From an uncultured Aliarcobacter sp. (lineage in GTDB: Bacteria; Campylobacterota; Campylobacteria; Campylobacterales; Arcobacteraceae): 64,000 nt of DNA. Positions 1-64,000 of this stretch are shown here, piece by piece; position 1 is the first letter of the stretch; every line of letters begins with the position of its first letter. The stretch spans positions 832,001-896,000 of the forward strand of contig CAXXLV010000002.1 in NCBI GenBank assembly GCA_963664305.2. The letters are read 5' to 3'. The position numbers were made by a program, and so were the translations under genes. The notes beneath the pieces are model-generated. The model did no database searches. It was not told where the DNA came from and saw only the letters and a list, made by a program, of their open reading frames with translations.

Positions 1-144
1 TTCATAAGGATTATAAGTTATTGTTTCGATAGTTTCTAAAGGTTTTAATATTGTATCAACAACTACAACTTTAACACCCTCTTTTTCTAATATTTTTTTA
101 TTTTTATATAACTCAACTTGAGTCCATTCATCTTTAGAAAACAT
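1..144 (-). CDS. 5' part of a hypothetical protein running off the window
   Basis: ATG at 144 on minus strand with AAGGA upstream; open frame MFSKDEWTQVELYKNKKILEKEGVKVVVVDTILKP... to the window edge. Confidence 0.5.
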   Translation of the reverse strand, partial: MFSKDEWTQVELYKNKKILEKEGVKVVVVDTILKPLETIETITYNPYE

Positions 145-258
145 TTTAATAATTTCCTTTTTGTAAAAACTAATCTTAGTATATTCCCTATTAAATAAAA
201 GTAATTCTTATTCTATTTTAGATAAAATAACGAACAATAAGATAATAGGAAATAATTA

Positions 259-639
259 ATGAAAATATTGGTTACTGATGATTCAAAAATGGCAAGAAAA
301 ATGGTTATTAAAACTTTAAAAGATTCAACGAAAAAAGAGTTGGAAATATTTGAAGCCCAAAATGGTCAAGAAGCACTTGATTTATACAAAGAATTATCTC
401 CCAAAATTGTTTTTCTTGATTTAACTATGCCTATAATGGATGGATTTACAGCCTTAGAAAAAATTAAAGAATTTGATAAAAATGCAAAAGTAGTAATAGT
501 TTCTGCAGATATACAAAAAATTTCAATGGATAGAGTTTTAGCTCTTGGTGCGTTTAATTTTGTAAAAAAACCTATTGATATATCAAAAATGCAACAAATT
601 CTTAAAAAACTAGATGAATTGGAACATGATGGAATCTAA
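259..639 (+). CDS. single-domain response regulator (CheY-like receiver)
   Basis: ILVTDDS, FLDLTMP phospho-Asp, VSAD and KKP receiver motifs. Confidence 0.9.
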   Translation: MKILVTDDSKMARKMVIKTLKDSTKKELEIFEAQNGQEALDLYKELSPKIVFLDLTMPIMDGFTALEKIKEFDKNAKVVIVSADIQKISMDRVLALGAFNFVKKPIDISKMQQILKKLDELEHDGI

Positions 640-1246
640 AATAAATTTAACAGAAGATGAAAAAGATTGTCTACAAGAACTTATGAATGTAGCATATGGT
701 AGTGCAACAGCTGCAATAACTGAGATATTAAATGCATTTGCAAAATTATCTATTCCGAAAATTCAAATAATAAATGCTAGTGAATTAAAATCATATTTAT
801 CAAAAGAGTTAAATCTTGAAGAAGCTCACTTGGTAGCACTTCAACAAATAAATGGAACAATTAGTGGCGAAAATATGTTTGTTATTGATAAAAAATCAGC
901 AAGAAACATTGCCTGTAAATTTGGTTTAGATGAAGATGAAATAGATGATGATGAAGTTGCTGATATCGTTTTAGAAATCACAAATATTTTATCATCATCA
1001 ACTATTAGTAAATTAGCTGAAGATATTGATACAAATGTATCTTTTTCAGCACCATCTATAAAAACTTTAACATCAATAAATCAATTAAATAATTTATTTA
1101 TTAGCAAATATGAAAAAGTAATCATTATTTCAACTCAACTAATTTTTGAAGACTTAAATATTCAAGCTGAATTATTTATTTTTACAACTGATAATTCAAT
1201 TTTATATATAAAAGAAAAACTAAATAAAATATTGGATGAACTTTGA
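614..1246 (+). CDS. CheC-family phosphatase-like protein (true start probably 626/629)
   Basis: DCLQELMNVAYG and LEITNIL, two ExxN CheC motifs. Confidence 0.8.
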   Translation: MNWNMMESKINLTEDEKDCLQELMNVAYGSATAAITEILNAFAKLSIPKIQIINASELKSYLSKELNLEEAHLVALQQINGTISGENMFVIDKKSARNIACKFGLDEDEIDDDEVADIVLEITNILSSSTISKLAEDIDTNVSFSAPSIKTLTSINQLNNLFISKYEKVIIISTQLIFEDLNIQAELFIFTTDNSILYIKEKLNKILDEL

Positions 1247-2736
1247 AATTAGATAGTAGTAAATTTGATATTATTTGTAATACTGTAGATAATGGAATTA
1301 TTTTAATAAATAAAAATTTGGAAGTTCAATTTTGGAATAAATGGTTAGAAATTAGAACAGGTATTAGTTCTAATGAAATTATTAATAAAAAACTTATTGA
1401 TTTTTATCCAAATATTGATGAAAAAAAATTGGCAAGAAAAATTTCTACAGCTTTAAAATTAAATTCATCAACATTTTATACTCCTCAAATTAGTAAATTT
1501 TTAGTAAATATTGAATTAGGGAAAGTTACAGATAAAGTTTTTGATAATATGCAACAAAGTATTACAATAACTCCTTTAGATATTGAAAATGAGCTTGTAA
1601 TTATCTATATTTATGATGTTACGATGCTTTGTGAAATCAACTTTAAATTAAAAGAAATAAAAGAAAAAGTTGAAGAAAAAAATGAAGAATTAAATCTTTT
1701 ATTTGATACAACAATGGAAGCAATAATCTTATTTAAAGATGATAAAGTTGTTGATTGTAACAAAGTTGCTGTTGAACTACTAAACTATTCAACAAAATAT
1801 GATTTAATAAATAAAAATTTTCATGATTTAATTCATAGTAAAAGAATATTAGACAAAATACATGATAGACCACTTGAAACAACTATTTTAAGAAATAATC
1901 ATGATTCATTTAAGGCTTTAATTAATATAAAAGATACAATTATAAATTCTCAAATATTTAAAATTTTAACAATTGTAGATATAAGTGAAATAAAAAGAAA
2001 AGAGAATCTTCTAGCTGAACAATCAAAACTTGCTGCAATGGGAGAGATGATTGGAAATATTGCCCATCAATGGAGACAACCTTTAAATATTATTTCAATT
2101 ACTGCATCTAGTACTAAATTAAAAAAAGAGATTGGTTTATTAACTGATAAAATTTTATTGGATTCATTAAAATTAATTTCTGACACAACTGAACATTTAT
2201 CTAATACAATAGATGTATTTAAAGATTTCCTAAAAGAAGATAAAGAAAAATCTTTATTTAATTTGACTCAAAATATTCAAAATAATATTGCTTTAATTGA
2301 AACTATTTTGAATGAAAATAAAATTAGAATAGATTTAGATTTAGATGATGAAATATATTTATTTAACTTCTCAAATGAGTTTAGCCAAGCTTTAATTAAT
2401 ATTTTAAATAATGCTAGTGATGCAATTAGTTCTAAACTAAAACAAGATGAATTAAGACTAATAAAAATTTCAACAAAACAAATCAAAGATTCTGTTGAAA
2501 TAACTATTTTAGATAATGCTGGTGGAATAGAAAAAGATATAATTGAAAAAATATTTGAGCCTTATTTTACTACAAAACATAAGTTCCAAGGTACAGGTTT
2601 AGGTTTATATATGACTCATAAAATTATAAAAATGAGTATGAAAGGTAAAATTTCTGTTTCTAATAAAGAATTTATTTATGAAGATAAACAATATATTGGT
2701 GCAGAATTTAAAATCACTCTTCAAAGTAATACTTGA
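1243..2736 (+). CDS. PAS-domain sensor histidine kinase
   Basis: H-box IAHQWRQPL, N-box NILNNA, DNAGG, FEPYFTTK, GTGLGL; N-terminal PAS-like segments. Confidence 0.92.
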   Translation: MKLDSSKFDIICNTVDNGIILINKNLEVQFWNKWLEIRTGISSNEIINKKLIDFYPNIDEKKLARKISTALKLNSSTFYTPQISKFLVNIELGKVTDKVFDNMQQSITITPLDIENELVIIYIYDVTMLCEINFKLKEIKEKVEEKNEELNLLFDTTMEAIILFKDDKVVDCNKVAVELLNYSTKYDLINKNFHDLIHSKRILDKIHDRPLETTILRNNHDSFKALINIKDTIINSQIFKILTIVDISEIKRKENLLAEQSKLAAMGEMIGNIAHQWRQPLNIISITASSTKLKKEIGLLTDKILLDSLKLISDTTEHLSNTIDVFKDFLKEDKEKSLFNLTQNIQNNIALIETILNENKIRIDLDLDDEIYLFNFSNEFSQALINILNNASDAISSKLKQDELRLIKISTKQIKDSVEITILDNAGGIEKDIIEKIFEPYFTTKHKFQGTGLGLYMTHKIIKMSMKGKISVSNKEFIYEDKQYIGAEFKITLQSNT

Positions 2737-2766
2737 TTGACATTGACTCAACCTTTGTGATATAAT
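2732..2766 (+). promoter_or_regulatory. HAIR-like HspR operator and extended -10 promoter of cbpA-hspR
   Basis: CTTGATT-N7-ACTCAAC (2732-2752) versus HAIR consensus CTTGAGT-N7-ACTCAAG; TGATATAAT at 2758-2766. Confidence 0.75.
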
Positions 2767-2812
2767 TCTATTCTAAAAATAAAATTTTTAATAAATATGA
2801 ATAGGATATAAA

Positions 2813-3682
2813 ATGGCAAAAAGTTTATATGAAACATTAGAAGTAAATGAAAATGCTAGTGCTGAAGAGATAAAAAAAGCATATAGAAAACTAGCAAGAA
2901 AATACCATCCCGATGTAAATAAAGATCCTGGAGCAGAAGAAAAATTTAAAGAAATCAATGCTGCTTATGAAGTTTTAAGTAATCCAGAGAAAAAACAACA
3001 ATACGACCAATATGGTGATTCTATGTTTGGTGGACAAAATTTCCAAGATTTTGCAAGAGCTCAAGGTTCAAATGTAGATTTAGATGAAATTTTGAGACAA
3101 ATGTTTGGTGGAGCTGGAGGTTTTGGAGGTTCTGGATTCTCAAGAGGAGGATTTGGTGGATTTGGAGGTTTTAGTGAACCTGACTTAGATACAAATGCAC
3201 AAATTACTATTCCTTTTGATGTTGCTATTCTTGGAGGAAAACAACATATCAGTTTAAATAATGATTCTTTTGATGTGAAAATTCCTGAAGGAATTGAAGA
3301 TGGTCAAAAAATTAGAGCAAAAGGAAGAGGAAAATCATATCAAGGTCAAAAAGGTGATTTAATCCTAAAAATAAATGTTGCTCAAAGTCCTGAATATACA
3401 AGAGAAGGTGATACTTTAACTAAATATTTTGATTTACCTTTAAAAACTGCATTATTTGGTGGAAAAATTGAAATAAAAACTATACACAAAAATATTACAT
3501 TAAAAGTTCCAGAAAATACAAAACAAAATCAAAGATTTAGAGTAAAAGAACTTGGGGCTTTAAATAGAAAAACAGGAAATAAAGGTGATTTATATCTAAA
3601 AGCAAACATAGTTTTACCAAGAATTGAAGATTTAGATTCAGAATTAGTAAAAATGTTGGAAGCAAAGCTTCCTGAAAAATAA
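2813..3682 (+). CDS. cbpA: DnaJ-class co-chaperone CbpA
   Basis: J domain with HPD, G/F-rich linker, no zinc finger, directly upstream of hspR. Confidence 0.9.
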
Positions 3683-3694
3683 AAAGGATTTTTC

Positions 3695-4075
3695 ATGGAA
3701 ACAAATAGCTATATTGAACCTGTATATTTAATTTCAGCAGTTGCTGAAATATTAAATATTCATCCTCAAACATTAAGACAATATGAAAGAGAAGGTCTTA
3801 TAAAACCTTCAAGAACAAATGGGAAAATAAGACTATATTCACAAAAAGATATTGACCATATAAAATATGTTCTTACTCTTACAAGAGAACTTGGTGTAAA
3901 TCTAGCTGGTGTTGATATTATTTTACAATTAAATAAAAAAATTGAAGAGTTAGAAAAAGATGTTTATGTCTATAAAAGTAAAATAAAAAGCATAAATTCT
4001 CTTTCTGTCGTACCTGACACAAAAGCTTTAGTAGTTCAAAAAACCACTTTTGATATGGTTATTGTTAAGAAATAG
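3695..4075 (+). CDS. hspR: heat-shock repressor HspR (MerR family)
   Basis: EPVYLISAVAEILNIHPQTLRQYEREGL and LGVNLAGV. Confidence 0.93.
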   Translation: METNSYIEPVYLISAVAEILNIHPQTLRQYEREGLIKPSRTNGKIRLYSQKDIDHIKYVLTLTRELGVNLAGVDIILQLNKKIEELEKDVYVYKSKIKSINSLSVVPDTKALVVQKTTFDMVIVKK

Positions 4076-4095
4076 CTATCAATAGCTATTTCTTA
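4066..4095. terminator. bidirectional terminator hairpin
   Basis: TAAGAAATAGCTAT-CA-ATAGCTATTTCTTA between convergent genes. Confidence 0.65.
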
Positions 4096-4686
4096 TGAAA
4101 ATCTTAATATGAATGCCAATCGATTAGAAACATTAAATTTTTCATAAATACTCTTTGTATGAGCCTTTACAGTACGAATAGAAATATTTAATTTTTCTGA
4201 AATAAAAGAATAAGGTAATTTTTCTAAAACAAGTAAAGCAACCTCTTTTTCTCTATCTGTTAGTATATTTAATCTTTCATCAACATTTTTTAACTCTTTT
4301 GGTAAAGTCATATTTGATACTAATATATTTATAAATTCAGGATATAACCATATATTACCTGCTTTTACACTATCAATTACATCTTTTAAATGTATATCGT
4401 TTATCATCATATTTGCATATGCTTTTATTCCCATCGAAATAAAATTTCTTCCTTTTTCAAAGGTAGGAACAGGATCTAAAATAATGATATTTACATCTTT
4501 TTGATTAACTTCATCAATCAATTTTAAATTAGATTCTTTTTCAAAATTTATATTTGAAATAATCATTATATCACCACTTTTTATCAAAAAAAACTGACTA
4601 TTATCAATGATTTTATAATCATAATTTTTCAATGAATTATTATATCTATCAATTAAATTTAAATCATTTCCGTAAATATAGATCAT
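4093..4686 (-). CDS. LuxR-family HTH regulator with degenerate receiver
   Basis: LTDREKEVA...ISIRTVKAHTKSIYEKFNVSNRL; last gene of T1SS operon. Confidence 0.88.
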   Translation of the reverse strand: MIYIYGNDLNLIDRYNNSLKNYDYKIIDNSQFFLIKSGDIMIISNINFEKESNLKLIDEVNQKDVNIIILDPVPTFEKGRNFISMGIKAYANMMINDIHLKDVIDSVKAGNIWLYPEFINILVSNMTLPKELKNVDERLNILTDREKEVALLVLEKLPYSFISEKLNISIRTVKAHTKSIYEKFNVSNRLAFILRFS

Positions 4687-4690
4687 TTTG

Positions 4691-6025
4691 TCACCTTTCT
4701 GTAAAAGTGTATTGTTTTGCCCTAAATATTGGTTTCATTATGTAGTCAAATACTGTTTTCTTTCCTGTTAAAATATCTACATTTACAACCATTCCAGGAA
4801 TAATTGGTAATTTTTGATTACCCTTTTCAAGATGACTATTTTGAGTTTGAATATTTATATTATAAAAACTCTCTTTTTTATTTTCATCCATTTCAGTATC
4901 TGGACTAATTTTTATAACTCGTCCTTCAAGTCCACCATAAATAGCATAATCATAAGCAGTAAATTTAACTTGAGCTTTTTGATCATAATGAATAAATGCT
5001 ATATCTGATGGTTTTATTTTTGTTTGAATCAATAAATTTTCACCTGTTGGTACAAGTTCAACTAAATTGTCACCAGGCTTGATTACCCCTCCAATTGTAT
5101 TAAAAAATACTTTTTGAATAATCCCATCATTTGGTGAATAAACATTTGTTCTAAAAACTTTATCTTTTAGATTATTTATATTAGCATTTATTCTTTCCAA
5201 TTCTGCACTTGATTCATTTAATTGTTCTTGTGCAGTTTTTTTAAAATTTTCTTTTGATTCAGAAATTTTATTTTTTGTCTCTTCAATTAATGATTCAATT
5301 TTAGGAATTGAAATTTTTGCTTCTGCTAATTGCATTGAAATATTATTAGCATCTCTTTTTATTTTTAATAATTCTGCTTGAGATTTTAATTTTTTAGCAA
5401 CTAATGGCTCTGCAATTCTTAACTCTTGAATAACTAAAGAGTATTCACTACTTAAATAATTTATACTACTTTTTGTAGAGTTCAAATCATTTATTTTTTG
5501 TTTAAGTTGTTCTTCTAAACCACTTATTTCTGAATTTAATCTATTTCTATTTAATTCAAATAGATTAATTTCTAATCGTTCATAATGTTTAAACTCTTCA
5601 GGTGCTTTATCATCTACAATAAATTCTGTTCCATCAATTTCAGCTATTAATCTTTTAACTTTTGCTTTTAATTCTAATGATTTTAAATTTGTTGCTTCAT
5701 AATCAGCTATAGATTTTTGATTATCAATTCTTAATAAGATATCACCTTTTTTTACAATATCACCTTCTTTAACAAAAATCTGTTCAAGAATTCCTCCCTC
5801 AAGATTTTGAATCATTTTATTTTCATCAAAAGAGATAACTTTACCCTCTCCTCTTACAATTTCATCGACTTCTGAAAAATATGCCCAAACAATAAATAAA
5901 AAAACTGTTACAATCCAAACCCAAAGAATAATTTTCAATTTTTTAGGACTTTTTTCTAAAATTGCTGAATTTAAACTATTCATAAATTCATAATCAGCTT
6001 CTGTGTAATTAAATTTATTTTTCAA
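4691..6025 (-). CDS. T1SS membrane fusion protein (HlyD/LapC family)
   Basis: N-terminal TM, IQNLEGGIL, coiled coil, IIPGMVVNVDILTGKKTVFDYIMKP. Confidence 0.93.
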   Translation of the reverse strand: MKNKFNYTEADYEFMNSLNSAILEKSPKKLKIILWVWIVTVFLFIVWAYFSEVDEIVRGEGKVISFDENKMIQNLEGGILEQIFVKEGDIVKKGDILLRIDNQKSIADYEATNLKSLELKAKVKRLIAEIDGTEFIVDDKAPEEFKHYERLEINLFELNRNRLNSEISGLEEQLKQKINDLNSTKSSINYLSSEYSLVIQELRIAEPLVAKKLKSQAELLKIKRDANNISMQLAEAKISIPKIESLIEETKNKISESKENFKKTAQEQLNESSAELERINANINNLKDKVFRTNVYSPNDGIIQKVFFNTIGGVIKPGDNLVELVPTGENLLIQTKIKPSDIAFIHYDQKAQVKFTAYDYAIYGGLEGRVIKISPDTEMDENKKESFYNINIQTQNSHLEKGNQKLPIIPGMVVNVDILTGKKTVFDYIMKPIFRAKQYTFTER

Positions 6026-8186
6026 TGTTATCTCCTTGAGATAAAGCCTTAATTACAGCATCTTTATCACCATATAGATATATTGTATTATTATTTAATA
6101 CTATAATTTTCTCAACAATTTGAAGAATAGGCATTTTTTGAGTAACAATAAGTAGTGTTTTATTTTTCATAAATTTATTTAAGTTACTTAAGACATTATC
6201 TTCTGTTTGCTTATCCATTGAGCTTGTTGGCTCATCAAAAAGATTAATTGGATAATCAAATAAACAGGCTCTTGAAATACCAACTGATTGAATTTGTCCA
6301 CCAGATAAGCCTTCTCCTTTTTCACCTATTTCCATATCATATCCTCTTGGATGTGCATTTGCAAAACTATCAACGCCTGCTATTTTTGCAGCCTTTAACA
6401 TTGTTTCATCATTAACAAAAGAAGCTCTAAATGTAATATTATCTCTCAATGTTCCATTAAATAAAGAAACATGCTGAGAAAGATAACTCATATTTCTTCT
6501 TATATCTGCTGGGTCTAATTGTGTGATATCAATATCATCAATTAAAATTGATCCATTCGTTGGTTCATAAAGTTTTAAAATTAATTTTAAAATTGTACTT
6601 TTACCAGTTCCTATTTTCCCTAAAATAGCAACTCTTTCTCCTGGATTTATCGTAAATGAAACATTTTTTAAAATTTCCACTTCAGTATTTGGATATTTAA
6701 AAGTAACATTTCTAAACTCAATTTTTCCATCAAAACTTTTTTTAGAAACAAAATCACTCTCTTTTGGTCTCTCTTCTGGTTTATGCATTAAATCATTCAA
6801 AATTCTATAAGAATTTGAAGCGTCTTCATAATTAGTGATTAATCCTGCTGCTTGTCCCATAGGAGCAACTGCTCTTGATGATAAAATAACAATAGCAATT
6901 AATGCTCCCATTGTTAATTCAAAATCTTTAATTAAATATACACCTGTAATAACTATTGCAATAGTATTAAATTGTATTAATAATGCTGTAAAAGATGGAA
7001 TAAATGCTGATAACATTCTAGATAAAAGACCTGTTTGAGCAATATTACCATTACTCTCTTCCCAATTCCATCTTATGTTATTATTTCCACCTAAGCTTTT
7101 TAAAGTTTCAATATTATTTAATACTTCAATTAATATTGCATTCTTTTTTGAAACTATTTCATTTATTTTTTTTATATTTCTTTGAATTGGAATTTTTAAA
7201 ATTATTGCCATAAGTAAAATTAACAATATTACAATAATAGGTATAATAACAATAATTCCTCCTAGATAATATATTACAATCAAAAAGATTATAGAAAAAG
7301 GAAGATCTATAAAAGCAACTAATGTTGCATTCGTTAAAAATCCTCTAATTACATCAAAGTTTTTTAAATTATTTGCAAAAGAACCAATTGGTTTTGGAAT
7401 TTGTTCTAACTTTAATCCTAAAACTTTTTCAAAAATTATTGATGACATAATTATGTCACTCTTTTTTGCAGCTATTTCTAGAAAATAACTTCTTATTAAT
7501 TTTAAAGAAATATCTAAAAAGTAAACTAATAATACTCCAAATGCAAAAAACCATAAAGTTTCTACAGCATTATTTGGTATAACCCTATCATAAACACTCA
7601 TTGTAAATAAAGGTGTAGCTAAAACAAAAAGGTTTATTAATATTGAAGCAAAAATAACATCAATATAAATTCCTCTTGAAATTTTTAGTGTACTCCAAAA
7701 CCAATGTTTAACAACAAAATCAGACTGATTTCTTTTATCAGAATCTACAAAATTAAAATTCTTTTTAATTAAAATTGCAAAACCTAAATATTCTTGTTTA
7801 ATAGCATCAATATCAAACCATTCTTCAACAATATCTCCAGATAATTCTGAAATAATCTTAACTTTTTTTCTATCTTCTGAAAATGAATCTACAATACAAC
7901 TATTTGAATTATTCATCAATAAAATAATTGGTAACTGTAAATTTGAGATATCATCTAAATCTTTTTTTATAAATTTAGTTTTTAATCCAGCATTTGCTGC
8001 TGCTCTTGAGAAAAGTCCTTTTGAACTATTCAAGGAGAATAATTCAGGACTTTCTTTACCTTTTTCAATAGGCAAATCATGAATTAAAGACTCCTTGGAA
8101 TAAGCCTTATTATAAAATTTTGTATATGTTACTAATGAATCAAGAAGAGAATCTAAAGTCTCTTCTTCACTTATATATTCTTTCAT
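6015..8186 (-). CDS. T1SS permease/ATPase (LapB/HlyB family)
   Basis: C39-like N-terminus, VYDRVIPN, Walker A GKIGTGKST, LSGGQ. Confidence 0.93.
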   Translation of the reverse strand: MKEYISEEETLDSLLDSLVTYTKFYNKAYSKESLIHDLPIEKGKESPELFSLNSSKGLFSRAAANAGLKTKFIKKDLDDISNLQLPIILLMNNSNSCIVDSFSEDRKKVKIISELSGDIVEEWFDIDAIKQEYLGFAILIKKNFNFVDSDKRNQSDFVVKHWFWSTLKISRGIYIDVIFASILINLFVLATPLFTMSVYDRVIPNNAVETLWFFAFGVLLVYFLDISLKLIRSYFLEIAAKKSDIIMSSIIFEKVLGLKLEQIPKPIGSFANNLKNFDVIRGFLTNATLVAFIDLPFSIIFLIVIYYLGGIIVIIPIIVILLILLMAIILKIPIQRNIKKINEIVSKKNAILIEVLNNIETLKSLGGNNNIRWNWEESNGNIAQTGLLSRMLSAFIPSFTALLIQFNTIAIVITGVYLIKDFELTMGALIAIVILSSRAVAPMGQAAGLITNYEDASNSYRILNDLMHKPEERPKESDFVSKKSFDGKIEFRNVTFKYPNTEVEILKNVSFTINPGERVAILGKIGTGKSTILKLILKLYEPTNGSILIDDIDITQLDPADIRRNMSYLSQHVSLFNGTLRDNITFRASFVNDETMLKAAKIAGVDSFANAHPRGYDMEIGEKGEGLSGGQIQSVGISRACLFDYPINLFDEPTSSMDKQTEDNVLSNLNKFMKNKTLLIVTQKMPILQIVEKIIVLNNNTIYLYGDKDAVIKALSQGDNIEK

Positions 8187-8200
8187 TTAGCTCCTAATTA

Positions 8201-10045
8201 TTATAAAACATATTGTTCTTTTACACTTTTTACATTTTCAACATAAGGTTTATTTATTTTTACAACATTAGGTAATTTTGCTAACTCTTCATAAGCTTCT
8301 TTTTTTGTATCAAAAGCACCATAAACAACTTTATATAACTCTTTTTTAGAATCTTTTGTCAGATATTTTATAGTATATACATTCTCACTATTTAAATGAC
8401 TTTCAGATAAAAACTGATTTAAACTATCTTTTGAAGCAAATGTAGCTACATTAATTGTAAATCCATTTTCTGCTTTCATAAATGAATTTGTTGAATTTTC
8501 ATTTGATGGAGTCACTACTTCATTAGTTGACGTTTCATTTTGTAATAAATCTTTTTCCGAAGAAATTTCATTTGTTTTTACAGGTTCAATAACTTTTTTT
8601 TCTTCTACAGCACAACCAAACATATCAACTTTCATTCCTAAAGAAGTATTATCACATAAGTCCATGCTATCATCAACTTTATCTTTATCTAAATCACTTC
8701 TATCTTGTAATTCATAATCTGTTGTATTTTCATGATTTGCAAGTACTGGTTTGTAATATTTAACTGCATCACCTTTATATAAAGAGTTTACTAATTCTCC
8801 CATTGCATCTAAAACTCTATATTTTGCAAATATTAAATCATAATTTGCAGTAATTAATTTATTTCTAGCTGATATATAATCATCTTGAGCTGTTAATAAA
8901 TCAATTAAAGTTCTAGTACCAGCTTCAAACTCTTCTTTATATAAATCTAAAGTTGCTTTACTTTGTTGTTGATATGATTGTAAAAATATAATTTGTTTTT
9001 GAAGCATTGTATATGCTGACCATGATAAATCCAATCCTTCAATAATTTGTCTTTTTATATCTCTTTGAGTTTCATACTCTTGTTTTATATTCATTTTGCT
9101 TTTTCTAACAGCATTAATATCAGCTTGTCCATTATATAAATTTTGTCTATAAACAATTAAAGCTGAATAATTTCTTTCATGACCTTGATCTCCACCAGTA
9201 TTTCTATCGTAGTTATATGCTAATTCAAAATCTACAGTTGGTGAGAATTTACTTCTACTTTGAACTAATTGAGCTTTTGCCGTTTCAATATTATAATTTG
9301 TAACAAGCATCGAAGGATTAAATTTAACCGCATGACTTAATGCTTCTTCTTTTGTTTTTGGTAAATCTAGATTTGAAGCAGGAAGAGTCAATTCATCTTT
9401 TGGAATTCTTTTACCAGTTAATTTTGCTAAATTAAACTGTGCATCCATTAAATTATTTTCTTGTGTTAAAAGATTAAATTCTGCTAATTGTAAACTAGAA
9501 TCAACTTTTTTTACATCAGAGATTAATCCAGAACCACCATCAGCTAAATTTTGAGTTTTTTCTAATATATCTCTTGTTAAAAGAACATTTTCTTTCTCTA
9601 ATTCATGTAATTCATTAAATTTTAATACATTTATATATTGTCTAATTAAATTGAAAGCAACATCATTTGTTTGTTCAACATAATTATAAGCTGCAGCCAT
9701 TACTCTTGCTTCTTCAAATTTAACTCTATATGTTGTATTTAAACCATTAAACAAATTTTGAGTTAATACTAAAGAGTTTCTATATGTGTGATAACCTACA
9801 TCATTTACTCCACCAACTTGTTCTAAAGTTTTTTCATAACCAAACTTTCCAACATAATCAAGTGTAGGTTGATACTCTGATTTTGCGATTTTTAAATCAT
9901 AAACTGTTTTTTCATAATTATTAAGTCTTTCTTGAATTAATGGGTTATTAACCAACACATCATCCAACACCTGATTTAGTTCAACTGCCGATAAAGTCGA
10001 AGCTAAAATAATTGATGAGAAAACTGATATACATACCTTTTTCAT
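8201..10045 (-). CDS. TolC/LapE-family outer-membrane channel with C-terminal SPOR-like domain
   Basis: signal peptide, LTQNLFNG, GTRTLIDLL; then DKDKVDDSMDLC...FGC linker and FTINVATF...YKVVYGAFDTKKEA. Confidence 0.88.
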   Translation of the reverse strand: MKKVCISVFSSIILASTLSAVELNQVLDDVLVNNPLIQERLNNYEKTVYDLKIAKSEYQPTLDYVGKFGYEKTLEQVGGVNDVGYHTYRNSLVLTQNLFNGLNTTYRVKFEEARVMAAAYNYVEQTNDVAFNLIRQYINVLKFNELHELEKENVLLTRDILEKTQNLADGGSGLISDVKKVDSSLQLAEFNLLTQENNLMDAQFNLAKLTGKRIPKDELTLPASNLDLPKTKEEALSHAVKFNPSMLVTNYNIETAKAQLVQSRSKFSPTVDFELAYNYDRNTGGDQGHERNYSALIVYRQNLYNGQADINAVRKSKMNIKQEYETQRDIKRQIIEGLDLSWSAYTMLQKQIIFLQSYQQQSKATLDLYKEEFEAGTRTLIDLLTAQDDYISARNKLITANYDLIFAKYRVLDAMGELVNSLYKGDAVKYYKPVLANHENTTDYELQDRSDLDKDKVDDSMDLCDNTSLGMKVDMFGCAVEEKKVIEPVKTNEISSEKDLLQNETSTNEVVTPSNENSTNSFMKAENGFTINVATFASKDSLNQFLSESHLNSENVYTIKYLTKDSKKELYKVVYGAFDTKKEAYEELAKLPNVVKINKPYVENVKSVKEQYVL

Positions 10046-10279
10046 GACGTTCTCCTTTGTGTCTATAAAGCTATCATTACATAAGAATTATTAAACTAAT
10101 CTTATAAAAATAACTCAATATTACACTATTCTTACACTTTTTTTACATTTTTTAGTTATTTAATAAGATATTTAATTATTATATAAATTATTTATTTAAT
10201 AAGTTCTATTTAATAAAGTTTGTAATATAAATATAATTTATAATTTATTATTAAATATAATCTATACTTATAAGGTTTT

Positions 10280-11281
10280 TTGATGAAAAAGATTATTGTT
10301 ATTATTTCAAGCATCATTATTATTTTTCTAATTTTTCTAATTCTTTTTAATTATAAAAATTTTTTCAATAATTCACAAAATGAGTCAAAATACTATGGAA
10401 ATATAGATACAAGAACTGTAAAAGTTGGATTTAGATTTATAGGAAAAATAGAAAATATCACAAAAGATGAAGGTCAAAGTGTAAAAAAAGATGAAATTTT
10501 AGTTCAATTAGATAACTCAAGCTTAAAAAAATCACTTGAAGAAGTTGAAATAAATATAAATGCTTCAAATATTGAATTATCAAAATTAAAATCAGGTTAT
10601 AGATATGAAGAGATTTTAGAAGCAAAAGCTTCTGTTGATGAAGCACTTGCGAATCTAAATAAAGCAAATGATAATTTCATTAGACAAAAAAATCTATATA
10701 AAACAAAATCTACATCCCAAGAGAGTTATACTATTTCTGAATTAAACTATAATCTTGCACTTGCTTCTTTAAATAAAGCAAAAGCTGCTTATGAACTGAT
10801 GAAAAACGGTTATAGAAATGAAGATATAAAAATCCAAGAAGAAAAAATAAAAGCGTTAAAAGCTCAAAAAGAAAAATTAGAGATAGATATAAAAGATTCT
10901 ATTATAACTTCACCTATTAATGGTGTCATTCTTACAAGATATAAAGAAATTGGTTCAATTGCAACTGCTGGGGAAGCTATTTTAGAAATTGCCAAAAATG
11001 ATGAATTTTGGGTAAGAGCATATATAGATGAAAAAAGTTTAGGTGATATAAAACCAGGACTTAAAATGAAAGTTTTTAGTGATTCTAGAAAAGAACCTTA
11101 TGAAGGTTATATTGGATTTATTTCACCTGTTGCTGAATTTACTCCAAAAAATATAGAAACAGAAGAGTTAAGGGCTGATTTAGTTTATAGTTTTAGAGTT
11201 ATTGTTAAAAATATTGATGATAAACTAAGACAAGGAATGCCTGTAACTTTGGAAATAGCTGAAAATAATGCAAATAATTAA
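10280..11281 (+). CDS. ybhG: HlyD-family periplasmic adaptor (YbhG-like)
   Basis: FISPVAEFTPKNIET and LRQGMPVT; first gene of ybhGFSR-like operon. Confidence 0.8.
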   Translation: MMKKIIVIISSIIIIFLIFLILFNYKNFFNNSQNESKYYGNIDTRTVKVGFRFIGKIENITKDEGQSVKKDEILVQLDNSSLKKSLEEVEININASNIELSKLKSGYRYEEILEAKASVDEALANLNKANDNFIRQKNLYKTKSTSQESYTISELNYNLALASLNKAKAAYELMKNGYRNEDIKIQEEKIKALKAQKEKLEIDIKDSIITSPINGVILTRYKEIGSIATAGEAILEIAKNDEFWVRAYIDEKSLGDIKPGLKMKVFSDSRKEPYEGYIGFISPVAEFTPKNIETEELRADLVYSFRVIVKNIDDKLRQGMPVTLEIAENNANN

Positions 11282-12965
11282 TGCTATAGATTTAGAAAAA
11301 GAGTTTGAAAATACAAAGGCTATCAAAAAAATTAGTTTTTCTATAAAAAGTGGAAAAATCACGGGACTAGTTGGACCAGATGGTGCAGGAAAAACTACAC
11401 TTATTAGAATGCTTACGGGTCTTTTAACTCCAAGTTTTGGAAAACTTGATGTTTTAGAGTATCAAATGCCAAATACTTCAAGTGAATTTTTACAACAAAT
11501 TGGTTATATGCCACAAAAATTTGGTTTATATGAAGATTTAAGTGTTTATGAAAATTTAGAACTATATGCAAATTTACAAGCAATTGAAAATCATTCTTCA
11601 AGAATTGAAGAACTTTTGGAGTTTACAACTTTAAAAAAATTCAAAGATAGACTTGCTGGAAATTTATCTGGTGGAATGAAACAAAAACTTGGACTTGCAT
11701 GTGCACTAATTAAAAAACCGAAAATTCTTCTTTTAGATGAACCAGGAGTTGGTGTTGATCCAATATCTAGAATTGAACTTTGGCAAATGGTTCAAGAACT
11801 TTTAAAAGATGATATAGCTGTTGTTTGGAGCACATCTTATCTTGATGAAGCAGATATTTGTGATGAAATAATTTTACTAAATGAAGGAAGTTGTCTATAT
11901 CAAGGAACACCTAAAGATTTTAGAGAAACAATGAATGGAAGAGTTTTTTTAATAAGTGGAGAGTTTTTAAAAAAAAGAGAAGCTCTTACTACTATTTTGG
12001 AACAAGATGAGATTTTAGATGCTGTATTAGTTGGTTCAAAAATTAGAATAAATTTACAAAAAGATAAATTATTAAAAAAAGATATTTATTTTTCTTTAGG
12101 AAAAAATATAAAAATCGAACCAATAAATCCAATTTTTGAGGATGCATTTGTTGATATTTTAAATGAAAAAACAAAAGCTCACTCAAAACTTGTAAGAAAT
12201 ATGAAAAATATCGAACCATCAGATAAAAAACTTATAGAAGCAAAAAATCTAACAAAAAAATTTGGAGATTTTATTGCAACTAATAATATAGATTTTGAAA
12301 TAGGACAAGGTGAAATTTTTGGTTTTTTAGGACCAAATGGTGCAGGAAAATCTACAACTTTTAAAATGCTTTGTGGTTTATTAACCCCAACTTTTGGAAC
12401 TGCAAAAGTTTTAGATGAAGACTTATATAACTCAAAGGCAACTGTTAGAAATTCTATTGGATATATGGCACAAAAATTTTCTTTATATGGTAATTTAAAT
12501 ATCAAAGATAATTTAGAATTCTTTTCAGGAATTTACGGTTTAAAAGGTGAAAAAAGAAAAGAAAAAATAAAAGAGATGATAGAAATTTTTGATTTTAAAA
12601 ACTATTTACAAACAACTACTAACTCTTTACCACTTGGAATAAAACAAAGACTTGCCCTTGCATGTTCAGTGATGCATGAACCTAAAGTTTTATTTTTAGA
12701 TGAACCAACATCAGGAGTTGATCCAATTACAAGAAAAGAGTTTTGGATACATATAAATAGTTTGGTTAAAAAAGGTGTTTCTGTTATGGTAACAACTCAT
12801 TTTATGGATGAAGCAGAATATTGCGATAAAATTATGCTTATATATAAAGGAAAAGCCATTGCAAATGGAACTCCTGATGAACTAAAAAACTTAGTTGGTT
12901 CACAAGCTTCCATGCAAGATACTTTTATCTCTTTAATCAAACAATATGATGAAGAAGAAAAATGA
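11268..12965 (+). CDS. ybhF: ABC transporter double ATPase (YbhF-like)
   Basis: two Walker A motifs GPDGAGKT and GPNGAGKS; YMPQKFGLY. Confidence 0.85.
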   Translation: MQIINAIDLEKEFENTKAIKKISFSIKSGKITGLVGPDGAGKTTLIRMLTGLLTPSFGKLDVLEYQMPNTSSEFLQQIGYMPQKFGLYEDLSVYENLELYANLQAIENHSSRIEELLEFTTLKKFKDRLAGNLSGGMKQKLGLACALIKKPKILLLDEPGVGVDPISRIELWQMVQELLKDDIAVVWSTSYLDEADICDEIILLNEGSCLYQGTPKDFRETMNGRVFLISGEFLKKREALTTILEQDEILDAVLVGSKIRINLQKDKLLKKDIYFSLGKNIKIEPINPIFEDAFVDILNEKTKAHSKLVRNMKNIEPSDKKLIEAKNLTKKFGDFIATNNIDFEIGQGEIFGFLGPNGAGKSTTFKMLCGLLTPTFGTAKVLDEDLYNSKATVRNSIGYMAQKFSLYGNLNIKDNLEFFSGIYGLKGEKRKEKIKEMIEIFDFKNYLQTTTNSLPLGIKQRLALACSVMHEPKVLFLDEPTSGVDPITRKEFWIHINSLVKKGVSVMVTTHFMDEAEYCDKIMLIYKGKAIANGTPDELKNLVGSQASMQDTFISLIKQYDEEEK

Positions 12966-14050
12966 ATTTAAAAAGATTAAAAGCATTATTTAAAAAAGAG
13001 GCTTTACAAATATTTCGAGATCCAAGCTCTATTTTAATAGCTTTTATTTTACCACTTATTCTACTTTTTTTGATGGGTTATGCAGTTTCTTTAGATGCTA
13101 GAAAAATTCCTATTGCAATAATTTCAAAAAGTAATAGTGAACTATCACAAAAGTTAATCTCTTCTTTTATTAGCTCTCGTTATTTTGAAGTTGATTTAGA
13201 TAAAAATAAAGATAAATATATTCAAGCTATGCAAGAAGGAAAAATCAAAGCAATTCTTAGTTTAAATAATGATTTTGGGAAAAACAACAATTTTGATATA
13301 CAAGTAATAACTGATGGAACTGAACCAAATAGTGCTGGTCTTGTACAAAACTATGTAAATGGTGTTGTAAAACTTTGGGCTAAAAATAATAATATAGTAA
13401 ATAAAGAAAATATTCAACTACAAACTCGTTTTTGGTTTAATGCTCCTGTTTCTAGTAGATATTTTTTACTTCCTGGTTCTATTGCTGTTATTATGACTTT
13501 GATAGGAACACTTCTTACTGCTCTTGTGATTGCTAGAGAATGGGAAAGAGGAACTATGGAAGCACTTATGGCAACACCTGCAACTATGAGTGAAATTATT
13601 GTTGGTAAATTAATCCCCTATTTTATCCTTGGAATGTTTTCTATGCTTTTATGTTTTGTTGTTGCATATTTTTGGTATAAAATACCATTTATGGGAAGTT
13701 TTTGGATACTATTAATACTAAGTGCAATTTATCTGTTTTCATCTTTAAGTATTGGTTTACTTATTTCAACAACTGCAAAAAATCAATTTGTTGCAGCTCA
13801 AATATCTATAATTGCTGGTTTTTTACCAGCATTTTTATTATCAGGATTTTTATTTGAAATAGGAAATATGCCATCATGGCTTCAAACTTTAACTTTGATT
13901 GTTCCAGCTAGATATTTTGTAGAATCTTTGCAAACTATATTTTTAGCAGGAAATATTTATGAGATATTTATTTCAAATATTATTTCTATGATTTTAATAG
14001 GTGCTTTTTTCTTTTTATTAGTTTTGAAAAAGTCAAAAAAAGGTTTATAA
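12962..14050 (+). CDS. ybhS: ABC-2 permease (YbhS-like)
   Basis: AREWERGTMEAL and multiple TM helices. Confidence 0.82.
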   Translation: MNLKRLKALFKKEALQIFRDPSSILIAFILPLILLFLMGYAVSLDARKIPIAIISKSNSELSQKLISSFISSRYFEVDLDKNKDKYIQAMQEGKIKAILSLNNDFGKNNNFDIQVITDGTEPNSAGLVQNYVNGVVKLWAKNNNIVNKENIQLQTRFWFNAPVSSRYFLLPGSIAVIMTLIGTLLTALVIAREWERGTMEALMATPATMSEIIVGKLIPYFILGMFSMLLCFVVAYFWYKIPFMGSFWILLILSAIYLFSSLSIGLLISTTAKNQFVAAQISIIAGFLPAFLLSGFLFEIGNMPSWLQTLTLIVPARYFVESLQTIFLAGNIYEIFISNIISMILIGAFFFLLVLKKSKKGL

Positions 14051-15142
14051 ATGTTACAAAGATTATTGGCTTTGATAAAAAAAGAGATTTTAGCCATAAA
14101 AAATGATAAAAAAAGTCTAATGGTTGTTATTCTTCCACCACTTGTTCAAGTGGTTATTTTTTCTTTTGCTGCAACTTTAGAAGTAAAAAATATAGATTTA
14201 GTTTTATTAAATCAAGATGGAAGTCAAAAAAGTCAAGAATTAATAAGAAATTTTCAAGGCTCATCATATATAAAATCATTAAATTTTGTAAAAAGTTATG
14301 AAGAAGGAAAAGAAAAAATAGATATTCAAGATGCTATAGGATTTTTAGTAATCCCAAGTGATTTTGCAAAAGATTTACAAAATGGAAGCTCAAATATACA
14401 ACTTATTCTTGATGGAAGACGCTCAAATACTTCACAAATAGTTGAAGGTTATATAAATCAAATAATTTTAAATAGCTTTAAAAAAGATGAAAATATTTCA
14501 AAAATAAATATTATCTCAAGAAACTTTTACAATCCAAATTTAGATAATTTTTGGTGGATAGTTCCCTCTTTATTTGGTTCTATTTCTATGGTTGTTGCGA
14601 TGCTTTTAACTGCATTATCAATTGCAAGAGAAAAAGAGTTAGGAACTTTTGAACAAATTTTAGTTTCTCCTTTAAACTCTTTTGAAATTCTTTTGGGAAA
14701 ACTTTTACCTGCACTTCTTATTAGTATAGTTGAATCTAGTTTTATTTTATTTATAGCTATTTTTTTATTTGGTGTTCCATTAAATGGCTCAATTTGGCTT
14801 TTATATTTAAGTGTTGTTGTATTTTTATTTTCTATGTCAGGTGTTGGATTATTTATCTCTTCAATTTCAAAGACTCAACAGCAAGCTATTTTAGGAAGTT
14901 TTGTGGTGATGTTACCCTCTTTTTTACTTTCAGGTTTTGCAACACCAATTTCAAATATGCCTTCATGGTTACAACCTTTTACAAATATAATTCCTTTAAA
15001 ATATTATCTTGAACTTATAAAAGGTGTATTTCTAAAAGATATTAGTTTTTCTATTGCTTTAAATAGTTTAACTCCAATGTTTTTCTTTGGTGTAATTTCT
15101 TTATATGGAACTATACTTTTTTTCAAAAATAAAAGGTCATAA
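14051..15142 (+). CDS. ybhR: ABC-2 permease (YbhR-like)
   Basis: AREKELGTFEQ and LLSGFATPISNMP. Confidence 0.82.
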   Translation: MLQRLLALIKKEILAIKNDKKSLMVVILPPLVQVVIFSFAATLEVKNIDLVLLNQDGSQKSQELIRNFQGSSYIKSLNFVKSYEEGKEKIDIQDAIGFLVIPSDFAKDLQNGSSNIQLILDGRRSNTSQIVEGYINQIILNSFKKDENISKINIISRNFYNPNLDNFWWIVPSLFGSISMVVAMLLTALSIAREKELGTFEQILVSPLNSFEILLGKLLPALLISIVESSFILFIAIFLFGVPLNGSIWLLYLSVVVFLFSMSGVGLFISSISKTQQQAILGSFVVMLPSFLLSGFATPISNMPSWLQPFTNIIPLKYYLELIKGVFLKDISFSIALNSLTPMFFFGVISLYGTILFFKNKRS

Positions 15143-15148
15143 GACCTT

Positions 15149-16285
15149 TTATTTAACTCTAAATAATTGAAGAGTTCCAGCTCCTACATCTCCATCAGGA
15201 AGTGTAATAGTTGTAATTTTTTCTAAAGTATCTGGATTATAAACCGCTATATCATTAAAAGTTCCACCTAAATAGATTTTAGAACCATCTGTTGCAAAAT
15301 TTATACAATAGTATGAATGGTCTAATAAAACTCTTTTAATAACTTTTTGATTTTTTCTATCAAATTTTGTTAAATCAGTTAATACTCCATATAAAATATT
15401 TGTATCTTTTGGATGTGTCATACCTGTAAACATAACTGTTTCAAGTGGTGCAAAATCTTCTTGAACAATTTCATTTGTTTTTAAATCAACTCTTGTTGCA
15501 CCCCAAACAAACTCGGTTTCATCCATATTCATTTTATCATTTGGGAATTTTGCAGCTGTATACATAAGTAAAAACTCTTTTGATACATTTCCAATTGGCC
15601 ACATTGCTAAAACATCAGCAGAAGAATAATTTGCTCTATCCCAATTTCTTAATTTTGCAGCAATTGAAAACTCTTTTTTCTCTGGATTTATTTTATATAC
15701 ATTTGAACCAGATGCATATAAAGTCCCATCATCAGCAGTTGCCATAACTGTGATTTGTCTTGGTGCTTTAAAACTATCTATTGGTTTAGCATCTATTCCA
15801 TCACTTGTATTAAACGTTTTAAATACTGGGTCAAGAACTTTATATCTATCATTTAACATTTGTGTTGGATTTGAAATAGTATAAAGTTTTTTCCCATCTG
15901 GACTTAAAGTAAATGAGAAAATAGACATTGCTCTTACATTATCATGAGAGAATTTTGCTCTAAATGTATTTTCACAACTATTTAAATCATATCCGTAAAC
16001 TGCTCCCCAATTATCTTGTAAAATATAAGCTGTATCACCTTTAGGAGAAATCATCATTCCTCCACTCATATAATCACCTTGTAATTTACAAGTTTTGTAA
16101 AGTTTATTTGTAGTTGAATCTACAATATGTAACTCATTTTTTCTACTAACTGTTGCTAAATAATCTCTATCTTTTTCTAATTTTAAATTTTGAGTATCAC
16201 TTGTTGGAGTATTTGGTTGTGTTAAACTACAACCTGTTATGAACATACTTAAAACAAATGAACTAAATAGTGAAACTTTTTTCAT
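15149..16285 (-). CDS. qhpB: quinohemoprotein amine dehydrogenase beta subunit, putative lipoprotein
   Basis: beta-propeller with APRQIT and LDHSYYCIN...IYLGGTFNDIAVY; lipobox ITGC. Confidence 0.88.
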   Translation of the reverse strand: MKKVSLFSSFVLSMFITGCSLTQPNTPTSDTQNLKLEKDRDYLATVSRKNELHIVDSTTNKLYKTCKLQGDYMSGGMMISPKGDTAYILQDNWGAVYGYDLNSCENTFRAKFSHDNVRAMSIFSFTLSPDGKKLYTISNPTQMLNDRYKVLDPVFKTFNTSDGIDAKPIDSFKAPRQITVMATADDGTLYASGSNVYKINPEKKEFSIAAKLRNWDRANYSSADVLAMWPIGNVSKEFLLMYTAAKFPNDKMNMDETEFVWGATRVDLKTNEIVQEDFAPLETVMFTGMTHPKDTNILYGVLTDLTKFDRKNQKVIKRVLLDHSYYCINFATDGSKIYLGGTFNDIAVYNPDTLEKITTITLPDGDVGAGTLQLFRVK

Positions 16286-16296
16286 TTTAAAACCTC

Positions 16297-16620
16297 TTAT
16301 TTATCATCTATTGGAAAAACTGAACTTAAATTTCTCCAATCTTTTGAACTTGCTGGTGATTTTGAACTCCATCCTGGATTATTCATAGTATCTGGAACTT
16401 GTGTTGGCCACCAACAAGGATCTGAACAACCATATAAATCTGCTTCCATTGGCTGACAAAGTCCCGCTACTCCACCAAATGCATCAACTTCCCAACCTGG
16501 GTCAAAAGTACTTGTACATCCAACAATACTTTGCATTGCAACAACTTCTTTTTCTCTTCCATCTTTTATAGATTTATTTAATAAATCTGCTTTTGGATTT
16601 AAAGGTTTAAATAAGCCCAT
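16297..16620 (-). CDS. qhpC: quinohemoprotein amine dehydrogenase gamma subunit (CTQ precursor)
   Basis: 28-aa leader then [11 protein letters not shown]...[24 protein letters not shown] with all cross-link residues. Confidence 0.97.
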
Positions 16621-18007
16621 TTACATCTCCTTTTTCTTCTTTAAAATACAAATCAAAAAACTTTGGATTATTATTTCTAATTTTTGAATAAGCATATAAT
16701 CCAAAATCTATCCAGTCTCTCATAATATCGCAGTAATGAAGCACCGCTTTTGTAGGGTCGTTGTATCTAATATAACTTTCATGATAACAACCTCCCGCAC
16801 ATAAATTTCTAATATGACAAGTTGAACAATCCCCATCATTTTTATTTAATCTTTTTTCAATAAAGTTTGATAGTTTTGGTTTATCTAATCCTGTTTTTAT
16901 ATTTCCAAAATTACCAAAATCACTTCCAGTAAATCTATGGCATAAATCAAAATTTCCATCATAACTAACTGATAATAACCCAACACCTGCACCACAAGGA
17001 AGTTTTTTCTTTCTTCCTGCATGAATATCGCCAAGTAATCTATGTAGATTTGAGAAACCATTAAATTCATCTTTTAAAGCTGAATCTATATATTTTTCTC
17101 CCATCTCTTTGAAACCCTCAAATACTTTTAAAAGTTCAAATTCACTTAGATTAAACATAGCGTTATCACTTGCAGTTGCTGGTGCAAATCCAACTTCTGT
17201 AAATTTTAGTTCATTATATAGATGGTCCCAAATTTCTTCAATCTGAGTAACTCCGCGCGTTAGTGTTACTCTTGCACCTATTGGTCTATCGTTATATAAA
17301 CTTAAAAGCATTTCTACTTTTTTTCTAACTGTTTCATAACTTCCAGTTCCAGCATTTGTAAGTCTAGTTTTATTGTGTATTGCTTTTGGTCCATCAATAC
17401 TAATTGTAATTCCAAACTTATAATCTTTTAAAAACTCTATTATCTCTTTTGTTAATAAAGTTGCATTTGTTGTCATTGTAAAATCAACAAGTGCATTTTT
17501 CTCTTTGAAAAATTTAACCGCAAAAGTTGTAACTTCTTTAATCAAAGCAAAATTGCTCAAAGGCTCTCCACCAAAAAAAGTTACATTATAAACTTTTTGA
17601 TTAGCTGCCCCTGCATAAAGCTGTTCAATTGCAGCAGTTGCAGTTTCAAAACTCATATTTCCACTATTTTTCAAAGTAGTTAAATCTGCTTTATAACAAT
17701 AAGTACAACTAAGATTACAACCTGATGCTACATTTAAAATAAGTGTAGTTGCAGGAAAGTTTTTAACTTCTATATACTCTTGTTTTTCGATATTTCCAAT
17801 GATATTTAGTTTTTCTAACTCAACTAATTCTTCTTTGGAAAAATCAGTTATTTTAGACTCTTTATTATCTAATCTATTTAACAACTTCTCATTTGTTTCA
17901 TCAATTTCAAAAAGTGAAGTTGTTGGTACATGAAAAAGTAAATTCTCATTATCTTTTTTAACAATTCTAAAATTTTGTCTATTTACTTTAAACTCATTAT
18001 TACTCAT
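16607..18007 (-). CDS. qhpD: radical SAM/SPASM thioether-forming maturase
   Basis: [19 protein letters not shown] cysteines, between qhpA and qhpC. Confidence 0.95.
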
Positions 18008-18016
18008 AATTAACTC

Positions 18017-19597
18017 CTAATTAATTGGAGGATTTACCCATTTTTGAACTGTAACCATCATATGAGAATCTGCTTTATATGTTTCAACACCATCTTTATA
18101 AGTTGCTACAACTTTTATATTTCCAGCATTATTTGTACTAAATTTTCGCAAACTATTTGGTCCAGCAAATGATGGAGTAAATTTCCCACTAAATGCATCA
18201 ATTTTTCCTACATATTTAACATCTTCATCTTCAATAGCTCTTTCATCAAAAGCCTCTATATTCCATTTTGCGTTTACTTTTCCAATACTTATATCATCAG
18301 TTGTTCCAATTTTTCCATCAGTACCTGCTAATAATCCAATTGCTTCAAAGTTTGCATATTGTTTTGGCATAGCTCCACCACCATCACCAACTCTTGAGAT
18401 TGCATAATCTGGAACTATTTTTAAAGCATCAATTTTTTTATAAACTACTAACTCTTTTTCAAATGTTTTAGAATCAAAAGTCAAATCAATTTGTTTTACA
18501 TCATATTTTGAACTAGCAGTTACATCTAAAACTACTTTAGTTGATGATTTTTCAATTACTTTATTGATTTTTAAACCATTTGATAATTTAATATTTTTAT
18601 CTAAATTATTTCCAATTATTGTTATTGTCTCACTAGTACCAGCTTTTACTGAAATTGGTGAAACACCTAAAACTGAAGTTTCTTTATCACTATTTTTTGC
18701 ACCTTTTACAAAAGAGTATTCTTCAGGATGTAAAGTTTCAAACATACTTCCAGCTAAAGCTAAAGTTTGTGGATTTACTGCAAATATTTGATTATATGAA
18801 ATACCATTTACATCTAATTTTGCTCTAAATTCATATCCACTATAAACAATCGCACTTCCAGTTGCTTTTAGCTCTCTACCATCAACAAAATTTCCATCTA
18901 ATGTTAAACTATAATTATCTTTAGATGTTTTTGTCAATTTTAAAGTTGCACTAAAATCACCATCACCAAGTTTATGTCCAAATAGAGTCCAACTACCTTC
19001 AAAATCAATTGCTTTTAGTTCAAATTTTTTGTCATTTCCAAAATTTTCTGATAAATATGGAACAATTTGTTTTTGTGCAATATCTAACCAATCTCTATCT
19101 CTTGCAAGTGCTTGATACTCTAAAGTTGGGAATTTTCCTAAATGGAAATTAACTAAATTATCCCACTCACCTTGCGTTCTTCTTTGTAAACCAACTCTTG
19201 CTCCACTATGACATCTTGCACACATTTCTACAAATAATGAATCATTTATGTTTTCTTGAAAGTTTGGAGTTTTTTCTAGAATATATCTAAAATTTTCACT
19301 CTCATTATAATTTAACCCCTGTGTATCTGAAAGATATTTCACAACACTTTGCTCTTGTTCTTTTGTTAGAATCAATCCATGGTCTTTTTGCATTCTATTA
19401 ACTGTCATAAACCATCCCTCAGGTGTTTTTCTTTGATCAGAAATCCTACTAAAACCTTGAGGAGTTAATGTATGACATGCAGTACATTTTGTTTCTATTA
19501 TTGTTTTTGCATCAATATCTTGCGCATTTAAACCTATTGTCCCTACCAAAAGACCAATACTAACTTTTAGCATTGAATTTAAACTTTTAGTCTTCAA
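18017..19597 (-). CDS. qhpA: quinohemoprotein amine dehydrogenase alpha subunit (diheme c)
   Basis: CTACH and CARCH, QRKTPEGW, C-terminal TVQKWVNPPI; TTG at 19597 follows AAGGAG so preferred over 19624. Confidence 0.93.
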   Translation of the reverse strand: MKTKSLNSMLKVSIGLLVGTIGLNAQDIDAKTIIETKCTACHTLTPQGFSRISDQRKTPEGWFMTVNRMQKDHGLILTKEQEQSVVKYLSDTQGLNYNESENFRYILEKTPNFQENINDSLFVEMCARCHSGARVGLQRRTQGEWDNLVNFHLGKFPTLEYQALARDRDWLDIAQKQIVPYLSENFGNDKKFELKAIDFEGSWTLFGHKLGDGDFSATLKLTKTSKDNYSLTLDGNFVDGRELKATGSAIVYSGYEFRAKLDVNGISYNQIFAVNPQTLALAGSMFETLHPEEYSFVKGAKNSDKETSVLGVSPISVKAGTSETITIIGNNLDKNIKLSNGLKINKVIEKSSTKVVLDVTASSKYDVKQIDLTFDSKTFEKELVVYKKIDALKIVPDYAISRVGDGGGAMPKQYANFEAIGLLAGTDGKIGTTDDISIGKVNAKWNIEAFDERAIEDEDVKYVGKIDAFSGKFTPSFAGPNSLRKFSTNNAGNIKVVATYKDGVETYKADSHMMVTVQKWVNPPIN

Positions 19598-19899
19598 GTT
19601 ATCTCCTTTATTTCTTTTTATCAACCCAAATTGATAAACGAATTATAAAAACTTAGAAAAATAAAGTATAGAAAGAAAACGACATTTTTGTATATTTTTT
19701 ATACATATAATATATTTACATTTTAAATAATTTTTTAGAACATATTTTGCTCATTTTTTTCTTGTTTTTGTAAAAAAACGACAGATTAGGAAGAATTGCT
19801 AAAATAAGGCTCTTTTTTTGAACTTTTTTTAAACATTGAACATCTTTAAAATATTTTTTAGCCAAGTTATACTTTGCTCATCTAAAACAAAGGAAGAGA

Positions 19900-20574
19900 A
19901 TGAAAAGAATGAAATCACTAGTTGTAAGTTCAGCACTTTTAATGTCAACAATTACAACTATAAATGCAAATGAAATAGATACTGTTTTTAATATAACAGG
20001 TGCAAGTAACTATTTAGTAAGAGGAATTACACAAACAAATGACAAAGCTGCACTATTTTTAGATGGAACTGTTATTTACAATGGTTTTTTTGCAGGAGCT
20101 TGGACTTCAAACATAGAATTTGAAGGAGCAGATGGACATAGAGAAATAGATGTTTATGCTGGTTATGGAAGGGAAATATATGGATTTGAAACTACTTTAA
20201 CTTATACAAAGTTTTTATATCCTGATTCAAAAGATATTGCAAATTTAGATGAACTTGAAGTTAAAGTTGTTTATCCAATAGATAAATTCTCTGTTGGAGG
20301 AAAATATATTTTTGGAACTTATGTAGAAAATGATGGAAAAAAATTAGATTATTATGAAGGTTTTGCTTCTTATGATTTTGATGTTCTAACATTAAGTGGA
20401 AGTACAGGTTCATTTGAAGATACGGGAGATAATTTTGAAATAGGAGTTTCAAAAACATTTGATTTAGAAAAAGGTTCATTAAAATTAGAATTATTATACA
20501 ATGAATTCTATTCTGACAACAGTTCTAGTGAAGATCAAGATAATCTTTATGCTAAAATTGTATATTCGTTTTAG
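19900..20574 (+). CDS. TorF-like putative outer-membrane porin
   Basis: signal peptide, SNYLVRGITQT, EIDVYAGY, C-terminal YSF. Confidence 0.78.
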   Translation: MKRMKSLVVSSALLMSTITTINANEIDTVFNITGASNYLVRGITQTNDKAALFLDGTVIYNGFFAGAWTSNIEFEGADGHREIDVYAGYGREIYGFETTLTYTKFLYPDSKDIANLDELEVKVVYPIDKFSVGGKYIFGTYVENDGKKLDYYEGFASYDFDVLTLSGSTGSFEDTGDNFEIGVSKTFDLEKGSLKLELLYNEFYSDNSSSEDQDNLYAKIVYSF

Positions 20575-20586
20575 TTAGGATTTTAA

Positions 20587-21420
20587 ATGTTTACATCAAA
20601 AATGTATATACCTAATGAAAAACTAAAAGATTGGATAAAAGTTTTTTGGTTTTTAGAAGGGTGTGGTAATGGAAATTTATCATATACAAGAAATATATTA
20701 CCTGATGGTTGTGCAACAATAACTTTTGTACTCCAAGGAAATATGGATTTAAGCATTTATGACAATGGAAAAATAAAAAGAGGAATTTATGTTATTCCTC
20801 CCGTTGTTAGTGGACACAATGATTTAATTAGTGATGATATATTTCTAATTGATATTCAATTAAATCCTAGTATTTTTTATAAACTTTTTAATCTACCTAT
20901 AAATAAACTAAAAAATAGAATTTATACTCTTGATGAACTCTCATTAGACTTTGACAAATCAATATTAGATAAAATTACAGAAGTAAAAGATAATAAAAAT
21001 GCTATTTACTTTTTATTAAATGAATTTTTTACCAATTTATTTGCTAAACAAAATTTTTATTCAGATGAACTTGTATTAAATATAAATCAACTATTTAATA
21101 GTGGTAATTTAAATGAATTTTTTAATTCTCAAAATTTATCTATTAGACAAATAGAAAGAAAAGTAAAAAACTATACAGGACTTACTCCACAAAATATAAG
21201 TAGATTAGGAAGATTTTATTCGGTTTTAGAGTATATGAAATTTAGACAATATAATCTTGAATATTGTGAACTTGCGTTAGAATATAACTTCTCTGACCAA
21301 TCGCATTTTATTAGAGAATTTAAATCATTTTGCAATCAAACTCCAAGCAAATTTTTAAAAGATATAGATTTATATCCTCAATATAAAGGTTTATGTAACA
21401 AATCAAAGATAATTTATTGA
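20587..21420 (+). CDS. AraC-family regulator (possible QhpR analogue)
   Basis: ILPDGC N-terminal domain; FSDQSHFIREFKSF HTH. Confidence 0.88.
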   Translation: MFTSKMYIPNEKLKDWIKVFWFLEGCGNGNLSYTRNILPDGCATITFVLQGNMDLSIYDNGKIKRGIYVIPPVVSGHNDLISDDIFLIDIQLNPSIFYKLFNLPINKLKNRIYTLDELSLDFDKSILDKITEVKDNKNAIYFLLNEFFTNLFAKQNFYSDELVLNINQLFNSGNLNEFFNSQNLSIRQIERKVKNYTGLTPQNISRLGRFYSVLEYMKFRQYNLEYCELALEYNFSDQSHFIREFKSFCNQTPSKFLKDIDLYPQYKGLCNKSKIIY

Positions 21421-21490
21421 TTTTAATCAATGAAAAAAATCAGAAAAAAGATAAAATAATACATTAACTTTTATTTTAGGACTAAATCTG

Positions 21491-22603
21491 ATGTTAAATG
21501 TTTTTTTATTAACCTATTTTACTAAAAAATTAGATTTAGTAATAATTGAAAAAAATGGCTCAATTACAACAAAATATGGTGAATATCTTCAATCTATTTT
21601 TAAAGAAGTTAGAAACTATGATTCACAGGAAAATTTTTTATTAGATTTAAGTGTAAACAACTTTGATATCTTGTTATTTGATAATGATATACATGATATT
21701 GAATCTACTTTTTTATTTATAAAAGATGTACACAAAATAAATCCTCTAATTAAAATCATACTTTTTTCAAAATATGTTGATTATCATATCTTAGTTAAAT
21801 GCTTTAAATACAATGTAACAGGTTTTATGTGTTGTAATAGCAATGAACAAGATTTAAAAGATTTTTTAAAAATATCAGTTAGAAAACTCCTTCTCAATAA
21901 TAGCAATAAATTTAATGAAAATAAAAATAAATTTGATGTAATCGACTGTCTTAATTTCTTAAAGAATGAAGAAAAAGATATAAATTTGGTTAATCATTTT
22001 AAAGGAATTGCAATTATAAGGTCTGCTGAGATTTTAGATTTTGATAATCAAACAATTAAAATAAAAGCAGATAATACTCAATTAAAAACCATAAAAAAAG
22101 ATACACATGTTGTTATTTCATCTATTCATTTAGGTGTTGAAATATTAACATCAGCACAATTTGTAAACCTTGAAGAAAACGAACTACATTTAAAATATAA
22201 CAATCTAATTGATTCTTATGTTCATCATAGAAAAACACCAAGAGTTGACCCTAAAAAAGGTTCAAATGTTATGATTGATATGAACAATAGAACTCTAAAA
22301 GTTGATATTATGAATATCTCTATTGACCATGTTTTATGTATAGCAAAAGAAACAGCAACTGAATTAAAAATTCATTCAAATGTAAGGATTTTGATAAATT
22401 GTAATATCAATCAAAGAATATCAGATAATCCAAATTATATTATTAAAGCCACAGCTTTTGTAAAAGAGATATTTTCGACAGTTGATGGAGAAAAAATACT
22501 TTTAAAATTTAAGCTTTCAAAAGAAGATCATAAGATTTTAGATAAATATATATCATTTAGAATTAAAGAGATTATAAAAGAATTAAAAGATAAATCTAAC
22601 TAA
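21491..22603 (+). CDS. degenerate receiver plus PilZ-like domain protein
   Basis: receiver-like N-terminus; RKTPR and NISIDH resemble PilZ RxxxR and (D/N)xSxxG. Confidence 0.55.
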   Translation: MLNVFLLTYFTKKLDLVIIEKNGSITTKYGEYLQSIFKEVRNYDSQENFLLDLSVNNFDILLFDNDIHDIESTFLFIKDVHKINPLIKIILFSKYVDYHILVKCFKYNVTGFMCCNSNEQDLKDFLKISVRKLLLNNSNKFNENKNKFDVIDCLNFLKNEEKDINLVNHFKGIAIIRSAEILDFDNQTIKIKADNTQLKTIKKDTHVVISSIHLGVEILTSAQFVNLEENELHLKYNNLIDSYVHHRKTPRVDPKKGSNVMIDMNNRTLKVDIMNISIDHVLCIAKETATELKIHSNVRILINCNINQRISDNPNYIIKATAFVKEIFSTVDGEKILLKFKLSKEDHKILDKYISFRIKEIIKELKDKSN

Positions 22604-22674
22604 ATTTTTAATACATATTTACTTAACAAATTTTTAGTTATTATTCCAAAAAATTTTTTAAAAATCGGAGTAAT

Positions 22675-23478
22675 ATGTATCAAAACATTAAAACTTTCAT
22701 AGAAAGTGGATTTTTTACAAAATTCATTACCTATTTAATCATTATAAATGGTATTACAATGGGGTTAGAAACTTCAAAAGATTTTATGACTAGTTTTGGA
22801 AGTTTTGCAACTCTATTTAATCAAGTTGTAATTACAATTTTTACAATTGAAATAATTCTTAGAATTTATGTTCATAGAAGTTCTTTTTTTAAAGACCCAT
22901 GGAGTCTTTTTGACTTTACAATAGTTGCTATTTCATTAGTTCCTTTAAATCCAGGATTTGAAATATTAAGGGTATTAAGAGTTCTACGATTATTTAGATT
23001 AATTACTGTTGTTCCTCAAATGAGAAAGATTGTTTCTGCTTTAATTAGTGTAATTCCAGGAATGTTAAGTGTAGTAGCTTTAATGATTTTATTCTTTTAT
23101 GTTTTTGCGATTATGTCAACACATCTTTTTGCGCAAGCATTCCCTGAATGGTTTGGAACATTAGGAGAGTCTTTTTATAGTTTATTCCAAATTATGACTT
23201 TAGAATCTTGGTCAATGGGAATTGTAAGACCTATCATGGAAGTTTATCCATATGCTTGGATTTTCTTTGTACCTTTTATTTTTATTACAACATTTGTAAT
23301 GATTAATTTAGTTGTTGCTATTATCGTTGATGCAATGGCTATTTTAAATGCAAAAGAGGAAGAAAATATTATAAATGAAGTACATACAAATGAAACTCAT
23401 ATTCATGAAGAAGTAAAAAAATTAAGAGAAGAGATAGTTGAATTAAAAGTTTTATTAAAAGAGAGTTTGAGTAAATAA
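22675..23478 (+). CDS. bacterial voltage-gated sodium channel (NavAb orthologue)
   Basis: S4 [10 protein letters not shown], filter TLESWSM, C-terminal coiled coil. Confidence 0.95.
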
Positions 23479-23507
23479 AAGATATAGTTAAAAACTATAT
23501 CTTTTAT
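23475..23507. terminator. bidirectional terminator hairpin
   Basis: ATAAAAGATATAGTT-AAA-AACTATATCTTTTAT between convergent genes. Confidence 0.7.
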
Positions 23508-23509
23508 TA

Positions 23510-24895
23510 TTAAACGTGACTTATTTGTAAAATCTCGTATTGTAAATACCAAATAGCAACAGAAACTACATATCCAATAAATACTGTCCAAGCATATTTC
23601 ATATGACTTGAGAAAGTATAAATTCCATGCATTTTTCCCATAACTCCAACACCAGCTGCACTTCCAAAAGAGATTAAAGAACCTCCAATTCCTGCTGTCA
23701 TAGTTACAAGCATCCATTGGTCAAGTCCCATATTTGGATTTGCTTTTAAAACAGCACTCATAACAGGAACGTTATCAACAACTGCTGATAAAAGTCCTAC
23801 AGCAATATTTGACCAAGTTGCTCCTAACATTTCAGGCTCATAAACAACTACAGCTAAACCTAACCAACCAATAAAATATAAAGCTCCAACAGCAGCTAAG
23901 ATACCAAAGAAAAATAATAAAGTATTATTCTCTATTTTTGCAATTGCATGGAAGATATTAAATGGACTGTTATATTTTTTTATTATTCTTACATTGTAAA
24001 GTTTTAATAATGCTAAACCGAATAACATTCCCCACATTGCTGGAAAATGGAAAACTTGATGAGAAATAACTGCAAGAATAATTGTAAGAATACCTAATCC
24101 AATTACAATATTTGCTCCTGTCATTAATTCAGGTTTTGTTTCTTTTGTCATATCAAAATCAGGTTTTGTATTTGGAACAAATTTAGATAATAAAAATGCA
24201 GTTACTACATATCCAATAAATGAAGCTGGGAATAAATAGAAGAAATCAGTAAATACTCCTTTTCCTGCTGTCCAAACCATAAGTGTTGTAATATCACCAA
24301 ATGGAGACCAAGCACCTCCAGCATTTGCTGCAACTACAATATTAATCGCACCTGGAACTAAAAATTCTTTTTTATCTTTATTAATTGTAATTAAAACTGT
24401 TGATAAAATAAGTGCAGTTGTTAAGTTATCAGCAACAGGAGAGATAAAAAATGCTAAGAATCCAGTAACCCAAAATAGTTTTCTATATGTATAACCTTTT
24501 GAGATTAGATTATATTTTAATCTATCAAATACTCCCATATGAATTAATGTTTCAATATAAGTCATAGCAACATATAAGAAGAAGAATATTCCTGCAATTT
24601 CTAAAATTAAATGATTCATATCATTACTTAAAATATTTATATCTAAATCATTTAATACATAATACACACCAATTAACATAAACATAAATGTTCCAATAAA
24701 TAAAGCTGGTTTTGCTTTATCAACATGATATTTATCTTCAGCAGCAATAAAATAATAACCTACAACAAATATGATTAAAGAGCTTATACCAACCCATGTC
24801 ATTGTAATATCTGGGAATGACTCACTTCCACTTTGAGAACTACTTGCAAATAGATGCAACATAGTTAAAAATAATCCTAAAAAGACTTTTAGCAT
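23510..24895 (-). CDS. nhaD: NhaD-type Na+/H+ antiporter
   Basis: SPVADNLTTA, AANAGGAWSPFGDITT, SAVVDNVP, GSAAGVGVMG. Confidence 0.9.
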   Translation of the reverse strand: MLKVFLGLFLTMLHLFASSSQSGSESFPDITMTWVGISSLIIFVVGYYFIAAEDKYHVDKAKPALFIGTFMFMLIGVYYVLNDLDINILSNDMNHLILEIAGIFFFLYVAMTYIETLIHMGVFDRLKYNLISKGYTYRKLFWVTGFLAFFISPVADNLTTALILSTVLITINKDKKEFLVPGAINIVVAANAGGAWSPFGDITTLMVWTAGKGVFTDFFYLFPASFIGYVVTAFLLSKFVPNTKPDFDMTKETKPELMTGANIVIGLGILTIILAVISHQVFHFPAMWGMLFGLALLKLYNVRIIKKYNSPFNIFHAIAKIENNTLLFFFGILAAVGALYFIGWLGLAVVVYEPEMLGATWSNIAVGLLSAVVDNVPVMSAVLKANPNMGLDQWMLVTMTAGIGGSLISFGSAAGVGVMGKMHGIYTFSSHMKYAWTVFIGYVVSVAIWYLQYEILQISHV

Positions 24896-25175
24896 TTGTT
24901 TCCTTTTTATTTTTTATATGCAAATTCCTTAAATTTATCCCCTAAAATAAACAATTTAAAGACTTCACAAAATAAGATTCTTCCTAAAGAATTCTAAAAC
25001 GTATTGTATTTTAATTTAGCAAATAGGTCTTTTTATTTTGTGCTAAAATTATTGTTATTTAGTGCTATATTTTTAATTCATTTATGCTTAATAATTTTTA
25101 AGAAGAAATAAAAAATTTTTGATTAAAAAATTTTAAAATGAGCTATAATTCTGGAAATATCTTTAGGAGAAAAAA

Positions 25176-25379
25176 ATGTTTCATATGCCAAGTGGAATGC
25201 AATTAGTTGTTATTATGATAGTTATACTTTTGCTTTTTGGTGGAAAGAAAATACCAGAACTTGCAAAAGGTTTAGGAAGTGGAATTAAAAATTTCAAAAA
25301 AGCAATTAATGAAGATGATACTGAATTACAAGCAGATGTAAAAACAGCTCAATCAAAAAACGAAGAAAGAAAAATATAA
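25176..25379 (+). CDS. tatA: twin-arginine translocase TatA/E
   Basis: [26 protein letters not shown]. Confidence 0.93.
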
Positions 25380-25407
25380 AATATTTGGTTTTTAACCAAA
25401 TATTTTA
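25377..25407. terminator. bidirectional terminator hairpin
   Basis: TAAAATATTTGGTT-TTT-AACCAAATATTTTA. Confidence 0.7.
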
Positions 25408-26478
25408 ATCCTGATGTTTACTATCTAAAATAAACTCTCTATTTTTATAAATAGATTGAATAAAAGCAAATGAAATAGGAACAATTGCCAAAGTTGTAAC
25501 AAACATAGAAGGTAAGTGGTGAAAAATTTGTATTATCATAGAAAAAGATAAAAATCCAATTGACCACATAGCACCATGTTCAAGGTAAATATATTTTGCT
25601 ACTACATCTTTTTCAACCATATATATAGTCAAAGACCTAACTGCCATAGCACCAATTCCAAGACCTAACATAATAATTATAATATTCTGTGTAACAGCAA
25701 ATGCCCCTAAAACTCCATCTAGAGAAAAAGACATATCAATAACTTCAAGATAAATAAAAGAGATAAATCCACCACTTAATTGAGTGATTTTAGAATCTTT
25801 TTCTTCTTTATTTTTTTCCATAAAATCTTTAAAAAACTCTATTAAATAAAATGCAATCATTCCAATAAGCATAGGTGCTAATATTTCTATTTTATTTACA
25901 GAAACCATTTCATCACCCATTACCACTTCATTTGGAGCATAATATGTTATTCCTAACATTAAAAATAGAATAAATATGATTTTAATATCACCCTTTTTTG
26001 ATATTTTTGTTGCAAATCTTTCTATCGACTTTATCCAGTATAAATCTTTATTAGCATCAAATAAAAATTTCAAAAATAACATCAATAAAAACATTCCACC
26101 AAAAGACATAATCACATGATGAGAACTTTCTATTATTTTTTCATATTCATTGGGATTTGTAATTGCTAGATTAAAGGAATCAATTAAACTCATTGATGTT
26201 GAAAAATAAACTATAAATATTGGAAATATAAATCTCACTCCAAAAACAGCAATAATCATACCCCAAATAAGAAATCTCTTTCTCCAAACAACTGCCATTG
26301 TCGCTAAAATTGTTGCATTAACAACTGCATTGTCAAAAGAGAGAGATAATTCTAAAACAGATAAAATTGTACCTTGATAAACAGCAAATATTCCACCATA
26401 AAAATATAATAAAAAACTAGCTACGAACCAAACTGCAAAAAATCCATAAAAATATGAAACTATAGATTTTTCTTTCAA
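25405..26478 (-). CDS. DUF475 / TerC-like membrane protein
   Basis: LELSLSFDNAVVNA, SFSLDGVLGAFA, YLEHGAMW. Confidence 0.85.
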   Translation of the reverse strand: MKEKSIVSYFYGFFAVWFVASFLLYFYGGIFAVYQGTILSVLELSLSFDNAVVNATILATMAVVWRKRFLIWGMIIAVFGVRFIFPIFIVYFSTSMSLIDSFNLAITNPNEYEKIIESSHHVIMSFGGMFLLMLFLKFLFDANKDLYWIKSIERFATKISKKGDIKIIFILFLMLGITYYAPNEVVMGDEMVSVNKIEILAPMLIGMIAFYLIEFFKDFMEKNKEEKDSKITQLSGGFISFIYLEVIDMSFSLDGVLGAFAVTQNIIIIMLGLGIGAMAVRSLTIYMVEKDVVAKYIYLEHGAMWSIGFLSFSMIIQIFHHLPSMFVTTLAIVPISFAFIQSIYKNREFILDSKHQD

Positions 26479-26501
26479 AATAAATCCCTTGTAAAAAACA
26501 A

Positions 26502-27239
26502 CTAATTATCTTTTAATAAATCATCAATTGTTTTTTCTTTAACATACTCTTTAGAAGCTTTAAATTCAAATTCAACAGACTTTTTATCTTTAATTTCAGA
26601 AGGTCTTGTTGAACCAAAACCACTTGAATACAACTTATCAGAAGGGACATTATATTTTAATAATTCTCTAATAACATTATTTGCTCTTGCAGTTGATAAA
26701 TCTAAAGCATCTCTATATTTTGAACCTTTAATCTCATAATCTTCTGCAAAACCTTTTACATTTATTTGTGTATCTTTAGGTAAAATAGAGATAATTTTTG
26801 CCAAACTTGAGAAAAATACTGTTGCATCTTTGCTTTTAATATCTGCTTTTCCATCTTCAAATAGTAATTGTGCAGGTATTGACATCAATGCTGCGTTTAT
26901 TCTTTCTTGGAAATCACCATCATTTGCATTTTTAGTTTCTAAATCATTTAATTTTGATTTTATTTCAGCAAAAGTCTCTTTTGCATCATCCATATTAGCA
27001 TCTCTATCGGCAATAGCTTGAGAAATTTTTTCTCTATCAACCATGGAACTTGTATCTACATGTAAATTAAAGATTTTAAAAAACTCTTCTTTTAAAGCTT
27101 TTTGTTTTTCAACATTTACAGAAGCTAAAGCATAAAGAGCAATAAATAAAGCAAGTAATAAACTTAGAAAATCTGCATAAGGAACTGCCCATTTTTCTCC
27201 AGCTGGACATTCACATTTTTTTCGTCTTCTTCTTGCCAT
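26502..27239 (-). CDS. motB: flagellar stator MotB
   Basis: WAVPYADFLSLLLALFIAL and OmpA-like LSTARANNV. Confidence 0.88.
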   Translation of the reverse strand: MARRRRKKCECPAGEKWAVPYADFLSLLLALFIALYALASVNVEKQKALKEEFFKIFNLHVDTSSMVDREKISQAIADRDANMDDAKETFAEIKSKLNDLETKNANDGDFQERINAALMSIPAQLLFEDGKADIKSKDATVFFSSLAKIISILPKDTQINVKGFAEDYEIKGSKYRDALDLSTARANNVIRELLKYNVPSDKLYSSGFGSTRPSEIKDKKSVEFEFKASKEYVKEKTIDDLLKDN

Positions 27240-27242
27240 TTT

Positions 27243-28001
27243 TTAGCTTCTTAAAGGCATAACTGTAGTCATTTTTGATAATTTAAGTTTTAACTCACCA
27301 GGTGCATCACCTCTTACAATAGCTTTTGCTGCATATAAAATTATCTCTTTTTCTTTTATAATTGTTCTAGCTTTTGCTCTCATTTTATTTCCCCAAGGAC
27401 CAAAGAAAACATAAGATGCAGCAATACCTGTAACAGTTGCAGTAAATGCACCAGCAATTCCAGCTGCCATTTCTGCTGGATTATCTAATCTTTGTAAAGC
27501 TAAAATTAGTCCAAGAACTGCCCCAATTAATCCAATAGTAGGTGAAGTTTCTGCTGCTAATATCCAATAATGAGATGCACTATGATAATAATGTTCTGTT
27601 TCTTCAATAATTGCATCTAAAGATTCTTCTATTTGCTCCTCTTTAGAACCATCAACTACCATATTCATTGCTTCTTTTAAAAATTCATCATCTATTTCTT
27701 CAAGATATTTTTCTAAAGCTAAAACACCATTTTTTTTAACTAAAATTGAATATTCTACCAACTCATCAATTCTTGAATCAAAATCAATTGGTAACTGTTT
27801 AAAAACCATTTTTAACTCAATAAATGCTGCTTTTATTGCACTAAATTCTGATGCTGCAGCTGCTGCGAACATTGATGTTGGAATAACGATTATTAATGAA
27901 GTGATATGAACAACATGGACAGGATTACCGCCTTCTAATATATCACCTATTGAAATAGATGCAATTGCCCCAATTATTCCTATCAGTACAGTTAAATCCA
28001 T
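27243..28001 (-). CDS. motA: flagellar stator MotA
   Basis: GVLALE, PTIGLIGAVLGLI, GIAGAFTATVTG. Confidence 0.9.
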   Translation of the reverse strand: MDLTVLIGIIGAIASISIGDILEGGNPVHVVHITSLIIVIPTSMFAAAAASEFSAIKAAFIELKMVFKQLPIDFDSRIDELVEYSILVKKNGVLALEKYLEEIDDEFLKEAMNMVVDGSKEEQIEESLDAIIEETEHYYHSASHYWILAAETSPTIGLIGAVLGLILALQRLDNPAEMAAGIAGAFTATVTGIAASYVFFGPWGNKMRAKARTIIKEKEIILYAAKAIVRGDAPGELKLKLSKMTTVMPLRS

Positions 28002-28123
28002 ATTTAGTCCTATAAATTCTTTAAATTGTTATAATACTATCCTAAAATTCATTTCTTAATTATTAAATGATAACTCAATTTCTGTATTGATTTTATGGTA
28101 TTTTATAAAATTATTTTTTTAAA

Positions 28124-29914
28124 CTAATCGTGAAGATTATTCATTATCTCTAAAAATTCATCTAAATTTTCAATAAATATTTCTACTAATCTTGGATCGA
28201 AATGTTTACCTTTTTCATTTTTTAAAAGTTCTAAAATTCTATCTAATTCCCAAGCTTTTTTATAAGGTCTTTCATGTGCAAGTGCATCAAAAACATCAGC
28301 TATTGCAGTGATTCTTCCATAAATATGAATCTCTTCACCTTTTAATCCTCTTGGATATCCACTTCCATCCCATTTTTCATGATGTTCATAAGCCACAATA
28401 GATGATGCTCTTAAAATCTCTCTTGAAGATTTTTTTAATAAGTCATGGCCAATGTCTGCATGAGTTTTCATTTGTGCATACTCTTCAACAGTCAATTTTC
28501 CTGGTTTATTTAAAATAGAATCAGGAATACCAACTTTTCCAATATCATGCATTGGTGATGCCATTTTTAAAAGTTCTGCTGATTCTATAGATAATCCTGC
28601 TTTTATAGCTAATAATTTAGAATATTCTGCAACTCTTTTTACATGATGACCTGTTTCTAAAGAACGTGTTTCACCTATTTCACCCATTGTGTAGATTATT
28701 TCACGTTGAGTTTCTTCTAGTTCAGTATGTAGATTTATAATTTTTGTAATATCTAATCTCACACCTAAATATTCAATCAAATTACCTTTTTTATCTTTTA
28801 TACTAGAAATATTAGCTATGAAAAAAATCTCTTTTCCATCTTTAGTTAAACCTTTTAACTCACCTCTCCAAATTCCAACATTTTTTGCATATTCAAAAGC
28901 TTCACGTATTTGTTCTTCTGTTATATCTGGATGTTTGATAATAGAATAAGATTGGTCAACTAATTCATCTTTTGAAAAACCAGTTAAATCACAAAATTGC
29001 TCATTTACATATTTTATAGTCATATCTGGTCTAATTCTTATGATAATACTACTTTTGTCAAATGTCTCTTCATAGATTTTTGATAAATAGGAAATATCTT
29101 CAAATTTTGCAGAAGTGATTGAATACTCTTTTTTAATATCCTCTTTCATTTGCTCTAATTCTGTAATATCAGAACGTACAGCAATAAACTCAAGAATTTC
29201 GCCATTTTCATCTAAAATTGGATTTATTGTAGTTTTTACAAAATATGCACTTCCATCTTTTCTTCTATTTTTAATATTTCCAAACCAAGGTTTTTTTTCT
29301 TCTTTAATTGTTTTCCACAAATCTGAAAAAACTTCTTTAGGAGTATCTGGATGTCTAATTATGTTATGATTTTTTCCAATTAATTCATCTTTTTTATATC
29401 CAGAAATATTTTCAAATTGCTCATTTACAAATGTAATTACGCCTTTTACATCACTTTTTGAAATAATTGAACTTAAATCAACTGCATTTTGATACTGTTT
29501 TAATAGTGAATTTAAACTATGATTTTCTCTTTCTAAAAGAATAGTTTCTGAAACTTTTTCTATTTGAGTAAATAAATCTAATAGGTTAATAGGTTTAAAT
29601 ATATAATTGTTTACATTTATTTTTATAGCTTCTAATAAATATTCAGAATCATTAAAAGCTGAAATAAATATGATTTTTGCATTAGAGTTTATCTCTTTAA
29701 TTCTTTTTGCCATTTCTATACCATTACAAATTGGCATATGAATATCACTTAGGATTAAATCTGGTTTCTCTTTTTTAAATAAGTCAAAACCTTCTTCACC
29801 ATCTTTAGCTACAAAAAGTTTTGAAACTTTTCTTTCTAATGTGTAAGTTAATTCTTCTCTAATTGACTTATCATCTTCCACATATAAAACTGAAATATCA
29901 TATTTTCTTACCAT
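28124..29914 (-). CDS. REC-PAS-PAS-HD-GYP c-di-GMP phosphodiesterase
   Basis: LSDIHMP receiver, two RHPD/KHPD PAS domains, MHDIGK and HHEKWDGSGYPRGL. Confidence 0.92.
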   Translation of the reverse strand: MVRKYDISVLYVEDDKSIREELTYTLERKVSKLFVAKDGEEGFDLFKKEKPDLILSDIHMPICNGIEMAKRIKEINSNAKIIFISAFNDSEYLLEAIKINVNNYIFKPINLLDLFTQIEKVSETILLERENHSLNSLLKQYQNAVDLSSIISKSDVKGVITFVNEQFENISGYKKDELIGKNHNIIRHPDTPKEVFSDLWKTIKEEKKPWFGNIKNRRKDGSAYFVKTTINPILDENGEILEFIAVRSDITELEQMKEDIKKEYSITSAKFEDISYLSKIYEETFDKSSIIIRIRPDMTIKYVNEQFCDLTGFSKDELVDQSYSIIKHPDITEEQIREAFEYAKNVGIWRGELKGLTKDGKEIFFIANISSIKDKKGNLIEYLGVRLDITKIINLHTELEETQREIIYTMGEIGETRSLETGHHVKRVAEYSKLLAIKAGLSIESAELLKMASPMHDIGKVGIPDSILNKPGKLTVEEYAQMKTHADIGHDLLKKSSREILRASSIVAYEHHEKWDGSGYPRGLKGEEIHIYGRITAIADVFDALAHERPYKKAWELDRILELLKNEKGKHFDPRLVEIFIENLDEFLEIMNNLHD

Positions 29915-30011
29915 AAACTTAATATCCTATTTAAATTATTCATTTTTTCTTCTAAGTGTACTGAATGTTTACTAAAAGTTATTTAGAAGATTCCTTATCT
30001 TATTTTTCTAT

Positions 30012-31307
30012 TTATTTCTCACTAAAAGCATATTGTTTTGTTTTTATAATTGGCTTCAATAAATAAGTTAAAATAGATTTTTGTCCTGTAATAATATCTG
30101 CACTTCCTCTCATCCCTGGAATTATATTTAAAATTTTATTTTTTGATTTTAAATAATTTTGTTCACTTTTTACGTATATTAAATAGTATGTTTTATCTTC
30201 TTCCGTTGTAGAATCTGGAGAGATTTTTTCTATTGTACCTTTTAAAGAACCATAAATTGTAAAATCATAAGCCGTAAATTTTATAGATACTTCTAAACCT
30301 GGCGTTAAAAAGGCTATATCTTCTGGATTGATTTTTGTTTCAATCAACAATTTATCTTCACTTGGAACTATTTCAACTAAATCCATTCCAGGTTGTACAC
30401 TTCCACCAATAGTATTTACAAACATCTTTTTTATATATCCAGTAACTGGTGCTTTTATTGCTGTTCTTTTTACTTGGTCTTCTAAAGCATTGTTCTCTTT
30501 TGATATTGAGTTAAGTTTTGAACTAATTTCACTATAATCTTTTTGAGCTTCATTTATAAACTCATTTTTTGCTTCTGAGATTCTATTTTCAGCCTCTTTT
30601 ATCATAGAACTAACTCTTGATAAACTTAATTTTGCTGATTCTAGATTGTCTCTTATTGAATTAACTTCTCTTTCTAATTTCAAATATTCAACTTGAGAAA
30701 CAATACCCTTTTCAGATAAAGGTTTTATCATTTCTCTCTCTTTTGAAATCAAAGATAAACTATTTTGTAAATATTTTACATTTGAATTTATTTCATCTTT
30801 CTCTTTTACTTTTTGTTGAACTTGCTCTTCTAAAACCTTTATTTTTGATTTAAACTGTTCTTTGTTTGTAAGGTATAAGTTATACTCTTTTTGAGAAATT
30901 GCATCATTTTTTTCTATTTCAAAATCTATTTGATTTACTTCAGCATACAATCTTTTTTGTCTAAGTTTTAATTCATCAATTGTACCAACATTTTTATCGT
31001 AAATTGAAGCACTTTGAACATTTTCAATTCTTAAAATCACATCACCTTTTTGTACTAAATCACCCTCTTCTGCAACTATTTCTTTTATAATCCCACCATC
31101 AAAATTTTGAACTATTTTATTTTGCCCATAAGGAATTACTTTTGCTTCTCCTCTTACTAGCTCATTTACTTTAGTAAAATATGCCCAAATAAAAAAAACA
31201 ACTAATAAACCTAAAATGATATATAAAACTATTCGACCACTTTTAGGTGTGTCATCAATTAAAGCTTGAGAAATAGAATTTGAATACTCTTTTTCATTAT
31301 TTTTCAT
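30012..31307 (-). CDS. T1SS membrane fusion protein (HlyD family)
   Basis: VQNFDGGII, IIPGMRGSADIITG...YLLKPI. Confidence 0.92.
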   Translation of the reverse strand: MKNNEKEYSNSISQALIDDTPKSGRIVLYIILGLLVVFFIWAYFTKVNELVRGEAKVIPYGQNKIVQNFDGGIIKEIVAEEGDLVQKGDVILRIENVQSASIYDKNVGTIDELKLRQKRLYAEVNQIDFEIEKNDAISQKEYNLYLTNKEQFKSKIKVLEEQVQQKVKEKDEINSNVKYLQNSLSLISKEREMIKPLSEKGIVSQVEYLKLEREVNSIRDNLESAKLSLSRVSSMIKEAENRISEAKNEFINEAQKDYSEISSKLNSISKENNALEDQVKRTAIKAPVTGYIKKMFVNTIGGSVQPGMDLVEIVPSEDKLLIETKINPEDIAFLTPGLEVSIKFTAYDFTIYGSLKGTIEKISPDSTTEEDKTYYLIYVKSEQNYLKSKNKILNIIPGMRGSADIITGQKSILTYLLKPIIKTKQYAFSEK

Positions 31308-33450
31308 TCTTTTTTCCTATTAATTGATTTAAAACTTCTTCTTTTGGTCCATCTATTAAAATATTTCCTTCATCAATTACAATAATTCTATCTACTAATT
31401 GAAGCATTGAGTTTTTATGAGTTATTAAAATCAAAGTTTTATCCAAAATTTCATTTTTTAAATCATTTATCATTTTAATCTCTGTTGTAGAATCCATACT
31501 ATCAGTTGGTTCATCTAAAAGTAAAGTTGAATATTTTCCAACTATTGCTCTTGCTAAACTTACAGCCTTTTTTTGCCCACCTGAAAGAGTATCTCCTCTT
31601 TCACCAATATTCAAATCAAAACCTAAAGGATGAGAATTTACAAAATCAAGCAATTGTGCTTTTTTTGTAGCTTTTAATAAAGTTCTATCATCTGCATTTG
31701 GATGTTTATATAAAATGTTTTCTTTCAGTGTTCCATTAAATAAAATTGCTTCTTGAGAAACATATGCAAAGTTTTTTCTCACATCTGCTGTTTCAATCTG
31801 TTTTAACTCAACACTATCAACTATTATTTCGCCCTCATTTGCTTCATATAATTTCATCAAAAGTTTTAAAATTGTTGATTTTCCAGAACCCATTTTTCCG
31901 ATAATTGCAACTTTTTCACCCTGTTTTATTTCAAAGGAAATATTGTTTAAGATTTTTTTATTTTCATTATAAAAGAAAGTTACATTTTTAAATTTTATAT
32001 CACCTAAAATCTCTTTTTTGTGAATTGAAGCTCTATTTTCTTCTTTTTCTTCAGGTAGTTTCATAATTTTATCAAGCATTACATAAGAAGCTTTTGCTTG
32101 TTCATAACTACTAATTAATGAAGCAAATTGTCCCATTGGAACTATTGCTCTTGATGATAAAATAACGGCAGCTATTAATCCACCAAGAGTTAAATCATTA
32201 TTTGATATTAAATACACACCAACAATAACAACAACCACTGTAGAAAATTGAACTAAAAAACTATTTACATTTGAAATTGAAGTTGTCAGCATTTTTGTTA
32301 CTAATGCTTTTTTTGAAATATCAGCCGTTGTTTCTTCCCATTTCCATCTAAGATGTCCAGAAGCACCTAATCCTTTTATTGTTTCTAAAGCATTTAAACT
32401 TTCAATTAATATTCCATTTTTATGAGATATTGCTTCATTTGAAGATTCTATACTTTTAAAAAGAGGTTTTTTTATTATTACTGAATAAAGTAAAATTAAA
32501 AAAATGAATAAAATAGGAACTAAAACAATACTTCCAGAGATATAAAAAATAGCAACCAAAAATAAAACTACAAAAGGTAAATCAACTAAAACAGCAATAG
32601 TAGAACTTGAAAAAAAGTTTTTTATCTGTTCAAAATCTTTTATATTATTTGCAAAACTTCCAGTATATTTTGGTTTATTTGAAAGTTTCATATTTAAAAT
32701 TTTGTCAAAAATTTTAGAAGAAACTATAATATCAATCTTTTTTGAAACTAAATCAATATAATAAGCTCTTATAAACTTTACAATAAAATCAAAAATATAA
32801 ATAACAACTATTCCAATAGACATTGCCCAAAGTGTTTCTTGAGCAAAATTTGGAACAACTCTATCATATATATTCATAATATAAAATGGAGAAAATAACA
32901 CAAAAATATTAATCAAAATAGAACTAATTATAATATCTTTATATACAGAGATATTTTTTCTAATTGTTCCAAAAAACCAATGTTTACTATCTTTATTTAA
33001 AGTATATGCTTCAACTTCTGATTCAAAATACTCTTTTTTTAAAACTATTAATTTATTAGCATAGTACTCTTTAAAAAAAGAAAAATCTAATTCCTCTTTA
33101 CAATCAGGCACGTCTTCATTTAAAACTAAAATCTTTTGATTTTCTAAATCTATTTTTTCTATTATTATTGTTGTATCATTTTTTAATATTGCAATTGCAG
33201 GAAGAAGCAAAGGATTTATCTCTTCAAATTTTTTTTCTAAAATTTTTGATTTAAATCCAGCTTTGTGAGCAAGTGAAACTAATAGAGGTTCACCTTTATA
33301 AATTGAAAATAAATCAGGAATTGATTCATCTGCTTTTAGTGGAAACCCTTCTATTAAACTATTTTCACTTATTGTTCTATGATAATTTTTAAAGAAGTAA
33401 AGTAAATTTTTAAATAATGACTCTGATAAAACTCTATTCTCTTTTTCCAT
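31297..33450 (-). CDS. T1SS permease/ATPase
   Basis: IYDRVVPN, GKMGSGKST, LSGGQ, LLLDEPT. Confidence 0.93.
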   Translation of the reverse strand: MEKENRVLSESLFKNLLYFFKNYHRTISENSLIEGFPLKADESIPDLFSIYKGEPLLVSLAHKAGFKSKILEKKFEEINPLLLPAIAILKNDTTIIIEKIDLENQKILVLNEDVPDCKEELDFSFFKEYYANKLIVLKKEYFESEVEAYTLNKDSKHWFFGTIRKNISVYKDIIISSILINIFVLFSPFYIMNIYDRVVPNFAQETLWAMSIGIVVIYIFDFIVKFIRAYYIDLVSKKIDIIVSSKIFDKILNMKLSNKPKYTGSFANNIKDFEQIKNFFSSSTIAVLVDLPFVVLFLVAIFYISGSIVLVPILFIFLILLYSVIIKKPLFKSIESSNEAISHKNGILIESLNALETIKGLGASGHLRWKWEETTADISKKALVTKMLTTSISNVNSFLVQFSTVVVVIVGVYLISNNDLTLGGLIAAVILSSRAIVPMGQFASLISSYEQAKASYVMLDKIMKLPEEKEENRASIHKKEILGDIKFKNVTFFYNENKKILNNISFEIKQGEKVAIIGKMGSGKSTILKLLMKLYEANEGEIIVDSVELKQIETADVRKNFAYVSQEAILFNGTLKENILYKHPNADDRTLLKATKKAQLLDFVNSHPLGFDLNIGERGDTLSGGQKKAVSLARAIVGKYSTLLLDEPTDSMDSTTEIKMINDLKNEILDKTLILITHKNSMLQLVDRIIVIDEGNILIDGPKEEVLNQLIGKKNEK

Positions 33451-33470
33451 CTCTACTTCTTTCTTTTTAA

Positions 33471-34799
33471 TTAATCTACATATTTTTTATTTGAAAGACT
33501 TTTATCTATATCACTAATATAAGATTGATATAAGTCACCTGTTGCATCTAATATTCTATATTTTGAAGTTAAAATATCATATTGATTATTAATTAATTGC
33601 ATTTTAATACTATTAATCTCATCTTGAATATCTAATAAATCTATTAAAGTCACTCTTCCTAACTTAAACTCTTCAAAATATGCTTCTTTACTAGCTTCTG
33701 TATATTTTTGATAATCTTTTTGATAATCTAACTGTTTTGTTAACATTTCATAACTATTCCAAGCTAAATCTAAAGATTCTTTTAAATCTGAAATCAATTT
33801 ATTTTTGTGTGCATATTCATAATTTAAAAGTTTTCTATATTTTTCTTTTTCAGCTGAATCACTACCACCATTATATAGATTATAATTCATTACAATCATA
33901 GCACTATTATCTTGTTCTTTATCATCAGTAGAACTATTTTTATTTACATATCTAGCTGTTTCTAACTCTAAATCGATTGTTGGATAATCTTTTCTTTTTA
34001 CATAACCAATATTCTCTTTTGCAACTTGAATATCATGATTTGAAACGATAATTGAAGGGTTATTTTCAACAGCTGTTTTCATAGCCTCTTCTTTATTTTT
34101 TGGTAATTCATATTTAAATTCTGGAGCTACTAGATTTTGAATATCAATACTTTTTCCTAAAGCTTTTTCAAACTTGATTTTTGCATCTACAAAGTTACTT
34201 TTTGCTGAAATATTATTTGAAATTGCTAAAGATAATCTTCCTTTAACCCTTTCAATTTCACTAACTTTTCCATAACCTTTTTCATATCTTTCTTCAATCT
34301 TTTCTTTTATTTTTTCATGAACTTTGATATTTTCTTCTGTAATTAAATACATATTGTAATATTTAATATAATCAATATAAGATTTAATTGCCTCTTTCAT
34401 CTTTTCTTGAGTTACTTCTAAATATTTGTAATAAGCAGCTTTTACTCTCTCTTCATCTCTATTTGTTGCATGTTCTGTCCCAAAACCATTAAAAAGATTT
34501 TGAGTTAATTTTAAAGAAGCTTCAGAAGCATCATAATTATCTTTAGCAGTTGGGTCCCAAGTTTTTGTATCTTTTTTACCTGATTTTGCAGTTAAATCAA
34601 GTGTTGGTAAGTATCCTGATTTTGACATATCAACTTCATGAACTATAGATTCATACTGGTGTAATCTTTCTTGAACAGCAGGGTCATTTTGGATTACTTC
34701 ATTTAACATTTCATCTAATGTAAATCTATCATTTGCATTTGCACATGAAACTAATAATGATGCTAAAACTATACTTTTTAAAAATTTTTTATTAAACAT
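33471..34799 (-). CDS. TolC-family outer-membrane protein
   Basis: signal peptide, LTQNLFNGF, GRVTLIDLL. Confidence 0.9.
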   Translation of the reverse strand: MFNKKFLKSIVLASLLVSCANANDRFTLDEMLNEVIQNDPAVQERLHQYESIVHEVDMSKSGYLPTLDLTAKSGKKDTKTWDPTAKDNYDASEASLKLTQNLFNGFGTEHATNRDEERVKAAYYKYLEVTQEKMKEAIKSYIDYIKYYNMYLITEENIKVHEKIKEKIEERYEKGYGKVSEIERVKGRLSLAISNNISAKSNFVDAKIKFEKALGKSIDIQNLVAPEFKYELPKNKEEAMKTAVENNPSIIVSNHDIQVAKENIGYVKRKDYPTIDLELETARYVNKNSSTDDKEQDNSAMIVMNYNLYNGGSDSAEKEKYRKLLNYEYAHKNKLISDLKESLDLAWNSYEMLTKQLDYQKDYQKYTEASKEAYFEEFKLGRVTLIDLLDIQDEINSIKMQLINNQYDILTSKYRILDATGDLYQSYISDIDKSLSNKKYVD

Positions 34800-34821
34800 T
34801 TTATTTTCCTTTTTTTATTTC

Positions 34822-37800
34822 TTAAATTAAACCACTAACTGTGATATCTTTATCAATTTTTAAAGACACTGAATTATCACCACTATTTACGTAAGTTTTA
34901 AACCCTTCTGTATCTATATTTCCATTTGTTGACCAATTTCCACCTGTATTATCTAAACTTACTGTATCCCCTGTATCTCCAAGTATTTTTAATAAATTAT
35001 TACTACTTGTAATATCAATTACATCTTGAAATGCTATATTTGACAAATCATTTGTAGCAGATGAATTTGTCATATCTATCTCTTCTATATTATTAATATC
35101 ATTTGTGTATGTTGCAAAATCTATATCAATTCCAGCATCTAAAATTAAAGTATCAGTTCCTGTTCCTCCATCAATAACTTTGTCAGTTGAATCAAAAACT
35201 ATTTTGCTATCTAATTCATAATCCAATGAAGTATTAACTGTTCCATTTCCAACTGTAATTGTTGTTAAACCACTATCATTATCACCATCTGCATCAGTAA
35301 TATCATAAGCATATTTCATCTCAAAAGTATCGTTATAATTTATACTTCCAATTGATTCAATTCCTAATTTAAATGAACTATTATTCCCTGCTAAAAATTC
35401 AACTCCAATAATTGGGTCACCATTTGAACTTCTAACTGTATATTCTAAATCAGGAGTATAAAAGCTATCATCTGTAAGAAGAATATTTTCTCTTCCATTT
35501 GTTGTAATAACAGTGATAAATAACTCATCTCCAGATTTTTCACTTCCAAAGTTGAATAATTTTATATTTATTTCTGAAATTTCATTTTTAGTTGTAGTAA
35601 TTCCATCATAAGTAGCTATTGTATTAAAATCAAAAATTAGTTGTTGACCAGCATTCATATTATTACTATCAACACCGATATAATAATTATTTGTGTTTAC
35701 AGTATGCTCTGCATCACTATCATTTAAATCACTTAAACTATCTTCTATTAAATTATGTGCTGTTACTAAAGCATCTACAACTACTGTTGAGTTAGTAGAA
35801 GATTGAGTGAATTGGAAAATTCTATAATCTTGATTTCCACCACCTGGTAATAAAATATCACCATCAATCATATTTACAACTCCAAGAAGTGTACTTCCTT
35901 GTGTATAGTTTAATGTTGTTCCATTTGAATCAGCCATAGTAATAGTTGTTTTAAAGATTTCTGTAGTTCCATTATCAATAGTTCCTGTTACAGTGTGATT
36001 TACATTATCATAAGTGATAACTACTTTTTGACCATTTGCATAAAGTTCTGGAATTCTTGTATTTGCAACATCCCAAGAAAATAGATTTGTACCATCACCA
36101 TAAGTTGTTGATATATTACTTCCATTTGTATTTACATTTCCATTTGTAACATGTAAAGTTTGATCTCCAATTAATGGTAATAGATTTGTATTATTAATAG
36201 TTACAGAATCTGTTGCATTTGGTGATGTTGAAGTTCCATCTATAGAATGTACAGTTGATGTTAAAGTAAAATTTGTTGATGTTGTAGTTATCTTTAATCC
36301 ACTTAATTGAGCTTGAGTAAATGTCCAAGTTCCATCATTATTATTTGTACCTTGATTAAATGTAGCACCAGTTGGAACTCCCGAAATAGTAACACTACTT
36401 AATGTTTCTGAACCATCAATATCTACAAGAGAATTAGAGATATTTACATCATATGTATAATTATTACTAGAATTTGATATTAAAGAAACATCATCTATTT
36501 TTATACTATTTCCTGTAAATACCAATGCATTGTAAGTTGTATCACTTCCTATTGTTGCACTTGCAGGTATAGTGAAAGTATAAGTTCCAGCAGATAATCC
36601 ACTTGCAATCACAACTTCAGTAGCTCCATTTGCAATATTTCCTATCCATGAAACTTTACCATCAGTTCCTGTTCCAGTTATTGTAAAAGTTACACTATAA
36701 GTTGCATTATCTTGAGCTAAAGGAACTCTAACATTTTGAATCATCCATTCGCCACTCAAAGATACACTTTTATCTGTCCCACTATCAACAACTTGAGTTA
36801 ATGTTTTATCTTGTGATGCTGTAATAGATTTTCCTGAATTTCCTGGAGATTGTTTCCCATACCAATTACCATCTGTTCCATTATTAGTACTTAAAGCAGA
36901 ATCTAAATTACCATTTATAAGTATATTTGTTCCTGTTGATAAAACTTTGTTACTTAAATTTATATTTATTATTGGCGTATCAGCATTTGCATTAACTGTT
37001 ACATTTGCAGTTCCTACAATTTCTAATCCACTTGCAACATTTGTTTTAATATATGTGAAACTATCACTTCCTGAAAAATCATTAGTTGGAGTATAAATCA
37101 AATTATTTCCACTTTGTGTAACTGTTCCATTTAAACCTTGACCTAAAATTGTATATGTATATTCAGATGTTGCAGTTAATGTAACACTATTTGATTGAGC
37201 AGAAAGATTAGTATCATCTCCATCTTCATAAACAGTTAAATTTACTTTATCTACTATTGTTGTAGTTGTTGATACATTTTTTGTTGATATTCCAGTATCT
37301 GTTGTTGATGCAATTAATGTAACCGTTTCATCTGGTTCTGTTGTATTATCATTTGTTGTTTGAGTTCTTATCAATACTGATGGAGTTGTTGTTAAACTTC
37401 CTGGTATTGTTACTGTAAAATTAGAAATTGTTTGCCAAGTTAATCCATCATCAGTTGAATATTCATAATTTTGAGAATAATCCACACCCCAACTTGCAGT
37501 TCCTGCTCCATTTAAAGTAACAATGGTATCTGTTGATTTTGGTGAACTTAAACTTAATTCAAATACTGCATAATCACCTTCATTTATATAAGGTTTTGTA
37601 TCTATTACTAAAGATGGATAATCATTTATTGTTGTACTTCCAGTTGCAGTTATATTTGCCATATCTGCATTTGAACCACCATTGATAGTTGCAGTCAAAG
37701 TTAAAGATTCTGCATCATCAGCAATACTATCAGTTAAAGTTTTTACTTTTATTTCAACAGAAGTTTGTCCTTGTAATAATGTAATTTTATTACTTGTAAC

Positions 37801-40767
37801 AACTTCCCAACTCCAACTTTGTCCATCATTTGCCCATTTTTTATAATATAAAGTATTGTCATAATCAGTTGAAGAATCAACTCCACCAATATTTAAATCT
37901 AATATTGTATTTTCATTTCTTGCTTCATCTAAACTAATAACAAATACAGCTGATTTTCCTTCATCAACAGGAAGTGGATTTGACACATTTAATGTATTTC
38001 CTATATCATAAGTAATTGTATTTGCATCATCGTCATAAGCTGTTCCATCATTAACTAAAAATTGGAAATTTGCATAAGGGATTCCAACTTCATTTGTGTC
38101 TGGTTTAAATACTAAATAACCATTATCAATAGCAGTTTTTGTGATTTCTTGATCTGTACTTACTTCAGTCCAAGAAGTTCCATCAAAATATAATAATTTC
38201 CCATTTGTTGCTAAAGATGTAATTTTTACTTTTGATAAACTATCTCCATCAACATCAGTAAATCCAAAATCACTTGAAGATAAAACATGAGTAGAATTTT
38301 TACCTAAAGATACTGTTTTATCAGCACCTTCTGGAATAGTGTTTGATTCTTTGATAGTTCCAATAGCTGTACCATCTAAAATAGAGCTTCCCGCTGAGTT
38401 ATTACTCAAAGTTACAGTAAATGTATCAATATCATTATCTGCATCAACAGGTACATTTAAAATAATTGTTTTATTTGTTTCACCTGGTAAAAAAGTAATA
38501 GTTCCACTTAATTGATTTGTACCTGCTGTAAAATCTCCACTTTCTGCACTATTTCCTGTTTCAATAGTAGCTGCATAATCTACTGTTTGATTAGCTTCTG
38601 CATCACCTATTCTTGAAACTACAAATGTAATAGTATTACTTGCACCTTCATATGCTTCTGCATCTGAAATTGAAAATTTAGTTCTATCATCATCTACAGA
38701 ACTATCACTATCATCTCCATCTGTCCCTGTTCCATTATCTGTGATTGTCCCTATTGCTGTATCTGAATCAGTAATGTAAGAAGAAGTAGCATTTGCAGAA
38801 AGAGTAAAAGTTTCGGCACCTTCGTAAATAGAATCACTAGTAGTTGGGATATTTACATTAAAGCTTGTTATTCCTGCTGGCAATGTAAATTTACCATTTA
38901 CATCTACACTTAGTGTTTGTGTTACATTTAATGAATCTACATATGTTACTGTCCAACTTGTTTTTGTTTGACTAAAATCATTATTCTCTGCACTTCCCAA
39001 ACTTGTGCTTAATGTTATCTCTTCTGCGTATTCACTTGCATTTGACAATGTCCCTACGAATACTAGTGTACTTCCTTCTTCTATTGTTGCATCACTCAAT
39101 GTTAATACTGGTTTATCATTATCCACAGAACTATCACTATCATCTCCATCTGTCCCTGTTCCATTATCTGTGATTGTCCCTATTGCTGTATCTGAATCAG
39201 TAATGTAAGAAGAAGTAGCATTAGCAGAAAGAGTAAAAGTTTCGGCACCTTCGTAAATAGAATCACTAGTAGTTGGAATATTTACATTAAAGCTTGTTAT
39301 TCCTGCTGGCAGTGTAAATTTACCATTTACATCTACACTTAATGTTTGTGTTACATTTAATGAATCTACATATGTTACTGTCCAACTTGTTTTTGTTTGA
39401 CTAAAATCATTACTCTCTGCACTTCCCAAACTTGTGCTTAATGTTATCTCTTCTGCGTATTCACTTGCATTTGACAATGTACCTACGAATACTATTGTAC
39501 TTCCCTCTTCCATTGTCGCATCACTCAATGTTAATACTGGTTTATCATTATCTACAGAATTATCACTATCATCTCCATCACTTCCACTTCCATTATCTGT
39601 GATTGTCCCTATTGCTGTATCTGAATCAGTAATGTAAGAAGAAGTAGCATTAGCAGAAAGAGTAAAAGTTTCGGCACCTTCGTAAATAGAATCACTAGTA
39701 GTTGGAATATTTACATTAAAGCTTGTTATTCCTGCTGGCAGTGTAAATTTACCATTTACATCTACACTTAATGTTTGTGTTACATTTAATGAATCTACAT
39801 ATGTTACTGTCCAACTTGTTTTTGTTTGACTAAAATCATTACTCTCTGCACTTCCCAAACTTGTGCTTAATGTTATCTCTTCTGCGTATTCACTTGCATT
39901 TGACAATGTACCTTCGAATACTATTGTACTTCCTTCTTCTATTGTTGCATCACTCAATGTTAATACTGGTTTATCATCATCTACAATTGTTCCAACACCT
40001 GAAACTGTTGAATTCATAAACTCTGTTTTCCCATTTAATCTAAATGTTTCATTTCCTTCAACATGCGTGTCATTAGTTGTCCCAATTTCAACTTTTAATG
40101 ATGTTTCACCAGTTGGAACTGTATAACTACCATCACTATTTTTATTAATTACATTACCTTTGGAATCTTTAACAATTATATTTGGATTTATATCAGTAGA
40201 ATCTGCTGTTTCATTTGTAGTCGGGAAAAAGTTAACTTTAAATGGTTTATTAGAAGCTTTATCAAAATTTACAGTAAATATTGCTGTATTTCCTTCTGTT
40301 ACTGTAACATTTGATATAGACATAGTTGTTTTTATAACTTCTTCAACTTGTGTTGGTTTAGTCTCTGTTCTAGGCTTTTCATCTTTATATTCATAAATAG
40401 TTTCTCTTAAATCCGCTTCAACATTACCTTCTAAGTTGTTTTTTTCAACAATCCTTGATTGTGTAGCATCAGACATAGGATTTCTTAAACTAGCATTTAC
40501 ATCACCATCTAAATCATTTTTTCTAACAATTCTAACTTTTAATGCATCATTATTACTTGTTGTACTAATTGTTGAATCATTTTGGGAAGCTTGATTATCA
40601 ATTTGCGTTTTTTGTTCATCATTTGTTTTTTCTAACGATGTTATATTTACATTATTTTCTAATTCATCAATCTGTGTTAAAAATTGTTGAATTTCCATTA
40701 AAATTTCATTATTTGGCATGTTTTGAGCTATTGTTTTATTTGATAATTCTTCTTGATTCTCAAGCAT
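34822..40767 (-). CDS. large T1SS-secreted adhesin with Calx-beta / Ig-like repeats
   Basis: Thr/Asp/Asn-rich, EGAETFTL...AIGTITDN repeats, C-terminal DGGTGTDTL and NIEEIDM...LKILGD secretion-type tail; adjacent to T1SS genes. Confidence 0.88.
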   Translation of the reverse strand: MLENQEELSNKTIAQNMPNNEILMEIQQFLTQIDELENNVNITSLEKTNDEQKTQIDNQASQNDSTISTTSNNDALKVRIVRKNDLDGDVNASLRNPMSDATQSRIVEKNNLEGNVEADLRETIYEYKDEKPRTETKPTQVEEVIKTTMSISNVTVTEGNTAIFTVNFDKASNKPFKVNFFPTTNETADSTDINPNIIVKDSKGNVINKNSDGSYTVPTGETSLKVEIGTTNDTHVEGNETFRLNGKTEFMNSTVSGVGTIVDDDKPVLTLSDATIEEGSTIVFEGTLSNASEYAEEITLSTSLGSAESNDFSQTKTSWTVTYVDSLNVTQTLSVDVNGKFTLPAGITSFNVNIPTTSDSIYEGAETFTLSANATSSYITDSDTAIGTITDNGSGSDGDDSDNSVDNDKPVLTLSDATMEEGSTIVFVGTLSNASEYAEEITLSTSLGSAESNDFSQTKTSWTVTYVDSLNVTQTLSVDVNGKFTLPAGITSFNVNIPTTSDSIYEGAETFTLSANATSSYITDSDTAIGTITDNGTGTDGDDSDSSVDNDKPVLTLSDATIEEGSTLVFVGTLSNASEYAEEITLSTSLGSAENNDFSQTKTSWTVTYVDSLNVTQTLSVDVNGKFTLPAGITSFNVNIPTTSDSIYEGAETFTLSANATSSYITDSDTAIGTITDNGTGTDGDDSDSSVDDDRTKFSISDAEAYEGASNTITFVVSRIGDAEANQTVDYAATIETGNSAESGDFTAGTNQLSGTITFLPGETNKTIILNVPVDADNDIDTFTVTLSNNSAGSSILDGTAIGTIKESNTIPEGADKTVSLGKNSTHVLSSSDFGFTDVDGDSLSKVKITSLATNGKLLYFDGTSWTEVSTDQEITKTAIDNGYLVFKPDTNEVGIPYANFQFLVNDGTAYDDDANTITYDIGNTLNVSNPLPVDEGKSAVFVISLDEARNENTILDLNIGGVDSSTDYDNTLYYKKWANDGQSWSWEVVTSNKITLLQGQTSVEIKVKTLTDSIADDAESLTLTATINGGSNADMANITATGSTTINDYPSLVIDTKPYINEGDYAVFELSLSSPKSTDTIVTLNGAGTASWGVDYSQNYEYSTDDGLTWQTISNFTVTIPGSLTTTPSVLIRTQTTNDNTTEPDETVTLIASTTDTGISTKNVSTTTTIVDKVNLTVYEDGDDTNLSAQSNSVTLTATSEYTYTILGQGLNGTVTQSGNNLIYTPTNDFSGSDSFTYIKTNVASGLEIVGTANVTVNANADTPIININLSNKVLSTGTNILINGNLDSALSTNNGTDGNWYGKQSPGNSGKSITASQDKTLTQVVDSGTDKSVSLSGEWMIQNVRVPLAQDNATYSVTFTITGTGTDGKVSWIGNIANGATEVVIASGLSAGTYTFTIPASATIGSDTTYNALVFTGNSIKIDDVSLISNSSNNYTYDVNISNSLVDIDGSETLSSVTISGVPTGATFNQGTNNNDGTWTFTQAQLSGLKITTTSTNFTLTSTVHSIDGTSTSPNATDSVTINNTNLLPLIGDQTLHVTNGNVNTNGSNISTTYGDGTNLFSWDVANTRIPELYANGQKVVITYDNVNHTVTGTIDNGTTEIFKTTITMADSNGTTLNYTQGSTLLGVVNMIDGDILLPGGGNQDYRIFQFTQSSTNSTVVVDALVTAHNLIEDSLSDLNDSDAEHTVNTNNYYIGVDSNNMNAGQQLIFDFNTIATYDGITTTKNEISEINIKLFNFGSEKSGDELFITVITTNGRENILLTDDSFYTPDLEYTVRSSNGDPIIGVEFLAGNNSSFKLGIESIGSINYNDTFEMKYAYDITDADGDNDSGLTTITVGNGTVNTSLDYELDSKIVFDSTDKVIDGGTGTDTLILDAGIDIDFATYTNDINNIEEIDMTNSSATNDLSNIAFQDVIDITSSNNLLKILGDTGDTVSLDNTGGNWSTNGNIDTEGFKTYVNSGDNSVSLKIDKDITVSGLI
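38689..39975 (-). repeat. three near-identical 429-bp (143-aa) tandem repeats in the adhesin
   Basis: DKPVLTLSDAT...GDDSD unit three times; shadow ORFs recur at 39005, 39434, 39863 (period 429). Confidence 0.95.
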
Positions 40768-41101
40768 TATTTAACCCTTTATTTATTTTTATGATTATAA
40801 TTTAGAACAGTATTATAAAAATATCATTTTTTAGAAAAAACATATCAGATAGATACATATTGACCGTTATAATTTGGCGCGAATATATCTTAAAGTAAAT
40901 AACTAATTTACTTATTTTATTAACAAATTTTATTGGGGATAAAATAGATGGTTTTTAGTAGATTTATAGTTATATTTATAGAATAAAATAATTTGTAATT
41001 CGAATAAATTTTAATATCAAAAAATATAAATTTTTGATTTATATTAAAAATAAAAGATTTTTTATAGTTGAGATTTTGTTTATATTTTTAAATGTATAAT
41101 G

Positions 41102-41148
41102 ATGGCGACCCCAGCAAGATTCGAACTTGCGTGTTCTGGAGGAAATCC
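41102..41148 (-). repeat. att site: displaced 3' part of the tRNA gene
   Basis: ATGGCGACCCCAGCAAGATTCGAACTTGCGTGTTCTGGAGGAAATCC identical to 62950-62996. Confidence 0.96.
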
Positions 41149-41270
41149 TAAACTATAAATATTTCCAATAATCCTTAAATATTAAAATACTCAATAAATA
41201 GCCTATTTATAGGCTTTATGTAAACTTGACAAATTCAAATAATCTCTATAAAATTCAATATTATTATTCT

Positions 41271-41291
41271 AAGGTGGGAAATAAGTGGGAA
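41271..41291 (+). repeat. putative integrase arm-binding site overlapping the int start codon
   Basis: AAGGTGGGAAATAAGTGGGAA identical to 62879-62899. Confidence 0.7.
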
Positions 41292-42418
41292 ATATTGAAG
41301 CTAAAACAATCAATTATTCTAAAAGATTTAATACCAAATTTAATGGTGTGTTTTATAGAGAATCTATAACAAATGATAAACTAGATAAAACATATTATAT
41401 CAGATACAAAGATAAAGACAATAAAGATAAAGAAATAAAAATAGGCAAATATTCTGAGGGATTTAGAGAAAATTATTGTAATCAATTAAGAAATGAAATT
41501 ATAACAAAACAAAGAATTGGTGAAGAGCCTCCTGCTGCTGCAAGAAATAAAAGAAAAAAAATATTATCAATAGAAACTATTTCAGAAAACTATTTTTCTG
41601 AAAGAAAAGAGGGACAAAATAAAGGGACAGATAAATCAAATTTTAAAAACTATATTCTACCCTACTTTAAGAATCTTGATTTTGAAAACATATCTAAAGA
41701 TGATATACAAGTATTTACAAATCAATTAAAGAAAACAAAATCATTAATAAAAAAAGACCTTATTTCAGATAAAACAATAAACAATATTTTAAACTTTTTA
41801 AAAGCTCTGATTAAATACGCATTTAGAAATGACTATATCAAAAATGATTTTTCAAAATATATTCAATTATTAGAGATAGATAATGCTCGAGAAAGATTTT
41901 TAACTAAAGATGAGATAAAACAGTTATTTGAATATTCGAAAGATGATGAGACCCTTTATTTACTCTTTAAACTAGCATTAAATACTGGAGGAAGATTAGC
42001 AACACTATTAAATATCCATAAAAAAGATATTGATTTTACACATGATTTAATAACACTAAAAGACTTCAAAAATAATAGTACATATAAAGCTTTTTTAACT
42101 GATGATTTAAAAGAGCTTCTAGAGAAAAGAGTAAATTCTTTAAAACCAAATGATATGCTTTTTACATCAAATCCAGAAAGAAGATTAAGAGCTAAACTAG
42201 ATGAACTTTTTAACAAAGATATCAATGACAACGATAGAAAAAATAAAATTGTATTTCACTCTTTAAGACATACTTTTGCGAGTCATTTAGCTATTAATGG
42301 AACACCTATTTTCACAATTCAAAAACTTATGAATCATAAAGATATAAGAATGACTTTGAGATATGCTAAATTAAGTCCTGATAGTGGTAGAGAAGCTGTT
42401 AAGAACTTAAGATTATAA
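41285..42418 (+). CDS. tyrosine recombinase (integrase)
   Basis: TGGR, FHSLRHTFAS, MNHKD, RYA catalytic set; adjacent to att. Confidence 0.95.
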   Translation: MGNIEAKTINYSKRFNTKFNGVFYRESITNDKLDKTYYIRYKDKDNKDKEIKIGKYSEGFRENYCNQLRNEIITKQRIGEEPPAAARNKRKKILSIETISENYFSERKEGQNKGTDKSNFKNYILPYFKNLDFENISKDDIQVFTNQLKKTKSLIKKDLISDKTINNILNFLKALIKYAFRNDYIKNDFSKYIQLLEIDNARERFLTKDEIKQLFEYSKDDETLYLLFKLALNTGGRLATLLNIHKKDIDFTHDLITLKDFKNNSTYKAFLTDDLKELLEKRVNSLKPNDMLFTSNPERRLRAKLDELFNKDINDNDRKNKIVFHSLRHTFASHLAINGTPIFTIQKLMNHKDIRMTLRYAKLSPDSGREAVKNLRL

Positions 42419-42468
42419 ACTATAAAAAAGAATAAATTTAAAATTTATCTTTTAAATTAATTATTCTT

Positions 42469-43461
42469 TTACAAAACTTCTTCTAAATCTTTAAATTCTT
42501 TCAAAATATATTTTGAGCTATCAATATTATAAGATTTTGATGAATTATTATATTCCAAAAGTATAATTTTTCTTAACTCAGGGAATAACTCATCATCTAA
42601 AGGTCTAAAATCATATTCATCTCCATCCAGTAAACAATACTTATTATTATTTATTTCTAGAATTCTTGATTTTTCATTTAATGAAAAGAATTTATTCTTA
42701 TCACTACATATCATTGTCACATTATTTGAAAGTAATATTTCTTTCAGATTTTTCGAAATATTAAAATCATATGAATAAGTTAAATGGTAATTTTTTATTT
42801 CCGATATATCTCTTTGGCTAGGTAAATATTTTGTATAATCATAAAAATTTAATTCTGGAAAAATAGAAAAAATATTAATCTTTTCACTATCACTAGGTAT
42901 AACTATTGAATATTCATCTACATATGATTTTAATATTTTTTTTATATCACTATGTAACTCAAATTTATATTCATCTTTCTCCCAAGGAATGTCAGAAAGT
43001 CCATTTAATCTAACGGCAGGTTCTAATGAATTATTTTTTGCATGAATTAATAATTTTAGAATATCAAATACTAAAATATTCATAAAATTTTCTTTATCTT
43101 CAAAAAACCATTGAGTGTTATTTTTTCTATAATTATTATAATTTGTTGGTGCATTATAAAAACAAAAATCAATACACGTACCAGCATATTTACATGTATT
43201 AATAATATTAGAACTTTTATGAGGGGCAAGGTATAACATTCCAATTAAATATTTTTCATAAAGATTAGAAGGATTACCATATTTAAAATCTTTATATAAT
43301 CTTCCATATCTATCAAAATAACCTAATACATGATTATTAATATTTTTATTTTTAGTAAAATAGTTTTTCTTTTTAGAAAAATTCTTTGGTAAAGATAATT
43401 TTGGAAAAATTTCTTTTTTTAATTTAGAGAATTCTTCTCTTCTAATCTCTCTAATCCCCAT
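42469..43461 (-). CDS. phage GP88-like protein with CX5CX3C motif
   Basis: LYLAP...TCKYAGTCIDFC, PAVRLNGLSDIPWE, FPELNFYDYTK, NYHLTYS, DGDEYDFRPLD match my recollection of the GP88-like phage family. Confidence 0.65.
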   Translation of the reverse strand: MGIREIRREEFSKLKKEIFPKLSLPKNFSKKKNYFTKNKNINNHVLGYFDRYGRLYKDFKYGNPSNLYEKYLIGMLYLAPHKSSNIINTCKYAGTCIDFCFYNAPTNYNNYRKNNTQWFFEDKENFMNILVFDILKLLIHAKNNSLEPAVRLNGLSDIPWEKDEYKFELHSDIKKILKSYVDEYSIVIPSDSEKINIFSIFPELNFYDYTKYLPSQRDISEIKNYHLTYSYDFNISKNLKEILLSNNVTMICSDKNKFFSLNEKSRILEINNNKYCLLDGDEYDFRPLDDELFPELRKIILLEYNNSSKSYNIDSSKYILKEFKDLEEVL

Positions 43462-45349
43462 TTTTTATTATCCTTTTTATTATATATAATTCTAACTCTT
43501 TATTTTCACAATACACATAACAACCTTTCATTCCTCTAGTCATTAATGTTCTATATGTATTTTTGATTATGTTATCAATTTTAGTTTCTATTTCAACTAC
43601 TTTTTGAGTGTTTTTAGTTTTTTTGGCATCTTTTAATTGACCTTTATAGCCTTTTAAAGATTGGTCAGTTTTTGCTCTTTTATCTGGATTTGTAACTATT
43701 TTTCTATTTTCATAAGTTAAATCTTCTCCAATAATTACACCGATATAATCTACTTCTAATCCTTGACAAGTATGAATACAACCAATTTGTTCAACTGATT
43801 GTGGGCTAATTATCCAAAGACTTCCATCAATGGATAAATTCCATTGCATCTCAAATCCATATTTAGGAAGGATTATATCCATAGCCTTTGAATCTTTTTT
43901 ACTTTCCCAATTCCAACAATATCCTGCAACTAATCTAGCTTTATTATTAATTTTATTTTTCTCATAGATAGCATCTTTTAAATCATTTGGATTATCAAAT
44001 ACTTTAAAATCATATTCATTTAAATCTATAGTAGTGTTTGCAGTTTCTCTAATTTGTAATAGATTATCTAACCATGCTAAATAACCATCAGAGCCATTAC
44101 ATCTAAATTGAGATGTTAATTCCACTACTTCAACATTAGCATCATAATATTCAGCCCATTTTTTAATTTCAGATTCTTCACCAATATCATTAAAAGTTAC
44201 AGTTTGGTCTTCATCTAAAAAGAATATTACTGATTTAGAAGAGTAAATAGCTTCTTTGATTTGATTTTCACCAAGATTTCCATAAAGACCAGATTTTTCA
44301 TTCATTCTATGTGCTTCATCAATGATTAAACAATCATAAGAATTTTCTTCACAATCTACAAATGAGCCAGAGCCAGTAAATAGATTTGAGATTTCTGTTT
44401 TTTTCAAAGTTCCAGTTAGTTTTGATTCGTATACAGCTCTTGGTGCAGAGTTTTTACTAACATATCTTGAATTAAATCCTTTTTTTGTAAGTTCTACTAA
44501 AAGGTTAATTGCAATTACTGATTTTCCAGTCCCTGGTCCTCCATGAACAATTAAAACATTTTTATTTGTAGTATCTGATTTTCTAGCAAGTTCTAATGCA
44601 GATTCATAAACAATTTTTTGATTATCAATCATTGTAAATTCTTCATTACCTTTTATCATTGAAGCCATTGAATCAGCTAATGATTTAGAAGGTCTAATTT
44701 CACTTTTATCAATTTTATTCATCACATCATTTACATCACCATAAACAATATGTGAAGATATAAATTCAATTAGATTACTTCGTTCACCTTTTATAAATAC
44801 GGGAGCTTTAAATAAATAGTTCTTATAAAAATCATTTTTTAATACATCATCATTTGAATAATTATGTAAATATGCACAAGGAACTAACGAAATATTTTCA
44901 TCATTAACTACTTTGTTAAATCCTTCAAGCAATTTTACATATGACCAAGCTTGATATGATGGATGAGTAGTTTCTCTTAAGCCTCCACCTAAAATAGTTT
45001 TAATAACACCATCTTTTGAAGTAAGCTTTGATTCACTCCATTGTTTTAATTCAATGATAACTACTTTATCATTTCTATTTTCATCTTGACCAGATACAAT
45101 TAAATCTATTCTATTTCCAGTTCTTGGAATATTATATTCAATAGAGATATTTGAATCATTTGGTATCTTATCACAATATAAAACTTTAGCCATTTCATTT
45201 AAAGAGTTTTTCCATGAAATATATTCATTTTTTGGAGTATTTCTACCAAGATTAACTTCAACTGCATTTGCAATAATATCTTCAATTTCAATATCATTTA
45301 CTAATACATCTTCTAAAAATTCTTTTTTTGTTTTTTTATAAATAATCAT
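43451..45349 (-). CDS. DUF2075 (Schlafen group 3-like) nuclease-helicase
   Basis: IEY..RIDL..IIELKQW nuclease-like N-terminus; GGPGTGKS, DEAHR, QFRC, CIHTCQGLE, YRTLMTRG. Confidence 0.88.
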   Translation of the reverse strand: MIIYKKTKKEFLEDVLVNDIEIEDIIANAVEVNLGRNTPKNEYISWKNSLNEMAKVLYCDKIPNDSNISIEYNIPRTGNRIDLIVSGQDENRNDKVVIIELKQWSESKLTSKDGVIKTILGGGLRETTHPSYQAWSYVKLLEGFNKVVNDENISLVPCAYLHNYSNDDVLKNDFYKNYLFKAPVFIKGERSNLIEFISSHIVYGDVNDVMNKIDKSEIRPSKSLADSMASMIKGNEEFTMIDNQKIVYESALELARKSDTTNKNVLIVHGGPGTGKSVIAINLLVELTKKGFNSRYVSKNSAPRAVYESKLTGTLKKTEISNLFTGSGSFVDCEENSYDCLIIDEAHRMNEKSGLYGNLGENQIKEAIYSSKSVIFFLDEDQTVTFNDIGEESEIKKWAEYYDANVEVVELTSQFRCNGSDGYLAWLDNLLQIRETANTTIDLNEYDFKVFDNPNDLKDAIYEKNKINNKARLVAGYCWNWESKKDSKAMDIILPKYGFEMQWNLSIDGSLWIISPQSVEQIGCIHTCQGLEVDYIGVIIGEDLTYENRKIVTNPDKRAKTDQSLKGYKGQLKDAKKTKNTQKVVEIETKIDNIIKNTYRTLMTRGMKGCYVYCENKELELYIIKRIIKNGD

Positions 45350-47022
45350 TTTATTAATTCTTTTAATCTTTTTGTAACATTATCATTAACAGCATAAACT
45401 AATAAACCTTTTTTGGCTCTAGTCATTAATGTAATATAAATATTCCTAATCTCTATTTCTGTAGGTTTATCTTTGTCTTTATAATTTTGAGGTAAATAAA
45501 TAAATTTACCATTTTGATAATCTATGTCAGAACCTAAAATTAGACCAATATAATCATATTCTATCCCTTGTGCAGTGTAAATACAAGCAACTTCATTTAA
45601 TGAGTTATCTAAATAAAAACTTTTATAATTTTTTGTTTTTAATAAATTTTTATTATTCCATGCTTTAGACCAAGCATCTTTTTCAATATAAATATCTAAA
45701 GGTAAGGATCCATCACTTTTAGGTTCATTCCATTCCCAAGTAAATCCTGCAATAAGTTTTTTATTTGTATAGTTATTAAGCTCATTTTCTAAAATATTTA
45801 TATTATCAAATATTGAAACTGAAAATTCATTTGTATTTTTATAAAGTGTGGGATTTATAAATAGATTATAAACCCAATCTTCGTAGAAGTTTTGTCCTTT
45901 ACTTCTTAATTGAAATCTTAATTTCTCATAAATGATGGTTTTATTAATTAATTGCTTTTTTATATCATCTACATTAATACCTTTTGCAGATATTTTTTGA
46001 AAATCATCAATTAGTAAAATTAAATTTTTACATTTATTTGATAATTCAACTAGTTCTTGTTTTGTTAATCTATGTGCTTCATCAACAATAATAAAATCGT
46101 ATAAAGTATTGTTTTGAGTAATTGAATATGAATGAAAAATAGGAAATTTATTATGTTTTGAAGTATGGTATAAAAATGAAGAAGGTATAGTTAAAACTAC
46201 ATTTTTTTTTAATTTAATTAATTCTACTAAAAGTTTATATCCTACAACTGTTTTACCACTTCCTGCTCTTCCATCCAGAATAAAAATATTATTTTGTCTA
46301 TTTTTATTTTGTAATACTTTTGAATAAAAAACTCTTTGCTTATCTATAATATTTATACTAAAGTCATCATTCATTAAATTGTTTACATAATCAATAATTG
46401 ATGGAGTTGGTATTAATTGCTTTTCAATCAGACATTTTAAAAGACCTTTTTCTTTACTTTTTTCTATTTCAAATGAAACTAAATTGGCATATAGAAAATC
46501 TCTAAATTTATTTTTTGTAATTTTCGAAAATGAATATTCAGAAAATTTTTTACAATTTAATAATAAATTATTCTGAATTTCTGTATCTATATTATGTAAA
46601 TAAGAACAATACAAAGAACTTATACCTTTACTTCCATAAAAAAAATCTATTAATGATTGGCTATATTCTTTTGCTTGTAATGTAGGATGAATATATTCTT
46701 TTAAATCATGATTAGGAATTATAAAATCTTTTATTGATTCTCTAATAGTCCATTGTTTTAATTCAATTACAATAGAACAATTTTTACCAACTAATAAAAC
46801 ATCAATTCTTTTATCTATAAATTTTAAATGATATTCAATAAATATGTATAAATTAGTTTTATTTTCTAGAAGTGAAAGAATTTTTGCCAATTCAGGTAAT
46901 GATTTTTTCCAAGATTTAAATTCTTCTGTATTCTTATTCTTGAAATTTTCTAAAATATTAAATATAGATCCACTCTCTATATCTTTTAAAAAGATTTCGA
47001 TTGTATTTGAATAATAAGCCAC
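45346..47022 (-). CDS. second, divergent DUF2075 nuclease-helicase
   Basis: IEY..RIDV..VIELKQW; GRAGSGKT, DEAHRL, QLRS, CIYTAQGIEYD, LMTRAKKG. Confidence 0.85.
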   Translation of the reverse strand: MAYYSNTIEIFLKDIESGSIFNILENFKNKNTEEFKSWKKSLPELAKILSLLENKTNLYIFIEYHLKFIDKRIDVLLVGKNCSIVIELKQWTIRESIKDFIIPNHDLKEYIHPTLQAKEYSQSLIDFFYGSKGISSLYCSYLHNIDTEIQNNLLLNCKKFSEYSFSKITKNKFRDFLYANLVSFEIEKSKEKGLLKCLIEKQLIPTPSIIDYVNNLMNDDFSINIIDKQRVFYSKVLQNKNRQNNIFILDGRAGSGKTVVGYKLLVELIKLKKNVVLTIPSSFLYHTSKHNKFPIFHSYSITQNNTLYDFIIVDEAHRLTKQELVELSNKCKNLILLIDDFQKISAKGINVDDIKKQLINKTIIYEKLRFQLRSKGQNFYEDWVYNLFINPTLYKNTNEFSVSIFDNINILENELNNYTNKKLIAGFTWEWNEPKSDGSLPLDIYIEKDAWSKAWNNKNLLKTKNYKSFYLDNSLNEVACIYTAQGIEYDYIGLILGSDIDYQNGKFIYLPQNYKDKDKPTEIEIRNIYITLMTRAKKGLLVYAVNDNVTKRLKELIK

Positions 47023-47367
47023 TTATAACTCCGAATATTTTTTTGCATTACCTTTAGACTTTTCAACTGGATATTTTTTTTCAAATTTTTCTAATTTATC
47101 ATAAATTGCTTCTTCTAAATTAATATCAAATTTCATACATAATCTTAAAAGATATATTGAAATATCTGCAATTTCTTCTTTTAAATGTTCATGTTTTTTT
47201 TCATCAAGGTTATATGATTGTTCTTCAGTAAGCCATTGAAATATTTCTAATAATTCTGCAGATTCTTTTGCTAACGCCATTGAGAGATTTTTAGGAGAAT
47301 GAAATTGATTCCAATCTCGTTCATCTGATATTTTTTTTAATAGAGTTTGTATATTTTTTGTATTCAA
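47023..47367 (-). CDS. MazG-like nucleotide pyrophosphohydrolase (dCTP pyrophosphatase type)
   Basis: ERDWNQFHSPKNL...ESAELLEIFQW...EEIADI...KYP. Confidence 0.92.
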   Translation of the reverse strand: MNTKNIQTLLKKISDERDWNQFHSPKNLSMALAKESAELLEIFQWLTEEQSYNLDEKKHEHLKEEIADISIYLLRLCMKFDINLEEAIYDKLEKFEKKYPVEKSKGNAKKYSEL

Positions 47368-47382
47368 AAAAAACCTTTTATA

Positions 47383-47424
47383 AAATATAAAATATTGTAC
47401 TAAATATAATATCTTATTGTCAAC
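47383..47424 (-). promoter_or_regulatory. promoter of the MazG-DUF2075-GP88 operon, near-copy of the TA promoter
   Basis: TTGACA-N18-TACAAT on minus strand; 38/42 identical to 48021-48062. Confidence 0.7.
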
Positions 47425-47479
47425 GAAGATACTAAATATAAGCCTATTTGAAAAAACTATTCAAAAGTTATTATAAAAT

Positions 47480-47764
47480 CTAGAATCTATCTTTTAGATT
47501 CTTATAAATTTTATCTTTTTCCCTTTTTCCAACACTCAATACTAAAACAACTATCTCTTCATCCTTAACTTGATAAGCAAGTCTATATCCAACATTTCTT
47601 AGTTTTATTTTATAAACATTTTCATATCCACTTAGTTTATCTTTTTCTACTTTTGGATTTTCTAATCTCTCTTCTAATTTCTTTTTAAATTGTTCTTTTA
47701 TTGTTGAGCCTAATTTACTCCACTCTTTTAAAGCTTGAGGTTTAAATTCAAGATTATAAGTCAT
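47480..47764 (-). CDS. RelE/StbE-family toxin
   Basis: ALKEWSKL...QFKKKLEERLENP...YKIKLRNVGYRLAYQV...VGKRE. Confidence 0.93.
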   Translation of the reverse strand: MTYNLEFKPQALKEWSKLGSTIKEQFKKKLEERLENPKVEKDKLSGYENVYKIKLRNVGYRLAYQVKDEEIVVLVLSVGKREKDKIYKNLKDRF

Positions 47765-48005
47765 CTAAACTTACTTTAACTGGTTTTTCACCATCATTTA
47801 AAGCTTTTCCTACTTCTAATGACAAATGATAATCATCTATAATATCCATCATTTTTTCATATAATTTACTTGGAACTAGATATGCACTAGGGATATTATG
47901 ATTTAATATTGCTATAACTTCATTATCAGCTTCATTGAGTAATTGTGTAGGAGATTTTTTAAGTTCTGTTATACTCGCACTATAATTTGCTAAAATTGGT
48001 TGCAT
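47754..48005 (-). CDS. StbD / Phd-YefM-family antitoxin
   Basis: ILANYSASITELKKSP...AILNHNIPSAYLVP...VKVSLDDL; overlaps toxin start. Confidence 0.92.
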   Translation of the reverse strand: MQPILANYSASITELKKSPTQLLNEADNEVIAILNHNIPSAYLVPSKLYEKMMDIIDDYHLSLEVGKALNDGEKPVKVSLDDL

Positions 48006-48020
48006 TTTATATCCTTAATT

Positions 48021-48062
48021 AAATATGAAATATTATACTAAATATAGTATCTTTTTGTCAAC
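48021..48062 (-). promoter_or_regulatory. TA promoter with palindromic operator
   Basis: TTGACA-N18-TATAAT on minus strand; ATACTA-AATA-TAGTAT inverted repeat at 48035-48050. Confidence 0.72.
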
Positions 48063-48134
48063 ATAGGTTTAATAAGATAATTCTTGTTATTAAAAAGTAA
48101 AAAAGGATTGATTTTATTATCAACCCTTTTAATA

Positions 48135-48329
48135 TTATTTTCTTTTAAATCCGTTATTCTCAAGTAATGTATATACTTGTTTGTGAGTTGAATAGTGAAT
48201 TTCTTTATTAGCACATTTTTCTTTTAAAAACTGTTTAACAGTCTTTGTTTCTTTATCTTTATATAAACTTGCAACATAATTATGTTCATGTTCTTCACTA
48301 CAATTAAAATATTCGTGATCACGCCCCAT
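48135..48329 (-). CDS. small hypothetical protein
   Basis: AGGAG RBS, 64-aa frame, terminator-like hairpin near 48101-48130. Confidence 0.7.
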   Translation of the reverse strand: MGRDHEYFNCSEEHEHNYVASLYKDKETKTVKQFLKEKCANKEIHYSTHKQVYTLLENNGFKRK

Positions 48330-48440
48330 TCATTACTCCTTCTAAAATTTAACATATTTATTAATTAAAGATGCTATGTATCATTGTACAAAATTATTTA
48401 TTATTTTTAATTAAAAAAATAATAAATTCATATATTTTTA

Positions 48441-48829
48441 TTACACATGATTTAATAACACTAAAAGACTTCAAAAATAATAGTACATATAAAGCTTTTT
48501 TAACTGATGATTTAAAAGAAATTCTAGAAAAAAGAGTAGATTCTTTGAAACCAAATGATATGCTTTTTACATCAAATCCAGAAAGAAGATTAAGAGCAAA
48601 ACTTGATGAACTATTTAACAAAGATATCAATGAAAACGATAGAAAAAATAAAATTGTATTTCACTCTTTAAGACATACTTTTGCAAGTCATTTAGCTATC
48701 AATGGAACACCTATCTTTACAATTCAAAAGCTTATGAATCATAAAGATATAAGAATGACTTTGAGATATGCTAAATTAAGTCCTGATAGTGGGAGAGAAG
48801 CTGTTAAGAATTTATCTTTTGATTTATAA
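48441..48829 (+). pseudogene. 3' fragment of a sibling integrase
   Basis: 48441-48810 is roughly 95% identical to 42036-42405; lacks N-terminus and first catalytic Arg. Confidence 0.9.
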
Positions 48830-48888
48830 ACTAAATATTAATTTATAATTTAGTATACTCATTAATATTAACATATAGGGCATATAAT

Positions 48889-51800
48889 ATGGGAATTTTT
48901 GATAGTCTTATTTTACCTTACACTCTAGGGATATTTGTAAATAAATCAAGTGATAAATTAAATTCAATATTTAAAAATAATGAAAATCTTTTAAAAAAAC
49001 TTTTTGTAAAATCTTTTATACAAACAATAGAAAACTCTAAAGTAGGATATTTCTCTACTAATAGTATATTCGATAATTTAATTAAAAAGATTGAGAAGAA
49101 TGATGAAAAATTATTTTTTTTAATAGAAAATGAATCATTAAGTAAAAATGAAAATTTTCTTAATTTAATTAAAAATCCGGAGTTTTCAAATACTTTTATA
49201 GAAAAATTATTTAAAGAATATTCGTTAGATACAAAAAATATAGATAAAGATAGTCTTTTAGGAAATTCTTTAAAAAACTTATTAAATAATTATGAAATAA
49301 TATTTTTCCAGAATTTATCGGTAGATACTTCTCTGTCTTTAATTTTTAAAGAAGTATTAAAAATAAAAAATTTGTCTCAAACTTTAAATTCCATAGCAGA
49401 AAAGATTACAGAATTTGATGAAGTAAGAAAAATACTAACAAAAGATTATTTAATTAATAATATAGATTATAGTAAAAGTAGAGAAGTATATGACTCTTAT
49501 TTACTGAGAAAATATGAATTTTTAGAACTAGCAGGATTTTCACCAAAAATATCTGGAAAAGATATTTTTATGAAATTATCGGATGTTTTCATCCCTTTAA
49601 TGATAGAGGGTAATGATTCATCAGAAATAAGATTAACTTCAAAAGAAGCTATCGAAAATATTTTAAATTCAAAACATAAGTCTTTAGTTATTTTAGGAGA
49701 TCCTGGTTCTGGAAAATCAACTTTATTAAAATATATAGCAAGCTTTATTTCTTCTAATCGAAGTTTAGATTGGTTATATCAAGATACTATGCCTTTATTA
49801 ATAAAAGTTTCAGAATATGCTGAATGGTATAAAACTTATAACAAAAATTTATTTGAATATATTAAAGATTTAGACTCTCAGTATAAAAATATATTTATTG
49901 AAAATTTAGAGTGTTCAAATTTATTAATTTTATTAGATGGATTAGATGAAGTAACTGATAGTTCAATAAGAAATAAAATTGTTAATAATATTATTGATTT
50001 AAAAGCAAGATATCCTTTTAATAGATATATAGTGACTTCAAGAATTATTGGTTATAGAGAATCAAGTTTAAGTGGACATTTTCAAGAATCAAGATTACAA
50101 GATTTTTCAGAAAATGATATTAAACAATTTTCTAATCAATGGTATAAATCAATAGCTCAAAGTGAAATATCATCAAAATCTGATATTACAGAATTTGAAA
50201 TTAGTGAAATCAATACAAAGTATAATAATTTGGCAAAAGAATTATTTTCATCTATATCAAGAAATAGTTCCGTTATTAAATTTGCTAAAAATCCATTGTT
50301 AATGACAATTATTGTAATGATATTTTTTCAATCAAAAAAATTACCTAATAAAAGAGTAGAGTTATATGAAATTGCAACTGAAACATTTTTAGATAATTGG
50401 GTAAGAGTTCGATTTGAAGAAAATTCAAAGTTTAAAGATAAAGGAATTATGCTTGAGATTCTCCCTCATATTGCTTTTGAAATACATTCAGGTAATGATA
50501 AAGGACTTATACATGAAGAATTATTTAAAAAAGAATTTATAGAACTTTATCGAGAAATTAACGGAGTGGATTTAAATCTGGCAAAAAAAGAGTTTATTGA
50601 ATTTAAAGAATTTTTAGAAAAATATACAGGATTTTTTTATCGAAAAGATTTAGATGGTAGTTTATATGGATTTGTTCATTTAACATTTGAAGAATATCTA
50701 GCAGCTTTAGAATTAAAATCTAAGTGGGATTTAAAAACCTTAAAATTGGAAGATTATGTTTTTGATTCACGTTGGAGTGAAGTTATTAGACTTGCAATAG
50801 CTAATTTAAAAATATCTAATAGAGCAATTTCTGGTAGAGTAAAAGCAACAGAATTTATTAAAGACATCTTAAAAGTTAATGATTCTTATCCTAAACTTCA
50901 TAGATTATTTCAATTAGTATTATTGATTTTTATTGATGATGTTGAAATTAATAATGAATTAAAAGAAGAAATAATAACAAAATTCTTTTTTTTACTTGAA
51001 GAGCATACAGAAATTTCTTTATTAGATACATTAACAAAGATTTTTGGTGAAATAAATTATAGTATATATAATAATGATTTTTTTGAAAGAATTAAAGAAA
51101 TATTAAAATCATCAAAAAATAAAAACTTGTTGACAAATATTTTTTATTTATTAATTAACAATACAGATAAAAAAGAAATAGAAATATTTATTTATGAAAT
51201 ATTAAATGAGTATGGTAATCAAAAATATTTCTTTGAAGCAATATACAATATAGATTATAAACTTTTAAAAAAAGTTAAACTTGAAAAAGCTTTTTTAATT
51301 AAAAATTGGGTAGAACTTATTAATAAAAAAGAATTCTCAGAAAGTTATGTTGAAAGTATTACTCCTAAGCTCTCTAAATTTTTATTAAGTAATAAATCTA
51401 ATTCTTCTTCTATAATTAAAACTACTATTATAGACTTCTTTATTGAAATATTTAATTTAATTAAAAATTCAGATTATGAAAATATTTTCTATAAATTGAT
51501 AATGAGAGAAATGCATGCTTTTGGAAGAAATAATATTAAACTAACTATATTAGATAAAATTAATAATAAACCTATAAAAAAGAAATTAAAAGAAATGCTA
51601 ACACTTGCTAAAAAAATTGAAGAAAAAGAAATAGACCATACTTCTTTTAGAATGGGAGCTTACTTTAAAAATTATTTACTCATAAAAAGTGATGAAAAAT
51701 CAACAATAACAGATTTAAGAAATTTAGAAAAAATATATATTGATAAAAATTTATTAATAGATATTAAAAACAACACAGCAAAATATCCTGAAGAATTTAT

Positions 51801-52224
51801 AGAAGCTGTTTATTTTATTTCTGGTTATGAGCAAGAAGATAATATAGATATATTTATAAAATGTGCTGAAAAAGGAGAAATTTTTCAATTTTTTGACTGG
51901 GAAGAGTTTTCGTTAAGAAATTTAAGAAAAGACCCAAAAAATTTATCAAAATTTATATTGTTACAAGTTAGAAATAGAGAGAAAAGATTATTTACAGATG
52001 AAAGCAATCTAAAAAAAATTTTAAATAATTATTATGAAGATAAAAAATTCTTTAATAATTTAGATGCAACAGTTCAATTTATAATTCTGAAATTATTAAA
52101 TATAGACATTGATAAAAATATTACGGATAAATGTTTTGAATTGATGAGTACAATGAATAAAAAAGACCAAGAAATAATGTATAATCATTTATTTGAGCAT
52201 TTAAATCCATACTATCTTTTATAA
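48889..52224 (+). CDS. NACHT/STAND NTPase (bacterial NLR-like)
   Basis: GDPGSGKS, LILLDGLDEV, VTSR, NPLL, FVHLTFEEYLAA; long helical C-terminus. Confidence 0.9.
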   Translation: MGIFDSLILPYTLGIFVNKSSDKLNSIFKNNENLLKKLFVKSFIQTIENSKVGYFSTNSIFDNLIKKIEKNDEKLFFLIENESLSKNENFLNLIKNPEFSNTFIEKLFKEYSLDTKNIDKDSLLGNSLKNLLNNYEIIFFQNLSVDTSLSLIFKEVLKIKNLSQTLNSIAEKITEFDEVRKILTKDYLINNIDYSKSREVYDSYLLRKYEFLELAGFSPKISGKDIFMKLSDVFIPLMIEGNDSSEIRLTSKEAIENILNSKHKSLVILGDPGSGKSTLLKYIASFISSNRSLDWLYQDTMPLLIKVSEYAEWYKTYNKNLFEYIKDLDSQYKNIFIENLECSNLLILLDGLDEVTDSSIRNKIVNNIIDLKARYPFNRYIVTSRIIGYRESSLSGHFQESRLQDFSENDIKQFSNQWYKSIAQSEISSKSDITEFEISEINTKYNNLAKELFSSISRNSSVIKFAKNPLLMTIIVMIFFQSKKLPNKRVELYEIATETFLDNWVRVRFEENSKFKDKGIMLEILPHIAFEIHSGNDKGLIHEELFKKEFIELYREINGVDLNLAKKEFIEFKEFLEKYTGFFYRKDLDGSLYGFVHLTFEEYLAALELKSKWDLKTLKLEDYVFDSRWSEVIRLAIANLKISNRAISGRVKATEFIKDILKVNDSYPKLHRLFQLVLLIFIDDVEINNELKEEIITKFFFLLEEHTEISLLDTLTKIFGEINYSIYNNDFFERIKEILKSSKNKNLLTNIFYLLINNTDKKEIEIFIYEILNEYGNQKYFFEAIYNIDYKLLKKVKLEKAFLIKNWVELINKKEFSESYVESITPKLSKFLLSNKSNSSSIIKTTIIDFFIEIFNLIKNSDYENIFYKLIMREMHAFGRNNIKLTILDKINNKPIKKKLKEMLTLAKKIEEKEIDHTSFRMGAYFKNYLLIKSDEKSTITDLRNLEKIYIDKNLLIDIKNNTAKYPEEFIEAVYFISGYEQEDNIDIFIKCAEKGEIFQFFDWEEFSLRNLRKDPKNLSKFILLQVRNREKRLFTDESNLKKILNNYYEDKKFFNNLDATVQFIILKLLNIDIDKNITDKCFELMSTMNKKDQEIMYNHLFEHLNPYYLL

Positions 52225-52570
52225 AGAGACTGTTCAGAGTTTTGTGTCAGTAACTGATAGTTCCTAGAATTTTAGCATAGTTAATCTTACTAATCCTAAT
52301 TTGCTCCAAAAAGTACAGGTTGTTGAACTTTCGTATATTAGTAACAATTTATCCATTATTTTCTGTGTCTTGCATTTTACTGACATATCAATATTATAAA
52401 TAGAAACATCATAATAGTTTTTATTTTTAGTATATATAGTAAATTTATCTAAAATTAAATTTATATCAGAACTATTAACTACTTTTTCCTCAAGAAGTTT
52501 ATTATTACTCTTTAATACAGCTTCTCAAAGTTTTTCAATCAGTTTTTTTTAATCATTAATATCCCTCATA

Positions 52571-54154
52571 TTAAAATTTATTATAAAAGTATTCATCATA
52601 TTCACTTTTAAGCTCTTCAAAGTTACTTTTGTCTTCAGGGACATCGACCATTTTACCACCTCTTCCATACGCTGGAATTTTTAATCTGTTAAAAAATAAG
52701 CTATCATATTTGATTGCTGTTGTTCTGAAAAAGTTATATTCTTTTTTACTATTATTTTTAGCAGATAGTAAAACACCCGTCATAACAGCTTCTTTAAATG
52801 TTTCTCCTAATTTTCCAATTCCCTGTTCAACACATTTTTTACAATATTCTAATGCTTCTTTTGGTTTATTGTCAAAAATAAAGTAACGAGTTTTTAAAAA
52901 ACATATATATTGATCTGTATCATCCTTTTTAAATTCACTTTCTAACTTCTTGAAAATCTCATGGCATTCTGTTTTGTCATACAGAGTTTTCTCTTTTTTT
53001 ATATCTAAATGTTCAAAGAACAGCTTAATCAGTAACTTACTACTAGCTGATTCTATAGGTTGTTCAATATTGTCTTTTTGTGAATTCATTTCATTCCATA
53101 AACCAACATATTCATTTTGAGGTTTAGTTTTATTAAAATATAATACAGGAAGATTTGTTTCAATATATTTCATGCAATCTGTTTCAGACAAATTGTAAAA
53201 TAAACTATTTCTCTCAAGTACTTTTTTTATCAATTTATAGGGAGTAATATAATCTCTTTTTACAACTTTTTGAAGCCATACAAAATAATCATCAAAATAA
53301 TGATTTCGATTTATTATATTAGGATTAATATGATTTAAAAGCTCAGTATAAATTCTATATTCAGTTTCTTGAATATCAAAAAATGATGTCAATGAAATTG
53401 AATAAAACTCTAATAAGCAGAAATAGTGTTCTACAAGAATTTCTATTTCCTTGTAATTAAAAGTATTTTCAAGTTCTTTATGAATAGATTGAAAAAGCTT
53501 TGAAAAAAGTGCTAAATTATGTAGATTAAGGTGGGGTGCCTTGTTGCAATCTTTTAAATATTGAATTAGTTTTTGAAGGTGTTCTTTCTTAGGAATAGTT
53601 TGTTCTTTTAAATCAAGCCAACTGTCTATTAACTTTCTTACACTATCATAGCCTTTATCATAGTTTTCATCTTTTTCGTACTTATCTATTAAATATTTTT
53701 TTATATCTTGCTGACAGATGTTTCTTTCTGCCCAAACTAAAAATTTTTGAAAAGACTTTTTTACTTCATCGGGTTTTATTTGTCTTAATATAATTAAATG
53801 CTTGTCAAACACATATGAGCTGAATAAAGCAAGAAATGGAATAACGATGTCCTTTGCTAATAAAAAGTCTAATTGTTTTTGTGTGGTATGGTACGATTCA
53901 ATATATTGAGTAAAGCATTTATAAATTTCAATAAAATTTTCTAACAAGTATTTAAAATGTTCTTTAGAATTATCTTGGAATTCTATTGATTCTAGAATAT
54001 TATTTATTAAATTATCGAAAACATAAGTATTCTTTTCTACTTTTTGAGATTCATTTTTTATATATCTCTCAATAGTTTTTCTATTAAATTTTACATCTAT
54101 TGCTTTTAAATACCAATCAAAAATCTCTTCAATACTTCTAATTTTTCCATGCAT
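52571..54154 (-). CDS. hypothetical all-helical protein, TPR-like C-terminal region
   Basis: 527-aa ORF; FLKTRYFIFDNKPKEALEYCKKCVE is TPR-like. Confidence 0.7.
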   Translation of the reverse strand: MHGKIRSIEEIFDWYLKAIDVKFNRKTIERYIKNESQKVEKNTYVFDNLINNILESIEFQDNSKEHFKYLLENFIEIYKCFTQYIESYHTTQKQLDFLLAKDIVIPFLALFSSYVFDKHLIILRQIKPDEVKKSFQKFLVWAERNICQQDIKKYLIDKYEKDENYDKGYDSVRKLIDSWLDLKEQTIPKKEHLQKLIQYLKDCNKAPHLNLHNLALFSKLFQSIHKELENTFNYKEIEILVEHYFCLLEFYSISLTSFFDIQETEYRIYTELLNHINPNIINRNHYFDDYFVWLQKVVKRDYITPYKLIKKVLERNSLFYNLSETDCMKYIETNLPVLYFNKTKPQNEYVGLWNEMNSQKDNIEQPIESASSKLLIKLFFEHLDIKKEKTLYDKTECHEIFKKLESEFKKDDTDQYICFLKTRYFIFDNKPKEALEYCKKCVEQGIGKLGETFKEAVMTGVLLSAKNNSKKEYNFFRTTAIKYDSLFFNRLKIPAYGRGGKMVDVPEDKSNFEELKSEYDEYFYNKF

Positions 54155-54233
54155 AAAAAGTTGTCCAGCCTAATTCCTATCTTAAATTAACATATTGTGA
54201 CACAATTTCAATTAAATTTTTAAGGAGGAAGAT

Positions 54234-54374
54234 ATGGCAAACAATAACCATAAAGGAAATCAAGGAAATTCAAATAAAGGTACTAACGGCACAAATAGTG
54301 TTTATTCAAAAGTACATGGAAATAGGGGAACTCAATTGAATCCTAACAACCCAAAAGGTTCAAAAGGAAAATAA
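54234..54374 (+). CDS. 46-aa basic Asn/Gly-rich micropeptide (not in ORF track)
   Basis: AAGGAGG RBS; MANNNHKGNQGNSNKGTNGTNSVYSKVHGNRGTQLNPNNPKGSKGK; TAATG overlap with hicA; paralogous to 54994-55272. Confidence 0.8.
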   Translation: MANNNHKGNQGNSNKGTNGTNSVYSKVHGNRGTQLNPNNPKGSKGK

Positions 54375-54604
54375 TGGCTTCTATATCTAATATAACTGGA
54401 AAAGAGTTAATATCATATGTAAATTCAATTGGTTATAGGTTTGAAAGATTAAACAATGGTAATCACAGAGTGTATAAGCATGAAGATAAAAAGACATTAA
54501 TTATTCCAGTGTATAAGAAGAAGTTAGTAAAGTTAGGTTTACTCTGTAGCATATTAAAAGATATCGGAGTTTCAAAAATAGAGTTTATTAACTCTATTAA
54601 TTAA
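54374..54604 (+). CDS. HicA-family mRNA interferase-like protein with no HicB neighbour
   Basis: TGKELI...GYRFER..GNHRVYKH..LIIPV..GLLCSILKDIG. Confidence 0.78.
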   Translation: MASISNITGKELISYVNSIGYRFERLNNGNHRVYKHEDKKTLIIPVYKKKLVKLGLLCSILKDIGVSKIEFINSIN

Positions 54605-54621
54605 ATATAAAAGGAAAAAGA

Positions 54622-54744
54622 ATGTCTAGAGACTATAATGATTTATGGAGTGATATAAATAATCCAAATAATGATGCCAATATGGATGATTGGGCAGATG
54701 CTCATAATGACAACAATGATTATAATGATGAAGATGATCATTAA
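54622..54744 (+). CDS. 40-aa acidic Asn/Asp-rich micropeptide (not in ORF track)
   Basis: AAGGA RBS; MSRDYNDLWSDINNPNNDANMDDWADAHNDNNDYNDEDDH. Confidence 0.7.
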   Translation: MSRDYNDLWSDINNPNNDANMDDWADAHNDNNDYNDEDDH

Positions 54745-54887
54745 ATAAATTACATAATGCTCACTTTTGTAGCTTTATGTAACAATAGAAGGGTACATCC
54801 TATTTCAAATAATACTTACAATATAGAGCATATGATGGATAAATACACCAAAAGAATTGTTAAAACAATTAAGAAACATAGATTAAC

Positions 54888-54958
54888 TAATAACAAGTAC
54901 GTGGAACACAATATGAAGCTTTACCTTTGCTTTATATTACTAACGGCAAATGTTAGGT
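54888..54958 (+). other. degenerate integron attC-like site
   Basis: TAAC...AATATGAAGC-N9-GCTTTATATT...GTTAGGT. Confidence 0.4.
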
Positions 54959-54993
54959 GTTAAGCCAACCAACACATGAAAGGAGACAACTCA

Positions 54994-55272
54994 ATGTCAA
55001 AACATATCAAAACAAGTGATAATTCTACTAATCAGCAAAATCCCAACAAAGGAACTCCTGGCACAAATAAGCAGTATGATCAGAATCAAGGGAATAGAGG
55101 CAAACAAATGAATCCAAATCAAAAAACTGTTATATCCCCGAGTGAAAGTGATACACCAGAACAAAGAATGGCAAAGGCAAAAATCTGGCTTACACTTGAC
55201 CCTTATACTGCATTTGAACTTTTTCCAGAACTTCGTGATGAATATAATGAAGATGAATATTTGTTTGATTGA
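54994..55272 (+). CDS. 92-aa Asn/Gln-rich protein
   Basis: AAGGAG precedes ATG 54994; NQQNPNKGTPGTNKQYDQNQGNRGKQMNPN with acidic tail. Confidence 0.78.
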   Translation: MSKHIKTSDNSTNQQNPNKGTPGTNKQYDQNQGNRGKQMNPNQKTVISPSESDTPEQRMAKAKIWLTLDPYTAFELFPELRDEYNEDEYLFD

Positions 55273-55294
55273 TAGTGAACAATCAAAGCAGAAG

Positions 55295-55366
55295 ATCCAA
55301 CAAATCAGAGGAGACTAACCAAAAAACTGTCTGCGGCTTTTTGATTGCTTATTTTAAACGTTAAGT
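55295..55366 (+). other. integron attC-like site
   Basis: ATCCAAC (RYYYAAC) ... AACCAAAAA/TTTTTGATT stem ... GTTAAGT (GTTRRRY), 72 bp, just after a stop codon. Confidence 0.5.
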
Positions 55367-55529
55367 TACTAAACCTCTAGATTTTGGAACAAAATTAGAA
55401 AATCTAACTTATTGGCTTTATAACCTTTGTTTAGAGATATAATTTGTTCCAAAAAGTGTTCAAGAAGTAGAATTTAGTGATTCTCTCAAATCCTAAGGAC
55501 TTTTTGAACAACAAAAATCACTTTTTAAG

Positions 55530-56732
55530 TCATAAGTTTAAAGATTCATCTAGTCTGCCCTCAAATAATATTGCCAACTGTGAAATAGTTAGCGACCAAT
55601 TCCAAATAGGCATAGTCCATTTTTTAGAAGCATTCTGAATACCCATATACAAAAGTTTGAGAAGACTATTTTCATTTGGGAAAGCACCTTTAGTTTTAGT
55701 AAGTTTTCTAAACTGTCTGTGAACTGATTCAATAATATTAGTAGTGTAGATGATGCGTCTTATCTCTTCAGGATATTTAAAATATGCAGATAGATGTTCC
55801 CATTTGTTCCTCCACGACTTAATTACAATAGGATATTTTTTGCCCCACTTAGACTCAAGGTTGTCAAGTTCCATTTCAGCAGCTTCTTTGGAGATAGCTT
55901 GATAGATAATCTTCAAATCTTTCATAAACTCTTTTTGGTTTTTAGAAGCTACATAGCGTATTGAATTTCTAATTTGATGTACGATACACAATTGAACTTC
56001 AGTATTTGGAAATATTGCATTTATAGCTTCTGGAAACCCTTTTAATCCATCAACAGATGCAATAAGTATATCTTCTACACCTCTATTATTTAAATCAGTT
56101 AAAACCTGTAGCCAGAAGTTAGCTCCCTCATTTTCTGAAAGGTATAAACCTAATATCTCTTTTTTGCCATTTAGTCCAACACCAAGAATAGTATAAACTG
56201 CTTTTGAAATATATCTACCATTATCTTTAATTTTATAGTGTATAGCATCAAGCCATACAAATGGATAGATTGATTCTAATGGTCTTTGTTGCCACTCTTT
56301 GAGCAATGGTATAACTTTGTCTGTAACAGCACTTATTGTTGCTTTAGAAAACTCAGTACCATATAACTCTTGAATATGTTCAGATATTTGAGAGTAGCTA
56401 TTACCAAGAGCATATAAAGATAAAATCTTTTGCTCTATATGGTCTGACATATGTGTTTGATGTTTTTTAACTATTTGAGGTTCATAAGAACCATTCCTAT
56501 CTCTTGGAACATCAAGTTCAAATTCTCCAACACTACTTTTCATAGTTTTAGTAGATTTACCGTTCTTACGGTTTTTATTTATCTCAGTAGTAAGATGTGA
56601 TTCAAGTTCTGCTTGTAATACAGCTTCAGTTAGTTGTTTGATAAGAGGAGCTAAAACTCCGTCCTTACCATCTATTTTTGCACCAGCTTTAATTTGTTCA
56701 AGTGCATCTGTTAAATCAAGTGTTTGATTCAT
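55530..56732 (-). CDS. IS256-family (Mutator) transposase
   Basis: VPRDRNG, VWLDA, SVDGLKGF, QLCIVHQIRN, IYTTNIIES. Confidence 0.96.
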   Translation of the reverse strand: MNQTLDLTDALEQIKAGAKIDGKDGVLAPLIKQLTEAVLQAELESHLTTEINKNRKNGKSTKTMKSSVGEFELDVPRDRNGSYEPQIVKKHQTHMSDHIEQKILSLYALGNSYSQISEHIQELYGTEFSKATISAVTDKVIPLLKEWQQRPLESIYPFVWLDAIHYKIKDNGRYISKAVYTILGVGLNGKKEILGLYLSENEGANFWLQVLTDLNNRGVEDILIASVDGLKGFPEAINAIFPNTEVQLCIVHQIRNSIRYVASKNQKEFMKDLKIIYQAISKEAAEMELDNLESKWGKKYPIVIKSWRNKWEHLSAYFKYPEEIRRIIYTTNIIESVHRQFRKLTKTKGAFPNENSLLKLLYMGIQNASKKWTMPIWNWSLTISQLAILFEGRLDESLNL

Positions 56733-56842
56733 TGTTCAATCCTTTAGAATAAATTCTATCAGACTGACACAAAATTTCTAACTCTCCCTTTATAAACTAT
56801 GAGAGTTTATGCTCTAATTTCTTATTTTTAATAATAAAAAAT

Positions 56843-56876
56843 TTTAGTGAGTTGATTTAATTATTAACTCACTAAA
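56843..56876. terminator. hairpin downstream of the relaxase
   Basis: TTTAGTGAGTT...AACTCACTAAA. Confidence 0.5.
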
Positions 56877-56906
56877 GTGAAATTTATATCACTAAAATAC
56901 TTTTTA

Positions 56907-58235
56907 TTAATCTCTTTCAAATCCTTTATCTTTATAATTAGTCTTTGTTAAACCAATTTTAGGTATTTTCTCTTTTATAAGTTCCTTTACTTTTTCAAAA
57001 TCAGCTGTTTTAAAATATGATGTTGCAAATACTTTAAATCTCTCATATTGATTAGCTTTCTCTTGTAGAATATCATTACTTTTTTCTAATTGTTCAACTT
57101 TACGATTAAGTTCTTCTTCTTTGCTCTTTGATTTTACGATGAAGCTATCTACACTTTCAGTCTGATAAATATATCGTTCTTCTTTTTTTAGTATTCCTTT
57201 TGAGATTGTAACTCTCTCTTTTAAAATTTTCCCTTTTACTGTTAATGTTATATCTCTTTCTTTTTGCTCCAGTTTAGTTAATTTTTCATTTTGAATATTT
57301 ATAGTCTTAACTTTTTCATCTATTAATTGTTTTAAATCTTCTAAACTTAGCTCTTTAAGTTCTAATTGCTGTTTTAAATCTTTATTTACTTGCTCTAGCT
57401 TTGCATACTCTGGTCTAGTTGCTTTTTGTTCTTTTAACTCTTCCCTTTGATTGTTTACAGCTAATTTTAATACTCTAAGCTTTTCTAAATATTCTTCTTT
57501 TTCTTTCATAACAGCTTTATACTCTTTATGACCTAATCTTTTTGCTTTGCTTCCATGTTCTCCTCTTTCCATTCCTAAGTGTTCAGCAACAATATCTTGA
57601 AGCTTTATAAGCTTAGTTCTGTTCATATGTTCTCTTCTATACATTTGTTGTCCAGTTTCTTTATCCAGAGTAAAAAAACTTATATGTGCATGATGATTTT
57701 TTCTAATTAGTTTTCCATCTTTTTCTTGACCTTCATCTTTATGAATTGCAACTTGAATTGTTTGAAATCCAGTTTCTTTTTCAATTTTTTTTGCGAGTTC
57801 TAAAATTTCATCTAACTTATGCTCTGTTTTTAAATTTACTATTGCTTCCCATAAAGTATTTTTTTTATCAGCTGTTTTATTTAATCCTTTTTCTAATCTA
57901 TTTTCTTTAGCTATTTTATACATTTCATTAAACTTTATTAATGCTTCTTTTGAGCCAATATTAAACTCATTATCTTTTGTATATTCTTCAAAGATTGTAT
58001 TAGCTTTTTTTTCTTCTTCTCTTGCATTATGTTTAAAACAATGGATATTTACTTTTTGAAAATTGATAGAAGATTTTGCAACTTTTTTACTAGAAGAACT
58101 TAATTTATTTTTTTCGCCCGCGAAATTATTTATAGTATTTTCATAATCATTTTTTGAAGTTTTAAATCCACCTTTTGGAGTTGGTGTTCCACTATTTTTT
58201 TCAAATTCATCTTCTAATTCATATTCAAAACTCAT
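56907..58235 (-). CDS. MOBV/Pre-like relaxase
   Basis: HNAR, AIHKDEG...NHHAHISF HUH motif, GMERG, coiled-coil tail. Confidence 0.8.
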   Translation of the reverse strand: MSFEYELEDEFEKNSGTPTPKGGFKTSKNDYENTINNFAGEKNKLSSSSKKVAKSSINFQKVNIHCFKHNAREEEKKANTIFEEYTKDNEFNIGSKEALIKFNEMYKIAKENRLEKGLNKTADKKNTLWEAIVNLKTEHKLDEILELAKKIEKETGFQTIQVAIHKDEGQEKDGKLIRKNHHAHISFFTLDKETGQQMYRREHMNRTKLIKLQDIVAEHLGMERGEHGSKAKRLGHKEYKAVMKEKEEYLEKLRVLKLAVNNQREELKEQKATRPEYAKLEQVNKDLKQQLELKELSLEDLKQLIDEKVKTINIQNEKLTKLEQKERDITLTVKGKILKERVTISKGILKKEERYIYQTESVDSFIVKSKSKEEELNRKVEQLEKSNDILQEKANQYERFKVFATSYFKTADFEKVKELIKEKIPKIGLTKTNYKDKGFERD

Positions 58236-58269
58236 TAGAAAAACTCCTCCCTTTTTTATAAAAAGAATC

Positions 58270-58372
58270 TACCCTTGTGGTAGAAGCAACTAAATTACAA
58301 TTTCAATTGGATAGTGCGCACTATCCAATAGACTTAGTCTATTTATAGTTATACTCATATACCACAAGGGTA
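58270..58372. other. candidate oriT
   Basis: nested inverted repeats directly upstream of the relaxase, including perfect 24-bp palindrome 58306-58329. Confidence 0.6.
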
Positions 58373-58412
58373 TAAAAAATAAAAGGGAGAAATTAATCTC
58401 CCAATTTTTACT

Positions 58413-58790
58413 TCACACATTTAATTCTCTCATGCTCTGCTCTGCATTTGATGTATTAAATTCTTCTTCTAAAATCTTCCCACTTTGAATATTCAAAAAA
58501 CCTTTCTTTGTTCTTGAAATCATTAATTCAACTTCTTTTCCAACAAGCTCTAAATTTCTAAAACAAATACTTTTATCCCTAGCACAATAATTTTCATTAT
58601 AAAATACACTACTTTTAAATCTGACATTATCAATTTTAAATGCAACAAATAAATTTGCACTTTTTCCCCAACACAACAAGTCAATTTTTGCAACTAATGG
58701 TTTTGATAAATCAAAATCTTTTAAATGATCATTATATGCTGATAAAATTGCACTTGTTTCATCATAATTAAATATTCTATTTGCTTTCAT
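58413..58790 (-). CDS. hypothetical protein
   Basis: 125-aa ORF coupled by ATGA overlap to the upstream gene. Confidence 0.7.
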   Translation of the reverse strand: MKANRIFNYDETSAILSAYNDHLKDFDLSKPLVAKIDLLCWGKSANLFVAFKIDNVRFKSSVFYNENYCARDKSICFRNLELVGKEVELMISRTKKGFLNIQSGKILEEEFNTSNAEQSMRELNV

Positions 58791-59782
58791 TTTACTCTCC
58801 CATTTAGTAACTCATCAATACTATTTCCTTTTGTGGATTTTATTAAGTTATCAATGTATTTTTCTGTTGAATCAGTAGCTTTACTTTTAACTGTATCTTT
58901 ACTACTTCCAAAGTTTTCTTTTTCATCAATTACTTTTTTCATATCAAATTTTGAATTTGATTTTTCATTGATTAAGTTCAGCGAAATTGCATAAAAAAAG
59001 TTCATTTGCATTTCATATTGAGCTTGTTGGACATTTAGCATTTCTAATAAAAATTGATTAGTTGTTTTTTGTTGTTTAACAACATCATTTTCACTATTAA
59101 TTTGATTTGCAAGTTGTTTTATTCTTTCCATCTTCTCTTTTCTCTCCTGTACAACTTGCTCATTCACAAAATAATCATTATAAATTTCCATAGGAGCAAG
59201 TAAGGCATATTTTTTTAATGCTTCTTGTTCTATTCCTTTTAACTTGATATATTCATTCAAATCTTGTACAGCTTTTTGATATGCAACATAATCATTATCT
59301 TCTATAGCTTTTAGAACTTTATCATTCAACTTTTGATATTTTTCATCTTCTTTATTGTCAAAAAGAGCTTTAAAATTGTCTTTCCATTTTTTTAAAACAT
59401 CATCTTTTAATGGCTCACTAATATTATGATTTTCTTTAAAAAATCTTTCTGCTCCCATATTACTTGCTCTTTCTGCCATACTCTCAAATTTTCTTTGAAT
59501 ACTGTTAATATTATTTACAAGTCCCATGATTTGTTTTTGTGGGTTGTAAATTCTTTCGCCCGCGTTAAACATTAAGTCGTTTGCTGTATTTAATGCTTCA
59601 TTTGCTTTATTTAAAACGCTTAACTGGTCTAAAGCTCCTTTGATTTGGTCATTCATTGCTTTAAGCTGTTTTGCGTAATATGTGTAAGAGGTTGGGTCTG
59701 TTACTGCCATTCCACCATATAATAAAGTATTATTTACGCTAAGGATTACTAAAAGAATTATCTTAATAAATTTTATTTTCAT
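58787..59782 (-). CDS. TrbJ/VirB5-like secreted transfer protein
   Basis: signal peptide then GGMAVTDP and long helical body; next to VirB6-like gene. Confidence 0.65.
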   Translation of the reverse strand: MKIKFIKIILLVILSVNNTLLYGGMAVTDPTSYTYYAKQLKAMNDQIKGALDQLSVLNKANEALNTANDLMFNAGERIYNPQKQIMGLVNNINSIQRKFESMAERASNMGAERFFKENHNISEPLKDDVLKKWKDNFKALFDNKEDEKYQKLNDKVLKAIEDNDYVAYQKAVQDLNEYIKLKGIEQEALKKYALLAPMEIYNDYFVNEQVVQERKEKMERIKQLANQINSENDVVKQQKTTNQFLLEMLNVQQAQYEMQMNFFYAISLNLINEKSNSKFDMKKVIDEKENFGSSKDTVKSKATDSTEKYIDNLIKSTKGNSIDELLNGRVK

Positions 59783-59803
59783 GCTCGGTTCCTTTTTGTT
59801 TAT

Positions 59804-60814
59804 TTATCTTACTGATACTTTATCTTTTATCGTATCTTTGATTTTATCTCCTATTTTTGCTCCAGTTGATTTTGCAACTTTTCCCATTTTTGTTGCCGAA
59901 AAACTTAAACCGCTGTATTTACTTACTGCTCCAATAATTGCCCCACCCGCTGATAAAGTACCTACACCACTTGTTAAACTACTTCCCTCGTTAGAACTTC
60001 CTATAATTTGATTAATGATATTTGGAATTTTAAATATTGCTATAGCTGTAAGAAGTTGTACGATAACTAAAGCAAAAATATACATAGCATTTTCTTGAAA
60101 ATCTGATTGAATGGCATGAGTTACATTAATTGTAAATTCAGAGGTTTGTACAGAAATCAAACCAAACAATAAAGTAAATGGAGCGTATAATGAAACAGAA
60201 ATATAAAGTTTACCCCATGAATAAAACATTGATTCACTTTTTTTCCATATTAAAAATGGCAATACAAAAGGCATAAGTGATAGAATTACATCAGATAAAA
60301 AAACTGAAAATATACTATTTAGAAGTGTAATTACTAGCAAAAAACTTCCAGACAATAAAACTATAATCCCATAAAAAAATGCTGAAATATTATTCCAACC
60401 ACTTTGATTAAATAAGTAAGTTGCTAATTGAGATATTGAACTTGAAATATTATCAATGATATTTTTTACTGTTGCAGAACTATTTGTATTAGATACAAAA
60501 TTATGAATAAGTTCAAGAAACATATCTCGTGGAGTATTTAATAAGCTTATTAGCAAGTTATAAATGTTTTGATTATAGATAACAGTTTTTACAAATGAGA
60601 TAACTACGATTAGCCATATCGCTCTATATGCAATATCTTCACTACTAAATCTTTTAAATGCAATCATAAATCCCAAATATACAATTGAAAGGGAAAATAC
60701 AATATTGAAAAAGCTATTATTAAATACTAGCTGAGAACTTTGATATAAACCAGTTTGAATATAATCAGTTCCATTTTGCAATATACTTGTTGCAATTTCA
60801 TATAACTTTGTCAT
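59804..60814 (-). CDS. TrbL/VirB6-like T4SS membrane protein
   Basis: polytopic, LSLMPFVLPFLIW..MFYSW, KIPNIINQIIG and Gly/Ala-rich tail. Confidence 0.8.
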   Translation of the reverse strand: MTKLYEIATSILQNGTDYIQTGLYQSSQLVFNNSFFNIVFSLSIVYLGFMIAFKRFSSEDIAYRAIWLIVVISFVKTVIYNQNIYNLLISLLNTPRDMFLELIHNFVSNTNSSATVKNIIDNISSSISQLATYLFNQSGWNNISAFFYGIIVLLSGSFLLVITLLNSIFSVFLSDVILSLMPFVLPFLIWKKSESMFYSWGKLYISVSLYAPFTLLFGLISVQTSEFTINVTHAIQSDFQENAMYIFALVIVQLLTAIAIFKIPNIINQIIGSSNEGSSLTSGVGTLSAGGAIIGAVSKYSGLSFSATKMGKVAKSTGAKIGDKIKDTIKDKVSVR

Positions 60815-61077
60815 TTTTGATTCTCCATTTCTCTTAGTTCAGCTCTTATCTTTTCAAATTCTTCTTTTACACTAAAAGGTATTTTTATATTTTCTTTTAA
60901 ATTTATTAGCTCCTCTTCAAGTTCTACTCTACTACTTAATAAATAAGTAATATAAGCTGTTGAGTCTTTTAATAAGCTATCAGCTGTTAAATATAAACTA
61001 ACTAGATTATTTCTTTCACTTTCAACTTCTAACAATTTTGTTATCAATTGGTCTTTGCTTAGTTTTTGATAAGACAT
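60811..61077 (-). CDS. hypothetical coiled-coil protein
   Basis: AAGGA RBS, ATGA overlap with next gene. Confidence 0.65.
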   Translation of the reverse strand: MSYQKLSKDQLITKLLEVESERNNLVSLYLTADSLLKDSTAYITYLLSSRVELEEELINLKENIKIPFSVKEEFEKIRAELREMENQK

Positions 61078-61087
61078 AGTATTTCCT

Positions 61088-61678
61088 TTAAAATTCTATT
61101 TCATCTTGTTTAATTGCCCTAGGACTATTAATTAGTTGCTTTTTTCTTTTATTACCATCACTAGAAGTATAAAACTCACTATTTCTCCCTTTTATTTTAT
61201 TTTCTTGTTCCACTTGATACATTATTTGAAAATAATCTAAATTCGATAAGTCAGAGGGCATATTAATAGTATTATTATATGTAGCTAATTTCTCGGCGCC
61301 GATTTTTTCGGGTGCGAAAATTTCATATGCGGTAATAAATCTTATTTTATGGTCTTTTTGTATCTTTTTTATCTCGCCTATAAGAAAATTGATTTCTAGA
61401 TTTTCAGAATCAAAAAACCAAATCATCTTACAATTTCTAATAACTTGAACTCTAAATAGAAAAAAGTATTTTTCTAGTTCTTTTAGATACTTTCTAATCG
61501 TATCTCTATGTAAACCAGTATGTATTTCTAAACTAGACATACTTACCTCAAAATCATCACTATAACACTCAAATAAGGCTCCTAAACCTTTTGCTTGTAA
61601 TGATACTTTAGGATGAAATGCTAAATTATGATGTACTTGACCATACTGTCTTTCTTTCTTTTTAACACGAATCTTCAA
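61088..61678 (-). CDS. winged-HTH replication initiator-like protein
   Basis: VSLQAKGL...RDTIRKYLKELEKY typical of phage/IME replisome organisers. Confidence 0.65.
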   Translation of the reverse strand: MKIRVKKKERQYGQVHHNLAFHPKVSLQAKGLGALFECYSDDFEVSMSSLEIHTGLHRDTIRKYLKELEKYFFLFRVQVIRNCKMIWFFDSENLEINFLIGEIKKIQKDHKIRFITAYEIFAPEKIGAEKLATYNNTINMPSDLSNLDYFQIMYQVEQENKIKGRNSEFYTSSDGNKRKKQLINSPRAIKQDEIEF

Positions 61679-61798
61679 AGATTAATCCTTGCATATTTTC
61701 AATAGTAAATAAGGACATACTGACTATAATGCAGTTGTCCAACACATTGGATAAGTCCACTTTTAAAAAAAGTTTTGGCGAACGATTAAAGGTGGACA

Positions 61799-62035
61799 CT
61801 AACTAACTTTAATTTGATTAGAATTCAAAAATTCGACTAGTTTTGTTTTCAAATAAAGCACTCTATTTTTTTCACCTTTGCCTACCTTGAGATATTCCAA
61901 AGCAACTTTTTGAGCTCTCCAATTTGACAATGTTGAACACGATAAACCTAAAAGACTTGCAACTTGTGATTGATTTAACACAGCTTGTTTTCTTTGCTCT
62001 GGTGGCAACATTGAATTTAATTCTTCTAATGTCAT
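61799..62035 (-). CDS. excisionase / AlpA-like HTH protein
   Basis: LNQSQVASLLGLSCSTLSNWR...YLKVG...RVLY. Confidence 0.8.
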   Translation of the reverse strand: MTLEELNSMLPPEQRKQAVLNQSQVASLLGLSCSTLSNWRAQKVALEYLKVGKGEKNRVLYLKTKLVEFLNSNQIKVS

Positions 62036-62197
62036 TTTTACTCCTCTATTTTTACTTATATAGTAATTTTAATATTTTAAAATACTATTTTTTTATTATA
62101 ATAGTATATATTGTATTTGTCAAGTTTTTTTACTATAATAGTAATTAAAATTAAATATATTAATTAATAATTTCAATATTAGTAAACGAGGAATTTA

Positions 62198-62767
62198 ATG
62201 AGAAAAGAAGTTACGGAACTAATGGGATTTGGTTCACAGAATACATATTATTCATGGAAAAAAGAAAATAGACCTATTATAAATCTTATTAATGAATATT
62301 TTTCAGAAGAAGATATAAGAGAATATTTAGAAACAGGACAAATTACAAAATTTAAAACAAATAATTTGTATCATAAATCTATAGAGAGAAAATTTAATAT
62401 ATTACTAGAAGAGATTGAAGAGACTTTAGATTTTGAAGGAATTCACTTATTATTTAATTTTTTAGATAAATATAAACTAGATTTACTAAATAACATTAAT
62501 TCCTTCAATCCATTATTGAATTTAGGTAGAGTACCTAGATATAATGTTTTTTTACTTAAAAAATTAATGGAATACAAAGAAGAAAAAAATATAAAAGAAT
62601 TAGATTTAGAAGAAGACTTTGCACAATTCTCAATATATCTTATAGAAATACCTTATGATTTAAAACTATTTATTTATCAATCATTTTATACTGACTTTAA
62701 ATATATTAAATCAAAAGAATTAAAAATAATATATCAAGAATTCAAAAATAGTAATCTCTTTAAATAA
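62198..62767 (+). CDS. putative element repressor with N-terminal HTH
   Basis: VTELMGFGSQNTYYSWKKENRPII; divergent from excisionase-like gene. Confidence 0.6.
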   Translation: MRKEVTELMGFGSQNTYYSWKKENRPIINLINEYFSEEDIREYLETGQITKFKTNNLYHKSIERKFNILLEEIEETLDFEGIHLLFNFLDKYKLDLLNNINSFNPLLNLGRVPRYNVFLLKKLMEYKEEKNIKELDLEEDFAQFSIYLIEIPYDLKLFIYQSFYTDFKYIKSKELKIIYQEFKNSNLFK

Positions 62768-62878
62768 AAGAAAATGTTGGTATAAGTAAATTTATAAAAA
62801 TTGGTTTTATTTTATCTTTCTTTTTATAAAAACAACAAAATTTAATGAAGATATATTATTCCTCTTTGAATTTTACCA

Positions 62879-62899
62879 AAGGTGGGAAATAAGTGGGAA
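62879..62899 (+). repeat. putative integrase arm-binding site
   Basis: identical to 41271-41291, 50 bp inside the att repeat. Confidence 0.7.
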
Positions 62900-62950
62900 G
62901 TAGTAAATTTTAATAAAACTTAAAAAGCTTTAGAAAGCCCTTTAAATCAA

Positions 62951-63026
62951 TGGCGACCCCAGCAAGATTCGAACTTGCGTGTTCTGGAGGAAATCCAGAC
63001 GTCCTTGGCCTCTAGACGACAGGGTC
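62951..63026 (-). tRNA. tRNA-Glu (TTC) with atypical anticodon loop
   Basis: 76-nt cloverleaf: GACCCTG/TGGGGTC acceptor, GTCT/GGAC D stem, TCTGG-ATTTCCT-CCAGA anticodon arm, GCAAG-TTCGAAT-CTTGC T arm, encoded CCA. Confidence 0.85.
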
Positions 63027-63097
63027 AAAAAATAAGAGAGAGATTATAATTTAGTTTGAGTTTGTTTTTGCTTAAATAATATTATAAGATAATGATT

Positions 63098-63541
63098 TTA
63101 TCGTAATTTCTTAAATGTTTTTTTACCTAACTTTATAATCGTTGAAGCTGTAGTTTCATAAAAACCTCTTTTATCTTCAACTATAACTTCTGCACCACTT
63201 ATTGCAAATTCTCTGTCAAAATTTCTACCTGTTTTATTTGCAGATGTTGAATATAAAACACCAAATTTTGATATAAAACTATGAAAATCTGAACTTTTAT
63301 CTACAACACGAAATGACATACCATTTGGATAAATAAATGTTGTTTTTTTACTATTTCTAACTTTTTTTCTAAACTCTTTAGGAATTCTAGTATTTTTATT
63401 TAATGTTGAAAAAGAATCAACAGTATTGAGTATTTTTTTTGTAAGAGGTCTTTGCTTTAAAAGTGAAAGTTTCTCATCACTTGATGATGAGAAACCTACA
63501 GTTGTATCTGTTTGAACAAGATAAATTAAATCAGAGTTCAT
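63098..63541 (-). CDS. short Sua5/YrdC (TsaC)-family protein
   Basis: QTDTTVGF, LKQRP, YSTSANKTG, ASTII. Confidence 0.82.
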   Translation of the reverse strand: MNSDLIYLVQTDTTVGFSSSSDEKLSLLKQRPLTKKILNTVDSFSTLNKNTRIPKEFRKKVRNSKKTTFIYPNGMSFRVVDKSSDFHSFISKFGVLYSTSANKTGRNFDREFAISGAEVIVEDKRGFYETTASTIIKLGKKTFKKLR

Positions 63542-63543
63542 TA

Positions 63544-64000
63544 TTAATCGTTTAAAAACTCTTGAATTGATTTTGGAGTTGAAACATCGTTTGTTTTTAA
63601 AACTTTAATTGCTTCAACAGCAGCATTTGCAGCAGCTACAGTTGTAAAATATGGAACATTCATTCTTAATACAGATCTTCTAATCTCTTTACCATCATCT
63701 TTTGATGATTCTTTAGCTTCACTTGTATTAATAGCCATTGAAATATCCCCATTAGTAAGTAAATCAATAATGTTTGGTCTTCCTTCACTAACTTTTAATA
63801 CTTTTTCACAATCTACGCCTGATTCAGCAATAATTTTATAAGTTCCACCTGTTGCAACGATTGTAAATCCATTTTCAGTTAGACCTTTTGCAATACTTGG
63901 AGCAAACTCTTTATCTAAATCACATAATGAAATAAATACTTTTCCTTCTTTTGGAAGATTATTTTTAGCTGCACTTTGAGATTTAGCAAATGCCATACCA
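63544..64000 (-). CDS. carB: carbamoyl-phosphate synthase large subunit, C-terminal MGS domain (partial)
   Basis: AFAKSQ, ATGGT, KVSEGRPN, DGKEIRR, PYFTT. Confidence 0.93.
   Translation of the reverse strand, partial: GMAFAKSQSAAKNNLPKEGKVFISLCDLDKEFAPSIAKGLTENGFTIVATGGTYKIIAESGVDCEKVLKVSEGRPNIIDLLTNGDISMAINTSEAKESSKDDGKEIRRSVLRMNVPYFTTVAAANAAVEAIKVLKTNDVSTPKSIQEFLND

What the first reader, a model, noticed from the sequence alone, without database searches (positions are those of the whole stretch)
42469..47367. Candidate new anti-phage system: MazG-like + two DUF2075 nuclease-helicases + GP88-like Cys-motif protein
Seen: four tightly coupled genes (0-bp gap, ATGA overlap, 11-bp overlap) in the cargo of a mobile island next to a TA pair and a NACHT protein. 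Both helicases keep Walker A/B and an N-terminal D..ExK nuclease-like motif yet are highly diverged, suggesting a heteromer. The last gene has CX5CX3C and the RLNGLSD / FYDYTK / NYHLTYS / DGD motifs of a family I know mainly from phages. MazG-like plus DUF2075 pairs are familiar to me from islands; I know no described system with two DUF2075 paralogues and a GP88-like protein. Inference: a nucleotide-centred defence, where the possible Fe-S (radical-SAM-like) enzyme makes or senses a modified nucleotide, MazG depletes or sanitises the pool and the nuclease-helicases attack DNA or RNA. The GP88-like protein could instead be a captured phage decoy.
Basis: partly seen in the sequence, partly recalled or inferred. 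Interest (0 to 1): 0.85.

Follow-up and report, generated by a model that had tools for sequence, protein, structure and literature searches.

The report
Nuclease-helicase operon with swappable radical-SAM gene
Four tightly packed genes on an integrated DNA island encode a likely nucleotide-cleaning enzyme, two predicted nuclease-helicases related to the anti-phage protein Nhi, and a phage-type protein predicted to be an iron-sulfur (radical-SAM) enzyme whose gene appears to be swapped between related loci; this is likely an undescribed, modular anti-phage system in which that enzyme would set what is recognised.

Summary
The four genes are real, coupled as described, and lie in a 21.9-kb island at tRNA-Glu. 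They are not a fixed four-part machine. The core is a DCTPP1-type pyrophosphatase plus an Nhi-like DUF2075 nuclease-helicase (B). That pair is widespread, and this scan noted it before on other DNA. The second helicase (A) and GP88 are optional: related loci lack one or the other.

The new part is GP88. Island GP88s form their own branch, apart from phage and chromosomal GP88s. All 6 whose DNA I could read sit beside a DUF2075 gene with MazG nearby, against 0 of 157 other GP88 loci. Their tree conflicts with the helicase tree (AU p about 1e-5), which points to allele exchange. A phage GP88 model matches radical-SAM enzymes best (top 11 of 48,161 chains, Z only 5.4-6.6), and the island protein keeps all three cysteines.

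Best reading: an Nhi-like anti-phage operon with a phage-derived radical-SAM gene in an exchangeable slot, likely setting specificity. No phenotype, activity or complex is shown. My ten literature searches found no description. Verdict: new variant of a known kind, interest 0.62.

The parts
47023..47367 (-). MazG-like protein of the DCTPP1 (dCTP pyrophosphatase) type, 114 aa; first gene of the operon
   Evidence: Pfam PF12643 E 7.5e-15; best PDB sequence matches are a pyrophosphatase (4qgp, E 8.6e-22) and dCTP pyrophosphatase 1 (6sqw, E 6.3e-21)
45346..47022 (-). DUF2075-A, short diverged nuclease-helicase (NERD-type PD-(D/E)xK domain + SF1 helicase), 558 aa; optional
   Evidence: PF09848 E 4.9e-45, NERD E 4.4e-5; 7 clusters at 50% identity or more among 7,996 candidates scored; own long branch; skipped in two low-depth contig joints
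43451..45349 (-). DUF2075-B, Nhi-like nuclease-helicase, 632 aa; conserved core with MazG
   Evidence: PF09848 E 1.8e-102; PADLOC Nhi E 6e-14; 523 relatives confirmed among 598 stretches scanned in GTDB; MazG directly upstream in 60 of 73 loci with enough flank
42469..43461 (-). Island-clade GP88 (PF17338), 330 aa, CX5CX3C; predicted divergent radical-SAM enzyme in an exchangeable slot
   Evidence: Pfam E 1.7e-21; tree; fold matches; AU test; replaced in one isolate clone
47394..47423 (-). Promoter-like site (11 of 12 consensus) just upstream of the MazG gene
   Evidence: the scan found 51 sites against 68.6 expected by chance, so this is weak by itself
47480..48005 (-). Phd/YefM antitoxin + ParE/RelE toxin pair that travels with the block
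   Evidence: on the same contig as the operon in runs X3, X7 and X8
41285..42418 (+). Tyrosine integrase of the island, convergent with GP88
   Evidence: PF00589 E 1.4e-29
48432..48852 (+). Second copy of the integrase 3' part (92% to 42027-42447); closes the block that holds the operon and TA pair
41102..41148 (.). Left attachment repeat (47 bp, copy of the tRNA-Glu 3' part)
62950..62996 (.). Right attachment repeat inside tRNA-Glu

Best explanation
This is likely a modular anti-phage operon: a widespread core of a DCTPP1-type pyrophosphatase and an Nhi-like nuclease-helicase (B), to which a Campylobacterota lineage has added a probably phage-derived GP88 gene, predicted to encode a radical-SAM iron-sulfur enzyme, that appears to be exchanged between loci and would act as the specificity module. 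Steps: (1) shown: the four genes are coupled and keep their catalytic motifs; MazG+B occur without A and without GP88; island GP88s occur only beside a DUF2075 gene in the loci read; their tree conflicts with B's. (2) Inferred from Nhi (bioRxiv 10.1101/776245, passages): B, and A as a second motor-nuclease, unwind and cut phage replication intermediates. (3) Recalled for DCTPP1 and inferred here: the pyrophosphatase hydrolyses dCTP or modified dCTPs, lowering what the phage can replicate with. (4) Inferred, weakest step: GP88 binds a [4Fe-4S] cluster through C90/C96/C100 and recognises or chemically marks a phage-specific nucleic-acid or nucleotide substrate, extending what the nuclease-helicase acts on; swapping alleles would change the range of phages stopped. 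My odds: defence role about 0.75; GP88 a radical-SAM enzyme about 0.8; GP88 functionally tied to the helicase about 0.6.
For: Linkage: 6 of 6 island-type GP88 loci read in full lie beside a DUF2075 gene with a MazG gene in the same block (window; G144; L038, L039; L046, G224). Their flanks differ (integrase; MobF relaxase element; UvrD; HNH-HIT; housekeeping genes). A seventh copy with all four genes lies on one 8,060-nt contig of run X3, about 95% alike. 0 of the other 157 GP88 loci from metagenomes and viruses have DUF2075 or MazG. In one sample of 401 genomes, B-type genes are in 3 and island-type GP88 in 2 of those same 3 and no other. Exchange: B is 84-85% identical between the window, G144 and L046 while GP88 is 34-37%; L038, with B at 60%, has the closest GP88 (46%). 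GP88 rejects the three B-type topologies (p-AU 1.2e-5 to 1.7e-5) and B rejects six GP88-type topologies (p-AU 0.011 or less). In G224 GP88 sits between two DUF2075 genes of another B lineage with GC3 0.146 against 0.24-0.26, which fits a separate insertion. Fold: a compact phage GP88 model (pLDDT 93.9) has radical-SAM enzymes in the top 11 rows and in 21 of the 24 listed rows with Z 5.0 or more (NifB Z 6.6, rmsd 4.2, 158 aligned; QueE 6.4; spore photoproduct lyase 5.7; viperin 5.5). The window protein's model gives QueE 5.5 and SuiB 5.3 first. Phage origin and role: GP88 is gene 2 or 3 of two T7-like phages, in one of them ahead of the RNA polymerase and near a DNA methylase.
Against: No phage, enzyme or binding data exist. 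GP88 is dispensable: X7/X8 (one clone) replace it with 474 other bases, G521 has twin DUF2075 genes with neither GP88 nor MazG, and 0 of 80 B loci from other phyla have it. Five of the six loci share one B clade (support 99), so they are not independent; at most two associations are indicated. Recombination against the conserved end of B could keep a passenger gene in that slot without any functional tie. All fold scores are middling (Z under 8; Foldseek finds nothing at E 0.001), and the cysteine spacing differs from the usual CX3CX2C (recalled). The profile match to DUF5131 did not beat shuffles (22.7 against a maximum of 23.0). GP88 is lower in GC than B at every locus, so part of the G224 signal is compositional. 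In L046 B is frameshifted and MazG is on the other strand. PADLOC hits to Nhi are partial (50-60 bits). The contexts of five further island-type GP88 clusters (P0002-P0005, P0122) could not be read.
Confidence: 0.4

Rival explanations
1. GP88 is an independent cargo gene, perhaps a one-gene defence, in a recombination hot slot behind B. It shares the promoter but not the mechanism. The operon is then a stack of separate Nhi-like genes plus passengers.
For: The slot holds an unrelated 474-nt stretch in X7/X8. B loci elsewhere carry varied downstream genes and no GP88. The block is bounded by duplicated integrase ends. Phage GP88 has no fixed neighbour: the commonest neighbour family is in 12 of 143 loci.
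Against: Island GP88 was not seen away from DUF2075 (6 of 6 loci; 2 of 2 in 401 genomes). In G224 it sits between two DUF2075 genes of another lineage.
Confidence: 0.25
2. Viperin- or Kongming-like nucleotide chemistry: GP88 turns a nucleotide into a chain terminator or alarm molecule; the MazG-like protein destroys or senses it; the nuclease-helicases are switched on by it.
For: Viperin and QueE-type nucleotide enzymes are among the fold matches. The partner is a dCTP-pyrophosphatase relative. HIT or HNH-HIT genes lie next to three related loci (L038, L046, G521). Kongming uses a pyrophosphatase-like protein as sensor (PMC13434031, passage).
Against: MazG+B occur without GP88 in most loci, so MazG's job does not depend on a GP88 product. 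A small-molecule maker would not obviously need allele exchange. Viperin's Z (5.5) ties with many other radical-SAM enzymes.
Confidence: 0.12
3. Not defence: a DNA-damage or element-maintenance module in which GP88 repairs a lesion as spore photoproduct lyase does and MazG cleans the pool.
For: The GP88 profile aligns collinearly with SPL-like proteins (score 28.7 over 130 columns, above 30 of 30 column shuffles; E 3e-4). A separate GP88 clade is a stable chromosomal gene in several genera of the family.
Against: Patchy presence (B-type in 2 of 184 family genomes at high identity), island location, neighbours such as McrBC, HNH, NACHT and TA genes, and fast divergence with exchange are unlike repair genes.
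Confidence: 0.1
4. Restriction-modification logic: GP88 writes a mark on the host's own DNA, the nuclease-helicases cut unmarked DNA, and MazG removes recycled modified nucleotides.
For: GP88 lies near a DNA methylase in phage HTVC134P; C5 methylases are among phage neighbours in 5 of 143 loci. Exchange of a specificity gene is typical of such systems (recalled).
Against: B is intact without GP88 in many genomes and in X7/X8, so no self-mark seems needed.
Confidence: 0.06
5. Decoy: a captured, inactive copy of a phage counter-defence protein that traps the phage protein's partner or triggers the helicase.
For: Phage GP88 sits in first-entering regions. Island copies have lost the AGRG and C-terminal KG-AK-D-SGFV motifs of phage copies.
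Against: All family-invariant residues are kept, including three Cys, N153, S156, D157, D208, Y209, K211. The island clade is old and separate from the 44 phage-type proteins sampled.
Confidence: 0.05

Closest known systems
Nhi (SERP2475; bioRxiv 10.1101/776245) and Nhi-like (bioRxiv 10.1101/2022.05.11.491447)
   Same: N-terminal PD-(D/E)xK nuclease plus DUF2075/PF09848 SF1 helicase (passages); PADLOC Nhi model hits A (E 3.4e-17) and B (E 6e-14); defence-island setting.
   Different: Nhi is described as one self-sufficient gene. Here there are two paralogues, a DCTPP1-type gene and a GP88 gene in one operon. 'MazG' occurs 0 times in both texts. Hits are partial.
PADLOC AbiO and candidate PDC-S41
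   Same: Partial profile hits to both helicases (E 2e-17 to 8e-15).
   Different: Single-gene models; no PADLOC model hits MazG or GP88.
Pfam GP88 (PF17338) / phrog_1617
   Same: Above the Pfam cut-off (77.6 against 24.4 bits); all invariant residues kept.
   Different: A longer, separate clade with CX5CX3C (109 of 157 other loci have CX6CX3C, 12 have CX5), tied to DUF2075 genes rather than standing alone in phages.
Radical-SAM superfamily (QueE, NifB, spore photoproduct lyase, viperin)
   Same: Best fold matches; a three-Cys loop after the first strand of a partial barrel; SD and xTK motifs collinear with SPL-like proteins.
   Different: Unusual Cys spacing; Z under 8; no sequence match to any solved structure; no nearest subfamily can be named.
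Kongming (PMC13434031, passage) and prokaryotic viperins (recalled)
   Same: Defence built on nucleotide-handling enzymes; a pyrophosphatase-type partner or a radical-SAM enzyme.
   Different: No deaminase, HAM1 or SIR2 protein here; the effector is a nuclease-helicase; GP88 is not a viperin by sequence (no such Pfam or PADLOC hit).

Membership tests
Nhi / Nhi-like | N-terminal PD-(D/E)xK nuclease fused to a PF09848 helicase, catalytic residues intact | tested here: met
   both A and B
Nhi / Nhi-like | Strong full-length match to the Nhi profile | tested here: inconclusive
   50-60 bits, partial; no cut-off is given
Nhi / Nhi-like | Single stand-alone gene | tested here: not met
   operon with MazG; so it works like Nhi but is not filed as Nhi itself
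Nhi / Nhi-like | Nuclease and helicase activity; limits phage DNA accumulation | not testable with these tools
   needs biochemistry and phage challenge
GP88 (PF17338) | Pfam score above the gathering cut-off and invariant residues | tested here: met
Radical-SAM superfamily | Partial TIM-barrel core fold | tested here: inconclusive
   radical-SAM enzymes lead both lists (top 11 of 48,161 chains for a phage relative) but Z is 5.4-6.6, under the tool's mark of 8
Radical-SAM superfamily | Three conserved cysteines after strand 1 for a [4Fe-4S] cluster | tested here: met
   C90, C96, C100 invariant in 104 of 104 sequences, after strand 71-76; spacing is non-canonical
Radical-SAM superfamily | Fe-S binding and reductive SAM cleavage | not testable with these tools
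   needs anaerobic reconstitution
DCTPP1-type dCTP pyrophosphatase | Sequence relation to DCTPP1/RS21-C6 with the acidic metal-binding motifs aligned | tested here: met
   E 6.3e-21 over residues 5-114
DCTPP1-type dCTP pyrophosphatase | Hydrolyses dCTP and modified dCTPs | not testable with these tools
   substrate is recalled for the eukaryotic enzyme only
Named PADLOC multi-gene system | All components match one system's models | tested here: not met
   (PADLOC-DB 2.0.0 of 2023): no model for MazG or GP88; later libraries and DefenseFinder were not available

The most novel reading that the evidence does not exclude
A bacterial immune system that has domesticated a phage first-entry radical-SAM enzyme and uses it as an exchangeable specificity subunit for an Nhi-like nuclease-helicase: radical chemistry on phage DNA or nucleotides decides what is destroyed. 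It would also give the first function for the large, uncharacterised GP88 family.
Probability: 0.25. Interest if true: 0.87.

Novelty: new variant of a known kind. Interest (0 to 1): 0.62.

Why it matters
GP88 is abundant in phages (about 4,000 stored viral stretches estimated to match) and I found no paper on its function. This locus ties one GP88 clade to a defined partner class and offers natural variants: with and without GP88, with and without A, and at least two GP88 allele types. That makes GP88 function directly testable in one plasmid series. If GP88 steers the nuclease-helicase, it adds radical chemistry as a way to tell self from phage, beside viperins. The same constructs would test what the common but apparently undescribed MazG-DUF2075 pair does.

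Tried and rejected
Complex prediction of B with GP88 was not available, so binding is open; the A-B heteromer was not modelled. The wide VIA search never ran on the window's own model; it ran on a phage relative, and only the second-look search ran on the window's model. Foldseek against PDB gave no match at E 0.001 for either model. PDB sequence search with the GP88 profile gave nothing below E 0.24. ESM Atlas returned only viral unnamed and DUF7227 clusters at 0.90-0.91. NCBIfam had no model for GP88 and none above its cut-off for the four genes. No Rfam family in 40000-64000. No RNA holder listed. Runs X10 and X11 carry the integrase but gave no long piece over the operon, which proves nothing; X5 gave only a 32-nt hint of another GP88 allele. 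The 474 bases that replace GP88 in X7/X8 could not be read. Plasmid collection: 1 weak hit among 72,556 records. Whether the short paralogues A (window) and C (G224, G521) share one origin is unresolved: the free tree separates them but one clade is not rejected (p-AU 0.21). Phage GP88 neighbours gave no conserved partner. The careful GP88 tree did not finish; the quick tree was used. The AU test covered 9 chosen topologies of six rows. Literature: DUF2075+MazG 0 papers; DCTPP1+anti-phage+helicase 0; MazG+Nhi+defense system 0; GP88 family phrases 1 irrelevant; GP88+radical SAM 1, listing only; GP88 or PF17338 168 papers, 40 listed, progranulin papers or phage gene numbers by title, none read; some searches listed 8, 2, 5 and 1 papers. 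No supplements were read; tables of predicted defence systems there, and subscription papers, could list this cassette.
Full report
Observation. In order of transcription on the minus strand: a 114-aa MazG-like protein, DUF2075-A (558 aa), DUF2075-B (632 aa) and a 330-aa GP88-family protein. PDB sequence search puts the MazG-like protein with dCTP pyrophosphatase 1 (E 6.3e-21). A and B are 28% identical and both keep the nuclease and helicase motifs; A lacks several inserts present in B. The block lies in a 21.9-kb element bounded by a 47-bp repeat of tRNA-Glu, with an integrase, a TA pair, a NACHT gene and a VirB6-like gene. The operon and TA pair lie between two copies of the integrase 3' part, 92% alike over 422 bp, which suggests the block entered by recombination between related elements (inference). 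The nearest named GP88 relatives are from Aliarcobacter butzleri and Arcobacter arenosus.

The core is common. MazG lies directly upstream in 60 of the 73 with at least 500 nt of flank; none of the 80 has GP88 (69 have at least 1.5 kb downstream). Earlier notes of this scan report the same pair in other genomes with other accessory genes; my own counts agree. PADLOC gives partial hits to Nhi, AbiO and PDC-S41 for both helicases and nothing for MazG or GP88. Nhi is a single nuclease-helicase that limits phage DNA accumulation (10.1101/776245, passages); Nhi-like has the same domain order (10.1101/2022.05.11.491447, one passage). DUF2075 proteins were noted beside modification-dependent nucleases (PMC6765204, passages) and in CRISPR loci (10.1101/2025.09.30.679098, passages). 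PMC12839542 and PMC10121019 (passages) added nothing on this pairing.

GP88 linkage. Two protein searches show a small close clade: 8 clusters stand far above the rest. I could read six loci of it in full. Window: MazG-A-B-GP88. G144, another genus: MazG-B-GP88 beside a relaxase. Metagenome contigs L038 and L039: MazG-B-GP88. L046: MazG on the other strand, B frameshifted, GP88. G224, another family: MazG-C-GP88-B, where C is a 515-aa paralogue. Run X3 has all four genes on one contig at about 95%. Of 160 GP88 loci fetched from metagenomes (best 80 of 287) and viruses (best 80 of 565), only L038, L039 and L046 have DUF2075 or MazG; 94 of the 160 have at least 2 kb upstream. In one sample of 401 genomes of the order, B-type genes are in G000, G224 and G521, and island-type GP88 in G000 and G224 only (both were in the search model). 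A quick tree of 62 proteins puts 10 island, 8 chromosomal and 44 phage-type GP88s each on one side of a branch (SH-aLRT 99, 99, 96; long branch for G224, compositional bias flagged). The tree has no root, so phage origin is an inference from how many more phage members there are.

The parts are optional and GP88 is exchanged. X7 and X8, one clone from one study, carry MazG-A-B-TA and the integrase with the 1,063 nt of GP88 replaced by 474 other bases. Contigs in X4 and X6 join MazG directly to B, at depths of only 2.2 and 5.8. G521 has two DUF2075 genes at an integrase island with neither MazG nor GP88 in 19 kb. Identity tables show B at 84-85% among window, G144 and L046 with GP88 at 34-37%, and L038/L039 with B at 81% and GP88 at 37%. 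AU tests reject each gene's tree on the other's data. A conserved motor with a fast, exchanged partner is the pattern of specificity subunits (recalled), but a recombination slot for passengers gives the same pattern. Five of the six B genes form one clade, so the evidence is about two associations, not six.

What GP88 is. The window protein's model (pLDDT 82.7; residues 1-66 mostly uncertain) has the three cysteines on the loop after the first core strand. Foldseek finds only weak barrel matches. VIA-align on Foldseek's candidates ranks QueE and SuiB first (Z 5.2-5.5). For a compact phage-type relative, P0022, the search over 48,161 chains puts radical-SAM enzymes in the first 11 rows and 21 of the 24 listed rows with Z 5.0 or more (some family assignments are recalled). 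Z stays under 8. Profile comparison aligns the Cys loop, the SD motif and the xTK motif with SPL-like proteins above 30 of 30 shuffles, but not with DUF5131; with the window-first alignment the SPL score is only 24.4. Island GP88s keep every invariant residue but have lost AGRG and the C-terminal motif of phage copies. Among 23 phage records with a match, 7 (6 phages) have it starting within the first 1.8 kb; in the two I opened it is gene 2 or 3 of a T7-like phage, the region where T7 keeps its anti-restriction gene (recalled). Other notes of this scan also read GP88 as radical-SAM-like and early; they are leads only.

Mechanism. Most likely the nuclease-helicases attack phage replication intermediates as Nhi does, the pyrophosphatase drains dCTP or modified dCTP, and GP88 uses Fe-S/SAM chemistry to recognise or mark a phage-specific substrate and so widens or shifts the range. 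Only the anatomy, linkage and exchange are shown; all activities are inferred. The main rival is that GP88 is a passenger in a hot slot (0.25), then a viperin-like nucleotide maker (0.12), repair (0.10), self-marking (0.06) and decoy (0.05).

Novelty. The helicases work like Nhi but the locus is not Nhi as defined (single gene). Ten searches of open papers found no description of the MazG-DUF2075 pair, of twin DUF2075 genes, or of a function for GP88; supplements and closed papers were not seen.

Noticed in passing
L017-L027 (G015, G081, G069, G003, G030, G009, G067, G079, G034, G097, G048) and L003-L015: A separate chromosomal GP88 clade (283-301 aa) is near-core in five genera of the window's family (18 of 150 genomes) but was not found in the window's genus. 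It lies directly behind selD or a selD-like gene in 8 genomes and behind selD-selA-selB in one; no selD was seen in the fetched flanks of 9 others. A link to selenium metabolism or plain synteny; unexplained.
   Followed up: partly
121 genomes of the phylum: Spore-photoproduct-lyase-like genes (PF20903) are in most sampled genomes of several families (f5 6/6, f7 5/6, f8 6/6) but 0 of 5 of the window's family, the one that has chromosomal GP88. A possible replacement; the sample is tiny.
   Followed up: no
window 42027-42447 and 48432-48852: Duplicated integrase 3' part (92%, 422 bp) brackets the operon and TA pair inside the tRNA-Glu island; looks like nested accretion of cargo blocks.
   Followed up: partly
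L315:8272-11726 (G521) and L208:7299-11696 (G224): Twin DUF2075 operons (long B + short C, C 57% alike between them) in two other families; G521's has no MazG or GP88 but HNH-like and HIT genes nearby.
   Followed up: partly
L034:3770-5791, L036:7683-9760, L035:7811-9583: A second DUF2075 type with an N-terminal GIY-YIG nuclease, also paired with the same MazG family in two of three loci.
   Followed up: partly
L016:11531-12196, L038:347-2098, L039:1940-2680, L046:3758-5448: An Endonuclease I (endA-like) gene flanks four of the GP88 loci, and an HNH-HIT fusion two; possibly a chromosomal hot spot or further partners.
   Followed up: no
G000:C2:352820-353176: A second, stand-alone copy of the MazG-like gene (60% identical) inside the hydrogenase-maturation cluster of the same genome.
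   Followed up: no
window 48889-54154: A 1111-aa NACHT protein and a 527-aa protein with no clear family in the same island; candidate separate defence genes.
   Followed up: no
window 34822-40767: A 1981-aa repeat protein with a type I secretion operon (30012-34799) just left of the island; read from the ORFs alone as an adhesin-like secreted protein.
   Followed up: no
phage records; L327, L328: GP88 is among the first genes of several T7-like Pelagibacter and Mesorhizobium phages; candidate first-entry counter-defence enzyme.
   Followed up: partly
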